Assembly: GCF_009914755.1 (NCBI RefSeq)
Contig: NC_060948.1
Strand: one strand, 5' to 3'
DNA from: the human T2T-CHM13v2.0 reference genome, Homo sapiens
Length of the DNA stretch: 64,000 bases
Shown: piece by piece, positions 1-64,000 of the stretch
Numbering within the stretch: position 1 is the stretch's first letter
Layout of the letters: every line of letters begins with the position of its first letter
Translations under genes and position numbers: made by a program
Notes under the pieces: generated by a model
The model's input: the letters and a program-made list of their open reading frames with translations, nothing else
Databases searched by the model: none
Told to the model about the DNA's origin: nothing

Positions 1-3000
1 CTCTTCAGAATTAGAGATTATGGGAAAGGTTGAGCCCATGGATGTTAACTGGCATATATTAAAGGATAAGGACATAACTCCCCAATGGGAGGATGAGACC
101 TTGGTTTGGTGTAGCAGGTTTCCTTCTATTGACCCATGAATTTTAAAAGAGGTCTCAGGTAGGAATTTGGGGTTATAACACATATAAGTCTAGCCATTTC
201 CTGGGTCACAGACTGAGTAGTTTCGTTGTGAGTACAAGTTTCTAGGTGGGTCCCTGTACACTTTTAATAAGTGTGATATAACAGGGTTTTGGTTATGGTG
301 CTCCCTGACCATATTGTTAGTGCAGTGTGGGCACTCTTCTCTGGTCTCCTTTTCTGAAACAAATAAGGGGAGTATTATAGTTAGGAGGAAAAGAAGTGGG
401 CTTAGCTTTCCTATTGCCTGGAATAGGAAATAAGTAAAGAGTAACATGTTTATACCAGGGAGGAAAAGAAGAAGTTTTTACACAGGGGAGGAGGTTGAGC
501 AAAGTGAGAGAACAATAGTAAAACAATGATTGGATTTAAGATTTTTATCACTATTTTATTATATTTTACTCCAGCTTCAAACGTACGTACAGTAGTCAGC
601 TTCCAGGATGACTACAGCAGGGCTGTTGACTCCTCAAGTTTTAGCTGAGAACAGACTAGTCAGCTTTCGGAATGACCAGAGTAGGGCTTCATCATTTCTC
701 AGGGCAAATAGGTCATAGGATTAGCCAGCTCAGATGGTCTGGGTCATGTTTGCTGGTCCACTTGTCTTGGGCTGCAAGTTTTAGTTGACTGTGGTGGATC
801 CAACGCACAATTTCTGCAATGTTAACAGCAGTGGAAGTGGACAAGGTTGCAGGATGGGGCCCATCCCATATGGGTTCTAGAGTGGTTGGATTTTATTTCT
901 GACCTACACAGAGTCCCCAGGTCTAAAGTGGTGTGCTGTGTTTGTTGGGCTTATGGACAATCTTTCCCATACCCAGCCATGGACCTCTTGCATGGCTCTC
1001 TTTAACGCCTGCCTTTGCCTTCTTAAAGTTAATTCCCTAGTTTGCAAAGTTCACCCCTAATTTGAGCTATGATTGGGGATGGCCAGTGGAAAATAGTCCC
1101 TGAACTGTCTCGGTCACAAATTTCAGTCCATTTTCTGACCCTAGAGTTAGAGGCATTCTCAATCTGGGGATATCGTCTCTTAACAGTACTTCTGTTACTT
1201 CTCATGATTTCTCTGTTAGGGTGGGGAAAGCCTCAACTCATCCTGAAAAGGTACAGAAAATCACCAGTATGTACTTACAGCCCACTGATTGGGGCATCTC
1301 AGTGAAGTTTCTAAGAAGGTTTTCACAGGGTGTGGCTCCCATTTCCTGAATTCCCAGGGGCCAAGTGGGCCCTTGTCATGGAATGTTCTGGGCACAAGTT
1401 AGACATTGTTTGCAGACAGATCAAGTGATGACAGTGAGCTGTGGCACATAGAAATGGTGTCCTAGCAGTGTTTTCAGTGACATTTTTCCCATGTGGGTTC
1501 CTTGATGGAATTGTTTTACAAATTTTGGGGCCAGCATTTCGTGGTTGGCTAGCCTCCTATTGGAGAATTTTCACCGTCCCTTTTTATATATTTTCCAGAC
1601 CCTTGGGAAAAGCAGAGCTTCTCATTTGGAGGTAACTTGAAACCTCTGAGAGGTGCATATTTGGGAGGAGAGTCAGCTATGGCTGTCTGTCTGTCTATGG
1701 GTAGTCATTGCTGCCCCTTTTGCATACCTGTCTACCTTTTTGTTCCTTTTGGCCTCCAGTGATCCTGGCTTTTGGTGCCCCTTGCAGTGCATAGCAGCTG
1801 TCTTCTTTGGAGTCCATACAGCATCTAAGAGTTGCAGAATTTTTTCTTTGTACTTTTTTTTCTTTTTGGCCCACCACAGTTAAGAATCCTTTTTCTTTAT
1901 ATATAGCCCCATTATCAGGCAGCGTGGCAAAAGTATACTTGGAATCAGTATAAACATTGGCCATTTTACGTTTTGTCAGCAGAACGCTCTCATTAGGGCT
2001 ATTAGCTCTGCCTTTTGGGCTGATGTTCTGGTGGGCTGAGCTTCTACCACTGAATCTAATGTTATCACTGCATACCCAGTTTCACGGACCCCTTTCAGTA
2101 TATAGTATTTACCATCTGGGTCCCAGAGGGGTTGCTCTATAAGGTCTTTCTGGCTTGAGAATACATCATCTACTGTTTCCACAGAGTCATGAAGGAGGAC
2201 CCCTGGTTTGACTGGGACTAAGGTAGCCAGGTTAAGGGTGTTTATTATTTCCAAAGTTATGTCGGGATTTTTGCATATGAGCCCCTGGTACTGAGTCACT
2301 CTTGGATTTGATAACTAATAGTGCGCTGTCTAATCCATTAAAGTTAGAACTGACTGTGGTATACCCAGATGGTCAGCTGTTGTCTTAGAGCTAGTTTTCT
2401 ATCTTGTTGTTCCAATAGGGTGGTGTCAGCTAGTGCCCTAAGGCAAGGAGGCTATGCTAGGGCCAAGGAGTTCAATTGTGTGGATAAGTACATCACCGGG
2501 CGAATTCATGATTTCACAACTTGGGTCAGGACACCTATAGCCAATCCCTTTTATTCATGGACATGTGGAAAGAAAGGCTTACTTATATTTGGCAGTCCTA
2601 TGGCTTGGGCCTGTGTTAAGGCTTCTTTGGCTTGTTTAAACACCTTCTTTTCCTGGACAGCCTCTCAAAGGAGGGGTTTCCTTTCCCCTCTCTTTGTGCC
2701 TTTATATAAGGGCTTGGCAATTAGTGAGAAATTTGGGACCCAGATACAGCAGAACCCTGCATTCCCCAAGAATTTTCCCATTTGGCACTGGGTGGTTTGA
2801 GTTGAGAGTGCATAAAGACATGGCTTTTGCTCACTGCTGAGCTGGTGTTCCCATTGGCTTACTATGAAGTCCAGATATTTGACACTTTCTTGGCAAATTT
2901 GGCCTTCTTTCTGAATACGTTATAACCAGTTTTCCATAAAGGAGATGGAGGAAGTCTTGGATTCCTTGGTATCTGCCCCCTGGGGTTGGGGCTGCTAGGA

Positions 3001-6000
3001 GAAGGTCGTTTATGTATTGTAGCAAGGTGTAGTTGTCATTTGGTGTGGTGAAGGCCTTGATGTCTGAGGCCAGTGTGTCTCCAAAGATTGTAGGAGTGTT
3101 TTTGAATCTTTGTGGGAGTCTAGTCCATGTGAGCTGCTCCCCTGTGCCTGTGACTCAATCGTCCCATTGAAATGCAAAGATGGGCTGACTAATTGGTGCC
3201 AGGCACAGATAGAAGAAAATATTCTTTAAGTCTAGTCAAGTAAATCAGGCAGCACTTGCCAGAATGAATCTTATTAGCATGTACGGATTTGGTATCACCA
3301 GGTGGAAGGTTACAGTAGCCTGGTTCATTTCATGTAAGTTTTGCACTGGTTTAGATTTACCAGACTCTGTATTTTGTTTTGGTAGCAGTGGAGTGTTCCA
3401 GGGTGACTCACACCAGACTACCAGACTAAGATTCTGTGTTTGAAGGGTCACTTTAAATGTTTGTGAATACCCCGCGTGTCTTCTCAGAGAAATAGGTATT
3501 GGTGAACCTGAACTGGAGTTGCTCCTGGTTTTAGCTTTACTATTATCAGTGCCTGATTTACAGCCTTTACAGCCAGGCTCAGTGGGTTATTGTTAGCCCA
3601 TACTCCAAAAATTTTACCCAGTAGTGTAAACACTTTCTCCAGCCCTGGCTTATGAGACAGTTCTGGTGACTGTTTTGTCTATACTCTTCATTCCTCAGCC
3701 TGCAGAATAATGAGGGTTAACACCATGACCTTTGGGTGAGTTAGGCTTAAAGTTATATCCTCGTGTGGCCCAAAAGAAATCTGTGCTGTCAGTTTCTGGA
3801 GCAGATCTCTTCCATGTAGGGGATCTGAGCAACTTGGGAGGTATAGGAATTCATGTTGGACTTCTTGTCCCTCTATGACATACCTTCTAGGCCAGCAAGA
3901 TGGCCTCCTTTCTGGATCCCTTGTAGCCCCAATAATAGTTGTATCATGTTTAGATAGTGGCCCTATGGGCTGTGTCACTACTGAGTGTTTAGAGCTGGTG
4001 TTCACCATAAAGTCCATCTGTTGCTCCCCTACTTCTACTGTGATCATGGGCTCCTGGGGACTTGGGAGATGGAGCCCGGTCTTGCATAGTCTTCCTATTT
4101 TTCGGTCTCTGCCAGCCCAATTAAGTTGATGCCTGGCTCCCTCATGGTGTGGTGGTCCTTGGCTGGCTGTTTGATAGTTTTGTGTCCTCTGTTATTTCTT
4201 TTACTACCCTCTAAACACTTATTTTTCCAGGGACCCCCTTTTTTTGCAGTGCAAATATTGATCTCTATCTAGTCTCAGCTGACTTTTGGGTCTCTGCCCT
4301 GCTTGGCCCCTTCCACATCTGAGTCTGCATCTGCATCTGCTTGTGATGATAGCTTCCCTTTCCATGAGGGCTGCCACTAGTAGATCGGCCTTCTTCCTGA
4401 GTCTCCAATCAGCCTCACTTTGTGCTTTCTGGTCACAGTTAACATACACCTTCGTGGCCAATTCTGAAAGCTGGGTGGCATTCATGCCTGCAAAACCATC
4501 TAGCTTTTGCACTTTTCATCTTATGTCCCCCTGGGCTTGTCCTACAAATGCTGCATTTACTATCTGCTGGTTCTTATCCTTGGGGTCAAATGGAGTGTAA
4601 AGCCAGAATGCCTCAAACAGTTTCTAATAAAACTTGCTAGGGCTCTCGTCAGTTTCTTGAAGCACTTCTGAGATTTTTTCTATATTGATTACCTGTTTTC
4701 TGCCTTCCTTTAGCCTTTGCAAGAGTGGTTTTCAGTATGCCTGCAGATGCTGAAACTGGTCAAATCATCTGGGTCCCAGTGGGAGTGTGCTTCTGGGAAC
4801 TGGACCTGAGAGTATGCCTGGAAATTAAATGTGCCTTCTGGCACATGGGCTTCTGGCCAGTTGAGGGCTGAATGAGCCATCCTTCCATGCTCTTTGGTGT
4901 TAAACAGCATCAGGAGAAGATGTTTACTATCTGGACAAATTGAATTATGTGTCTGGAAAATGGACTGTATCAGATCTATGAGGGCCAGGGGCTTCTTCAT
5001 GTAGGAGAGAATATGGTGTTTCCAGTTAGGGGATCAGTGATTGAAATAGGCTGGTAGATAAGGGTCCATTTCCCCCCTTACGTATGGCCATATTCATCAA
5101 AGTAGAGGCCTCCCCAAGTCTCCTTGAAAGGCATCTGCAGAACCAGGGCATGGCCATAGCAGAGGCAGCTCACTTGATTATTCTGACACTCCTCCTTGAC
5201 CTCCTGGGGCAGGGGCTCTGATTTCTCCCTTTGGGGTGAAACCCAGGGTGTGTCACCATCTGAATTTGACTCCTCATGGGCCATTGGCCTTGGTAAAAGG
5301 GGGCTAATTGGGGTATAGGGAGGAGGGATTTCTGTCTCTTCTGGTGGTTTCCACAAAGCCAGTTTTTCTTGCCCTTCTTATGGCTTTCCCTTTTTCTCCA
5401 TTGCTGCTGGTGAAGCTGATTCCTCTTTCACTTTAGGCTCAGCTTGAGCAACAAGCGTTTTGCAGTAAGCCATCAGGAAAGACTGTAGCCATGCTGGTTG
5501 GGATGATATTTAGCCATAAGTCAATATAAAAAAATTGGTCTGGATACCCTGGCTATTCTCTGACCCCAGTCACCACTTGATGTGCATGGTCAATTATTCC
5601 CCATCTATTGTTCCTTCAGCTGGCCACCCAACACTAAAATAGGGCTTCTCTATTTTACAAAGACTCTTTTACCTCTGGGGAGTCGACTTGATACTACAAT
5701 TCCCAGTGTAACATTTCTTAAACTTTTTAACGTGTATTCTAATATGGTGGGTTTTGACAACTTCCCTCACATCTCCTCCCAGTTATAGTGTCATACACTT
5801 ACTCTTTTACTTTTGCTTCAGAATGATTAGACCACCTCTCCTGTGGGAGTATTTCAGATGATGCTTAGCTTTAATGGATGGTTTGTATAACCCCTGAACC
5901 CAGACCACCACAATCACTAAATTGTGTGGTGCCTGACTAAGCCATATGTGGTAGTTCCGGAGGACATATGCCAGTAATCCTGGTTGGTCCCACACTTCAC

Positions 6001-6442
6001 TTGGGACATATGGTCTATGCTAAGAGACTTGCAGCCCCACATACATCGCCCTACTCTTGCACATGCATTCACACAGTTTCCACTCTCAGTTCCTCTTCAG
6101 AGGTTATGGTGTAGGTTTCATCTGAATTAGAGAGCAAATCTTGTGTCCTGATTTGGATAACTAGATACGCACTGGGAGGTGATCAGACTCCCATTCCATC
6201 TTTATGGTATGGGTCCTTCCTTGGGCCCCAAACCTTCCCATGGTTCAGCAGCATGCTGTCCCTGGAATTGTCCTGTAGCCCCTTAAGTTCCATTGTGCTT
6301 TCGGGGGGTGCACAGGGTCACAGGACATCTGGCCTCTCTTTCAGGTTGAAGTTCTTCTGATGGTGCACCTGGGGTCACAGGTCTTTCCTGGCCTGGAGCT
6401 CCAGTCTGACAGGCAAAAGAAACAGCATACCTGTTGTCTCCA

Positions 6443-6460
6443 ATCCTGGATGAGCTCCCA
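6443..6460 (-). promoter_or_regulatory. Retroviral primer-binding site, tRNA-Pro-like
   Basis: Minus strand reads TGGGAGCTCATCCAGGAT just after the LTR end ...CAACA; close to the tRNA-Pro PBS TGGGGGCTCGTCCGGGAT. Confidence 0.75.
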
Positions 6461-6465
6461 GAAAA

Positions 6466-6590
6466 TGTTGCAGGAATTAAGGAATAGTAGAGACCAGTGG
6501 GTGGAAAAGAAGAATTGTATTGTGTGCACCCTGATTTAACAGATTAACATTTAAACACTGAGCCCCAAACAAAGACAGGGCTTGACTTTT
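6466..6590 (-). mobile_element. U5/R remnant of the 5' LTR (only ~125 bp)
   Basis: Begins TGTTG on the plus strand next to the PBS; shares the ctgagccccaaacaaagac motif with the LTRs at 35280 and 40407; similarity stops at ~6590. Confidence 0.75.
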
Positions 6591-8115
6591 GAGTAGCTTG
6601 GATATTCTCTCTAGAAGTGTTCTTTGGATTTGTGTGTTGGTAGGTCATCCTCTTCTGGTTCATTGACTGGGAGAAAACAGTATTTCCTTGAAGCCCTTTT
6701 TATCTGTGCCTATTGGACTTTGTCAATTAGAAGCTTCTACAGTCCATCATCTGGGATACATGAAAGACCTAAAAATCCCAGTAAATTTACATACTGTCAC
6801 TCTTCAAGTTGTGAAGTCCCTAGAGAAAATGTCTTTCTCTTTCTACTTTTCAGAGTCTGTGTTTCCCTTCTGACATTATGTCAGAAACATTGGTGTGTTG
6901 CAGTGTAACTGGGAATTCTAAAAAGTGAAAGTTATAGAAAGGCTTTTAAAGTATCATGCAAAGAAATCATAGGAAGATAATATTACAGAGAATGGCATGA
7001 TTAGATATACCTACAATGAACTGATTGTATAAAATAAAGTTTTCACCAAAATTAAATAATCTCAAAGAAGTTTTTATAATATATGTGAAATATATGTGAA
7101 ATAGCCAATGATTTATAGCATATAAATAATATAGGACAGTGAAGAAAAGATAGAATACCTTCCATACACTTGGAAAAATAATACCATTGGCAATGTTTTC
7201 AGAAAATGTAAGCAAAAATATGTCTTGCTTCAACTGCAGAAGGGATATAGTAATAACACCTTTCTCAGAGGTTTTCTTTGTTAAGTAACAAGTGATTTGA
7301 TAGAAATCAAGCACTTATTTCTAGCTCTCTGGAGCAAAGTGAAAATTTGCAAAAGCAACTCTCATGACACCCAGAGACTATAAGTGTAAGACAAAATTAT
7401 TTTTTAAAAATTCAAACTCACTATCAAGAAAAACATCATTTCTGAGGTTTGGACTCCAATAATATTGGTTGAGATTAACCTTAGTAGTTTGTTGAAGTAG
7501 TCAATTGAAGAGTAAAGTTGGATATACTCCCAGGAAAGAAACCATTTCTTTGTTCAAGAGGGCTGGACCCCCTGCCTAAATCATTGGTGAAAGTTCATAT
7601 TGCTCAGACATTTAGTGGGAACATTTGAGTCAATACTGAAAGCCATGCCCACAGATACTGGGATCTAACACAGAATGAGGTTTTTACTCAAAGCCATGAC
7701 TTAAAATTTCATATCTCAACCTCTATCCAGTGTGATATTCTAGACTGAAGAGATGATTTTCATATTACCTGAAAGATACAACTACCTTAAAATAAGAAAC
7801 TGGAATAAAATACTAGATTGAACAATTAAGTTCTTAAAAACCTGAAAAGATTAACATAAAACTGCCCACCCACCAATAATAACTTTACATTTAAAAGGTT
7901 AACTTTCATTTACCACTTCAAAGACAACATTGCAAAATCAATGTTGGAAGTTCCATGCCCTAAGAGATAGTCAAGATGCTTAGGGGTCACCCTCAAAAAT
8001 GAAAAGTTAAATCAAAAGAGTCTTCATAATAACTAGGGTTAGGTGTTTTTGGGGATGAAGAAATGGAATCTAAGGGAAAAACAAGTGGGTAACAGGATAC
8101 AAATTTTTTAAATAG

Positions 8116-8467
<352 letters not shown>

Positions 8468-8539
8468 GTTTGTTTTTTATACAGAAGATTCAGCATAAAT
8501 ATAGCAAGAATAAGTAATTTCCTAAGTAGATGTGAAAGT

Positions 8540-8770
8540 AAGGTTGCCAGATGTAGGGGGAAAATACAGGAATTTAAATATCACATTTTAATTTGAAATT
8601 TGGCAATGTATTGACAAACAACAAAGAATTATATTTCAGTATAAGTCTGTCCATGCAATATTGAGAATATTACTAAATTACAAAGCTATTGAGAATTATA
8701 CTAAAATGCTGTTTGTTGTTTATTTAAAATGAAAATGTAACTGGGAATCCTTCATTTTATCTGGTGGCCA
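8540..8770. mobile_element. MER53-like palindromic hAT MITE
   Basis: Termini aggttgccagat...aaaatacagg and ttttatctggtggcc; inverted internal arms acaaacaacaaag / gtttgttgttta. Confidence 0.75.
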
Positions 8771-10026
8771 TACATGAAAGGGAAGTTATGAAAGTTGAGC
8801 TCAGATTAGGAAACTTTCATCTGCATTTAAAAAAAACACCATGAGACAAAAATGTTTAGAAAGGGCAACAGGCAGAATACAAAAATTATCTCTACACAGA
8901 ATATTATTCCACATATGTTTTTGTTACTTAGAGATACATTTTTCAACTTATGAAGACTATGCAAATATCAAAGACCTATCAAAACACCAAGGAAAAGAAG
9001 AATAAAGGTTTCCTTGTTTCCTTTTTTTAGCAAGAAGAATAAATATCCAAATGAAAGAGGTATTACAAGAATTTTTTATGAGGCTAATAAATGTGTTACT
9101 TTGTTAGAAAAAAGTTAACTAACTGGGTTCTACTGATAAGCTAAGAAAGTTTAGAAATATCGTGACAAATGTCAAAAGCAGGAAAAGAAATAAATATGAG
9201 TAAGAAAATTAAATCAACACAATTAGGAAAATAGGTGGCAGGTGGGGAAGGGGAGAGAAGAACTAAGGCAGATATGCCAAAGCAGAGACAAAGAAAATCT
9301 AGGGTAGAACAACTCTCTAATCAGATATTAGTTAGAGAGCTATGAGAGTAACCATATTAGATGTAAACGGTTTATATTTCTGTGTTAAAATATAAAGTAC
9401 TCTAATATTAGATTGAGAAAAAATTGCTTTTACCTAGAAATAATCACCCTGAAATATTGAAAATAAAGGTTTAGAGAAAATCAACAGGTATTTATCAAAA
9501 AAGTAAGGTCACTGATATTATACAAGGCAAAGGAGAGTTTTAAGGAAAATACAAACAATAAAGAGGGATAATAAAATATAATTTATAAGGTAACAGACAA
9601 AATAAGAAATATCAAAATATGAAAATATATTTTAAAGATAATATAACAGTCACAAATTTAAATGTCTCAGCAGCATTGTCTCAACCTACACCTGAGGCAA
9701 ATTTTATGAATATCTATTTATGTAGACAAATCCCAATTGTAGTGAGAGGTGTTTAATATATTACTCACTTAGACTGATGAGTATACAGAAATTTAATAGT
9801 TAATAGATATACTTTGCAATGTTTATGTACTTACTTTTCTTCAGTTTTTTAAAGTGAAGCCTAGTAGTAGAGCACATTTTCAGGATTTGACAGCTCTGCT
9901 AGTAGAGAAAGAATTAATACAGAATAACCCTCATCCCCTTTAACATCAAGTCTATCTAATCTAAGTAGCACCTTGCTTTACCTTCTGACATGCTTACTAG
10001 TCATCATGCTCAACCTTCTTTTCCAG

Positions 10027-12090
10027 ATCCACTTTCTCATGATACTGTCTTCTAACTGGCTTACATGGATGCCAGCAAAATGCAGGCTTACCAGGGTATC
10101 AAAGCAAAGAAAGAACACGAACTGCAAGATATCCAGTTTCTCTAAAAGGAGTAACTCACTTCTTACACATAAATGTTTGCCAGAGTGTTTCAGCCAACAC
10201 ATTGACAGCTCTGACAAATTATCAGACAACTGCTCTGCATTACAGATGTATATCCCACCAAACTAAAGTAGACGTTCAAACACCTTTCTGTCTCAAGCTG
10301 CTGAGATGTAGCTCCCGGAATACCTTCCAGTGAGTACATCTTTTTCTTTAGAGCAAATATTGCAGGTTATATGTTAGCAATTTTAAAAGGTAACACTTTG
10401 ACAAAATGACCTTTCACTCTGGAAATTTGTGGCACATTCACATTTGCTGCTAGAACATTTCTCTCAAGACACTCAATGGAATATGTGATACTCTTTGATA
10501 AGGACCTGTGACATGCCAGCATCAAAAGATGAGATGATAAATTCATATATATGCTATCTATTCTCAAATAAGTGTTACCTACATAGGAAATAAAGTGAAA
10601 TTGGTGTGAAGTTTCAATTCTGACAGCTGGCACTTATTAAACTTTGGCGCATAAGTAACGTGATTCATCTCATGACTTTTTAAATTAGCTTTCTCTCCGA
10701 AGTCCGTGTCCCATTAATTTCCTCAGCCAAGAAGAAAATATTTTTCAATAATCCTAAAAGTAGGTACAATTCTGCTGACTCTACTAGATACTCTAAAAAA
10801 TCTAGATTCAGACTCATTGACAAGAATTCCAGAAGCACTTTTATAATAGGTTTTATTTCAACAAAATACTGATCTAGTTTTTATTATCCTTGAGAAATAA
10901 ATGTCATCTCTGCCTTAAAGAGTATTTGGTATACATTTTTCAGAATTTATATCAAAACCAATGACCTAAATATCTTTCACAGAATTTCGTTCTATGTATT
11001 TTTTTAAATTAAGAATTTTTACCTCACCAAAACAACCACCAGTTTAAACTATTTTTCAGTGCTCTGGGTAAACAGTTTCACATCCACTATCTAAAACCTA
11101 ATTTCAAATTGGCCAAAGATCTGTAACCTTTGACTTCTATAGACTTGAAGATGTAAGTAATTTAAATTAGGGTTGGTATTTCATTTTCTTCTTATCTAAA
11201 TCTTAATTCCTTGGAATAACAAAGTTTGGTGTTGCATAAGAAAACTTCCTGAGTTTAAGACATTTTCAAAAGAAATTTGCCTTCTGCCTTATTGTATTCC
11301 AGATATTCAGTGACTATAGTTACAGTGTGTTAGTGATGGTAAATTCTGTGCAGTTCTTTATGAAATACTCTACATAACTGTTAGGTACATCAGTGTTTTT
11401 CAAATGGGCTGCTTAATACAGGATCCATTGTGTATATTCACCTTAAAATTTAACTTGTGATTTGGCTGTTTCCTGGATTTGAGAGCACCACATGTGCAGA
11501 AATGTACTCAAAATTAAGAAAGGAAGTACAATTTTATATGGATGCTATTAAATTTGAACATCAAGTATCACATGTATCAGTGGGTTTTTCTTTTTTTTTA
11601 TTTTTATTTTTTTGGTTACTCTATAAAAATGCCTGTTTGGGATTTTTTAATTTTAACTGAGAGAAGTTCTCTTCTGTATAGAACAAATATTCCAAAATAG
11701 TTACGTGTTTTGTTTTCCTGTTGCATGACAAAATTAACTATTATTTCCAGCAATGGTGGTGCCTTCAGAGTCCAGTATTGCAGAAGATGTAGTGCCTCAA
11801 GTCTAATTTTAACTTTCTAATTCTGGTAGCTATTGTCAGAAACTTTTGAAAGCTTTGTTTATGTAGCCTTATTTTTTATGTAAAGAGAATTAAATTTTGC
11901 TATGTATAATTTTTTGTAATCTAACAGTTAATCCACATTGTCAATCAGTGTCAAGGGCTTCCTATTGTTCTACTCAAGTGTTACAATAAGTATTTGTAGA
12001 TAATAGTTAATCCTTGTCTATGCTTATTTTAAAGATCTATATTGGTGAAAATAGTTGTGGATATATTAAGAGAAATGAAATAAAAGTATA
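10027..12090 (+). pseudogene. GPM6BP: GPM6B pseudogene: terminal coding exon plus 3' UTR (unprocessed)
   Basis: Acceptor ttcttttccag at 10026, then IHFLMILSSNW / frameshift / DASKMQAYQGIKAKKEHELQDIQ..., in-frame stops, and the original SYT-stop (TAA 10170-10172), matching the recalled GPM6B C-terminus. AT-rich UTR follows; its end (AATAAA ~12079) is approximate. Confidence 0.9.
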
Positions 12091-13067
12091 GCTTCATTCA
12101 CTTGCCTTTTTACTTTATACAAATCTTATCTTTCTTTTTCCCTAGTATGCTGTGACTTTTGAATAATGTGCGTAGTAAAGATTTCACACTGGTGTGGTAG
12201 TCAAGTCTGTGAGTGCTACTTGGTTTATTTCTGGAAAATTTTCTTCAGCCATTTAAGAAAATATTATAATCTACCGGGCTGTACTGGGTATAAAAGTGCC
12301 AAAAGCACTTCTGTAGTTTTCTGTATATAGTAAGTACTTTCCTGACTAGTTTTGAAACAAATAAAAGCCACCTACCTATGAGATTAACAAGGCTTAAACT
12401 TGTGCAAATTACAAGCAATCAGTGCCCATGTGTAGTTGTTTATTTTTCAAATCGATGGTATAAAAATTGAAAGATTTACTCAGAAATATAGAGCAACCAG
12501 TTCTAACAATTACTCTCTAGAGTTGCAGAGCTAAATATGTTACTCAGAGTATTATTATATAATGTTTTTCAACTCCTTATTTGTCAATATAATTCTGAAT
12601 TTGGATTGTCCGCATCTGACCTTTTTTAGTGAGGCCTAGCCTTTGTCACTATTGACACATGCCTACTCTTCATTGAGGTGCTGACTCTGGATCATCATCC
12701 TTTATTCATACATGACAGAAAAACAGTCAACAGTTCAATTAGTGTGCTATTTGTCACCTTCCTTTCTTCCTACTTTTAAGTAGCATTTTGTGCAATTATT
12801 TAAGTCACATGAATAGACAGGAAACTAAATAATACATAGATGTGATCACAGGCAGCCTCTAAATTATCCACAGTGATTCTGCCAAAAAACCTAGGACAAT
12901 CTACAGGTTTCAGTAGAGATTTTTTTTTCCAGTTCTGCATTGTAAACGTTGATTTTTAGAAAATAAAAATGAAATCAATTGTAAAGAAGGAGCCGTGTGT
13001 TTTAAAATTAATGAAACACTTGAAGCCCATTCATTAAGTATGAGGACCAATGGTTCCACAATAAAGA

Positions 13068-13443
13068 TGCTATCTCAGTACCTTCCTGCTGCAATAACAC
13101 AATACATTGGACTGGGTAACTTATAAAACCAGAAGTAAATTTCTTACAGTTTTAGAGACTGAGAAGTCCAAGATCAAGGCATTGATGGTCTCCATGTCTG
13201 GTGAAGGCCTGGTCTCTGCTTCCAAGACGGCACCTTGTTGCTGCCTTCTCTAGAGAGGACAAATACAGTGTCTTCTAATGGTGGAAGGGCTAAAAAGCTT
13301 TGTTAGTTCCATTGAGTTCTTTTATAAGGTCGCTAATTGCTCTCTTATTTGCCTCCCAAAATCTTGAATTTTTACTTCTACCATTCTGGGGTGTTTAAAT
13401 TCCAACATATAAATTCTGGAGGGACACAATTACTAAAGCCACA
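13068..13443. mobile_element. MaLR solo LTR (MLT1A/MST-like)
   Basis: Typical motifs ctgggtaacttataaa, gagaagtccaagatcaagg, tctggtgaaggcc, ttctggagggacaca. Confidence 0.8.
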
Positions 13444-13719
13444 GGCATCAAATGCAAAGACCAGAGGCAATATTGTACTATTTCTAATGCCTAGAAAAAT
13501 CTGTATTTTAGTGTTCAGGTAGAAAACAGAAATGTGCTGGGAAAAATGGCCTCTTGTTTTACAGAAGGCAGCCCAGCTCTTCAGAGGAAAGAACACAGCT
13601 CACCCTTCCCAAATATAGGCCTAGATTTGACAAATAAGATAGGTTAAACACATTTAAAAATTTGAGACCAAAATAAGAATGTTTTTTAAAAAGAACAGCT
13701 CCTTTTAGTGTAATGAATG

Positions 13720-13978
13720 AGACATTTTATGACTGGAAAAGGGGTTTCACTTGACTCGATTATTCTTGGTTCATACACTATAGTATCAAATGCAATTAGG
13801 AAAAAACAAATACACTGGATTACACAGTGATTTCTATCGAGAGTTTTGTCTGATGACAGAGAAACATTTACAAAGGGGTAAATGTTATGTATCTTCTCAT
13901 TATATTTGCAATAGAAGCTGGAGAGCAAACCTGGTTTTCAAGAGTGATCTGGTCCTTCATGAGAAAATCCTGTTCAAT
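13720..13978 (-). pseudogene. OFD1P: OFD1 pseudo-exon 23 (last exon plus 3' UTR)
   Basis: Minus strand TGFSHEGPDHS* versus OFD1 LTGFSHEELDDSW*; UTR cctttgtaaatgtttc...catcagacaaaactc resembles the OFD1 3' UTR. Left boundary approximate. Confidence 0.85.
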
Positions 13979-14275
13979 TACCAAAGGGGAGACAAAAATG
14001 AAAACGTAAAAATTTTGAAAATTTGTGTCAGATTTATTTGGTATCTTTGTAATGTTCTCAATTTATTTTCTGGGGAGTTTCTGGTCTTGCTTATCAATTA
14101 TATTAGGATCAATTTCACAAGTTAGAAAATCCAATCCTTTCTTTTTATAGTCAGTAATTCTGACTGATTCAATAACTTCTTACAGGCAACCTCAAATTTC
14201 TAACCATTTCTTTTGGCTGAAAAAATAAGCAATTAACCGTTCACACATAAAACACAGTGTGGGGAAACCAAGTCC

Positions 14276-14342
14276 ATTTCAACTTTGTCACTAGATTGAA
14301 GCATGTCTATAGGGAGCCTTCCTGAATCACCTTTCTTGAGCT
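14276..14342 (-). pseudogene. OFD1P: OFD1 pseudo-exon 22
   Basis: cag|AGCTCAAGAAAGGTGATTCAGGAAGGCTCCCTA...CAATCTAGTGACAAAGTTGAAA = SSRKVIQEGSL...QSSDKVE; donor mutated to GG. Confidence 0.85.
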
Positions 14343-15538
14343 CTGATTACCTGGGGGAAAGGGAAGAATTTTGAAATTAGGTATGCATTAATTTTATGAA
14401 ATACTTGGCTAAGAACCATTTTTGAAACATACATGTAATTTGAAAGCCTAAAAAAGCAGTGATTTATAAACACAAAATTTAGCAAGCACATCAAAATAAA
14501 CCATAAGGTATGCATTTAACACCATGATGCTTCTGACATATAAAATATTAATGTCAGTACTAATGTCCTTGTTATATGATAATAGTTTTTTTTCTCTTGG
14601 TCCTAAAACAGTGAACCACCCTACCTTACAAATTTTGACAAACTAAAATCTCTTAAATATTTTATCTTAAGAATGAAATATTTTATCTTAAATGTTTATC
14701 GGAAGAGTAATACCTTTAAAAGACTCGAGGTTCCATCTGAACTTTCGATTTTTTATGCTTTTCACCTTTTTGTCTTCAACGGAGAAGAAAGATTACTTGG
14801 ATGTGCATTCTTGTTTCGAGAAGTAAAAATAAACCACAGAAGCCCTGTGTGTCCCCGCCCACAGTGTGTGTGCCAGTGAACTAATTTTTCATAATGGAAG
14901 TCATTCCTATCATCAATGGAAAACAAATAGATCATCTCAATGAAGGAAGCCATTAATTTCCCTCAAGTGTCCTGCGCTTTAGATTTGAATTAACCAGGAA
15001 TCCAGGGAACATTCTTATGTTACAGTAATTCAAGCAAGACTTAACAAGGTTGTTAAGTGGACAGAGTAATCCATCTGATAGGACAAGAATCAGAATACAG
15101 ATGTGAAGAAGAGAACCTGAGGAAAAAGGGGTGCAGCATACGCCCCTGGAAGCAAACTTGGACTGGCAGCCATCTCCACCTTTGGGTTCTTCTAGTACCA
15201 GCTAGCTGACACTGACAGCCTCTTCCTTAAACTCTGATTTCAAAGCAACATTCTGAAGCAAAGCACAGTCTACTTTTTTACAGCCTTATTTAAGGATCAG
15301 ATGAGAATGCACAAAAATTACCTTCAAAAACAACCATTTACTACCAAACTCCTAAGCTGCATATTCTACACAGCATTTCTCACTGCTTGTAAGACAAGAA
15401 GAGGACAGGGATTCCTTTTCGGGCACCTGCCACTCCTCTGAATTTGGACACTAATTGACTCCCTTCACTCACCTCAATGTAGTTACTAAAGGTGAACAAT
15501 GCAGCAACTTGTACAGAGAATTAAGTCATAATTATTAC

Positions 15539-15693
15539 CCTTTCTTGATCCAGTTTTTCTAGTTCCCTCTGTTCCCTTTCTAAAATGTAGGTTACTCTGC
15601 CTTTTTTTCTTCTCTCTGCCTTCATTCTTTCACTTGCTGTTTCCACATTTTTTTCTTCTTCCTTTTGTTCTTCAATTTCTTTCTGATCTAGAT
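15539..15693 (-). pseudogene. OFD1P: OFD1 pseudo-exon 20
   Basis: DQKEIEEQKEEEK...LEREQRELEKLDQER with tag acceptor and gtaat donor; matches the OFD1 C-terminal coiled coil. Confidence 0.9.
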
Positions 15694-18576
15694 CTAATAG
15701 AACAGAAAATAAAGAATTGCTGCCTGTATCACATTGTTCAAATGAATGCAGGACCATTCTGCAGGAGTCCTTGCCAAGATCCGGAGAGACTCTGCTGGGC
15801 TTTTGGTTGACATGTGACCTGCTTCAAGTTGCTCTTCCCTGTTCATTGACTTCAGGCCCCCAATCCCACTCCTTGCCACTGCATTCCACTTCACTTGGCT
15901 GAGATGAATACAAGTCACCCTCATCATGGCCGACTCCAACTGACATATCCTCCCTCCATGTCACAGGTTCTTGTCCTTTACACAGATCTCCTTTCTCTTC
16001 TTGAAAGCAAAGCCTACATTTCAACCTCTGCCTTTCATTATAATACCTCTCCTATCTGTATGACCCTGACTGAGCCACTGATCCCTATTTCTATACAGAT
16101 CAGTTTTATAATTCTTACTCCCATAAAGATGCTCAACTCTGTTCTACTCTGAAAAACAGAACAGACATCAAACCCCTGCACTCCCCCAGCCATTCTAGCC
16201 ATCTCACTGTTCATTTCCCACTTCCTCCAAATGGACAGCAGCCCTTCCTGGGGTTTTCACTATTATTCAGATAAGGATCCTTTCCATATCTTTTCCTCTA
16301 TTCCTGCTCTCTTCACCTACCCTTGCATCCACAGTTCTGATAGTTTTCTACTATACACATGTGAAATCCCCACAATACCAGCTTCATCATGGGTGTGATC
16401 ATTCTAGTTTTTTGTTTTGTTTTGTTTTTTTGTTTTTTGTTTTTTTTTTTTTTTGTCATGCTCTTTCCATCCTCCATCTGCCCAGCAACCAGCGCTGGCA
16501 CATTCATATTCCCTGTATTTCAGCTGCAACAGGGGTCTTCCACACCATCTCCCTGAAATACTTAAACAGCCCAGTCAGGACTCTCCTTGAAGTCAGTCTG
16601 TACCTTCTAGTAACTTGTGATCATTTCTACCAGGCATTTCCTGAGGCATTTCCTGTGTATCTGCTGTGCAGTGTCTCTGCTCTGGTAGAATTCAACACCA
16701 TGGTAGTATGGGCTCCAATAATCTGCCTTTATCTTTCCATATCGATTTCCTGTAACACCACCAGCTTTGTACTAGAAATATTTCATCTCTCTCAACCCAC
16801 TCACTGGGGCCTGGCCATGGCTGTGTCTTCCTTGCTTGTCATTTGCCTTTACTGTATCCTCAGCCTGTATTAATCCCATGCTGTCATAAAGCCTGATATG
16901 ACCTAACTGAAATGATAAAACCTAACTGAAATGTCATCTCCTCCTTATTTCTGAAGGGACAAGTAACCAAACCAGTCCAGCACCTTACTTGCACGATATC
17001 TTGCACCTGCTTCTTGAAAACCTACAGATACTTGTTTCGTCCACTTCTATTTTATCCAGGGAATGCCCATGTTTTAATAAATTGTCTCTTCCCTTTGCAT
17101 CTTGGCACAGATCTCTGCATCTCACATGTTTAATTACATCTCATGCTCAGAAACAATTTTACTGACCTTTCTCTTCAAGTTCTGACACGTAACTTATTTT
17201 TTTATAAAGCTAGCAATGCTAATAACAAGAAAAATTCATAGGCTTACAGGAGGATTCTGCACCCTTTTGCTCTTCCTTATTTTAAAGTCATCAGCAGGGA
17301 GTTAGTTAGTTTCACGAATAAGAGAGAAGCAACACAATTTTTTCTCTCATTACCACCCATCTCGTCTCAATACTTCTGATGAAATTAAAATACAAAAAGG
17401 GACAATTTCTGCAGACAGAAATGCAACTTCCTCCTTGTTTAAAGAAGAAACAAAAGTTACTCTAAAGTGAGATTGCTTTCTTATGTGGAATAGTATTCTC
17501 AAAATAGCAATGTTGTTTAAGCACATTTATATTGAGAAATAAATAGGAAGAACAAACTACTTTTCTACTCTGGTGTGTATTTTGCACCTGTATGGTGGAA
17601 TACAGAAATGTCTTTGGACACAAAGGCAAAGAAATAAAGTATGTTTATTGGGTACCTCATAGCAGAGACAACAAATTTCAGCCTTTTCCATATCATCTGT
17701 GCCCATGCAGAGGTGAAATGATGAATATAAAAATTTCTCAATAACAACTATGTTACTCGCTATGCTGCTTAAAAATTTTAAGGCAAATATTATAATGTAC
17801 ATTCTCTCTGAGAGGTAGAACACCTTGTTACTCAGTTGATTTCGTTTATTCTATCATGTTATTTTTATTCCCTTGCTTAGGCCTGTGAAAAATGGCTGCC
17901 TGTCAGAAACTCCCTCTTGTGGCCATGTCACCTATGCATCAGCTGCAACCGGTTTCTTCTGCAGTCCTGGGTAATGGCTTGCTGACCATCTGCCTCAATG
18001 TCTAGAAATCAGGAAGACAAAGGCTTGGTTTGGTTCACTGTTGTATGTTCAGCCCCAAGGAAAGTGCCCAGCAGACAGAGGCTCTAGATCAAGTCTCACT
18101 GAGTGCTTTCCAAAGCAGATTTACTCGGGAATCAGCAAAACACAATTTCTCAAAATCCCTTGCCTATTTAAGTAATTCTATGTGTTCCTCAGTGCCATGA
18201 ATACACCCAAAAAACTGCTAACCAGACGTTTTGGTAATGTTTTGAAGAAGATGTATTTTCAATATTTGTGGGGAACAAAGAGGTGGCTTAACTTGAGAAA
18301 TTATCTTTCATATTTGAGGATTAAACACTTTGATCCCAAAAGAAAGGATCCTGGATGTTTGCTCAGCCCTAGAACAAAAGTGCAAAGCTCCAACATCTCT
18401 CTTCCCATCTCCCTCCATCTCCAGCAAGGAAAGTTGGTAATCTTAAAGAAGGCTGGAATAAGAAAGTGGGACAGACAAGAGAAGTCTGATGGCCAGTTTT
18501 TGTATAGTGCTAAGTTAAACCAGTGTTACAGCTTTTCCAAAAATTGAAATACGAAATCTATTTCCCCAATTCCTTA

Positions 18577-22030
<3,454 letters not shown>

Positions 22031-22327
22031 AAGAAATACATTCTCTAAAATCACTCATTTTAAATCTGATAAATTAATGATGTATTTATGAGCTTAGCTC
22101 AAACTCTGAAATTTGTCATGCTGAGATTTTTAAAAGTAAACAGACACAACCATAAAAAGTTTCATGATAGGAAAATGAGGTGATGCAGCTGTACTTGTAG
22201 TTTTATCACAGAATAAAAATGTTCCAATTTGTAGCTGCTTTTTTTTAATACCAATAGATATGTTTCACCAAAACTAATTTTTCTACAACTTCAACTTATA
22301 AAAACTGATACTTATGTTGAAACTTAC

Positions 22328-22428
22328 CTTTAAAAGGTGAGTCAAATTAGTCATTGTCCTTAAAATTTAGCTTGTTGACAACTGAAAATTCACTTTTGTC
22401 TTGAAGTTCCCTCTGTCTGTGGTAAAGG
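22328..22428 (-). pseudogene. OFD1P: OFD1 pseudo-exon 18 (101 bp)
   Basis: tctag| ...[26 protein letters not shown] |gtaagt versus OFD1 [27 protein letters not shown]. Confidence 0.9.
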
Positions 22429-22884
22429 CTAGATTGGAAAAATAAAATTCATGAATATGAAGTTCTAATAATGGAAAACCCAAGAGCATCAGGTGGCAAA
22501 AATCCTTCTGTTACTCAAGAAAATGCTCTGAAAAATTTCTTTTCTCTTTTTTTTGTAAAGATTACTCCACCTCACCACCATCATGAGGCACTGTTCTCAG
22601 CAATTAATACCTGCTTACTCAGTTACTCACTGTAACTATGTTATACTGTGAAGTGGGTACTACAGTTGTTAAGGAAGAATAATGTTGGACTCTGAATGCT
22701 ACTCCTAGGAGTTTACTTTTTCAATAATGATAAAACATTTCCAAAACAATTTCTGCATATAATCAGCATGAGCCAGATGAGGAGGCATTAGCAAAAAATT
22801 GAGTGAACAGAGTGCCCTACTTAGCATATGTGTGTGTCTTATCCTTCCTTTTCGCTTATCACAAGTACAAAAAAAAAAATAACC

Positions 22885-23020
22885 TGGCCATGTGTGGTGG
22901 ATCATGCCTGTAATCCTAGCACTTTAGAAGGCTGAGGCTTGCAGATTACTTGGTCAGGAGCTTGAGACCATCCTGGCCAACATGGTGAAAACCCGTCTCT
23001 ACTAAAAATATAAAAATTAG
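22885..23020 (+). mobile_element. Alu left arm (right arm at 35095-35253)
   Basis: Alu 5' end through the A-rich linker ctactaaaaatataaaaattag, then directly the L1 5' UTR. Confidence 0.9.
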
Positions 23021-26000
23021 GTGGAGCCAAGATGGCCAAATAGGAACAGTTCCAGTCTACAGCTCCCAGCAAGAGCGATGCAGAAGATGGCTGATTTCTG
23101 CATTTCCAACTGAGGTACCGGGTTCATCTCACTGTGGAGTGTTGGAAGGTGGGTGCAGGACAGTGGATGCAGCATAGTGAGCATGACCCAAAGCAGGGTG
23201 TGGCATCACCTCACCTGGGAAGTGCAAAGGGTCAGGGAATTCCCTCCCTAGTCAAAGAAAGGGGTGACAGATGGCACCTGGAAAATCAGGTCACTCCCAC
23301 CCTAATACTGCACTTTTCCAATGGTCTTAGCAAATGGCATACCAGAAGATTATATCCTGTGCCTGGCTCAGAGGGTCTTATGCCCAAGGAGCCTCACTCA
23401 TTGCTAGCACAGCAGTCTGAGATTAAACTCCAAGGGGGCAGCGAGGCTGGGGAAGGGACACCCATGATTGCTGAGGCTTGAGTAGGTAAATAAAGAGGCT
23501 GGGAACCTCGAACTGGGTGGAGCCCACCGCAACTCAAGGAGGCCTGCTTGCCTGTGTAGACTCCATCTCTGTGGGCAAGGCATAACCAAACAAAAGGCAG
23601 CAGAAATCTCTGCTGACTTAAATGTCCCTATCTGACAGCTTGAAGAGAGTAGTGGTTCTCCCAGCATGCAGCTGGAGATCTGAGAATGGAAAGACTGCAT
23701 CTTCAAGTGGGTCCCTGACCCCCAAGTAGCCTAACTGGGCGACATCCCCCACTGGGGGCTGACTGACACCTCATACAGCAGGGTACTCCTCTGAAACAAA
23801 ACTTCCAGAGGAACGATCAGGCAGCAATATTTGCTCTTCACCAATATCCGCTGTTCTGCAGCCTCTGCTGCTGATATTCAGGCCAACAGGGTCTGGAGTG
23901 GTCATCCAGCAAATTCCAACTGACCTGCAGCTGAGGGTCCTGACTGTTAGAAGGGAAACTAACAAACAGAAAGGACATCCACACCAAAACCCCATCTGTA
24001 TGTCACCATCATCAAAGACCAAAGGTAGACAAAACCACAAAGATGGGGGAAAAAACAGAGCAGAAAAACTGGAAACTCTAAAAATCAGAGCACCTCTCCT
24101 CCTCCAAAGGAATGCAGCTCCTCACCAGCAATGGAACAAAGCTGAATGGAGAATGACTTTGGCCAATTGAGACAAGAAGTCTTCAGACAATCAAACTACT
24201 CCAAGCTAAATGAGAAAGTTCAAACCCATGGCAAAGAAGTTAAAATCCTTAACAAAAAAATTAGACGAATGGCTAACTAGAATAACCAATGCAGAGAAGT
24301 CCTTCAAGGACCTGATGGAACTGAAAACCAAGGCAAGAGAACTATGTGATGAATGCACAAGCCTCAGTAGCAGATCAGTTGGAATTTGCTGGATGACCAC
24401 TGCTGTATGAGATACAGCTACTACTGGATCTGCACTGAATCTGCTACTGGATCAACTGGAAGAAAGGGTCTCAGTGATGGAAGATGAAATGAATGAAGTG
24501 GAGAAGAGAAGTTTAGAGAAAAAGGAATAAAAAGAAACAAAGAAAGCCTCCAAGAAATATGGGAATATGTGAAAAGACCAAATCTACATCTGATTTGTGT
24601 ACCTGAAAGTGACGGGGAGAATGGAACCAAGTTGGAAAACACTCTGCAGGATATTATCCAGGAGAACTTCCCCAATCTAGCAAGGCAGGCCAATATTCAA
24701 ATTCAGGAAATACAGAGAACACCACAAAGATACTCCTCAAGAAGAGCAACTCCAAGACACATAATTGGCAGATTCACCAAAGTTGAAAACAAGGAAAAAA
24801 TGTTAAGGACAGTCAGAGAGAAAGGTTGGGTTACCCACAAAGGGAAGCCCAACACACTAACAGCTGATCTCTCAGCATAAACTCTACAAGCCAGAAGAGA
24901 GTGGGGGCCAATATTCAACATTCTTAAAGAAATGAATTTTCAACCCAGAATTTCATATCCAGCCAAACGAAGCTTCATAAGTGAAGGAGAAATAAAATCC
25001 TTTACAAAGAAGCAAATGCTGAGAGATTTTGTCACCACCAGGCCTGCCCCAAAACAGCTCTTGAAGGAAGCACTAAACATGGAAAGGAACAACCAGTACC
25101 AGCCACTGCAAAAACATACCAAATTGTAAAGACCATTGAGGCTAGAAAGAAACTGCATCAACTAACAAGAAAAATAATCAGCTAATATCATAATGAAAGG
25201 ATCAAATTCACACAAAACAAAACAAAAGCCAAAATGGACAAATGGGATCTAAAGAAACTAAAGAGCTTCTGCACAGCAAAAGAAACTACCATCAGAGTGA
25301 GCAGGCAACCTACAGAATGGGAGAAAATTTTTGCAATCTACTTATCTGACAAAGGGCTAATATCCAGAAGCCACAATGAACTCCAACAAATTTACAAGGA
25401 AAAAAAAAAAAAAAAACCCATCAAAAAGTGGACTAAGGATATGAAGAGACACTTCTTAAAAGAAGACATTTATGCAGCCAAAAGACACATGAAAAAATGC
25501 TCATCATCACTAGCCATCAGAGAAATGTAAATCAAAACCTCAATGAGATACCATCTCACACTAGTTAGAATGGCAATCATTAAAAATCAGGAAACAACAG
25601 ATGCTGGAGAGGATGTGGAGAAATAGGAACACTTTTACACTGTTGGTGGGACTGTGAACTAGTTCAACCATTGTGAATGTCAGTGTGGCAAGTCCTCAGG
25701 GATCTAGAACTAGAAATACCATTTGACCCAGCCATCCCTATTACTGGGTATATACACAAAAGATTACAAAACATGCTGTTATAAAGACACATGCACACGT
25801 ATGTTTATTGTGGCACTGTTCACAATAGCAAAGACTTGGAACCAACCCAAGTGTCCAACAGTGATAGACTAGATCAAGAAAATGTAGCACATATACAACA
25901 TGGAATACTATGCAGCCATAAAAAAATGTTGAATTCATGTCCTTTGTGGGGACATGCATGAAGCTGGAAACCATCATTCTCAGCAAACTATCACAAGGAG

Positions 26001-26090
26001 AAATACCCAAACACCACATATTCTCACTCATAGGTGGGAACTGAACGATGAGAACACAGGGACACAGGAAGAGGAAAATGACACACATTA
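23021..26090 (+). mobile_element. L1PA copy A: 5' UTR and ORF1, ~3-kb ORF2 deletion, ORF2 end, truncated 3' UTR
   Basis: Starts gtggagccaagatggcc; ORF1 peptides (KRPNLHLICVPESDGENGTKLENTLQDIIQENFPNL); ORF2 start (ggatcaaattcacac) joined via aacaa to KAKMDKWDL at ~25215; no poly-A. Confidence 0.95.
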
Positions 26091-26769
26091 AGAAATACAC
26101 CTCCCTAGCTACAAGTTTCATTTGAATAACTTGATTTCCATAAATAATGCCAATGCACTTACACCAGTTAAAATGTACCAATATCTGGATCTCTGACTCA
26201 TTGAAAAATTACTGAGCCAAGTAAAAACTCCAACAAATATATTTCTCTACATACAATTTAGCCCGGAATAACTTGAATTCTATCAATAATGCCAGCCCAC
26301 ATACACCACTTAAAGTCTGCTAATGTCTAGATTTCACATTGTCTGCCTGGTCCCAAGAATGTGCCTAACTAGCATAGCTTTTCCTTCATATATTAAATAA
26401 CTTTTTTTTTTTTTTGTATTGAGCAGCAATCTTTTAATCTCAGGGAGAAAGCAAAGTCTGTCTCTGTAGGGGTTTTGCTTTGTGGATTACTCTCTAGCAT
26501 TAAGAAGAGAACCTGTACGTCAGGTGCTTATTTGTTTGGATTCTTTTAAAACAAGAAAGAGCATAAATATATTGAATCCTGGATGTCTACTTTAAAATCA
26601 TCTATCAAATATCTTTCTTAAACAGTAGAGAGTACTTGACGGTTATTTCTGTTTAACAGCTTCTGCAAAAGAAGAATTATCTAGCCCCAACTATAATTCT
26701 TGAAAACCTGGTATTTGCTTGGCTTCTTTATTACAAGATTCTAGCAACTTTTGTATCATAAGACACATT

Positions 26770-27589
26770 CATTTTCTTAATCCAGTCTATCATTGTTGGA
26801 CATTTGGGTTGGTTCCAAGTCTTTGCTATTGTGAATAATGCCGCAATAAACATACGTGTACATGTGTCTTTATAGCAGCATGATTTATAGTCCTTTGGGT
26901 ATATACCCAGTAATGGGATGGCTGGGTCAAATGGTATTTCCAGTTCTAGATCCCTGAGGAATCGCCACACTGACTTCCACAATGGTTGAACTAGTTTACA
27001 GTCCCACCAACAGTGTAAAAGTGTTCCTATTTCTCCACATCCTTTCCAGCACCTGTTGTTTCCTGACTTTTTAATGATTGTCATTCTAACTGGTGTGAGA
27101 TGGTATCTCATTGTGGTTTAGATTTGCATTTCTCTGATGGCCAGTGATGATGAGCATTTTTTCATGTGTTTTTTGGCTGCATATGGCACATATACACCAT
27201 GGAATACTATGCAGCCATAAAAAATGATGAGTTCATGTCCTTTGTAGGGACATGGATGAAATTGGAAATCATCATTCTCAGTAAACTATCACAAGAACAA
27301 AAAACCAAACACTGCATATTCTCACTCATAGGTGGGAATTGAACAATGAGATCACATGGACACACGAAGGGGAATATCACACTCTGGGGGCTGTTGAGGG
27401 GTGGGGCGAGTGGGGAGGGATAGCATTGGGAGATATACCTAACGCTAGATGACGAGTTAGTGGGTGCAGCGCACCAGCATGGCACATGTATACGTATGTA
27501 ACTAACCTGCACAATGTGCACATGTACCCTAAAACTTAAAGTATAATAATAAAAAAAGAAAAATGTTCACACACACACACACACACAAA
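26770..27589 (+). mobile_element. Young 5'-inverted L1 (L1PA2-like) with 12-bp TSD
   Basis: Inverted piece ~26770-27181 (minus), direct 3' UTR 27182-27563; TSD aagacacattca at 26760-26771 and 27590-27601; GAG at the ACA/ACG/GAG diagnostic site (gatgacgagttag). Confidence 0.92.
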
Positions 27590-29676
27590 AAGACACATTC
27601 AGTATCTGTCTTATAAAAACGTTATGCATAATGTGTATGCATAATGTGGTGTGCCAATATACATATGTTGATGTGTATTGTGTATGCCTTCCAGCTGTAG
27701 TGAAATTTAGCTCTTCACCAATCATCAGTGACTGAATTTTCTTTCTTGGGACCCCAGAAACTTAGACTGTCTACAGTTTCATTTGCTATATTAGCGTTGC
27801 ACAGAAATTATTAAAATGTAATGAGAAAGAAAAGGGGAGAAATATAAACTCTATGGTTTAGCTTCTAATCATAAATCAACATAATTGACTTCACCCCATT
27901 TATCTCAACTTGAACAACCAAATTTTTCAAAAGCTTCTTAACATCTCTGATTTATAAAAAACACAGATTGGGTTAAGAAACCTTGAAAATATAATATCAG
28001 AAAGTTCTACATGTACGCCTTTCTTTACAATTTTCAGAAGATATAGTCCAACGCTATCAATTTTTTATAGGCACCTGAGACTCTAGATATTAAAATACTT
28101 AGATTTTAGAATATTTATCTTCATTTCTAGCATCTAACCACTAGATGCTAAAAGCAACCTTAAGAATTCCACTCCCAGTCATGAATCAGGCTTAGAGTAA
28201 AATCTATTGATCTATAGAAAACCCTAGAAAATCACAAGGAATGTGTGTCAGCTCCATGAGCTCATCAATAATTGTTCCCCTTCCACACTATGCTTCAGCC
28301 ACGGTGATCTTGCCATTTTTCCTAACACGATAAGCAGGCTTATGCCAGGAGTCTTTACACTTTTTGATCCTACTGCATAATTACAGGCTTATTCTCTTGT
28401 TCTTTCATTTAGGTATTGACAGTCTCCATGTAAGCAAATTATTTTATAAGTTTTTTATATACAACCAAAACGTACTTGGTAATATAGAATCCTGCCTAAT
28501 GTATTTTATATGGAATTGATAACCTCACTTAAGAACAAAGCAAAAGCAAAACAAAGCCGGCTTTATACTATTACCACCTAATATTCAGGAATCCAAATTA
28601 GTAGATTGACTTATTTTACTCAACGTTAGTAACAGGTAAAATTATAAATCTTCTAAATATAAATAAACTCATGTGAAAATACAATTATCGCTTCATAAAT
28701 AACAAGTAATTAAAAAAATTGTCTAGACCTTGGAAACCAATAATTATTTATATCAACCAATCAAAGAGTTAATCAAGAAAGACAAGTTGAAACCGCTGGG
28801 AAATTTTTTGCGGTCTTTGCATTCAACCATCCAGGCACAGATGACGTTTCAAAAGTTAAATTCCACATTCGCAAAGTGAGGCTGGGATTTCTGATCTAGA
28901 AAGGTGTGAAGAATAATGTCTGTGCTAATTTATTGAGTTTGTTCTACCCTTTAGGGGTTACATAAATTATTGATGAGGCACACTTATCTCTGTTTTGTCT
29001 GATGCAGAACTGATTTATAGTTAAAAATGTTAAGCACAGGTAACTAACATTTAAGTCCTGGGAGCAAAGGATACCGTTGATGTATAAAATAGACAACGTG
29101 TAAAATAAAGTAAAAGATGAATAGATCTTTATTTCAAAAAAAATCTTGACTTTCAAAAGTATTAAAATAACCTGAGGTATTTAAAAACTTAGTTACATAA
29201 ACATAACAGAAGATATTTTCAAAAATGCGCAAAACTCTAAGCATTAATTCAGAAAATTAGCTATAATTTTAATGTGAGAAGAAAGTGAAGGCTAACGCAG
29301 AATTTTAAGCTATCTCCCTACATGATAAAGGGGAGTGTTAATACAGACCCAATTTTAAAAATTGATATTTTTATATTACACTCTGTCAAAACGCTGTTGG
29401 AATTCCAGCTAAGCCTTAAACAACAAAGGGCACATCTTGAATAAATAAAGAATACCTGACTATCAGAGTTAACATGTTATAATATTTTAAATATAGCATT
29501 CTAAAAAATAAAAGCACAAAAAATCCCACAAATTTATGGCTAATGTGAAGTAAAAACACAAACTGAAACTGTCCTAAACTTTTTAGACAAAAACTTTAAA
29601 CCTGCAGTTTTAAGTATGAACAAATAAAAAATGACAGATGAAAGATAAAAGATCAACATGGGAATATCAGTGAGAT

Positions 29677-30641
29677 TGGAACAGGAATTAAAAGAAATTA
29701 AAGAATGTGTAAGCAGAAACTCAGTTGTATGTAAGAAAACCAATCACCCCTTATTCAGCCTGTGACCCAGGAAATAATCAGCTATATGTATGTTATGACC
29801 CTAAGTGCTTACCCTGTGAATTCTGGTTTGAGGTACATATTAAATCAGAGGGAGAAAAAGAAGGAGAGTTTATAGGTCAACATGAAGAAGCCCCTCCCTC
29901 CTATAAAGGGCCTATTCTCTTGTACTTTGATGCCTGCCAGGCTGGGGATGATCATAATCTTAAAACAAAACAAAACAAAACAGAAACAGAAGCAGTCCGC
30001 GGTGGTTTGACACAAGAAAGGTTTAACAGCAGCAGTCTCAAATATCTAGATGGAGACCACAAATCGGATACCCAGACTGTAACATTCAGTGATCTATACT
30101 AACACAGCTCCTTAAAGCCAGAGCTACCTTTTTGGTCTAAAGGATGCACAGCACTATTACAAGTTGATAGACAAGGAGCTGGCTCTGGAATTCTGCTACT
30201 AACTGTCAAAAAGGCTAGAAGTAAGCATTTTGATCAGTCAATGCCTGAGCTTTCCCCATCAACCAAAAATGTGTTTGTTCAACTAGCTGAAAACATAGCT
30301 GGCGGCTGAGGAATTTCCTCATGCTATGTAAGTGTAGGAACTAATACGGGGGACCAGTGGCCATGGGGGGGCAAAGGAATTAATGCCACAAGATAACTTC
30401 ACTTCGCCAAACCCTACCAATAAAGCCAGCAGTCTCAGCCAGTGTTTGCTTGTTGCAAATCTCCATAATTGGAAAGTCTTGTATTGCCTGATGGGAAAAG
30501 GCAGAATGCTTAAAAGGTAACTTAACTCTTTGTTCAGGGCTCAGTCCTTCAGAGGTTAATCTGAGTGGGCCGGTGCATCTACATAATAAGTATCCTCCTC
30601 AACCCCATCGGTCCCTCTGACTCCTTAAAAAAGTCCTTCCA
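29677..30641 (+). mobile_element. Collapsed class I ERV: LTR 5' end, env SU fragments, LTR 3' end (LTR15/HERV15-like)
   Basis: LTR-start-like aacaggaattaaaagaaattaaagaatgtgtaagc; env YSACDPGNNQLYVCYDP and TKNVFVQLAENIAG...GTNTGDQWPWG; LTR R/U5 ctctttgttcagggctcagtcc...ggtgca. Confidence 0.8.
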
Positions 30642-31289
30642 GAAGACAAATTAAAAAAGAAAACCTGAAAAATCTAGAGATAAGAAGCACAATTACTTGG
30701 ATTAAAAAAAAACTATTAAATAACTTTAACAACAGATTGAGCTTCAGTAAATCTGAAGACATAAAAATTGAAACAGCCTAAAATGAGAGCAAATATCTTT
30801 GTGTCTTGTCAATGAAAATACTTTAAAATTTCCTATTCTGGAGTGTTCTGAAGAAGAAATAAGAAACCACTTGAAAAGAAAGGTTGGTGGAAATTTTACA
30901 GAAGTGCTGATTTTTCACCAACTGTTTCCTGTTCTACTTTCCAGCCCCTTTGTATCTCCATCTTATAAATTGGGCAAATAATATTTTTCTTTCAGAATAG
31001 TGTTAAAAACTCAGGTGAAATGGCTATTGAAGAGCTAATACTGGAAGACCAGGTTAGAGTAAGAAAAGAGTTATTGGTCCTTCAAACTTCAGAGGGATAT
31101 GACACATGTACTGTAAAACAGGAGCTAATCTTATTCTAAAGAGTTCTTAGCTTTGGCACTAACACTATTGCTCATGGCCTTATAAATGTTTGTTATCAAA
31201 TCTATCTAATTAAACCCTGTATGTGGTGTCTTTGAGTAATCATCTTGATTTTTTTCTTGACCTATTTTCTCTTAAAAGGTTTTTTTTAA

Positions 31290-31885
31290 CTCAGAAAGGG
31301 CAACATCATTAATCAGTAGAGAAATACAAATCAGAATCACAATGAGATACCACCTCAGGCCTGTCAGAATGGTGACTATTAAAACGTCAAGAAATAACAG
31401 ATGCTGGAAAGTCTGTGGAGAGACAGGAAGACTTCTAAACTGTTGGTGGGAAAGTAAATTAGTGTCCACACTGTGGAAGACAGCGTGGTAATTTGTTCAA
31501 GGATCTAGAAACAACATTGACCGAGCAATGTCATTACTGGCTATCTACCCCCAAAATACAAATGTTTCATATTTGAAAGATACCTGCACGTGTATGTTTA
31601 TTGCAGTACAATTAACAGCAGCAAACACATAGAATCAACTCAAATGCCGACTTTACTCAGAGAACATTATCAACTAGATACATAAAATGTAGTACATATA
31701 CACAATGAAATACTTTGCAGCTTCAAAAAGCAATTAGATCATGTCTCTTGCAAGGACATGGATAAAGATGGAACCATCATCCTCAGCAAAGTAACACAGG
31801 AACAGAAAACCAAACACTACATTTCCTCACTCATGAGTCAGAGCTGAACACTGAGAACACCTGACACAGAAAAAGAAACCACACT
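31290..31885 (+). mobile_element. Older L1 (L1PA8-16/L1PB-like) ORF2 end and 3' UTR fragment
   Basis: Diverged caatgagataccacctca...ctcagcaaagtaacacaggaacagaaaacc; stops at cacactgggg. Confidence 0.8.
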
Positions 31886-35094
<3,209 letters not shown>

Positions 35095-35253
35095 AAAAAT
35101 ACAAAAATTAGTCAAGCATGGTGGTGTGTGTGTAGTCCCAGCTATTCAGGAGGCTGAGGCAGGAGAATTCCTTCATCCCAGGAGGCACTGGCTGCGGTAA
35201 GGTGAGACTGCACCCCAGCCTGGGTGACAGAGCAAGACTCTGTCTCAAAAAAA
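35095..35253 (+). mobile_element. Alu right arm (partner of 22885-23020)
   Basis: aaaaatacaaaaattag linker, right monomer and short A tail. Confidence 0.9.
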
Positions 35254-35279
35254 GATAAAAACTTTGGAAATATGACTGG

Positions 35280-38200
35280 TGTTGATGGAAACAGAGTATG
35301 AGTGAGGCTGATATGGGGAAACAGGAGGATTTATTTAGGTGCACCAGCTCAGTGAGCTTATATCCAAAAAGGCTGAGTATTGAATAAAGACTGAGCAGGG
35401 TTTTTATGAGCAAACTTACAGAAGCAGACCTAAAGCAACTAATTATACAATGAACAGTTATGTAATTTACAGCATAATTGTTGACTTGCATAACTTCTTG
35501 CCTTGCATAGCTGGGTTTTGCAGCTAGGTTGAAAGAGAAACAGGAACATACAGATTTTACGAAATACAAGCATTGGTAAACATAGTCATAATTAATGCTT
35601 CAGAGAAGGAGAGACAGTAAAGTAATTTGCTTTCCTTTTGAACTTTGCTTCAGTGTAGGGTATTTGTGACCCATTCCCTTGGCCTCAACTTTTTAGACAG
35701 TGTTATTTTATAACTGTCTTGGAGTGAGATAGCTACACAGAGAAAAACATGTTTTCTTTTCATTTGAACCCTTGTCTTGCCAAATTTTTCTGTTTTTTTA
35801 AAAAATCATTTTATAGGATAAATTTAATCGAAGGCATTAGTATCATTTTATTCTTTATGGGAAAGCATGTTTTCTTCTTTTGGCACAGGTTGACATTTAG
35901 TTAGAGCTATTAACTGAGTAGCAGTGGGCCTGGCTATGTTGTTTTGGGGCTATGTAGTATGAGTAGAGGGTGGGCATCATTTTTTGGGTGCTTTTTTATA
36001 TCAAGGTTATGTGGGGAAAGTGTTAGCTTTCCTGTTTCTTTTGGCTTTTGACTTCCCTGCCTTTTGGTGTTCCAGATAATGCACTATTGCCACTTTTTCT
36101 GGAGCATATACAGCTGCTAAGAGCTGTAGGATTTTTTCTGTCCACTTTATTTATTTGCCTCCAGTTGTCAAGAAATTTTCTTTTTATATATAGTTCTATG
36201 AACATGTAGTGTGGTAAAAGCATATTTAGAATGTGTTTAAATATTGACCTTTTTTTCTTTTGCAGCAAAAGGGCTCTTGTTCGGTCTATTAATTTTGCCT
36301 TTTGGTCTCATGTTCCAGTAGGCAAAGATTGAGCTTCTATCATTGAGTTTAATGTTACCACTGCATACTCGGCTTGTTGGATTTTTTTCTAGCTCAAAAC
36401 TCTTTCAGTTATGAAGTATTCAACATCTGGGTTTTTGAGGGATTGATCTGTAAGATCTCCTGGTTCAGCAAATACGTGATCCACTGTTTAGACACAGTTA
36501 TGGAGGGGAGCATCAAATTTGACTGGGAGCAGGGTGGTTGGGCTTAAGTTGTTTGCTGTATTTTAAGTAATGTAAGGGTTTTCATATAGAAGTCCTTGGT
36601 ACTGCGTTATTCTCAGATTTGACAACTAATGATGGCTTATTTGTTCATCAAAGTTTTGACTGAGTGTGGCACATGGACTGTTAGCTGCTGTCTCAAAGTA
36701 AGTGTGTTATCCTCTTGCATTAGCAAGGCAGTGGTGGCTAATGCCTTAAGGCAAGGAGGCCATCCTAGTGCCACAGAGTCTAATTGTTTAGATTAGTATT
36801 TGACTGGACAATGCTATAATTTTATAATTTCAGTTAAGAACCACATAGCCATTTCTTTTCATTTATGCAGGTACAGAAAGAAAGGCTAAGTTACATTTGG
36901 CAGACCAAAGGCTGGGACTTGAGTTAAGGGTTTTTTTGATTTTTTTAAATGATATTTGCTGTTTAGTTTGCCAGAGGAGGGTTTCGTTTTTACCCCTTTT
37001 GTAATATTATATAATGGCTTAGCCATCAGTGAAAAATTTATGATTTAGATATGGTGGAATTTTTCTTCTTTTAAGAATTTTTTAATGTAATGCCTAGTGG
37101 TTTGTGTCAGGAGTGTACAAACGGCCTGTTTCTGCTTATGGCCAAGCTGGCATTCCACATGGCTTACTATGAAACCTACATATTTGACATTTTTATGAAT
37201 AATTGGTCCTTTTTTAAAAGATAATTTTAGCCTGTTTTTCATAGGAGATGGAGGAGGTCTTGAGTTTTTTGATAACAGTCCTCCTGGGTTGGGGCTGCTA
37301 GAGGAAGGTCATCCACATACTGCAACAAGGCACAGTTAACATTTGGCAGGTTGTAGGCTTCAAGGTCAGTGCTTCCCTAAAGACTGTAGGAGAGTCTTTG
37401 AACTTGCGGGAGCCTGGCCCAGGTGAGTTGAACAACTTATTTGTTTTATTGAAATGCAAATATAGGGTGACTAACTGGGGCTAAGCAGATATAAAAGAAT
37501 ACATTCTTTAAATTTAGGACTGCAAATCAGGTAGCACTTGCTGGAATGAGATTTATTAAAATACACATGTTCCAAAAGTGGAGTGTTTTAGAGCAATTGA
37601 CATCGAACTAAGACTTCATGTTGGTAAGGCCAGTTTAAATATTTACAGATACCTGGAATAGCTTCTCAGGGGACTGGGTACTGATGAACCCAAATCGGAG
37701 TTTCTTTTGGTTTTAACATGACTACCACCTGTGCATGATGTACAGCTAATCCAAGTAGGTTGCCTTTAACCCATACTCCAGAAATGTTATTAACTAAGTG
37801 AAATAATTTTTTTTTATCCCACCTGCAATTCTAATTTGCTGCTTGCACTTTCTTTGTATAAAGTTTCCATTCCTTAGCCTGCAGGATGATAAGGGTTAGC
37901 ACCATGCTTTTTTGGAGAGTCAGAAAAAAAGTTGTTTTTTTTTTTTTTGCAGCTGAAATGTAATTGGTGCTTTCAGTTTTTGGAGTAATTTTTTTTTTTC
38001 TTAACAAGGGAACTGGACAATTCAGGAGGTATAGGAATTTATGTTGAACTTCCCATCCTTTGATGACACACCTCCTTACCAGAACAGCTTTTTTCTCTGA
38101 GATTCCTGTGGCTTTTATAATAGTTTTATAGCTTCAGATAGTGGCCCTATGGGTTGAGTCAGTATTGAATGTGTAGCCCTGGTGTTTACATAAAGTCCAT

Positions 38201-40785
38201 CAGCTGGCCTTCAACTTTTAATGTGACCATGGGCCAATGGAGTTGTAATAAGAAAAAGCCTGGTCTGTCCTAGTACCCATATCCTTTAGTGCCAGCCAGC
38301 CTGTTTAGATTCGTATTTGATTTTCCCACAGTGAGGCAGCCCTTAGCTGGACTCTTTTATACCACAGTCCTGATTATACTTTTTATTACCTTCTGGACAT
38401 TTATTCTTTCAGTATTTTTCTTTTGCATCACACACATTGTTTTCTCTCTAGCCTCGGCTGGCTTTTAAATTTTTGACTAAATTGACATCTTTCACATGCA
38501 CGTGCACATCCACATTCTTGTATATTGCTAGTCATTTTTTTAATGAGAGCTGCTGCTAAGAGATTGGCCTTTTTTAAACCTCTGATTTGCTTTTTTTTTT
38601 TTTCTTTGCTTCCTGGTGATGGTTAACCTACATTTTGGTGGCCATTTCTGTAAGCTGGGTTGTATTCGTGCCTGCAAAACCATGTACTTTTTGCAGCTGG
38701 TGCATTGGCTTCTAGCCCTTGATGGGATGCCTGAGTTATCCTCTGGCACTCCTCCATGTTGAACAATGTTAAGATAAGTTATCTTCAATTTAGCCAGGTT
38801 GGATTGTGTGTTAGAAAGGTGGACTGTGTTAGATTTATGAGAGCTTGGGGCTTTTCCTTGTAGGAGTTAGTGTGTTGATTTACATTTAGGAGATTAGTGG
38901 TTGAAAAGGGCTGATAGAGGAAGGTTTGCTGCCCCCCACACCAGGATGTGGCACTGGTCATTATAACAGATGAGTCCTTGCATTTCCCTGAGAGGTATTT
39001 ACATAGCTTGACCATGATCAGATTTGAGGCAGCCTGGTTCACTATCCTGAATTCCATCACTGGCCTCTCAAGGCTCCAATTCTTCCCTCTGGGGTGAAAC
39101 CTGGGGTGTACTGGCAATGGAACCTAGCTCCTGGGGGGCTGTTTGCCTCAGCAAAGGGAGGTAGGCTATGAAAAATGGAGGAGAATTTTTTTTTCCTTTT
39201 GTAGTTTTTTAAAACTGGGTTTCCTTTCTGTCCTTGGGACTTTCCTTTTAACTCAGTGTTTGCTGGTGAAGCTGCTTCTATTTTCACTTTTGGCTCGGCC
39301 TGCGCTACAAGTGTTTTGCAATAAGCTGTGAAGCAGGGCTGGATTCATGTTGTTCTTGTTTGTATTATATTTAATTATGAGTTAATATAAGAAAATTGGT
39401 CTGGGTACCCTGGCTATACTCAGACCCCTGTCATTACCTCAAACTCATGACCAATTCTTTCTATGTGTATAGTTTTTTGGGTCACCTATTTAATACCAAA
39501 AGGGGGCCATTTTAGTTTACAGAGAGCTTTTTACCTTTGCAGGGTTAGCTTAATTTTATAGTTTCCTGTAAACCCTTTCTTAAAGTTTTTTTTAGCATAT
39601 ATTTGAATGATGTATATTGTGACAACTCTCTTCCCATTTCTTTTCAGTTATGATGCAGTGTACTCGTGCTCACTTTTTACCTTTGTTTCCAGCCAGTTAG
39701 ACCATCTCCTATTATGGGGGTTTTTAGATACTACTTAGCTTTGGAGAGTTTCTTAAGCCCAACACAATTGCTGAAGTTGTGGGGTAGCTTCTTTTAGCCA
39801 TATGTGGATCACCACTAGTCTTGATCAGCCCCACACTTGGCTTGGAACACATTCTTCACTAAGAGACTTGTGGTTCCTCACTTTATGGCCGATTAGCCTA
39901 GTTAGGCCTCACCACTCACACATCATCCTTCTACCAGTTCTCATGTTCCTGGTTGGGGTGGCGAGTCACTTTCACCACCTCCAGTTTCCTTCTGAGCTGA
40001 TTTAGTGAGCCACTGTCACATGCTGTGTTGGTTGAGGTGTAAGTTTCTTCTGAATTGGTGAACCACTCTTGCGGCCTGCAGCACCTCTGGGTTGGATTAC
40101 CGGTTATAACCTAGGAGGTGATTAGGCTCCCTTTTGGTCCTTGTGGGATGTGTCCTGCCTTGGGTCCCAATACCTTACTGTGGTTTCTGAAGTGAGCTGT
40201 TCCTGGAATCGTCCTATAACCCATTAGGTACCATTGCACTGCTTGGTAGGGGCACGAGGTCACAAAATGGCTGATCTCCCCTCCAGGCTGAAGTTCTCCC
40301 AGTGGTGCTCCTTGGGTCACAGGACTCCTGAGACCCAGGGCTTAAGCCCCAGGGGCAAAGGAGACAGGAAACCTGTCATCTCCACTCCTGGCTGACTGGC
40401 CAATAATGTTGTGGGAAGCAGAGGACCACAGAGATTAATATGGGGAAATAGGAGGATGTATTTAGGTGCCCTGGCTCAGCAGACTTATATCCAAAAATGC
40501 TGAGCATTGAACAAAGACTGAGGGGGATATTTGTAAGCCAAATTACAAAAGCAGAACTACAGAAGCTAATTTGACAATGACAGGTTACATAATTTATAGC
40601 ATAACTGTTGAGTTAGCATAACTTTAGCCTTGCATAGCTTGTAGCCTTGTAGCTGCATTGAAAAGACAAAAAAAAAAACAGTAAGCTTCAAATCTTACTA
40701 AATACAAGCATTGGGAAACATAGTCATAATTAATGTTTCAGAGAAGAAGAGACGTTATAGATATTTATTTTTCTTTTCTTTTCAG
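35280..40785 (-). mobile_element. HERV3/HERV-R-like provirus: two LTRs, gag-pro-pol remnants, integrase and env deleted, G-to-A hypermutated
   Basis: Direct-repeat LTRs 35280-~35783 and 40407-~40785; gag YQPFSTTNLLN...KPQALINLTQSTFLTHNPTW; RT LQYVDDL (~37310-37325); RNase H remnants to ~35800. Confidence 0.92.
40385..40402 (-). promoter_or_regulatory. Retroviral primer-binding site, tRNA-Arg-like
   Basis: Minus strand TGGCCAGTCAGCCAGGAG after LTR ...CAACA; close to the tRNA-Arg PBS TGGCGAGCCAGCCAGGAG used by HERV-R/HERV3. Confidence 0.75.
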
Positions 40786-41002
40786 TGCAGACACTGAAGC
40801 TTGAGCCTGGAATTGTGGAGCCAGTTCTCTCTGCTGTGGGGCCCATGTATGGGTAGAAGTCTCCTCATGACTCAAATCACAGCCTTGGTAACCCACTAGT
40901 CCAGTTCCTAAAAACACCCACTCCTTAGTGTTTCAAGAATCATGCTCTAGAGTCCACTGCCACATTTGAATTTATTGCAATGTTATGGAAATGAGAATTT
41001 TA

Positions 41003-41332
<330 letters not shown>

Positions 41333-41768
41333 ATGTATCTGTTTATATTTCAATGCCAAAATATTTTAAATGACTTTTTAATGATGTGTATAATTTTTCC
41401 AAGTTTAGAAATAAACTCCATTTGTTTGCTTTCACATATTTTGTACATTTGTTTTTATCTTAATAAACTGAGTCTATTGACAGAACTATGAAGATGCTTA
41501 TTTATACCATATCTCATGTTCTACATGTCCAGTTTAGCAAATATGCATTATCCACTTATTTGCTAAAAGCCATCCTTTTTTCTCTTCATAATTTAGATGA
41601 TTCTCAAATATCACACATCATTTTGCAATCTGATTCTAACTTCTATACTGCCAAATGGTCTGCAAAATTAACCTAAAAAAAAAAAAAAAAACAAACAAAA
41701 TAAGTGAAGGCTGACAGAGTAAGTAACGTGATTCAGCTGAAGCTAGTCAATCAGAAAGTTGTACTTAC

Positions 41769-41879
41769 CGAAACTTTTGGTCTGGAGGGTTGGAGAGGCT
41801 GTGCCTTGACTCAGTGGGTGATTGCTGGGGCATTCTGTCAGAACAAGGACTGGGGAACCCACATGTAATCTGTCCAGAC
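41769..41879 (-). pseudogene. OFD1P: OFD1 pseudo-exon 17
   Basis: cttag|GTCTGGACAGA... = [29 protein letters not shown], ending |gtaagt; OFD1 has [29 protein letters not shown]. Confidence 0.92.
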
Positions 41880-42252
41880 CTAAGGTTCAGAAGGAACCAA
41901 GGCAAGAATATTACCAGGTGCATGAAGATACCAAGCGGTTTCTAAAGAGCTCTATTAGTTCAAAAATAAATTGTTATCCTTGCAAATAGCAAATTATGAT
42001 GCATAAGATCCACAAAACTAATGATTCAAACACCTAAGTTAATTGCACTGGCAATAATAAAATGCATGAAAGTAACAGGCAGCAAAGGAAAGACAGCTCT
42101 TAGTATCTAAACACCTCTGTGTGTAAAGGAGACACTAGACCTTGCCAGTCTGTCCTGCTGACTCTCACAGCAACCCTCTATCATGGGTGGAGAGATGGAG
42201 GGTAGCTACCCAACTCCAGAGCAGCACACAACGCTTTGTCCAGGTGGCTAAC

Positions 42253-42868
42253 CTTCCAGATACATTTCACTTTAAGGTTCTTTTTGCTTTCGGAAAAGGG
42301 GTAGAGAAGACTTGTCTGGAGGAAATGCCACTGTGTAGCCTCAACACTGCACTGCCCATGAGTGCTTCCAGGTGCCAGTCCTTTAATCTTTAAGTTTTTT
42401 TCACTTGAGGCTGCTCAGAGACAACTCTGTCCTCTGCAAATATATGGCTTTCTAGAGAACTGGAAGTAATGTTTTTGAAAGCTTTCAGCAAGTGCAGAGA
42501 TGGTGAGCTCTTTGCTGGTAGTGGGCTTTTGGTATGATGTTAACGACTCTCAGATAGCAACTTCTGAAAGCCTTTTCCAAGGGTCTGTCCTCTTACTTAA
42601 GCTCTTTGCCTCTTGCTTAAGCTCTTTGACCCTTGCTTAGTATTAACTACAAACTCAAGGTCAGAATTGGAAGGACTACCCTCCACAGCTCCATTTGGAA
42701 AATTTGGGATCCTTGATGTTACCATACCTCTTTTCTGTTTAAGAGAATCGTTCAAGAAATCCTGATGTATAGCACCATTGCAAGGCACCATATTGCCACT
42801 TATTAATCCACTGACAGAATGATGGATCAGATGCTGCTTTGGATTACAGTACACTTTATTCTCTAGGG
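42253..42868 (-). pseudogene. OFD1P: OFD1 pseudo-exon 16 (large exon)
   Basis: [12 protein letters not shown]...GNMVPCNG...[17 protein letters not shown], frameshifts, ending EMYLE|gttag; tgcag acceptor. Confidence 0.93.
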
Positions 42869-43959
42869 CTGCAGAGTACAAAATGCTAATTTCAAAAGTG
42901 AGTGGACACAGAAGAGAAGAAAATTCATGTAATTGAGAATATTATTGTTTTGAAAAGTTGAAGAGAGCAATAATAAGGACAAACTTCCACATTAAACAGT
43001 TTCTGATGCCATGGTAGTGATAACCACTAATATTTATTGAGGGCTTATTGTACCAGCTACAGCTTCATGTGTCTTTTGTAACACAGTACAACTTCAGAAT
43101 CCATTATGCACAATTTCCACATCCCCACAGCTCTGAAAATTGAAAATTTATTCATAACTTAGGGGCATAGCCTAGCCAGACATGAACTCATTTGGTTAAA
43201 TACTATGACCTGAAATGACGTGAACCCATATATTATCTTTATTTGCCCCGGCATGAATATTCATACAGTTGACTGGAAAATAACTAATGCATTTCACTAC
43301 AGCAGGTACTACAGAATTCACATGCTGTGGATTTCGTGTGCTGTGAAATCCACAGCATACGGCATGAGTTTCAGACAAAAAGTAAGAACCTGCATTCACA
43401 AAAACACTGTGGTCAAGGAATTCTCACAGCTTCCGTTTTATAGATGGGAGACTAAAGCTTATTGACCCTGGGTCACACCGTTAGCAGGTTCAAGAGCTAC
43501 TGCACTTTCCTAAGGCAAAGCCAGTGCCTGTGTCTCACTGTCCTGAAATGCCTTCCAATGAAGCTGTGAGAAAGAAGCTTGCCCTCCTCATTGCATGCAA
43601 GTGCAAAAGTTCTATTCCCATTCAACTATTTTTATTAACATGAGACTATGGTTTCAGCTGTGAGAAGTTTCACAAACAGAACTGAAAGGAAAATGAGACC
43701 AGAAAGGAGAAGAAATGTGTAAAGAGTTAAAAATAAGTCAAGTGCTGGTAGAAGAGAGCAAGGAACTTATGAGGAAAAAGTGCAAAGGGGAACGAGGAAG
43801 GCTCAGAACAAGTTTGAGAAACCAGTTAACTGGTAACACAAACACACTTTCTTTGAGCTTGAAAGCAACTGAAGAAGAAAGCATCTAAGCTTCAATATCC
43901 TTATTATGAAGTAGGAAGGGGCACAGATGTATCCACAGTGAACACACAATAATAAAATC

Positions 43960-44210
43960 ATACCAATCATACCAATCACCACTTATTGAGTGTTTTCTTA
44001 TGTCCCAGGCACTGCGTTGTAACCCATCTCCTTTCATCACTTTCATCATGGCTCAATAGGCATTATTTTCCCCATTAAAAATGAGGAAACTGAGGCCCAA
44101 TGAAGTTAAGGTAACATGTCCAAGATTAAACAACTAACTTCAAAACAGGGATCCAAAAGAACAGTTGTCTGATTCTGAGAGCAATGTTCTCTTTGCTAAA
44201 CTGCCTTGCT
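43960..44210. mobile_element. MIR
   Basis: Core motif cccatt...atgaggaaactgaggccca...gaagttaag. Confidence 0.75.
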
Positions 44211-44585
44211 CCTCCTGTGTGTGCATATATCTATCAAGGAATCCATAAAATTACTGAACTGCTGTTAACATTGAGGTAACAAATAGAAAAGAAATTTCTA
44301 AGATAAACCTGGAGACTTCTATGTCACCACCACGCCTTTCCCATTTGAGACACAAGGCTCTCCCAAGCCATGAGGCACCTATGAAACAAGTGACTTTTGC
44401 TGATGATCCAGATGGTATTACCAAAGTGGATAGGGAGTTTTACTTCTAAGATGACACACGTTTCTGTGGCTTTTCCTCTAACATAACAATTACTTAATAT
44501 TCAATAAATTAGGGTCATTACATTTTCACAAGCATCAGAAGCTTTACACACAGAAAAATATTCATAGATTTAAAATGTCTCTAAC

Positions 44586-44695
44586 CTGTCTGAGTTTGCT
44601 TCAGTTGCAATACAAAATCGGTCACCTGAATACTTAACTTTTTACGGAAGTTTGTAATCTAGTATCTGGGCCTTCAGCCACCCAGAATGCTCATT
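44586..44695 (-). pseudogene. OFD1P: OFD1 pseudo-exon 15
   Basis: ttcag|NEHSGWLKAQILDYK...LQLKQTQT|gttag versus OFD1 IEHSAQLKAQILGYK...LQLKQTQT. Confidence 0.9.
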
Positions 44696-45231
44696 CTGAA
44701 AAGATTCAGAATCAGAAAAGAAATTATTGCAAAACAAATCACGGCTTGCTTCACAAGGAGACGTTTTCTTATCCTGTTTGTACTCTTTTAATTGAGAATA
44801 TTTATGCCAGTAAACAACAGGGTCCCTATTTTAAAAATGACAAACAGAACACAAACTAGGTGGGTTTAACAGATTTCACCATCTTTTTCAGTCATATCAA
44901 AACATTCTAGGGCATGTGGGCAGAAGACACGGTGAATGTTTGTAATCCTTAGGGTGAGAATCCAGAGATAACAGTGGAAAAAATCTGGCACTCTGAAAAT
45001 TTTACATTTAGGTGTGTTTGCTTTCTTCTCCATGTTATTGCTATTATGAATATAAGATCATATTATCACTAGAGAATTTTCTCAGATGACAAAGAGAAAC
45101 TTTACTATATTTGGGGGAGTAATGTTTGATATTAAAATAAATCTGATTTGCACAGGTGTGACTTGGGCCAAGTTTACATACTGAAGAAGTGTATTTGTAT
45201 CAAAGTGGAACTGGCAAGGAGCAAGACTCAC

Positions 45232-45361
45232 TGCATCTTGCAGTTGTACTGCAGAGCTGGCCTGTGATTTTTGAACTCCTCATGCTCAGCTATGATAGCA
45301 TTTCCTGCTTTCTGCAGTTCTTTCTGAAATACCACAATTTCATGAGCCAGTGGAGCCAGAT
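45232..45361 (-). pseudogene. OFD1P: OFD1 pseudo-exon 14
   Basis: EIVVFQKELQKAGNAIIAEHEEFKNHRPAL...QLQD|gtgagt; acceptor apparently AG-to-AT. Confidence 0.88.
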
Positions 45362-46748
45362 ATAAGAAGGCCAAAAGAAATCCTAGTCATTATCTACCTT
45401 AAGTTTTCTTATTTCATTTAACAGAAACATTTAAACAGCTTTTACATTGTTGTTTCTTTTCTTGGTACTCATGCAATAAATATAATATTAATTCTATTTA
45501 ATGATCTCAGAGTAGTCCTAACACTCAAATTTCAGAACAAAAGTATTTAGTGCATTTTATTGCAAACGTTATTACTCTTGGAGTCCTACTCCAAGTAAAA
45601 GAACTCTTTCAAATCCTCAGATTAACCTAAATAGCTGTTTCTCTCCTATACCATGAAGAGAAGGAGCTCTCTGTCTGGTCTACCTGTTGATGACATCCCC
45701 AACATCCAAAATAATCTGTGCATCTGTCAGCAGCAGTTGGGATCCAGGCAGAAAGCAGATGGCTCCTACAGACAAAGTCATCTAAGAGTCCTTTAATAAA
45801 GGGTGACTTATGCAGCATGCCCACAAATGTTGGGGAAGTTCCCTTACATAGTAACAGGGCCACTCTATGAGCACTGACTACTCTAAGGAAAGTTAAAGGC
45901 TCTAGGTATTACCTCCCTCTGCTGGCAATCTGGAAGGCCATGGAGAGGTAAAAACTACATTTATTTTGTATGTATCCTGAGAAAGAGGAAATAGCAGTAG
46001 AGGAAATTGAGGTAGGGAAGTGATAAACTCTCTGCCAAAATGTTGTTCCTTATTTTTTTTTCTGTCTCTCTTGATTAACTTACTTTTTCATTATTGCCAA
46101 AAGAAGAGTAAGGTAGGCAGAGGTTAGAATCAAACAAATCAAATCTAAAGAAGGGAGAAAACAATATTAAAGAATATGGAGGCACATTTTTTAATGAACG
46201 AAGATTCCTGGCATATCTATTTTTGTCAATTAACAAAACATTCCCAGTTGAAAATAAGGCTTATTGCACAAACTACAGACAGATGAGCTTTCAGTCAATC
46301 CCAGGTAAGATCTGAAGAATGAAATATTTGTGAGCACTTAAAAAAGGTGAATAACACAAAAGAAATAATTTCACCCAATGCAAATAAAGTCAGACTACCA
46401 TACTTTCTTTGTTGAGCATAGAGCTGGTAAAAGCTGCAGGTGTAGAACTCAGTTCTGGACATATGGAACTCAGTTACTGGACATAAACAAACAAAACTAT
46501 CAGAACTGAAGGATTGAAATTAACTGCAAAATGTATGATCTGTTCAAGTATTGGTGGCCTCTCAAAATTTTCTGTCTGGTCTTACTGTAAGCTGGTGATA
46601 GCATCTCAGTCTCTTTTTCATCTTAATATTTAATATGTCAAAAGCAAAACCCTAGTGTTTTTTCCTCTTAATTTGTATTTTCTAATTATAGGTGATATCA
46701 CCTTTATAAAGAAGAACTCTACTTGGCAATAAACATTAGAATATTGTG

Positions 46749-46749
<1 letters not shown>

Positions 46750-46783
<34 letters not shown>
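46750..46783. repeat. (TA)n microsatellite
   Basis: Perfect TA run of about 16 units. Confidence 0.95.
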
Positions 46784-46787
<4 letters not shown>

Positions 46788-46881
46788 GTTACTGTGTATA
46801 CATATATACTATATATGCATATATATAGTAATTTTTTTACTCTCATAATTCTGAGTTTCAAAAATAAACATGCATACTTAA

Positions 46882-46988
46882 AATTCAAAAGCTTCAACCC
46901 AGTGCTTCAGCACTACTTCTCTTCCTCTTAGCAAATCCATGGCTTTTACTTAAAGTTGCCTTTGGCCATAAATTTCTTTTATGTCAAT
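46882..46988 (-). pseudogene. OFD1P: OFD1 pseudo-exon 9 (107 bp)
   Basis: gtag|[34 protein letters not shown] versus OFD1 [35 protein letters not shown]; donor GT-to-TT. Confidence 0.9.
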
Positions 46989-47107
46989 CTACATAGAAAA
47001 TTATTAATTTTTCGCAAGAAAACTGATGAAAGCCAAACTGATGTAAATGAATATACTGTTTTCTAAATTCCACAAAGCAACAATTTCACCTTCAAGAGAC
47101 TCCAACT

Positions 47108-47405
47108 TGGCTGGTTACTGTGGCTCACAACTGTTATCTTAGCACTTTGGGAGGCCAATGTGGTAGGATCACCTGAGGTCAGGAGTTCAAGGCCAGCCTG
47201 TGTAGCATTGTAAAACCACATCTCTAACAAAATGCAAAAATTAGCCAGGCATCATGGCGGGAACCTGTAGTTTCTGCTACTCAGGAGGCTGAGGCAAGGG
47301 AATCACCTGAACCTGGGAGACAAAGGTGGTTGTGGTGACCTGATAATTACCATGGAACTCCAGCCATGGTGACAGAGTGAGACTCCATCTAAAAAAAAAA
47401 AAAAA
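47108..47405 (+). mobile_element. Alu (AluS-like)
   Basis: Full dimer with poly-A. Confidence 0.92.
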
Positions 47406-47599
47406 TTCCAGACTTGAGTTTGAATTTTTTCAACCTATTGGAAAGCAAAGTTTCAAACTTATACAACTAGATATTCTAGCTGCATACAAATTGACTCTCC
47501 TAATTACTATTTACCTGTATTTTCATATGTTCCTAACATCCCTTATGTAATATATGCTACTTAGTGCTTTAAAATCTCCAGTCCTTTATCTAAAAAAGA

Positions 47600-47885
47600 T
47601 TTTTTGACAGGTTCCTGCCCTATTGCCTAGGCTGTAGTGCACTGGCGTGGTCTTGACCCACTACAACCTCTGCCTCCTGGCCTCAAGGGATCCTCCTACC
47701 TCAGCCCCCCGAGTAGCTGGGACTACAAGCACACACCACCAAGTCCGGCTAATTTTTTGTGTTTTTTATAGAGATGGGCTTTGTCAAGCTGCTCAGACTG
47801 CTCTTGAACCTCTGGGTTCAAATGACATGCCCACCTCAGCCTCTCAAAATGCTGGGACTGCAGGCATAAGCCACCACACCTGGTC
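47600..47885 (-). mobile_element. Alu (AluJ-like)
   Basis: Diverged dimer with the J-type gatcctcctacctcagcc motif. Confidence 0.85.
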
Positions 47886-49797
47886 CCGTTAACTAAAAAT
47901 TGATGAGTTCTTCAGGAAGAACCATTGAACAAAATGTGCATTCAGCAATAAAACTGCAAAAGAATATAATCCCACAGTTTTTAGTGATGGTGCTCTCTGT
48001 ATGTTTCAGTTCATGGGTCATTCTGACTCAGAGTTAGCAAGCTCTTATGAACTCCTAAATGAATGGGCCATCCTTCCATTTATGTTTTCACAGAGCAAGA
48101 ATTTACTACTTAACACATATCAAGCAGCATACTGGGAACAAGTTATACAAATGTAGACAGATATAGTCACTGTCTCTAAAGACCTCACAATTTAATCAGG
48201 GAGAAATAATCACAATAAGGTATAACTTCATAACTGAGGTAAATAAAGACTGCATGCAGGAACGAGACCTAAATCATTTGCTCAGTGGGAGTCAGGGAAG
48301 ATATCACCAGGGTGACAGTCCAGCTGTGTCTTGAAAGACAGTATGGTTTTATCAGGAAGAGAAAAGGATTGACATTCCAGGTGAGGAAATACAGCCATGG
48401 CGGTTTGTGTGAGGATGACAATCTTCCTCAAAGCCTTCAGAAACTCACAGTTAAATAAACAGGAATCTAGCCAGTCCCGTATCTTGCAGATGAAGTTATT
48501 AGTCTAAACACAATCCAAACATCTCAAAAAACTGTGCTTCCAACACTCATTTTTATAGCTGGAGCAAGCCCAATTCCTATCAATGCTATATAAAATTGTA
48601 AAGGGTGTGCACTTAACATTAAACAAGTAGGTCTCATTGAGAAGCCCCAAGCAAGACTTAATGCTAGGGTAAAGCCTTGCTACTTTTAACATCTGGCAGC
48701 AGCAGTTCACGATGTAGGCCAAAAATACTGCTGTAAATCCAGTGTGGTCTAAGACATACACTTAGAAACAGAATATGATTTCTTAAAAAATAGATTCAAT
48801 CCCACTTGCTGAAATAGACTCCCTGCCACTCCTCATCCTCACTTTCTCTTGTCCAGTTACTTCCCAGATGACCAGATCAAATGGCCACATGGATGACCTT
48901 TGCAGCCCTGGTGACTCCTTCACCCCAGGGACCTTGAACTTTGTTCATTTCCATGACTCCATCCAATGGCAGCACAGTGCATTTGCTTTCCAGTATCCAC
49001 CTGAAACCTAATCCTGCAATTCTGTACTCTTGGACAATTGTTATAATTCCACCTGCCAGTCTCTCCAGATCTAGTCCTTGATCCCTGAGACCGCTAATCC
49101 ACCCTCCCTTTCCCCCTGGGTTAGCTGCCACTTGCCCCCTCCTCTGCTTCCCTTCACTATGCAAGATAAGCCCAGAATCTTCAGTTAAATAGGCTGCCAT
49201 TCTCACATCAAATAAGGTAGGCTCTGCAAACCTCCAATCCTTAAACATCTTCATCTTTCCACCCTCACTGAAAGGTGAAGAAGAGATGGATGCTTAGAAT
49301 TCCTCCACGGACCTACCAAAAGTAAAAATAAAAATAAAAAATAAACTCCCCTCCAAGCACATGGTTTGGGCTTACTTAATTTCAGGCTCCCCCAACTACA
49401 GCTGGGCCCTCAATACAGGTGATCAGTCCTCTGTGCCTTAAAGAGCTGTTCTTCCGTTACACACTTGAGCTGCTCTGTACCTCTGAGCTGCTCCTAAAAC
49501 CCATGATCTAACCCTCTAATCTGCCTGAGAAGATGGAGCTTATTTAGAGTGTGCTTCTCATTATCCCAACTTGACTGTTTACCTCTGACATTCTTCCTTT
49601 TCTACTTGTCCCAGAGGAAGCAAATGTGTTTACGTTTCAAGGCCCATTCTCCTTTTTCTTTGCAATGTTGACCCCAGTTCCTATTGCTCTTCTGGGGCCT
49701 TGTTACCTCAATTGTATCATCTCATTCCTGGATCTTGAGCCAACCTACTAATAGCTGCAGGAAATAGGTACACAGTAAAATATTTGTAAATACCACC

Positions 49798-50236
49798 TGT
49801 TGGGAACAGTCCCCCAAAATCTGGCCATAAACTGGCCCCAAACTGGCCATAAATAAAATCTCTGCAGCACTGTGACATGTTCATGATGGCCATAACACCC
49901 ACACTGGAAGGTTGTGGGTTTACCAGAATGAGGGCAAAAAACACCTGGCCCGCCCTTGGTGGAAAACTGCTTAATGGCATTCTTAAACCACAAACAATAG
50001 CATGAGCAATCTGTGCCTTAAGGACATGCCCCTGCTGCAGATAAATAGCCAAACCCATCCCTTTATTTTGGCTCATCCCTTCATTTCCCATAAGGGATAC
50101 TTTCAATTAATCGAATATCTATAGAAACAATTCTAATGACTGGCTTGCTGTTAGTAAATAAGTGGGCAAATCTCTGTTCAGGGCCGTCAGCTCTGAAGGC
50201 TGTGAGACCCCTGATTTCCCACTTTACACTTCTATA

Positions 50237-50281
<45 letters not shown>

Positions 50282-51671
50282 TTTAATTCCTCTAGCACTG
50301 CTGGGTTAGGGTTTCCCCAGCTGAGCTGGTCTCGGCAAGGGGCACCCATACGCAAGGGGTTGAATCCAGGTCAAAGGATCACTGGAGTGATGGTTGGAGA
50401 ATGTGGAACCAGCTGGAGGACACCCAAGTACTCTTAAAGCAATCCCCTTGGTGAGTAAGAAGGGGAGTTCAGAAGCATCAGGGTAACAATGGGACAAGTG
50501 CGGGCTGTGGTTAGTTCCACCTTGGAACTTTTTCACACTGATGATGGGGAGGAAGGAGAGTATAACGAAGTAACACAGGAGGTTTCAGAGCAGGTTTATT
50601 TGCCAACTAAAGCTAAAGCGGCAAAGGAGGGAGAGGTTCATCCCTACCCTTCTGCACCCCCTCATTATTATACTGAAGAAAAAGGCCCTCCAGATCTTTC
50701 TTTTCCAGAGGACCCTGGGTGAAAACTTTTTGCCCCAGTGAGTGTTCAAGCAGCGCCTTGAGTGCTCTCAGTTCTATACAGGCAGTAATTCAGCAAGCTA
50801 GAAGAGAGGGTGATTTAGAGGCTTGGCAGTACTCTGTTAGAATACAACCCCCAGATCAGCAGGGAAATATTTGAGGCTTTTCCTTTTAAATTACTCAAGA
50901 ATTTAAACAAGCTATTCATACTAAAAAAGAATGTAGAAAAAATCAGTGAGTCAGGCTGCCAGATAGCAGGAAAAAGTAACTGCTGAGTCTGAAATGTGTC
51001 CAAAATGTAAAAAAGGAAAACATTGAGCTAGTCAGTGTCACTCTAAGTTTGATAAAGATGGGAACCCAATTTCAGGAAATGCCATGAGGTGCCAGCCCAT
51101 CCCGGCCCCCACTCCAGACTGGGGCATTTCCAGCTCAGGCCATTCCTTCACCTCTGTACAATATCTGTCCCCTGCCACAGCCAGTAGTGTGGCAGTAGAT
51201 TTATGCTGCACAAAAGCTGTGAGCCTTCCGCCTGGGGAACACCCACATAAGGTCCCAACAGGAGTCTGTGGACCCTTGCCAGTGGGAACAATAGGATCAC
51301 TTTTAGGAAGGTCTAGTTTAAGTTTAAAAGAGGTACAAATACATACAGGAGTCATTGATTCAGACTACAATGGGGAAATTCAAATTGTTATATCTACTTC
51401 TGTTCGCTGGAAAGCAGAGCCAGGAGAGTGTATAGCACAGCTCCTGATTGTGCTGTATTTGGGAATGGGAAAAAGTGAAATTAAATGAAGAGGAGGATTT
51501 GGAAGCACAAATAAACAAGGCAAAGCAGCTTATTGGGTAAATCAAATTACTGATAATTGTTCTACCTGTGAAATAAGTATTCAGGAAAATAAATTTAAAG
51601 GTTTGGTAGTTACAGGAGCAGATATTTCAAACATTTCTCTTCAGCACTGGCCGTCTGCATGGCCAATTCAT
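49798..51671 (+). mobile_element. HERV-K(HML-3)/HERVK9 provirus 5' portion: MER9 LTR, deleted gag, dUTPase-protease, truncated
   Basis: MER9-like LTR tgttgggaac...ctggccataaactggcccc (49798-~50337, containing a (TG)n); gag MGQVRAVVSSTLELFHTD; zinc knuckle; dUTPase ATASSVAVDL...GVIDSDYNGEI; protease GLVVTGADIS; no pol, env or 3' LTR. Confidence 0.92.
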
Positions 51672-52155
51672 TGTACATGAAACTGACTAATGAATGGACT
51701 CTTTTTAAAAGAACACAATAAGCATGTATTTTCTATTTCTCCGTTACTTTTTTTAAAATTGGAAATTAATGTGGGATTTTATTCATATCCTTCTATTTTT
51801 CTTTTCCTTTAGCTAATATTAATTTTTTGTCTCCTAGATGACAGGCAGTCATATATTGTAGGTATCACAATGAACAAAAGACAGTGAGACAATTTGTAAG
51901 CTTTAATGAAGCTTATAGTCTTTATCAGTCAGGGTCTTAGCAAATAACAGATGGCATACTGAAAAGTTACTACTACTCCTAGGCCTAAAGGGTCAAGGGG
52001 AGGAAATCCTTTCTGGAACCCACAGTGAAAGTTCTATCTGTATGAAAGTTTTGACCACAGGAGCTATTAACAGATAGACAAATCAGCCCAGACAACTTGC
52101 AGCCTATAAGGGAAGGAAACAAAGGAATTAGTACTTCATTCTCTCCTTCCACCCT

Positions 52156-52405
52156 CAGATATCTTGCCAGTAGTTTCCTTTGGCCAAATCTAGTTGGAAT
52201 CCAGAGGGTAAAGAAACCCAAGCAGGCCAGCTTCATGGAAAACACTACAATATGGAACGAGATAGAGAATCAATCTATAGCAGATATCTAGCCAGTATTT
52301 TCCTTTGGCCAAATCTAGTTGGAAGCCAGAGGGTAAAGAAGCCCAAGCAAGCCAGATTTATGGAAAATAGTACAACATGGAAACAGATAGAGAATCAATC
52401 TGTAG
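52156..52405. repeat. Tandem duplication, 2 x 125 bp, within an old LTR-like element
   Basis: cagatatct...tttcctttggccaaatctagttggaa...gatagagaatcaatct starts at 52156 and again at 52281. Confidence 0.9.
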
Positions 52406-52629
52406 CAAAAACTAAAGAATAAGCAGCACACAATATATGGAAACTGGCATTTAAGTAGGTAAGTATTATACAGAGTGATAAGTTCTATGTTAGAGGAAGT
52501 TCTGCATAGCATTACAACTTTTAGAAGGGGCATCCCTGATTTGCTACTCTGCAGTACCTCTTGGACAGGTGTTGTCCACCAATTCTGCTCTAGTCAGATC
52601 AATTCATATTCAGTAATTTTAAAAAGCAT

Positions 52630-53700
52630 TTTATTATGCAAATTTTTGAATTCCATATGAAAGTAAAGAGAACAGTAATTAGTTGCGATGTATCCATCAC
52701 GTACAGTCAACAACCATCATTACTTTGGAATATTGAGGCTTCTATCGCCCAACTACTCTTTTTAATTTTGTTTGAGAGGGGTTTATAAAATATTACAGCA
52801 TTATGTTATTTTACCAGAAAATACTTAAATACACATCTCTGACAATAATATTTTAAATAGATTTTACATATCACCATGTCACTGGCATACTTAATAACAT
52901 TAACCTATTATGCTAAGAAAATTAATTAAATTCTTTAACACCATCTAATATCATCTATACTCAAAAATCCCTCAGATCATGCAATTGATTGAGAGAGAAA
53001 CCGGACTGTTTGTCCTATAGACCATCCCACATTCTGAATATCACAGATTGGTTCCTTATGACTTCATTTAATATACTCCTCTTTTTCTGGTATTTCCCTT
53101 AAAATTGTGTGTAGCCCCAGAGCCTTAATTGTATTTTGTTCCAATTTTAGGCAATAATATTTAGTGAGTGGTGGTGTATACTTTCCATTACACTGCCTTG
53201 GAGGCATATAATGTCTGATTGTCCTACTTCCAGTAATGGAAACTGTCACTGTGGGTTCAGATGATGTCAACCTGACCCTTCCATCATCAAATTTCTCACC
53301 AACACTTCAACTAAGGTTTTTAGAATTAATTGATTATTGTTGTCAAGGTACATTATGCTTTTAGGGGATGCAAAATGGAGATTTTCTTCTTCTATCATTC
53401 CTTTTGAATCTATCAATTCAACAAAGAATAACTTTCTCTCCATAATTATTAGCTTATCTTAAAATGCCCTTCATCTGGAAAGTGACGATGAATGCTTTAA
53501 AATTTCCCCTTCATCTGTTTTCAGAAAAATGGGTTGATGTCTTAGCAACTTCCAATGATATCTAATAAGTTTTTATCATTCTGAATTTATTTACTTTTAT
53601 ACTTGTGATGTGTTTTTGACGATTGAAGTTATTATTGCTCAAATTATGTCTTTTTCTGTCCAGTGGGAGTTCACTAAGTTAACATGTATGTTAATATTTT
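52630..53700 (-). mobile_element. Old L1M (L1MC/ME-like) 3' region
   Basis: Degenerate L1M 3' UTR-like motifs (tttaacaccatctaata, gaggcatataatgtctgattgtcc). Confidence 0.5.
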
Positions 53701-56700
53701 GCTTAACTTGAAATTGAGATGCCTCTTTGAATTATACTCACTCCCAACATCTCTCCCTTTTAAAATACTATATGTTGCTACAAGACTTTGTTGGAATATC
53801 ACATGAATACACTTGAATCCTCTAATCACTAGCCACATATTGGATAGTGTTCAATATTCATTCTAACTTTTCAAGATATCACCAATTAACTCCAATTCAA
53901 TTCTATGTCAGACATGTCACTTAACTGAAATTTGAGGTTCTATCACTCTTCATACCTATGAATTCTGTTTATACTCATTGTTATGGAATTTGGAGTTCTC
54001 CACGATTTGTCCTTAAACTTATTTCTCATTACTACTTTACCCTACCTCATTGCTGCCCTATTTGTCTTTTTCAGCTTCTGAAAGGCAGATCCTTATTGAA
54101 TACTTCCTGCAAGTCTAGGTTCGTGGAAGTTTCTGAGTGAATTTGGGAAAGGGTAAAGGGAGTTGAAATCAAAACAGTAAGAGATGTATTCAAATTTTTT
54201 TGCTAATTCCCCTAACTCCCTTTGCTATGGCTCTAGGCTCACCAAAAGAATACTGTCGGTTATGGGTCTTTCTAGGTAGATCTTACTTTCAAAAAGAGAC
54301 TGCTCTCACCAAAGTAATATATTGCCTATTTCTCTTTCAGTTATGTTTTTTTTTCATTATAAATAAGTTCCTGGCCTTTTCATTACAGGTAGCTTTCCAT
54401 GCTGTATCTTTTACATAAAGTCCATAGAAAAAAAGATGCCTCATCTACAGTGCCTACAGTTATTATCATAGTCCTGTTTTTCACTGCAAACTAATTATTT
54501 GTATTTCTGATCAGTCTTGTGAGCCAGCACAATGTGAATCTACCCACTCTCTGAGTGCTGATAACTTAGATAACTGAGTCAAAAAGGCTGCAGAGATCTG
54601 AGGCCTTGGCATCATGATAATGAATATACCCGTGTGAGATAGTCAACAGCCTTTCCCCTGGTGGCACAAGTCTTTGTGTTAGCCTTATCCTCATCTATCT
54701 TATTTGAACTTCTGCAGGCACAACTCACAAGGCATCACAGATTAGATTATGCTTTGATCCAATTATTTTATTTTATACATGAGAAAACTGAAGCCCTAAG
54801 AGGAAAGGACTTTTCTGAGATTACAAAGTCATGAAAAAGCCACGATTTATTCCAAGTCTCCTGATACTCAGTTGAGCATTCTTTGCCTTGCCTGATGCGT
54901 CTAGATGGATGAAAAAGCATTTTCTTATTATCATTTGGATTTCATAAATATTCATGGATTATAAAAGTCTAGTGATGCCTGAGACCTTAGAGACCGTATA
55001 ACCTATTGTATCTCAACAGGGATCAATGGACTAGATATATTAGAACGATCCCTGGAAATTTTCATTCTATAGGACTGGGATGAGGATAAAAAACTGTGCT
55101 TTTTATACAAATAAAAACTTCCCAGGTGATTCTGCACAGTAAGACTTGGAAAACCCTCCTATTTTATAATTGCTTACTTTTGCTGATGAATTAACAGGCC
55201 TAGGAAAGAGAAGAAATCTTTTCTTTACACATAATTTCTTGCTTAGGGTCTCGATCATACCACAGTTGACTTTTGAGCAGTTATTTACAACTCCAGCACT
55301 ATGTACTAAAAAAGATTGAAGCGGTTCAGTTTGGAAGATCTACATTAGGGAAACAACACCTAGAGTAAATCCTGGAGCAGATTGTGAAGTCAGTCCCAAA
55401 TGTCATTTGGGCACAAGTGTTTTTTGCTTCTATTGCTGAAATGCACATAACTTATGCCATGGGACATATTCAAAGAGGCAGAAAGCTACAATTAGAAGGT
55501 GGCAATAACACACATTGCCATCAATGAATTTAGAGAAAAAATAATTGAACTTGTCATTAAAGTCAAAGCTGGATGCATTTTGGAAGGGTAATCAATTTCT
55601 GAAGGGCCCCAGTGCAAACTATTCACATCGTTGGAGGTTGTTCTCAGCTACATGCTACAATTAGGCAAGTAGGTTGTACTTTAATACAAATGGGTAGTTC
55701 TTGTTCTGTGATATAAACCCATTTTCGAGACTTCTATGCCTATATCAATTGTATATGCCAATACCTCCTCAGATGTGTATCTGTACATTATTTTTCTTAA
55801 TGATATTGAACACTTTCATATGTGAGGCAAAACCATAAAGCATTTTATTGTCAGATAAGGGAGTAAGACAACTTGTATAGGTTTGAATTAAAAGATAAGT
55901 TTACTTAGTAGCATTGGTTCAGAGGCAAGAATTATCACATTCAATTTGTGGAAGATAATGAGAAAGATTGATGGCATACGAGGTGGGCCTTGGAGAATGG
56001 GGTGGGTGGAGACAGATGAGAGAGATGAGGGGAGAGGGAAGGAGGGAGGGAGAGAGAGAGAGGGAGAGAGAAAAGCAAGAAAGGAGAGAGAAAGAATGAA
56101 CAAAAGCATTCATTCCAGGCTTCCAGGCTCAGAGAATTGTATGAATAACGCTACAGGTGAATGAGAGTACAAAATAGATCAGGCTAACCCAGAGACTTAT
56201 CCTTAGCAGACATTATTTGAAAGGACAGTTCACCCTCTAAGTTTCCTTAAGAAGTTTTCACTGGAAAGCTCCTGTCTTCCGCTTTCATAGTTTGGTGGTA
56301 AACAGAGAGGTGTAGTTGAACATCACCTGTAGACCAAATAGGGTGTTAACAGAAAACTAGAACTCTGACAATGATGCTATAATTATGCGGAAGGAGGGTC
56401 AGTAGTGTTAAGGAAAAGGGAGTAAAGGATTTAGAAACCGAAGGGTAAATTTTCAGCCTCTTCCTTGCTACAAATTAAGCATATCACCTTGGGTTTTTAC
56501 TCAATGTCTTTTGCACCTTGCTTTCTTTCTTTATAAAAATAGGATGAAAACGCCTCTTCTTTCTAGGTCTGTGGATTGCTGTGAGGATCAAATAAGATAA
56601 ATGCAAATTTTGGTGTTATTATTAGAAGTAATAATGGTAAAATGGAGTATTTCATATCATTTAAAGATTTTTTATATATGCTAAGATATTTTTTCATACT

Positions 56701-59487
56701 TTTTCAAAATATCAATTCTGTAGTGCCATAAATAATTGTATTAAATGAATCGCTGGTACAAAGATCACATTCTGGTTCATAAGTCCTGTCTGGATGACTT
56801 AGAAATATTTAACTGTTAATATGAATATGGAAATCCAGCAGACTGAATCATTAAGGAGGAAAAAGGACCCGTTTTATGCATCAGACAGATTTCAGTAGCT
56901 TATATTGTCTACCTACAGGAGCTGGACACAATGATTCTTGCATATTTTGGATTCAAATGCATTTTTATTATTATTTTACCCCTGAAGCTAGGTTTGGAAA
57001 GACAACATTTGTTACTTAAGACAACTTAGAAAAAAAAAAAAACTATTTCTAAGTTATCACATTGAAAGGGTTGTTATGAGACCATCACATTATTTTATTT
57101 GCCAAATATGAATATGTTTCCTCAGTAATGTACTTTTGATTGTTATTGTTTTTAGAGAAATAAGATACTGTTCTCAATAAAATAAAGAACATGCTCAAAT
57201 AACGAACTAATAAAGGGATAAAAATAGTCAATTAACATTGAGACGCTTGTTCACTGTCACTAGTAATCAAATAAATACAATGCAAATAAATCATTGAGTT
57301 ATTATTTCAAACTATCGAATTTGCAAACATTTAAAAGAAAAAGAGCTGGCAAATTCATAACCTCCTTTAAAAAGGGAATACTTAAATGAATTATAGTAGA
57401 GTGATTCAAGTACATTATAAAGAATAGATGGCAGTGAGGAAATAATCATAATAAATACATAAAAATCTGATGTATAATTGGTGATCTGCAAGAAAATGTG
57501 GGGAAAAGGTAGTAGCATTTACTTCTGAATGGTTGTACAATTTTTAGAGTTTTAAAAACTCCATTTCTGAATTTTCTGCAATAATTATTACTGTTATTAT
57601 CAGTAAAAATGAGAAAACAAAAATATGTGTGTGTGCACTCATACATGAATGCACACCTACTTCTTCTAGAGTTGTTTGGTTCTTAGTTACAGTAAAACTA
57701 TAATCTACCACAAAATGACAGCAGCATGCTTTACTGAGCTGCAGTTGTGCATATGGCCTGTTTATTCTTTTTTTTTTTTTTTTGGTCAACCTGTACTTCT
57801 TGTTTGGCTTTCTGTATTATAGATATTTGATATTATAAATATAAATATTATAGATGTTTGCAAGTTACATGTTTCTAATTGCCCAGCTACAAATATCAGT
57901 GGTGGTATATGCACTATCTACTACACTCATTCGGGACATAAATTTATATAACAGAAAGGCTACTGTTTTTGTAATTTAAATACACAGGGCTATTTTATTC
58001 TATGGGAGCAAGCAGAATTTAATTTAAACTGGCGTTTTTTCTGTAGACCTGGGAGTAGAATTTTTTTTTTTTTTTGAGATGGAGTCTTGCTCTTAATTTT
58101 ACCCAGGGATGCACTATTTTATTATTTTATAGTGAATAATATCTGACAAGCATGCATTATATTGCTACCTGCTGAGTCATGAATACATGAATACTACCAA
58201 GTAAATAGCTCAAATTTATAAATTTTAAAGCAATTTTTATTTTTGAATTGATCTTGTGTTTTTGATAGAATATACCTAAAAGGCTTAAAGTGCATGTAAC
58301 TGAGCAATTTTCTTTTATGTAATGATGCAAAGTATATGAATAGTAAGTAATCTGACTCAGCAAAGAGACAAGAGTTCATACCCAAGAGATTCGTGCTTTG
58401 AGGTTTGGAAATAGCTCTTGTTATGTATTTTTGATCTTGGGTGGGCTATTAGCTATAAGTCTTGGTGTCTTCATCCATAAAATGGTATTAATAGCACCTG
58501 CCTTTTCTGCTTTTCAGGTGTAGAGACTTGAAAAGTAAATAATAATACGTGGAAGTTCTCTACCGCCTTCTGTGCCCAGCTTGACCACATATTCAGGTTT
58601 TTGATAATTAGCACAATTAAAGTGAACCAAGGGGGAACAAGTTGCTGATTTAATTTGGGGTTACATTGCCTTCACCCTGTGTCATAGGCTTACTTAGTCC
58701 AAGCATTCCTTAAGTATGCGTGTCTATTTAAGAGATTAGCTGAGGGTGGCTGATATTCAATCTCAATTTATCTCAGCTTTGGGAAAACCATCCCTGCGTG
58801 TACCCTATCTGTGCTTGTGAGTCCACAGTGGGATTTTGTATAAAGAACAGCATGTTTATATTTACAAGATTGAAACTGTAGGTGAAGTTCATAAACATCT
58901 GAAATAATTCTTTTTTCCTGAAATATTTCCTGCTCTTCTGGCATTCTTCTTTGTAATATTCAGTTTCACATATACTTTCCTAGTTACATTGCAAACTCCA
59001 TGGGGTCAAAGTGTGTGCTAGTTTTGCATACTACTGAGTCTGTTGTGTCCATTACAGTGCTTGACACATAGCAGATGCTCAATAATTAAAACAGCAATTA
59101 TACACACACACATATATAAATATATATATATTTATATAAAATATATAAAAACAATGGACTGACAGACTCATTAAGTCCCACCACCCACCTCCTATTTCCT
59201 AGCATAGTGTCAGGTACTTATTAGGTGAACAACAGATAGTGACTGTATCTTATTTATATTATTTAGGATGGGCCTCTAGGAGTTCAGTAACTTATTGTTT
59301 TAGAGTAAATCAAAATATTAATCCTTACATGACACTTAAATGCATGAATACAGTATTGTGCTTAAGTAGGATACTGTCCTCAATAATTTAAAAATACATG
59401 CACCCATTTTTTTTCCATGCATTGAAAATGACTAGTCCAGAGATGAATATGAAGGCAGTGATAAAAGTCTGGGAGCAATATCGTCTA

Positions 59488-59547
59488 ACTTAGGGCTTGA
59501 GGCTCATTTGGATTCCCACTTAGGGCTTGAGGCTCATTTGGATTCCC
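59488..59547. repeat. Perfect tandem duplication, 2 x 30 bp
   Basis: acttagggcttgaggctcatttggattccc repeated back-to-back. Confidence 0.92.
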
Positions 59548-60419
59548 TAATTATGCTGATCTAGATCTTCAGGCTTGTAGTTCTCCCTGAGGGTCTTGGT
59601 TATTTTTCCTAATAGACTCACCAGTCTCGTTAATCAAACAAGTCCTCAACACTAAATATAAATCTCATCATAAAATCAAAGTTGCATTTATCCTAGTAAA
59701 AGTCTAAAGCTACTTCTACTAATTAGTAAGTTTGGGGAATAATTTGCCTAGACACCAGCAATGTGCTGGGCCTACATTTGGGCTACAGTGTATTTACTTA
59801 CCATAATTAGTGATTTTTTAAAAAAGGTAATTTTACCACTTGGAGTAAAAGAACATCAAAAATAAATGCTATAATTCAGTGAAGTTTGTAAAAAAAAAAG
59901 GGTCTATGTCTATATATCCATCCATACATATGTATGGTATTCATGACACCTTCTAAATTAGTGCAGCAATACATTATATTTTATCTCTGATTTAACTGTT
60001 CTTATAAAACAGCAAGATTATAAAAATTCCCACTTAACCAACATTAAAAGCAGCATTAAAATCTACAGTACTTAAAGAACATATTATCAATAACTTCCAT
60101 GATATGTGCTTACAAATTTTTTCCAAATATTAGATGATTGATACTTCATTTTCTAATAGCTTTCAGACCTGACAATCTGGATGGTAAACTGTAATTCAAT
60201 ATCTCCAAACTTACATTTGGCCAGATTATCATCTTGTGTATGTGTGTGTATGAAGGGGTGTGTGTATGAAGGGGTGTGTGTGTGTGTGTTTGTAGCAGAG
60301 AGAAAGATAGAGAAATAAAAAATAAATAAATAAAACAAACCTGGTAAAAGAAAAATTATGCTTTGGAAGATACGGCTTATTTCCCTCTTGGTATAGTCTC
60401 TTCATAATATTATTTTTTT

Positions 60420-61225
60420 TAATTTTTTTTTGTGGGGACATAGTAAGTGTGTATATTTATGGGGTACATGCGATGTTTTGATGCAGGCATACAATCTGGA
60501 ATAAGCCAATCATGAAGAATGGGGTATCCATTCCTTCAACACCCATCACTTGAACTACAAACAATACAATTACACTCTGTAATTATTTTAAAATGTATAA
60601 TTAAGTTATTATTGATTACAGTCATCTTGGTGTGCTATCAAATTGTAGGTCACAATCATTGTTTCTATGTTTTTTTAAAACCATTAACTATCCCCATCTC
60701 CCTACCAGGCCCCCATTACCCTTCCCAGCTTCTGGTAACCATCCTTCTACTTTTTATGTCCATGAGTTCAATTATTTTTATTTCTTGTCCCACAAATAAG
60801 TGAGAACGTGCAATGTTTGTCTTTCTGTGCCTGGCTTATTTCACTTAACATAATGATCTCCGTTCCACCATGCTGTTGGAAATCACTGGATCTCATTCTT
60901 TTTGTACGGCTGAATAATACTCCATTGTGTATGTGTACCACATTTTCTTTTGTTTTTATTTTATTATACTTTAAGTTTTAGGGTACATGTGCACATTGTG
61001 CACATTAGTTACATATGTATACATGTGCCATGCTGGTGCGCTGCACCCACTAACTCGTCATCTAGCATTAGGTATATCTCCCAATGCTATCCCTCCCCCA
61101 TTTTCTTTATCGCTTTATCTGCTGATGGACATTTAGGTTGCTTCCAAATCTTTTATTTTTTCCAAAAATCTGAAATTTGAGCTACCATATGATCCAGCAA
61201 TCTCACTGCTGGCTATATACCAATA
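60420..61225 (-). mobile_element. L1MA-type 3' end with a short inverted 5' piece, interrupted by a younger L1 fragment
   Basis: L1MA 3' UTR motifs (gtatatttatggggtacatg, tctgtgcctggcttatttcactta); plus-orientation piece gagctaccatatgatccagcaatc at ~61180. Confidence 0.8.
60951..61098 (-). mobile_element. ~150-bp young L1 (L1PA2-like) 3' end with TSD
   Basis: Near-consensus young L1 3' terminus (actaactcgtcatctagcattagg) flanked by cattttcttt on both sides. Confidence 0.85.
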
Positions 61226-61636
61226 TCAGAGTAAGCCACAAAAGTCATGTCCTCTACATCATTAATATAATTTAGAGGTGGACAATAAAAAAGAAAATTA
61301 ATGGAGAAATAAAAGCAGAAATTTATAAAACATGTATAAACAAATGAGTCCATATTACTCAACTTTATATGGGTAAAAATGGAAGTAAAGTCACAATATC
61401 AGGCATTGAAATTATTCTGTATTCTGTTACTTGGTGTAAGGTGATTTGCCACAATCCAAGAGTCTATGAAGTAAGTTTGTATGAGATAGGATGGAAGGAA
61501 AGGAGAATTTGAACTATCTCAGGGATATTTTTTAATGATTGAAAGCTATGCTATAAAATCTCTTAGGAAAAACATGCTATCAATTGCCTGATGGAGTAAT
61601 GCATATCTCATATCCTTCTCATCTCTATTCCTTCAG

Positions 61637-61773
61637 ATCACAGTAGCTTTGGCAGCAATATCGAGATGTTGTCAGTTAAGCTTCTAGATCCCTCCATCTG
61701 CCACCATCAACATAGTCACATGACTAGAAATAATAATTTATGTATCTAGAATCAGCCACAAGTAGACTGCTGA
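61637..61773 (+). pseudogene. Putative pseudo-exon of a trypsin-like (S1) protease domain
   Basis: Pyrimidine-rich acceptor tctctattccttcag; 137 bp, phase 1 to 0; HSSFGSNIEMLSVKLLDPSICHHQHSHMTRNNNLCI*NQPQVDC*|gtactt with C-x13-C-x8-C spacing. Confidence 0.55.
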
Positions 61774-61949
61774 GTACTTACTACATAAAGGCAAAGCTAG
61801 CATTTTTGGGTTGGGGGGGCAGGTGTAGAAACACGTTAACAGTTCTGTAAATACACATAAAGATATGCATTTTCCTTAATCACAAATAAATAAACCAGAA
61901 GAATTTTCAGTGATTTAAAAAAATTAAGAAATAGGGAACTTATTTAAAA

Positions 61950-62225
61950 AGCCTTTGAAGCCACAGTGGCTCTTGCCTGTTATCTCAGTATTTTGGGAAA
62001 CTGAGACAGGGCCTCACTTGAGGCCAGGAATTCCAGAGGAGGCTGGCAAATAGAGTGAGATGCTGTCTCTAGAAAAAATAAATAAAATTTAAAAATTAGC
62101 TGCTTGTTTTGCAGTGTGCCTACAGCCCTAGCTACTTGGGAGGCTGAGGTGAAAGAATTGTTTGAACCAGGGAGTTTGATGTTGCTGTAACTTATGATCT
62201 TGTCACTTCACCCCAGCCTGTCCAG
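61950..62225 (+). mobile_element. Alu (AluJ-like), 3' end and tail missing
   Basis: Diverged dimer ending at ccccagcctg with no poly-A. Confidence 0.85.
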
Positions 62226-62239
62226 AGGATTATCTAATC

Positions 62240-64000
62240 ATACTGTGGACTATTGCCAAATCTGCAGCAGTGAAACTCTGGACACATTCTGTGTCTGGTA
62301 AAGTCACACTTTGGAACCAAGAAGAATTTCCAGCCTTACTTCCCTTGACAGAGCCTATCGCTAAGACAGTCACAACATAGATCCAGGATAGAATTCCAAC
62401 AATAAATCCCTGAGCAAAAACTATAGCTGAAACTGCCATACCATGGATCCTCGATGAAATGCCACCAACAAATCCCTGGAAAAAATACAGCCTGAATATT
62501 TAGCAGTAAATACCTGGCACTATCTGAATTTAACCCAGTCTCATTGTGGATCTTGGCTTATTTGTCAGTAGGAAACTACTCTACACAGTTCCATACTGAA
62601 ACAATAACACTGTGAACCCACGTTGAGTCTCCAGCAATACTTTCCTGGAAACAGTTGGGAACTGATATAATCACATTAGGGACCCATGCTGAATCACTAG
62701 TGATGAATTCATGGATATATTCTTCTATATGTGATACGGTCACAACACCTATCCAGGCTGAATCAGTTATTAAATCACTGGACATACTCTGAAACTGATA
62801 TACTCACAACATGGATTCTGGCTGAAACTCTAGGATTAAGTCCCTGGGCACGTGATATGTTCCTACCATGGACCCAGGCTGAAAGTCCAGCAGTATCTTG
62901 GATTCAACCATGGATTCTGGGTAGAATGCCAGCAATGAATCCCTGGAGAGAGGCTACAGCTGACATTGTCCTACCCTGGAACCAGGCTGAATTTATGTAG
63001 AAGGAAATGCCTGGACACCGTCTGAAACTTATACAATCACAAAGAGGATCCTGAGTGATTCTCCAGCACTAAATTCATGGACATGGGCAATAGCTGATGC
63101 AGACCAGCTGTGGACCAAACCTGAATTTCCAGCAGTAAATCCCTGGACAAAGTCTGTAGTTGATAGTACTATACCATGGATACAGGATGAGTCTCCAGCA
63201 ATAAATCCATGGACACAGTACGTATCTTATATGATCAAACCATGAGCCCAAAATGACTCTTCAGCAGTAAATCTCTGTACACTACCTGAATCTGATACCA
63301 TTATCCTGTGGACACAAGCTGAGTCTCCAACAGTAAATCCGTTCACAGAGGCTGGAACTTCCACAGTCACACCATGGGCCCAGGCTGTATCTCCAGCAGT
63401 AATTCCACGGACACAGCCTATACTTTCCACAGTCGTACCTTGGACCCAGGTTGAATGTCCATCAGTAAATACCTGGAGAACGTCCATAGCTGATGCCATC
63501 ACACTGTGGATAGGGGCTGAATTAACCGCAGGATATCAATGGATACTGCCTTGGGCTGCTACTGTCACACTGTGGTCACAGTCTGAATCTCCAGCAGGAA
63601 ATCTTTGGACACAGTCTGTGTATGACACAGACACACCATGGCCTCAGGCTGAATCTCCAGCAGTAGTTTGCTGGACAGAACATGTAGCTGATACACACCG
63701 TGGACTCAGTTTGAATTTTTAACAGTAAAGCCTTGGATCCAATCTGTATCTGATACGCTCATACCATGGACCCAGGCTGAGTCTTCAGCACTAAAGCATT
63801 TGACACAGGCAATAGCTTATACAATCAAGCTGTGGAACCAAGTCAAATCACCTGCCATAAATCTCTGGAAACAATATGAAACGAATATGTTCACATGGTG
63901 TACTGAGGTTGAATCTCCAAAAGTAAAGGAGGGGACACATCCTATACCTGCTACAGTTATACCACTGAACCAAGCTGAATCTGTAGGAGTAAATCCCTCC
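62240..64000 (+). pseudogene. Decayed coding tandem array of 66-bp (22-aa) Trp-rich repeats; probable giant-exon remnant (PRSSLY-like, tentative); continues off the right edge
   Basis: The SPA-codon motif recurs at 63192, 63258, 63324, 63390, 63456, 63522, 63588 and 63654. One plus frame reads LWTQAESPTVNPFTEAGTSTVTPWAQAVSPAVIPRTQPILSTVVPWTQVECPSVNTW...; stops fall at Trp positions. Confidence 0.75.

What the first reader, a model, noticed from the sequence alone, without database searches (positions are those of the whole stretch)
35790..39640. HERV3-like provirus with an APOBEC3-type G-to-A hypermutation signature
Seen, using the related provirus at 1-6590 as internal control (viral sense strand): gag attgacttatggctaaat (~5510-5527) versus attaactcataattaaat (~39370-39387), i.e. 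GAC-to-AAC and TGG-to-TAA. RT aaattcttggggaatgcagggttctgctgtatctgg (~2739-2774) versus aaattcttaaaagaagaaaaattccaccatatctaa (~37045-37080). Peptides are Lys-enriched (IKKFLKEEKF where REFLGAAGF is typical). Changes are strand-specific and occur in GA and GG contexts, not CpG. Established: APOBEC3 deamination of minus-strand cDNA leaves this mark. Inference: a fossil restriction event at integration.
Basis: partly seen in the sequence, partly recalled or inferred. Interest (0 to 1): 0.7.

Follow-up and report, generated by a model that had tools for sequence, protein, structure and literature searches.

The report
APOBEC3-edited fossil provirus on chrY
A dead ancient retrovirus copy on the human Y chromosome carries the one-strand G-to-A scarring that host APOBEC3 antiviral enzymes leave, which is real here but is a well-known kind of fossil.

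Summary
The element is a class I (gamma-like) provirus with a tRNA-Arg-type primer site.

I therefore compared against closer genomic relatives that are 83-90% alike among themselves.
- At 3191 columns where these relatives agree, the provirus and its old chrY paralogue at 19.5 Mb share 349 changes: 149 G>A against 45 C>T.
- Outside CpG the counts are 93 of 301 G sites against 20 of 266 C sites (p 1e-12).
- The preference is for GA (50 of 99), not GG (19 of 79), so the footprint is A3F/D/H-like rather than A3G-like.

Controls are clean:
- Eight relatives show no bias.
- Changes after the paralogues split show no bias.
- Flanking intron DNA on the same strand shows no bias.
- LTR and leader are spared.
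- Four of eight conserved Trp codons are shared stops.

The site is empty in X-linked OFD1. Editing therefore preceded the duplication that gave six Y copies. This kind of fossil is already described genome-wide, so interest is modest.

The parts
35280..35721 (-). 3' LTR of the provirus
   Evidence: 35280-35639 aligns to 40407-40777 at 285 of 372. 35554-35721 also matches the 5' LTR of the 19.5 Mb paralogue. It ends in ..CA next to an Alu at 35094-35264.
35722..36020 (-). Internal remnant just upstream of the 3' LTR. Its right edge (36020/36021) is a deletion junction specific to this copy's lineage.
   Evidence: 35094-36019 is 85.5% identical to L031 2448-3380 of the paralogue. Every other copy loses homology at 36021-36029. 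The paralogue runs on for about 1.5 kb of pol plus an unrelated 1046-base insert.
36021..38269 (-). Degraded pro-pol region. The weak RVT_1 match lies at about 37194-37544. There is a small lineage-specific deletion at about 37565-37575.
   Evidence: Pfam RVT_1 gives E 0.0026 and 18 bits, below the cutoff, with X at stops. The region aligns to pol of relatives at 70-76%. The deletion is about 105-114 bases that the paralogue and relatives retain.
38270..38272 (-). gag-terminating TAG, conserved in all copies (the gammaretrovirus-style gag/pro-pol boundary)
   Evidence: The codon starting at 38272 is TAG in all group-1 copies, in this copy and in the paralogue.
38273..39900 (-). Degraded gag. 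The Gag_p30 match lies at about 38725-38895. There is a lineage-specific deletion of about 325 bases at about 38698-38701.
   Evidence: Pfam Gag_p30 gives E 1.9e-6 and 28 bits against a cutoff of 27.4. The open frame among relatives runs from about 39912. Deletion.
39878..39880 (-). Trp codon turned into a stop by G>A, shared with the paralogue. Three more such codons start at 39488, 39377 and 37047.
   Evidence: Of 8 codons that are TGG in all group-1 copies, 4 are stops in both copies, 1 is a stop in this copy only, and 3 are intact. 284 codons were assessed.
40385..40402 (-). Primer binding site, tRNA-Arg type, with two mismatches to the relative L017
   Evidence: Alignment. The reverse complement of L017's site, extended by the inferred T-stem, hits 3 of 3 tRNA-Arg(ACG) genes in this genome.
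40407..40778 (-). 5' LTR, missing its first part
   Evidence: It pairs with 35280-35639. This copy lacks L009 3616-3821 of the paralogue, which covers the start of the LTR and adjacent flank.
40786..40997 (.). Right flank, shared with the 19.5 Mb paralogue and with X-linked OFD1
   Evidence: 86% identical to L009 3822-4032. 40803-41005 is 81% identical to X L032 73-275.
1..6590 (-).
   Evidence: 65-68% identical to the edited copy. 72-80% identical to group-2 copies.

Best explanation
A gamma-like retrovirus with a tRNA-Arg primer site integrated into an intron of the Y-linked OFD1 homologue. In the reverse-transcription cycle that produced this integration, a TC-specific APOBEC3-type deaminase edited the single-stranded minus-strand cDNA. 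On the sense strand this reads as GA>AA, strongest in TGA. About a third of non-CpG G sites and half of GA sites were converted. The provirus was therefore dead on arrival, with stops at Trp codons in gag and pol.

The locus then decayed neutrally and was duplicated once long ago (the 19.5/19.63 Mb palindrome pair). Later this branch was amplified to four near-identical copies, and this branch also lost parts of pol and of the 5' LTR.

Shown here: the strand, context, confinement, timing relative to the duplication, sparing of LTR and leader, and the stops. Inferred: that the agent was an APOBEC3 protein, and that the editing was a single event.
For: 1. Excess. At 3191 columns where at least 3 group-1 relatives are present and unanimous, the changes shared by this copy and the paralogue are G>A 149, C>T 45, A>G 37 and T>C 39, of 349 in all.
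2. Non-CpG. G>A is 93 of 301 and C>T is 20 of 266, OR 5.5, p 1.0e-12.
3. Context. GA 50 of 99, GG 19 of 79, GC 12 of 69, GT 12 of 54. GA against the rest gives p 6e-7. By the preceding base: TGA 19 of 26, AGA 21 of 43, GGA 10 of 31. Passages read in PMC3909203 give GA as the target of A3A/B/C/D/F/H, with TGA and TGAA reported for A3F.
4. Direction. At the shared G>A sites the sister group has G in 432 of 568 cells.
5. Timing. Changes private to this copy are G>A 24 vs C>T 39. Changes private to the paralogue are 30 vs 38.
6. Same integration. Both flanks are shared. X-linked OFD1 has an empty site, with X 76-324 running on to X 339.
7. Confinement. In the flanking intron, X against the paralogue on the same strand gives non-CpG G/A 50 of 368 vs C/T 34 of 302, p 0.41. 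GA context there is 12 of 105.
8. Controls. Eight relatives give OR 0.79-1.85, none significant. Pairwise counts among relatives are symmetric.
9. Position. LTR plus leader have 8 of 81 G sites edited, against 141 of 463 in gag-pol, p 7e-5. Across the four LTRs there are 5 shared G>A and 4 shared C>T.
10. Replicate. The pol segment kept only by the paralogue shows G>A 56 vs C>T 25, with GA 17 of 24.
11. Lethality. 4 of 8 conserved Trp codons are shared stops. The commonest shared residue changes are E>K 6, R>K 4 and D>N 3.
Against: - G>A is also raised outside GA: 43 of 202, against C>T 20 of 266. A strict TC-specific enzyme does not fully explain this. Sequential editing accounts for part of the GG share, since GG became AA in 10 cases and AG in 8.
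- The gradient within gag-pol is noisy. Bins of 400 bases range from 15% to 49% with no steady rise.
- The shared branch carries 200 other changes. Some G>A may therefore be ordinary lineage divergence, or decay between integration and duplication.
- The reference state comes from only 4-6 relatives per segment and only from unanimous columns, which drops every CpG site.
- No deaminase can be named from sequence alone.
Confidence: 0.85

Rival explanations
1. The A-rich states are the normal sequence of a distinct, A-rich subfamily that replicated as such. On this reading there was no terminal hypermutation event.
For: This copy and its paralogue are only 70-76% identical to every other copy found. 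The shared branch also carries 200 changes that are not G>A. At 117 of 568 sister-group cells the state is A.
Against: The genome search found no copy closer than about 75% apart from Y paralogues of the same integration (only 40 of 124 candidates were scored). Four of 8 conserved Trp codons are stops shared by both paralogues, and the residue changes show no sign of purifying selection. A replicating lineage could not carry these.
Confidence: 0.04
2. A strand-asymmetric mutation process acted on the locus after integration. Candidates are transcription-associated asymmetry in the then-active Y-linked OFD1 gene, or replication asymmetry.
For: The provirus lies in the same orientation as OFD1P10Y (hub annotation). 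Shared flank changes lean slightly the same way, G/A 20 vs C/T 10 in 1005 three-way columns.
Against: In 2176 flank columns on the same strand, non-CpG G/A is 50 of 368 and C/T is 34 of 302, p 0.41, with no GA preference. The branches after the duplication show no excess. LTR and leader inside the same transcription unit are spared.
Confidence: 0.03
3. Reverse-transcriptase error under a skewed dNTP pool (low dCTP) gave GpA-biased G>A without any deaminase.
For: This was proposed for retroviral G>A hypermutants before APOBEC3 was known (recalled, not read here). Sequence alone cannot separate it from deamination. It could fit the raised G>A in non-GA contexts.
Against: From established knowledge, such hypermutants are now attributed to APOBEC3. 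The TGA preference matches what is reported for A3F. Human ERVs as a class show the A3 dinucleotide signatures (PMC6955324, passages).
Confidence: 0.04
4. The excess built up over several replication cycles of sub-lethal editing, with only a small final burst.
For: G>A is raised in all four dinucleotide contexts. Some relatives carry mild GA-specific footprints: the chr7 141.97 Mb copy has GA 14 of 112, against 2 of 88, 5 of 77 and 1 of 65 in the other contexts.
Against: Shared stops at 4 of 8 Trp codons, and E>K, R>K and D>N changes throughout gag and pol, could not pass through a further replication cycle without complementation.
Confidence: 0.04

Closest known systems
G-to-A hypermutated human ERV copies found in genome-wide screens. 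Read here: Ito et al. 2020, PMC6955324, passages; Knisbacher and Levanon 2016, PMC4866542, passages. Seen only as references in those papers: Anwar et al. 2013; Lee, Malim and Bieniasz 2008; Esnault et al. 2008.
   Same: A sense-strand-specific G>A excess over C>T, in a GA or GG dinucleotide context, in single proviral copies. It is read as editing before integration. ERV1 is the family with the most edited sites.
   Different: This copy is Y-linked. It is GA-only rather than GG. It was later multiplied to six copies by host duplication, which lets the editing be placed before the duplication. I could not tell whether this locus is in their lists. Ito's supplements hold no copy list. Knisbacher's site file has chrY rows without usable assembly mapping. 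Anwar 2013 is not held.
A3F-type (GA>AA) hypermutated HIV-1 proviruses
   Same: GA preference with T favoured before the G. Here TGA is 19 of 26. The reported A3F motifs are TGA and TGAA (PMC3909203). Both also show many Trp-to-stop changes.
   Different: This is a gamma-like endogenous element with no Vif, tens of millions of years old. The enzyme repertoire of the host at that time is unknown.
HERV-R / ERV3-type class I proviruses
   Same: Gag_p30 and an RT remnant, a gag TAG boundary, and a primer site complementary to tRNA-Arg(ACG).
   Different: The edited copy clusters with one subgroup (83-90% alike among themselves). It does not cluster with the subgroup that holds the window's other provirus. 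The curated family name was not testable with these tools.

Membership tests
APOBEC3-hypermutated provirus | Sense-strand G>A in clear excess of C>T outside CpG | tested here: met
   93 of 301 vs 20 of 266, p 1.0e-12. Pairwise against the chr13 relative: G>A 367 vs A>G 164, and C>T 184 vs T>C 143.
APOBEC3-hypermutated provirus | Dinucleotide preference, GA or GG | tested here: met
   GA 50 of 99 against 43 of 202 elsewhere, p 6e-7. GG is not preferred, at 19 of 79.
APOBEC3-hypermutated provirus | Confined to reverse-transcribed sequence and absent from the flanks | tested here: met
   Flank non-CpG G/A 50 of 368 vs C/T 34 of 302, p 0.41, with GA context 12 of 105.
APOBEC3-hypermutated provirus | Present at integration, so shared by all descendants and not continuing afterwards | tested here: met
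   Shared by both old paralogues. Private branches show G>A 24 and 30 against C>T 39 and 38. Editing between integration and duplication is excluded only indirectly, by the flank control.
APOBEC3-hypermutated provirus | Positional profile that follows single-strand exposure: low in LTR and just after the primer site, rising toward the 3' end | tested here: inconclusive
   LTR plus leader 8 of 81 vs gag-pol 141 of 463, p 7e-5. The segment kept only by the paralogue, further 3', has 29 of 71. There is no steady rise within gag-pol, and env is missing.
APOBEC3-hypermutated provirus | Deamination by an identified APOBEC3 protein | not testable with these tools
   Sequence gives only the motif.
HERV-R / ERV3 (HERV3) family | Primer binding site complementary to tRNA-Arg | tested here: met
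   The site of relative L017 matches the 3' end of 3 of 3 tRNA-Arg(ACG) genes. This copy differs from L017 at two positions.
HERV-R / ERV3 (HERV3) family | Gamma-like gag-pro-pol layout | tested here: met
   Gag_p30 E 1.9e-6. RVT_1 E 0.0026, below the cutoff. A conserved gag TAG.
HERV-R / ERV3 (HERV3) family | Best match to the curated HERV3-int model rather than a neighbouring family | not testable with these tools
   No Dfam or Repbase library is available. The copy clusters apart from the window's other provirus.

The most novel reading that the evidence does not exclude
The raised G>A outside GA (43 of 202, against C>T 20 of 266), together with a strong TGA preference, records an ancestral primate deaminase, or a pair of them, whose specificity differs from any single modern human A3. 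The insertion is Y-specific and can be bracketed: younger than the X-Y split of OFD1 and older than the Y duplication. It would therefore be a dated sample of that activity in a lineage that passed through the male germline.
Probability: 0.12. Interest if true: 0.5.

Novelty: new member of a known kind. Interest (0 to 1): 0.3.

Why it matters
The result shows that a tool-free reading of raw sequence can pick out a truly edited provirus. It also offers a clean worked example, because host duplication of the locus gives internal replicates that separate editing at integration from later decay.

Biologically it adds one dated, GA-type, Y-linked example to a phenomenon already catalogued genome-wide. 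It does not change what is known about APOBEC3 restriction.

Tried and rejected
I worked from the 30 loci plus two smaller fetches.
- Pfam on the three sense frames, with X at stops, gave only two weak hits. Domain annotation of this copy is therefore coarse.
- Looking for this locus in published lists failed. Ito's supplements have no copy-level table. Knisbacher's site file could not be mapped to this assembly. Anwar 2013 is not held.
- A search for ERV3/HERV-R with APOBEC3 terms listed no paper on an edited copy of this family (listing only).
- PMC2657108 turned out to concern a DNA/RNA gradient, not a positional one. The positional expectation therefore rests on recalled knowledge (Yu et al. 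2004 was seen only as a reference).
- The LTRs proved too short and too little edited to test whether edits are mirrored in both LTRs (5 G>A against 4 C>T).
- I rejected the use of window 1-6590 as a sufficient control.
Full report
**What is there**

The window is chrY:25234001-25298000 of T2T-CHM13 (hub note; one search places it at G000:C24).

BLAST against related copies and against itself sets the limits:
- 3' LTR: 35280-35721.
- 5' LTR: 40407-40778, missing its first part.
- The two LTRs are 285 of 372 identical.

Between the LTRs lie:
- An 18-base primer binding site at 40402-40385.
- A leader.
- A gag remnant (Pfam Gag_p30, E 1.9e-6).
- A gag TAG at 38272, conserved in every copy.
- A pro-pol remnant (RVT_1, E 0.0026, below the cutoff).

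Env is absent. This branch has also lost three internal pieces that its paralogue keeps: about 110 bases near 37570, about 325 bases near 38700, and about 1.5 kb of pol at the 36020/36021 junction.

The primer site of a close relative (L017) is complementary to the 3' end of tRNA-Arg(ACG). A pattern built from it hit 3 of 3 such tRNA genes in this genome. The site in this copy differs from L017 at two positions. "HERV-R-like" is therefore fair at that level. The curated family name could not be tested.

**Relatives and history**

A search of the window's own genome with 36100-39740 gave three kinds of match:
- Three further copies on the Y at about 99.6-100% identity.
- A palindromic pair at 19.50 and 19.63 Mb at 81-86%.
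- Autosomal and X copies at only 64-75%.

The 19.5 Mb copy shares both flanks with the window copy. The right flank, 40786-40997, is 86% identical. On the left, the Alu and the 3' LTR region, 35094-36019, are 85.5% identical.

X-linked OFD1 (C23, 13.343 Mb) has an empty site. X 76-324 matches the right flank, and X 339 onward matches the left flank of the paralogue and window 22047-22882.

So there was one integration into the Y homologue of OFD1, after X and Y stopped recombining there. An old duplication followed, and then a recent fourfold amplification.

The 5' LTRs of the two paralogues pair with each other (82%), and so do the 3' LTRs (89%). Within a copy the LTRs are 76-79% identical. 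This fits integration well before the duplication. In absolute terms that means tens of millions of years. I did not calibrate it, and any figure would rest on recalled substitution rates.

**The test**

It falls in a sister subgroup, so I did not rely on it.

The closest independent relatives form a group that is 83-90% alike among themselves and 70-76% identical to the edited copy and its paralogue. I built no consensus. I counted only alignment columns where at least three of these relatives are present and all agree.

Rows left out of the reference set:
- L016, L026 and L024, which are duplicates of L014, L025 and L018.
- L017 in segment 2, which is the same copy as L027.
- L019, which was left out of the reference set (73-80% identical to the other copies in segment 3).
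- The near-identical Y twins.

At 3191 such columns, the changes shared by the window copy and the 19.5 Mb paralogue number 349:

| Change | Count |
|---|---|
| G>A | 149 |
| C>T | 45 |
| A>G | 37 |
| T>C | 39 |

With unanimous neighbours and CpG excluded, G>A is 93 of 301 and C>T is 20 of 266 (OR 5.5, p 1.0e-12).

At the shared G>A sites the sister subgroup has G in 432 of 568 cells. The direction of change is therefore G to A on the branch that leads to this integration.

**Context**

Edited fraction of G sites by the following base:

| Context | Edited |
|---|---|
| GA | 50 of 99 |
| GG | 19 of 79 |
| GC | 12 of 69 |
| GT | 12 of 54 |

GA against the rest gives p 6e-7.

Within GA, the preceding base matters: TGA 19 of 26, AGA 21 of 43, GGA 10 of 31. 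By the second following base: GAA 13 of 21, GAG 12 of 22, GAT 5 of 7, GAC 5 of 15.

Of the GG pairs counted, 10 became AA and 8 became AG. More than half of the apparent GG edits therefore sit next to an edited G.

Passages read in PMC3909203 assign GG to A3G and GA to A3A/B/C/D/F/H, with TGA and TGAA reported for A3F. The footprint here is thus A3F-like and not A3G-like.

**Controls**

- **Relatives.** Eight relatives were each treated as the focal copy. They give non-CpG odds ratios of 0.79-1.85, none significant. The window copy gives 3.12 (p 4.7e-9) and the paralogue 3.06.
- **Pairwise counts.** These are lopsided for the window copy (against the chr13 relative, G>A 367 vs A>G 164) and symmetric among relatives.
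- **Later branches.** After the duplication there is no excess. The window copy has G>A 24 vs C>T 39, and the paralogue has 30 vs 38.
- **Flanks.** In 2176 columns of flanking intron on the same strand (X against the paralogue), non-CpG G/A is 50 of 368 and C/T is 34 of 302 (p 0.41). GA context there is 12 of 105. The smaller three-way flank set leans G/A 20 vs C/T 10 in 1005 columns. I report that lean as the only hint for a regional bias.
- **Replicate region.** The pol segment kept only by the paralogue was not used above. It shows G>A 56 vs C>T 25, non-CpG 29 of 71 vs 15 of 98 (p 3e-4), with GA 17 of 24.

**Position and consequences**

LTR plus leader (40001-40800) have 8 of 81 G sites edited, against 141 of 463 in gag-pol (p 7e-5). 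Across the four LTRs of the two paralogues there are 5 shared G>A and 4 shared C>T.

This matches the expectation that DNA near the primer site and in the LTR spends the least time single-stranded. That expectation is recalled knowledge; the source was seen only as a reference. Within gag-pol the 400-base bins range from 15% to 49% without a steady rise. I call the gradient only partly shown.

Of 8 codons that are TGG in all relatives, 4 are stops in both paralogues, 1 is a stop in the window copy only, and 3 are intact. 284 codons passed the filters. The commonest shared residue changes are E>K 6, W>stop 4, R>K 4 and D>N 3.

A genome with these stops could not have gone through another replication cycle on its own. 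This places most of the editing in the last cycle.

**What remains open**

- G>A is also raised outside GA (43 of 202, against C>T 20 of 266).
- The shared branch carries 200 other changes.
- The reference states come from only 4-6 copies per segment.
- A low-dCTP polymerase-error origin cannot be told from deamination by sequence alone.

**Comparison with what is known**

Ito et al. 2020 (PMC6955324, passages) report that human ERVs accumulate GG>AG and GA>AA changes with strand bias, and that some copies are hypermutated. Knisbacher and Levanon 2016 (PMC4866542, passages) report that ERV1 holds the most edited sites across vertebrate genomes. Earlier HERV-K cases appear in their reference lists.

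This locus is one more member of that kind. Whether it is already in their lists could not be established. A search combining ERV3/HERV-R with APOBEC3 terms listed no paper on an edited copy of this family (listing only).

**Verdict**

It is a new member of a known kind, of modest interest.

Noticed in passing
L019 (G000:C19:22663365-22667262): A second, independent relative looks hypermutated. Private changes are G>A 80 vs C>T 15 of 137 in 1220 columns. Non-CpG is 44 of 145 vs 11 of 114 (p 5e-5). Both GA (19 of 45) and GG (17 of 50) are preferred over GC (2 of 26) and GT (6 of 24), which is a mixed A3G-plus-A3F-like footprint.
   Followed up: partly
It is not a neutral control.
   Followed up: partly
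L027/L017 (G000:C7:141968962-141976518) and L030 (G000:C19:52952339-52956398): Mild GA-specific footprints in otherwise unbiased relatives. The chr7 copy has GA 14 of 112 vs GG 2 of 88, GC 5 of 77 and GT 1 of 65. L030 has GA 12 of 63 vs 6 of 69, 2 of 37 and 4 of 36.
   Followed up: no
window 23020-35094: About 12 kb of repeat-rich DNA separates the provirus from its original left flank at 22047-22882. It has internal matches to 18574-19670, 25221-26086 and 26770-27563. In the 19.5 Mb paralogue and on X the corresponding flanks are contiguous, so this is a later insertion block in this branch.
   Followed up: partly
window 41005-41336 and 35094-35264: Two Alu-like inserts are absent from X-linked OFD1. 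The one at 35094-35264 abuts the 3' LTR and is shared with the 19.5 Mb paralogue. The one at 41005-41336 interrupts the right flank.
   Followed up: no
L006 51-1096 and L009 about 3560-3620 (G000:C24 19.50 Mb copy): The paralogue carries an unrelated 1046-base insert inside pol and a T-rich expansion in its 5' LTR.
   Followed up: no
window 38270-38272 and all aligned relatives: The gag-terminating TAG is kept in every copy examined despite heavy decay elsewhere.
   Followed up: no

What the first reader, a model, noticed from the sequence alone, without database searches (positions are those of the whole stretch)
61637..61773. Unannotated 137-bp exon with trypsin-fold cysteine spacing just upstream of the repeat array
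Seen: strong acceptor (ctcatctctattccttcag), GT donor after 137 bp, phase 1 to 0, translating ...NIEMLSVKLLDPSICHHQHSHMTRNNNLCI*NQPQVDC*. Established: the S1-protease exon carrying C168, C182 and C191 is phase 1-0 and 137 bp in trypsinogen and kallikrein genes, and chymotrypsin spacing is C-x13-C-x8-C, as here. Inference: a degenerate protease domain lay 5' of the Trp-repeat exon on the same strand. As I recall, PRSSLY has its protease domain after the giant exon, so this would suggest an extra N-terminal protease-like domain or a different protease-repeat gene.
Basis: partly seen in the sequence, partly recalled or inferred. Interest (0 to 1): 0.8.

Follow-up and report, generated by a model that had tools for sequence, protein, structure and literature searches.

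The report
Relic exon of PRSSLY pseudogene
This 137-base piece is a dead leftover exon from the front, protease-like domain of PRSSLY, a Y-chromosome gene that humans have lost; it sits in a truncated gene copy that is repeated four times on the Y.

Summary
Window 61637-61773 is 137 bp, AG-bounded at the 5' end and GT-bounded at the 3' end.

It is not chance. It is exon 4 of the N-terminal trypsin-like domain of PRSSLY. tblastn with intact orthologue P0013 hits exactly 61639-61776 (56.5% identity over 46 aa, E 6e-11). Woodrat P0016 matches equally well. Both human stops fall on Trp codons in these orthologues.

The orthologue's N-terminal domain matches Pfam Trypsin end to end (E 1.2e-8). It has Ser at the His57 position and Gln at the Ser195 position, so it is a pseudoprotease. 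Its last strands are encoded at the start of the giant exon.

The window copy is a wreck:
- The 5' end is cut inside exon 3, against a dispersed repeat.
- 9,472 bp are missing just 3' of the exon, including the first 2.5 kb of the giant exon.

Four near-identical copies lie on chrY. A fuller copy, 84% identical, lies at chrY:10.25 Mb; that is the locus Hughes et al. 2022 modelled.

Interest is modest.

The parts
60700..61215 (.). Dispersed repeat (LINE-1-like by eye) that abuts the 5' end of the PRSSLY-derived sequence. Homology to the fuller copy stops here.
   Evidence: Own-genome search gave 6988 first-look candidates on many chromosomes at 80-90% identity. NCBI masks 60711-60863 and 60883-61214 (hub table). 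blastn homology to the fuller copy begins at 61204. The LINE-1 naming is recalled, not tested.
61204..61230 (+). Last bases of PRSSLY exon 3 (clearly aligned from about 61213), ending in phase 1. The donor GTAAGC at 61231-61236 is intact.
   Evidence: mafft alignment with the fuller copy. The exon 3 end in the fuller copy was defined by tblastn with P0013 and printed with flanks. The exon 3 query matches the four amplicon copies only from its base 315 onward.
61231..61636 (+). Intron 3 (406 bp), colinear with the fuller copy.
   Evidence: 83.6% identity over 61204-62220.
61637..61773 (+). The finding: exon 4 of the N-terminal trypsin-like (pseudoprotease) domain of PRSSLY. It is 137 bp, phase 1 to 0, and carries the C168/C182/C191 equivalents. 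It is disabled by TAG at 61747-61749 and TGA at 61771-61773, both Trp codons in orthologues and in the fuller human copy.
61774..62220 (+). First 447 bp of intron 4, including an Alu-like element (about 61950-62220, named by eye) that the fuller copy also has.
   Evidence: Alignment; blastn.
62221..62237 (+). Junction of a 9,472-bp gap relative to the fuller copy. The gap removes 6.9 kb of intron 4 and the first 2,546 bp of the giant exon, including the codons for the end of the N-terminal domain.
   Evidence: In the fuller copy the giant exon begins cctttcag|GTACAGCAAGG, which reads VQQGIPVLCLFGSHWELVGLVS.
62238..64000 (+). Remainder of the giant Trp-rich exon, riddled with stops. It continues past the window to about 68920 in continued window numbering.
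   Evidence: translations; tblastn with P0012; 84% identity to the fuller copy.

Best explanation
Window 61637-61773 is exon 4 of the N-terminal trypsin-like domain of a PRSSLY pseudogene.

In intact PRSSLY the protein starts with a trypsin-fold domain that lacks two of the three catalytic residues (Ser at the His57 position, Gln at the Ser195 position). Small exons encode most of this domain. Its last strands are encoded by the first codons of the giant Trp-rich exon. Two further trypsin-like domains follow the giant exon.

The copy in this window is dead and partial:
- It begins inside exon 3, next to a dispersed repeat.
- Exon 4 keeps its splice sites but has two Trp-to-stop changes.
- It then lacks 9.5 kb, including the start of the giant exon.
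- The rest of the gene, also full of stops, runs to about 11.7 kb beyond the window.

The copy lies in a Y amplicon present four times. An older, fuller and equally dead copy lies at chrY:10.25 Mb. The exon therefore has no protein function here. Its protease-like Cys spacing is inherited, not coincidental.

Shown: orthology, domain identity, truncation, deletion and copy number. Inferred: that the pieces are not expressed as protein, and the direction of the stop changes (TGG to TAG and TGG to TGA).
For: 1.

2. Orthology of the exon:
- tblastn of P0013 residues 225-800 against window+20 kb hits 61639-61776 at 56.5% identity over 46 aa, E 6e-11. Both human stops sit opposite W.
- blastp of the peptide gives P0013 E 3e-16 and P0016 (woodrat) E 4.5e-16 over 44 aa. 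The next best hit (E 0.016) is the equivalent exon of the third protease domain.
- 2 of the 5 long orthologues examined carry the exon. P0015 has exons 2-3 and the giant-exon start but skips exon 4. P0012 and P0014 start at or after the giant-exon start.

3. Domain identity:
- The P0013 N-terminal region matches Pfam Trypsin at E 1.2e-8, 35.4 bits (cut-off 20.6), over profile positions 10-220 of 220.
- The best PDB hit is factor Xa 1kig_H at E 4.4e-7. It aligns the three Cys to C168, C182 and C191, 'lstasc' to LTAAHC, and 'wvqqgsp' to QGDSGGP.
- Whole P0013 has 3 Trypsin stretches.

4. Same gene as the repeats. On the + strand downstream, Pfam Trypsin hits lie at about 69651 and 72772. tblastn with slow-loris P0012 finds the exons of domains 2 and 3 from 69597 to 75695.

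5. Fuller human copy at chrY:10.235-10.265 Mb, minus strand:
- Exons 2, 3 and 4 and the giant-exon start are all found there.
- Its exon 4 has no stops and has TGG at both positions.
- Homology map and the 9,472-bp gap.
- The bodies of exons 2 and 3 exist nowhere else in the genome.

6. Copy number. The four amplicon copies differ by 0, 0 and 1 mismatch over 3401 bp.

7. Literature. Hughes et al. 2022 (PMC9178871; sections 5 and 12 and found passages read) state that the human Y has PRSSLY pseudogene loci, weakly transcribed, with truncated ORFs.
Against: - The 45-aa human peptide alone gets no Pfam family at E up to 10. The + strand frames of 52000-62200 get none either.
- The orthologues that carry the exon are computational gene models: one unnamed metaclust record with retroviral junk at its N-terminus, and one partial woodrat model. 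Only 2 of 5 long models include the exon. A neighbouring gene fused by prediction is therefore not formally excluded from protein data alone.
- I could not align the RNA-seq-based cDNAs of the paper. Supplement 9 shows only the first 400 nt of each, and I did not enter those sequences into tools. That deer, ferret, fox and giraffe cDNAs begin with this N-terminal region is a by-eye reading.
- There is no transcript evidence for this copy.
- Window and fuller-copy exon 4 differ at 17 of 137 bases, 10 of them at second codon positions. This shows no constraint since the copies split. It fits a pseudogene, but gives no independent support for past coding.
Confidence: 0.93

Rival explanations
1. 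Chance resemblance: an AG...GT interval of 137 bp whose translation happens to have three cysteines at protease-like spacing.
For: No Pfam hit for the peptide alone. There are two stops in 45 codons. Elsewhere in the same region I met chance look-alikes that did not hold up: FSEWWCILS at 53160, and an intronic TWCKVICHNPRVYE|GTAAGT at 61428-61475.
Against: tblastn gives E 6e-11 at exactly these coordinates. blastp gives E about 1e-16 to two orthologues, colinear over the whole exon, with W at both stop positions. The paralogous human copy has the same exon without stops.
Confidence: 0.01
2. The exon belongs to a different protease-repeat gene, or to a separate upstream protease gene, and not to PRSSLY.
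For: The published text says PRSSLY has only one identifiable domain, lying after the giant 'upstream ORF'. Three of five long orthologue models lack the exon.
Against: - The Pfam Trypsin match of the N-terminal domain runs on into residues (VQQGSP...IKTAPY..W) that form the first codons of the giant exon. This is seen in P0012, P0013, P0015, P0016 and the fuller human copy. The small exons and the giant exon therefore encode one fold.
- P0013 and P0016 run from this domain through the repeats. P0013 continues to the two C-terminal domains.
- By eye, long RNA-seq-assembled cDNAs of deer, ferret and fox start with this domain.
Confidence: 0.03
3. Not only a relic: the exon is still spliced into a testis non-coding transcript from the amplicon copies, using its intact AG and GT and the intact exon 3 donor.
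For: The window copy keeps the exon 3 donor GTAAGC and the exon 4 AG/GT, whereas the fuller copy has lost both donors. Hughes et al. report low-level transcription of primate PRSSLY pseudogenes.
Against: - No upstream exon or promoter of the gene is present in this copy.
- The natural acceptor of the giant exon is deleted.
- RefSeq lists no transcript here (hub table).
- The published human model is the other locus.
Confidence: 0.1

Closest known systems
PRSSLY (protease, serine-like, Y-linked) and its primate pseudogenes, Hughes et al. 2022, BMC Biol 20:133 (PMC9178871)
   Same: - Same gene lineage: Y-linked, with a giant Trp-rich exon followed by trypsin-like domains.
- The human locus is a pseudogene with truncated reading frames.
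   Different: - A 24-mer read from the start of the paper's human model occurs once in the genome, at chrY:10243866-10243889. It is absent from the window+20 kb. The published model is therefore the pericentromeric copy. It starts inside the giant exon and does not begin with the N-terminal exons.
- The main text names only one identifiable domain. It has 0 occurrences of 'N-terminal', 'catalytic' and 'triad'.
- Figures 2 and S1 could not be seen, so they may show more.
Exon 4 of trypsinogen and kallikrein genes (S1 family gene structure)
   Same: 137 bp, phase 1 in and phase 0 out. It encodes the C168...C182...C191 segment and ends one residue after C191, just before the GDSGGP-equivalent. 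The equivalent exon of PRSSLY domain 2 in this locus is 134 bp with the same phases.
   Different: The residues that follow in orthologues are VQQGSP, not GDSGGP.
TMPRSS9 / polyserase-type proteins with several tandem S1 domains, some inactive (recalled)
   Same: There are several trypsin-like domains in one chain: 3 Pfam Trypsin stretches in P0013. NCBI names relatives 'transmembrane protease serine 9-like' and 'Tmprss9l1'.
   Different: In PRSSLY the first domain is separated from the other two by thousands of residues of Trp-rich repeats. No orthology to TMPRSS9 was tested. The paper names PRSS55 as the closest paralogue (abstract).

Membership tests
PRSSLY locus (orthologous pseudogene) | Exon sequence orthologous to the corresponding exon of intact PRSSLY | tested here: met
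   tblastn E 6e-11. blastp E 3e-16 and 4.5e-16 to P0013 and P0016.
PRSSLY locus (orthologous pseudogene) | Same strand and order as the giant Trp-rich exon and the C-terminal trypsin-like domains | tested here: met
   Repeats run from 62238 onward. Domain 2 and 3 exons lie at 69597-75695, + strand.
PRSSLY locus (orthologous pseudogene) | Y linkage | tested here: met
   All five matches of the exon region are on contig C24, which is chrY (hub table).
PRSSLY locus (orthologous pseudogene) | Open reading frame and complete exon set (needed for a functional gene) | tested here: not met
   Two stops in exon 4. Exons 1, 2 and most of exon 3 are absent. There is a 9,472-bp gap. Stops occur throughout the downstream exons. 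It is therefore a pseudogene fragment.
Peptidase S1 / Pfam Trypsin PF00089 | Profile match of the human 45-aa peptide itself | tested here: not met
   0 families at E up to 10. A piece this short and degenerate is below HMMER's reach.
Peptidase S1 / Pfam Trypsin PF00089 | Profile match of the orthologous domain that contains the exon | tested here: met
   P0013 residues 230-500: E 1.2e-8, 35.4 bits against a cut-off of 20.6, profile positions 10-220 of 220. 118 PDB sequences match at E up to 0.01; those listed are S1 proteases.
Peptidase S1 / Pfam Trypsin PF00089 | Cys168-Cys182 pair and Cys191 in register | tested here: met
   C-x13-C-x8-C in human, P0013 and P0016. These align to the factor Xa cysteines.
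Peptidase S1 / Pfam Trypsin PF00089 | Catalytic triad His57, Asp102, Ser195 | tested here: not met
   In P0013 the factor Xa alignment puts Ser at the His57 position and Gln at the Ser195 position, while Asp102 is kept. The domain has the fold but is a pseudoprotease. In the window copy the exons for these positions are missing.
S1 gene structure (137-bp phase 1-0 exon as in trypsinogen/kallikrein) | Exon length and intron phases | tested here: inconclusive
   The length of 137 bp and phases 1-0 are verified for this exon. The reference values for trypsinogen and kallikrein genes are recalled and were not checked with a tool.

The most novel reading that the evidence does not exclude
PRSSLY is ancestrally a three-domain protein. 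Its first trypsin-fold domain is a pseudoprotease with Ser at the His57 position and Gln at the Ser195 position. That domain is split between four small exons and the first codons of the giant exon. It appears not to be described in the PRSSLY literature, whose text names a single domain after the 'upstream ORF'.

The human Y keeps remnants of this domain at only five places: one fuller copy and four amplicon copies. The 3' protease part is scattered over at least 14 places on the Y.
Probability: 0.45. Interest if true: 0.4.

Novelty: new member of a known kind. Interest (0 to 1): 0.3.

Why it matters
The finding has three uses:
- It places an unannotated stretch of a human Y amplicon as a PRSSLY pseudogene fragment.
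- It shows that the published human model is a different, older copy.
- It points out that PRSSLY's giant exon is not a free-standing 'upstream ORF'. The exon begins with the end of an N-terminal trypsin-like domain.

This matters for annotating T2T Y chromosomes. It also matters for reading Ka/Ks and knockout designs in species where PRSSLY is intact, because the mouse mutations targeted only the 3' domain. It does not reveal a working human gene.

Tried and rejected
- Pfam on the 45-aa peptade with stops as X: no family.
- Pfam on the three + frames of 52000-62200: no family. No other N-terminal exon is detectable there.
- One over-long Pfam request failed for output size. I re-sent it in smaller lots.
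- Tandem Repeats Finder on 60000-64000 found only trivial short repeats and no Trp-repeat array.
- FSEWWCILS at 53160-53186 looked like the WWILSTASC motif of exon 2. tblastn at word size 2 gave no hit there, and exon 2 DNA matches only chrY:10.25 Mb. I rejected it as chance.
- An intronic stretch reading TWCKVICHNPRVYE followed by GTAAGT (61428-61475) looked like the end of exon 3. It lies in intron 3 of both copies and has no counterpart in the orthologue proteins. Rejected.
- The supplementary tables of Hughes et al. give no human coordinates. The figures are not held.
- Literature searches: 'Tmprss9l1' gave 0 papers. 'PRSSLY' with 'protease domains' gave only Hughes et al.. The hamster PRSSLY paper has no mention of domains or exons.
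- No structure or complex prediction was run, because the profile and PDB sequence matches sufficed.

Full report
**The observation**

The window is T2T-CHM13v2.0 chrY:25234001-25298000 (hub table; confirmed). At 61618-61636 there is a pyrimidine-rich tract ending in AG. The interval 61637-61773 is 137 bp and is followed by GT. Read from 61639, it gives HSSFGSNIEMLSVKLLDPSICHHQHSHMTRNNNLCI*NQPQVDC*.
- three cysteines spaced C-x13-C-x8-C;
- one internal TAG;
- a TGA as the last codon.

Trp-rich coding-like repeats begin on the same strand at about 62238 (translations printed). Tandem Repeats Finder does not call an array there.

**First tests**

The peptade alone, with stops as X, matches no Pfam family. 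The three + frames of 52000-62200 match none either.

Downstream of the window I fetched 20 kb. Pfam Trypsin hits two His57-type exons on the + strand:
- one at about 69651 in continued window numbering, reading ...FCAGSILHEQWIISTARC (E 2.9e-5);
- one at about 72772, reading ...ICSGSIVGSSWILTAAHC (E 8e-7).

The repeats are therefore followed by protease-like exons, as described for PRSSLY.

**Literature**

Hughes et al. 2022 (PMC9178871) is the key paper. I read the abstract, sections 5, 12 and 16, passages found by search, and parts of supplements 1, 2 and 9. It states the following:
- PRSSLY has 'only one identifiable domain'.
- The conserved protease domain follows a giant 'upstream ORF'.

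The main text has no occurrence of 'N-terminal', 'catalytic' or 'triad'. Figures 2 and S1 are not held, so I cannot say what they draw.

**Orthologues**

I searched the protein database with the human domain-3 exon and then with a sheep orthologue. This returned named mammalian PRSSLY-type proteins:
- bat P0001, sheep P0002, pocket gopher P0003 and armadillo P0004;
- slow loris P0012 (3873 aa);
- rat 'Tmprss9l1' P0014;
- Apodemus P0015;
- woodrat P0016;
- one unnamed record, P0013 (3971 aa).

P0013 and P0016 contain an N-terminal region before the repeats. In P0013 it runs ...PWLVSMAETCQGIILSRWWILSTASC...GDIGVVLLQYPI...HYYFGTSIKKMSVKMLDLSFCNHQNIHMTKTNNLCIWSKPQEDCW|VQQGSPVLCLFGSHWELVGLVSE...IKTAPYLPW....

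**The decisive match**

tblastn of P0013 residues 225-800 against window+20 kb hits 61639-61776 at 56.5% identity over 46 aa, E 6e-11. Both human stops lie opposite Trp.

blastp of the human peptide gives E 3e-16 to P0013 and 4.5e-16 to P0016 over 44 aa; the subject set was five proteins. The next best match (E 0.016) is the equivalent exon of the third protease domain.

Of the five long orthologues examined:
- two carry the exon;
- P0015 has exons 2-3 and the giant-exon start but skips it;
- P0012 and P0014 begin at or after the giant-exon start.

**What the domain is**

P0013 residues 230-500 match Pfam Trypsin at E 1.2e-8, 35.4 bits (cut-off 20.6), covering profile positions 10-220 of 220. 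The best solved structure by sequence is factor Xa (1kig_H, E 4.4e-7). Its alignment places:
- the exon's three Cys on C168, C182 and C191;
- 'lstasc' on LTAAHC, giving Ser at the His57 position;
- 'digvv' on DIAVL, so Asp102 is kept;
- 'wvqqgsp' on QGDSGGP, giving Gln at the Ser195 position.

It is a trypsin-fold pseudoprotease. Whole P0013 has three Trypsin stretches.

The Pfam match runs on into VQQGSP...IKTAPY..W. Those residues are the first codons of the giant exon, as three sources agree:
- the fuller human copy reads cctttcag|GTACAGCAAGG;
- the loris model starts MKVQQGSPVF;
- by eye, the mouse lemur cDNA start reads the same way.

So the small exons and the giant exon encode one fold. 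That argues against a separate upstream gene.

By eye, the deer, ferret, fox and giraffe cDNAs in supplement 9 begin with a signal-peptide-like stretch and this same region. Only the first 400 nt of each are shown, and I did not enter them into tools.

**State of the copy in the window**

The exon region has five matches in the genome, all on chrY:
- four at 100% identity: 22.79 Mb (−), 23.46 Mb (+), 25.295 Mb (+, the window) and 26.91 Mb (+);
- one at 84% identity: chrY:10253753-10254143 (−).

The four differ by 0, 0 and 1 mismatch over 3401 bp.

The 84% copy is a fuller pseudogene. tblastn finds exon 2, exon 3 (with a stop), exon 4 and the giant-exon start there.

Nucleotide alignment gives this map:
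- Window 61204-62220 matches the fuller copy at 83.6%.
- Window 62238-63240 then matches at 84%, but 9,472 bp further on.
- The window copy therefore lacks 6.9 kb of intron 4 and the first 2,546 bp of the giant exon.

Upstream, homology ends at about 61204-61220, inside the last bases of exon 3. It stops at the edge of a dispersed repeat that has 6988 first-look candidates genome-wide. The bodies of exons 2 and 3 occur nowhere else in the genome.

From the N-terminal domain, this copy therefore keeps only exon 4 and a stub of exon 3.

**Disabling changes**

Window and fuller-copy exon 4 differ at 17 of 137 bases. Ten differences are at second codon positions, four at third and two at first, so there is no sign of constraint.

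The fuller copy reads HNNFGSSIKKLSVKLLDPFFCHHQHTHKTRNNNLCIWSQPQEDCW with no stop. It has lost the GT donors of exon 3 (CT) and exon 4 (GA).

The window copy keeps both donors and the acceptor. It has TAG and TGA where the fuller copy and both orthologues have Trp codons.

**Relation to the published human model**

A 24-mer read from the start of the paper's 'Human (model)' cDNA occurs once in the genome, at chrY:10243866-10243889 (−). It is absent from window+20 kb.

The published model is therefore the pericentromeric copy. From its visible start, it begins about 2.3 kb inside the giant exon and so does not begin with the N-terminal exons. The four amplicon copies, and this exon, are not in RefSeq's table for the window (hub).

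**Verdict**

The inferred 'N-terminal protease-like domain' is real, and it is an ancestral part of PRSSLY rather than a new gene. In the human window it is a functionless relic.

The modest new points are these:
- The amplicon copies are identified as PRSSLY pseudogene fragments.
- PRSSLY's first domain is a pseudoprotease that the giant exon completes. The literature I could read does not state this.

Noticed in passing
chrY of the window's genome (outside the window): for example 5.92, 5.97, 6.18, 7.35, 7.94, 8.55, 9.95, 10.16, 10.23 and 22.34 Mb, plus the four amplicon copies: A 901-bp query covering the domain-3 His57 exon region gives 18 matches at 84-100% identity at about 14 places, all on chrY. 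The exon 4 region has only five. The 3' part of the PRSSLY pseudogene is a dispersed Y-specific family.
   Followed up: partly
P0012 (slow loris model), residues 3632-3709: The loris PRSSLY-type model ends in a NAP (TSPY-like) domain (Pfam E 2e-12). Either PRSSLY lies next to a TSPY-type gene there, or the model fuses two genes.
   Followed up: no
P0015 (Apodemus model), around residue 190: This model goes straight from ...CRVYQYQ to IQQGSPVLC, which skips exon 4 of the N-terminal domain. The exon is either lost or skipped in that lineage, or the prediction missed it.
   Followed up: no
L006/L007, continued window numbering 69597-75695, + strand: Exons of the two C-terminal trypsin-like domains are present but broken. 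By eye, orthologue domain 2 has Arg at the His57 position (TTARC) and GDLGAP at the Ser195 motif. The human domain 2 exon equivalent to the finding is 134 bp (70753-70886), phase 1-0, and has Tyr where the orthologue has the Cys191 equivalent.
   Followed up: partly
window 61950-62220 and the fuller copy: An Alu-like element (named by eye) in intron 4 is shared by both human lineages, so it predates their split. The left edge of the 9,472-bp gap lies at its 3' end, where the fuller copy goes on into a poly-A run.
   Followed up: partly
Supplement 9 of PMC9178871, compared with window 62238-62420: By eye only, the chimpanzee and rhesus 'models' share several bases with the window copy where the human model (pericentromeric copy) differs. 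Yet they also extend upstream of the window's deletion junction and differ from the window copy at roughly one base in ten. Which human lineage they are orthologous to is open.
   Followed up: no
chrY:10255260-10256949 (fuller copy): Exon 2 of the N-terminal domain is present there in three partial local copies, one of them inverted.
   Followed up: no
P0013, residues 62-234: The unnamed model starts with Gag p24 and RNase H matches. A retroelement appears to be fused onto the 5' end by the prediction. These residues are not part of PRSSLY.
   Followed up: no

What the first reader, a model, noticed from the sequence alone, without database searches (positions are those of the whole stretch)
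62240..64000. Hidden decayed coding array: 66-bp / 22-aa Trp-rich repeat, a probable giant-exon gene remnant (PRSSLY-like)
Seen: about 26 diverged 66-bp units, each made of two related 33-bp halves (consensus PWTQAESPAVN + PWTQSVADTVT), with exact 66-bp spacing over 63192-63654. A stop-free plus frame of ~158 codons (63246-63722) has no early start codon, so the ORF track misses it. Units differ a lot in DNA yet keep W every 11 residues, and several stops sit at Trp codons (acatagatcc ~62375, ccctgagc ~62408, ctgtgaaccc ~62610, ccatgagccc ~63240). That fits a once-translated repeat rather than a satellite. Established: PRSSLY is a eutherian Y-linked, testis-expressed gene with a very large exon and a trypsin-like domain. 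Inference: given the Y-type neighbourhood, this is a dead copy of such a gene. I cannot confirm the identity from the sequence alone.
Basis: partly seen in the sequence, partly recalled or inferred. Interest (0 to 1): 0.85.

Follow-up and report, generated by a model that had tools for sequence, protein, structure and literature searches.

The report
Dead PRSSLY gene copy on Y
The repeat is the start of a decayed, unannotated copy of PRSSLY, a testis gene that other mammals keep intact on the Y chromosome and that is already reported to survive in humans only as pseudogenes.

Summary
Window 62232-64000 is the 5' end of a diverged 66-bp (22-codon) tandem array. Self-identity at lag 66 is 0.506 against a background of 0.256. 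The array runs past the window end to about 67150, giving 73 units.

It is the repeat part of the giant exon of a PRSSLY pseudogene. The pseudogene spans 62232-75695 on the + strand. Intact sheep and bat proteins (1823, 1513 and 1109 aa) align colinearly over the whole stretch. Their Trp-every-11 repeat region falls on the array. Their two trypsin-like domains fall on eight downstream exon remnants at 57-89% identity. Pfam Trypsin scores above its cut-off twice.

Hughes et al. 2022 (PMC9178871) already report human PRSSLY pseudogene loci. Their human model maps to a paralogue at Y 10.24 Mb that is 84% identical to this array.

This copy is dead. It is 5'-truncated, and it carries stops and frameshifts in both the array and the domain exons.

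Related sequence lies at 16 or more places on the Y and nowhere else in the genome. Four of those copies are identical.

The array units show no third-position bias. That fits the published Ka/Ks near 1 for this exon. Novelty is low. The repeat architecture itself seems undescribed.

The parts
61962..62220 (+). Alu-like element that abuts the 5' breakpoint of the pseudogene
   Evidence: It matches Alu-like stretches in loci L005 and L006 at 67-68% identity. I recognised the Alu sequence by eye; it was not checked against a repeat library.
62232..64000 (+). In-window part of the PRSSLY pseudogene's giant exon: 27 full 66-bp (22-codon) units plus one unit cut by the window end. This is the finding itself. 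The pseudogene continues outside the window to 75695 (see evidence).
   Evidence: In the window: lag-66 self-identity is 0.506 against 0.256. Homology to paralogues starts sharply at 62232 or 62238. tblastn matches to the sheep and bat repeat regions are.

Parts beyond the window, all on the + strand, in window numbering:
- Array continues over 64001-67150.
- Alu insertion with poly-A and a 10-base target duplication at 65558-65870.
- Non-periodic end of the giant exon at 67151 to about 68922.
- First trypsin-like domain exons at 69597-69773, 70326-70585 (one frameshift), about 70731-70868, and about 71001-71318 (two stops).
- Second trypsin-like domain exons at 72739-72882, 73247-73498, 74758-74877 (one stop) and 75429-75695.
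63246..63719 (+). Longest stop-free frame wholly inside the window part (158 codons). It is opened by a Trp-to-TGA stop at 63243 and closed by TAA at 63720.
   Evidence: It matches no Pfam family.
63692..64000 (+). Start of a 214-codon stop-free frame (63692-64333) that follows a frameshift near 63700 and runs off the window end
   Evidence: The frame is identical in all four 100% copies. It matches no Pfam family.

Best explanation
The array is the 5' portion of an unannotated, non-functional paralogue of the PRSSLY pseudogene family on the human Y. It occupies window 62232-75695 on the + strand, which is T2T chrY:25296232-25309695.

In mammals that keep the gene, PRSSLY encodes a very large testis protein. 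Most of it comes from one giant exon, which is a tandem array of 11-residue units anchored by Trp and paired into 22-residue units. Two trypsin-like domains follow the array.

In this copy the front of the giant exon has been lost at a breakpoint beside an Alu. A second Alu has inserted into the array. The frame is broken by Trp-to-stop changes and frameshifts. The domain exons carry at least one frameshift and three stops.

The copy is one of four identical copies in Y ampliconic sequence, and one of at least 16 PRSSLY-related places on the Y. It most likely does nothing beyond low-level transcription.

What is shown: the repeat, its extent, colinearity with intact orthologues, the lesions and the copy number. 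What is inferred: the order of events (amplification at about the time constraint was lost), and the lack of function.
For: (1): the 94-aa exon remnant at 70296-70577 finds 11 mammalian proteins at E 3.8e-26 to 2.2e-8. The top eight are 71-79% identical, and the sheep, Rhinolophus and Rousettus proteins are 1823, 1513 and 1109 aa long.

(2): those proteins align colinearly from 62246 to 75695. Their repeat region falls on the array and their two domains fall on eight exon remnants.

(3): in the sheep protein 45 of 66 gaps between successive Trp are exactly 11 residues. Lag-22 identity is 0.259 against a mean of 0.07. Units such as TQAESPAVNTWREAMPFTDPSW share their first half with the human consensus.

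(4): two Pfam Trypsin matches score above the curated cut-off on the same strand.

(5): Hughes et al. 2022 describe the massive exon and the human pseudogene loci. [quoted passage not shown]

(6): a 27-base motif from their human model maps once in the genome, at Y 10243937-10243963 (-), in a paralogue 84% identical to the window array.

(7): every match to the array and to exon D1-b lies on contig 24 (the Y). None lies on X or an autosome.

(8): the stops and frameshifts are listed there.
Against: - No third-position excess appears between units. Mean entropy by codon position is 1.250 / 1.119 / 1.113 over the 49 of 73 units with at most 2 gaps and 2 inserted bases. The permutation p is 0.76. 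The array alone therefore gives no signature of past selection on the protein.
- The database proteins carry automatic names ('serine protease 55-like', 'uncharacterized protein'), and none is named PRSSLY. I equated them with PRSSLY by comparing, by eye, their domain sequence with the bull and lemur sequences shown.
- The array was not compared with a repeat library such as Dfam or Repbase.
- Expression of this particular copy was not tested.
- The full 5398-nt human model was not available; only its first 400 nt were shown.
Confidence: 0.93

Rival explanations
1. A non-coding Y-specific minisatellite or satellite that never encoded protein, and that lies next to protease exons only by chance.
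For: There is no third-position bias between units. Both the + frame and one - frame are fairly open, because they share wobble columns. The sequence is confined to the Y and is multi-copy.
Against: The array is colinear with the translated repeat region of intact 1109-1823-aa orthologues. It is followed, in order and on the same strand, by the rest of their sequence. In-register stops are rare, 4 in 569 codons, and all 4 fall on Trp codons. The same array-then-domain order recurs in diverged paralogues.
Confidence: 0.02
2. A transcribed pseudogene with a function as RNA, for example a testis non-coding RNA kept in four identical copies by the amplicons.
For: Hughes et al. report low-level transcription of the human pseudogene model, with testis TPM of 0.13-0.17. 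Four copies are 100% identical over every stretch compared.
Against: The reported TPM is very low, and one brain sample shows a similar value (0.23). Identity between amplicon copies is expected from Y arm-to-arm gene conversion whatever the function (recalled knowledge, not tested here). Paralogues diverge at dN/dS of 0.58-1.1 and carry copy-specific lesions.
Confidence: 0.04
3. Part of the locus still encodes a protein, for example through the 231-, 214- or 158-codon open frames.
For: Three long open frames are present, and the four copies are identical.
Against: The frames are fragments of one broken reading frame and have no early start codon. Hughes et al. found no ORF in any human transcript. 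The downstream domain exons are broken.
Confidence: 0.01

Closest known systems
PRSSLY (protease, serine-like, Y-linked), as described by Hughes et al. 2022, BMC Biol 20:133 (PMC9178871)
   Same: It is Y-linked. It has one massive exon with no recognised domain, followed by trypsin-like domain exons. The domain exons are 57-89% identical to intact orthologues.
   Different: It is broken by stops, frameshifts, a 5' truncation and an Alu insertion. It is multi-copy, whereas the paper says intact PRSSLY is single-copy where assemblies are good.
The published 'Human (model)' PRSSLY pseudogene (Additional file 9 of PMC9178871), which maps to T2T Y about 10.235-10.245 Mb, minus strand
   Same: It shows the same order of array, first domain and second domain. 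The array is 84% identical.
   Different: It is a different locus and a diverged paralogue, with domain dS of 0.34. Its lesions are largely different. The model starts about 230 nt further 5' than the point where the window copy is cut off; this was read by eye.
PRSS55 and other autosomal PRSS genes
   Same: They share the trypsin fold. Hughes et al. name PRSS55 as the closest paralogue (abstract).
   Different: The best non-Y human matches to the second-domain His exon are only 38-52% identical over about 33 residues. Exon D1-b has no non-Y match at E <= 0.001. Autosomal PRSS genes are not known to me to have a giant repeat exon (recalled).

Membership tests
PRSSLY gene or pseudogene | Y-linked in eutherians, with no X or autosomal copy in human | tested here: met
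   All 49 DNA matches, and all 63 and 75 protein matches of the array, lie on contig 24. All 15 matches of exon D1-b are also on contig 24.
PRSSLY gene or pseudogene | A massive single exon upstream of the protease-like domain | tested here: met
   62232 to about 68922 (6.7 kb including a 313-bp Alu) is colinear with sheep residues 1-1272, without an intron-sized break.
PRSSLY gene or pseudogene | Trypsin-like domain exons downstream on the same strand | tested here: met
   PF00089 scores 24.3 and 37.8 bits against a cut-off of 20.6. Eight exon remnants are mapped.
PRSSLY gene or pseudogene | Orthology to PRSSLY rather than to another PRSS gene | tested here: met
   The top eight large mammalian proteins are 71-79% identical. 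I compared them by eye with the bull and lemur PRSSLY domain text. The published human model's motif maps to a paralogue. No tree against PRSS55 was built.
PRSSLY gene or pseudogene | An intact reading frame (needed to call it a gene rather than a pseudogene) | tested here: not met
   There are 16 in-register stops, and 14 units with frameshifting indels, in the array. The domain exons carry 1 frameshift and 3 stops.
PRSSLY gene or pseudogene | Testis-specific expression | not testable with these tools
   Only the published TPM values for the human model at another locus were seen.
Non-coding tandem satellite or minisatellite | No orthologous translated sequence; units kept alike by array turnover | tested here: not met
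   The orthologous proteins translate the same repeat. Each of the 73 units matches the consensus at only 17-57 of 66 positions, and TRF reports nothing.

The most novel reading that the evidence does not exclude
The 'domain-less' giant exon of PRSSLY is a tandem array of an 11-residue, Trp-anchored unit paired into 22-mers. Its first half (PWTQAESPAVN) is the same in an intact sheep protein and in the human relics. This suggests the repeat motif has been maintained across Boreoeutheria, even though the exon as a whole evolves at Ka/Ks near 1. In the lineage leading to humans the gene did not simply die in place. It was copied to at least 16 Y sites, some together with RBMY-like sequence, at about the time constraint was lost. 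I found neither point in the text or supplements of Hughes et al. 2022 that I could see. No paper in the held library carries both 'PRSSLY' and 'tandem repeat'.
Probability: 0.45. Interest if true: 0.4.

Novelty: already known. Interest (0 to 1): 0.22.

Why it matters
The finding fills an annotation gap. RefSeq lists nothing between OFD1P10Y and RBMY2CP, yet a 13.5-kb PRSSLY pseudogene lies there, and identical copies lie at three other Y sites.

PRSSLY is described as the only ancestral X-Y gene known to be lost from the X and kept on the Y. Its human remains therefore bear on when and how primates lost it. This work adds three things:
- a census of at least 16 relic sites on the Y;
- near-neutral divergence between the copies;
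- a description of the Trp-anchored repeat that makes up the giant exon.

None of this changes the published picture.

Tried and rejected
- Tandem Repeats Finder at minimum score 30 found no array here. I used lag autocorrelation and my own wrap-around alignment instead.
I do not count this against a coding origin, because the paper reports Ka/Ks near 1 for this exon in intact genes.
- A genome-wide Pfam Trypsin search was swamped by autosomal protease genes and listed no Y match among the 150 rows shown.
- Pfam on 900-base tiles read through stops as X recovered only the two His-type exons. The other six exons needed the orthologous proteins.
- Pfam on the three long array frames gave nothing above any cut-off.
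- A shared inactivating lesion that would date the gene's death before the duplications was not found in the domain exons. The lesions are mostly copy-specific. The exception is a stop after TKP that is shared with the 8.55-Mb copy.
- I considered folding the repeat and did not run it. A single-sequence model of a diverged repeat would not have been informative.

Full report
**The observation**

The window is T2T-CHM13 chrY:25234001-25298000. Over 62240-64000 the sequence matches itself at lag 66 in 50.6% of positions. At lag 132 the figure is 44.9% and at lag 33 it is 41.0%. The mean over lags 1-150 is 25.6% (sd 3.6%). Two nearby control stretches show nothing above 33.5%. Tandem Repeats Finder reports no array there even at minimum score 30, because the units are too diverged.

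I aligned the region to a cyclic 66-column profile. This gave 73 units between 62201 and 67150. Twenty-eight of them start between 62246 and 63965. The consensus is TGGACCCAGGCTGAATCTCCAGCAGTAAATCCC TGGACACAGCCTGTAGCTGATACAGTCACACCA, which reads WTQAESPAVNP WTQPVADTVTP.

- Units from 63177 to 63638 are spaced at exactly 66 bp.
- The open frame is 63246-63719, 158 codons.
- Read in register, 62246-64030 holds only 4 stops in 569 codons.

- The array starts abruptly at 62232.
- It continues well past the window end.

**Extent and surroundings**

I fetched the flanking sequence.
- The lag-66 signal runs to about 65500.
- It is interrupted by an Alu at 65558-65870, which has a poly-A tail and a 10-base target duplication.
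- It resumes as more diverged 11-residue PWTQ-type repeats to about 67150.
- Long open frames of 214 codons (63692-64333) and 231 codons (66405-67097) lie in the same reading direction.

On the 5' side, homology to the paralogous copies begins sharply at 62232 or 62238. This is directly after an Alu-like element at 61962-62220. In the paralogues the array continues further upstream. So this copy is 5'-truncated.

**What it is**

*Literature.* Hughes et al. 2022 (PMC9178871) make three relevant statements:
- PRSSLY encodes a massive protein, and in many species most of the ORF lies in one exon of more than 10 kb.
[quoted passage not shown] For this paper I read the abstract and outline; term passages; sections 5, 7 and 12; and part 1 of Additional file 2. 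I also ran term searches of all nine supplements. [quoted passage not shown]

Their Additional file 9 gives a 'Human (model)' of 5398 nt, of which the first 400 nt were shown to me. By eye, about 170 nt of that text are clearly homologous to window 62238-62420. A 27-base motif from it occurs once in the genome, at Y 10243937-10243963 on the minus strand. That site lies inside a paralogue whose array is 84% identical to the window's. The published model is therefore a different copy of the same family.

*Protease exons.* Stop-to-stop frames downstream of the array gave two Pfam Trypsin matches above the curated cut-off on the + strand. They lie at 69549-69773 (24.3 bits) and 72733-72882 (37.8 bits, E 2.3e-9).

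*Orthologues.* The 94-aa frame at 70296-70577 finds 11 mammalian proteins at E 3.8e-26 to 2.2e-8. The top eight are 71-79% identical. They include a sheep protein of 1823 aa and bat proteins of 1513 and 1109 aa. Their names are automatic and none says PRSSLY. However, their domain sequence matches, by eye, the bull and lemur PRSSLY domain text printed.

tblastn of these proteins against 62001-77000 gives a colinear series:

| Part of the protein | Window coordinates | Lesions seen |
|---|---|---|
| Repeat region | 62246-67240 | see 'State of the copy' |
| Linker at the end of the giant exon | to about 68922 | not listed |
| Domain 1, exon 1 | 69597-69773 | none |
| Domain 1, exon 2 | 70326-70585 | one frameshift |
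| Domain 1, exon 3 | about 70731-70868 | none |
| Domain 1, exon 4 | about 71001-71318 | two stops |
| Domain 2, exon 1 | 72739-72882 | none |
| Domain 2, exon 2 | 73247-73498 | none |
| Domain 2, exon 3 | 74758-74877 | one stop |
| Domain 2, exon 4 | 75429-75695 | none; reaches the orthologues' C-terminus |

The finding is thus the first 1.77 kb of a 13.5-kb PRSSLY pseudogene.

**The repeat is translated in intact orthologues**

In the sheep protein 45 of 66 gaps between successive Trp residues are exactly 11. Identity at lag 22 is 0.259 against a mean of 0.07. The two bat proteins show the same pattern.

Sheep units such as TQAESPAVNTWREAMPFTDPSW have the same first half as the human consensus. 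The bull upstream-ORF text shows, by eye, the same 66-bp period. The paper's main text contains 'tandem' and 'repetitive' zero times. No paper in the held library has both 'PRSSLY' and 'tandem repeat'. So this architecture seems not to have been described. I could not see the paper's figures.

**The test that failed**

Over the 49 of 73 units with at most 2 gaps and 2 inserted bases, mean column entropy by codon position is 1.250, 1.119 and 1.113. The permutation p is 0.76. The in-window subset (20 units) and the two halves of the array give p values of 0.36 to 0.83.

There is no such bias. The array on its own therefore does not show past selection on the protein, and the + frame shares its wobble columns with one open minus-strand frame. 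Intact PRSSLY genes have Ka/Ks near 1 in this exon. For that reason the negative result does not argue against the identification, which rests on homology.

**State of the copy**

In the array there are 16 in-register stops in 1456 codons. Ten of them are at the two Trp slots. Fourteen units have indels that shift the frame. TGG is the codon most easily turned into a stop by a single transition, so this is the pattern expected from neutral decay of an open frame. In the domain exons there are one frameshift and three stops. Together with the 5' truncation and the Alu insertion, this copy is dead.

**The family on the Y**

DNA and protein searches of the whole genome place array or domain matches at 16 sites on contig 24 and none elsewhere. 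The sites are at about 5.915, 5.97, 6.17, 7.35, 8.445, 8.55, 9.956, 10.15, 10.24, 22.32, 22.79, 23.027, 23.230, 23.46, 25.30 (this copy) and 26.92 Mb.

The copies at 22.79, 23.46, 25.30 and 26.92 Mb are 100% identical over every stretch compared. The order of array, first domain and second domain is kept in the diverged copies.

Between eight copies, dN/dS over 248-532 domain codons ranges from 0.58 to 1.10. dS is 0.16-0.36, apart from one recent pair at 0.027. The published values for the domain in intact genes are 0.001-0.31.

The lesions are mostly specific to each copy. This fits copies that diverged largely without constraint. Alignment through tblastn may bias these values, and I did not test whether they differ from 1.

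**Comparison with the known**

This is a member of the PRSSLY pseudogene family already reported for the human Y. It differs from the intact gene in being broken and in being multi-copy. It differs from the published human model in locus and in sequence. RefSeq lists no feature here, according to the gene table supplied with the finding.

**Verdict**

Novelty is low, because the kind is known. The parts that may be new are the repeat architecture, the copy census and the missing annotation of this copy.

Not done:
- comparison with a repeat library;
- a tree against PRSS55;
- any expression test;
- alignment to the full published sequences.

Noticed in passing
window 80079-82078 (outside the window; locus L046 3079-5078) and other Y sites: RBMY-like sequence (the start of RBMY2CP) lies 4.4-4.5 kb downstream of the PRSSLY relic, on the same strand, at five sites: the four identical copies and the 8.55-Mb copy. 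At the 7.35- and 9.956-Mb copies it lies 17-18 kb downstream. This suggests the two were copied together in some amplification events.
   Followed up: partly
proteins P0003-P0007; window 69597-71318 (outside the window): The intact orthologues have two tandem trypsin-like domains. In a HMMER alignment to factor XI, the first domain has Arg in place of the catalytic His (TTARC) and Leu in place of the catalytic Ser (GDLGAP). The second domain keeps His and Asp, but its Ser region did not align. The protein may therefore be largely or wholly a pseudoprotease. The human relic carries the same TARC and GDLGAP.
   Followed up: partly
window 59001-59266 and locus L006 1241-1500 (Y 8.547 Mb): Window 59001-59266 is 90.6% identical to the sequence directly 5' of the 8.547-Mb copy's array. 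That array begins at the homologue of window 63120. The two copies therefore share flanking sequence but have different internal deletions or breakpoints.
   Followed up: no
Y 5.915 Mb (L043) and Y 10.24 Mb (L038): These two copies are nearly identical in the domain exons (dS 0.027) and lie in opposite orientation, as expected for arms of a large inverted repeat. The 5.915-Mb copy lacks the array and the end of the giant exon.
   Followed up: no
window about 69900-70000 (outside the window; locus L036 about 2900-3000): A short purine-rich simple repeat, which translates as ERERER in all three frames, sits in the intron between the first two exons of domain 1. It produced spurious weak Pfam matches to Atrophin-1 and DUF3915.
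   Followed up: no
window 65558-65870 (outside the window; locus L011 3558-3870): A full Alu in + orientation, with a long poly-A tail and a direct duplication of GAAGCTAAGA on both sides, has inserted into the repeat array.
   Followed up: yes
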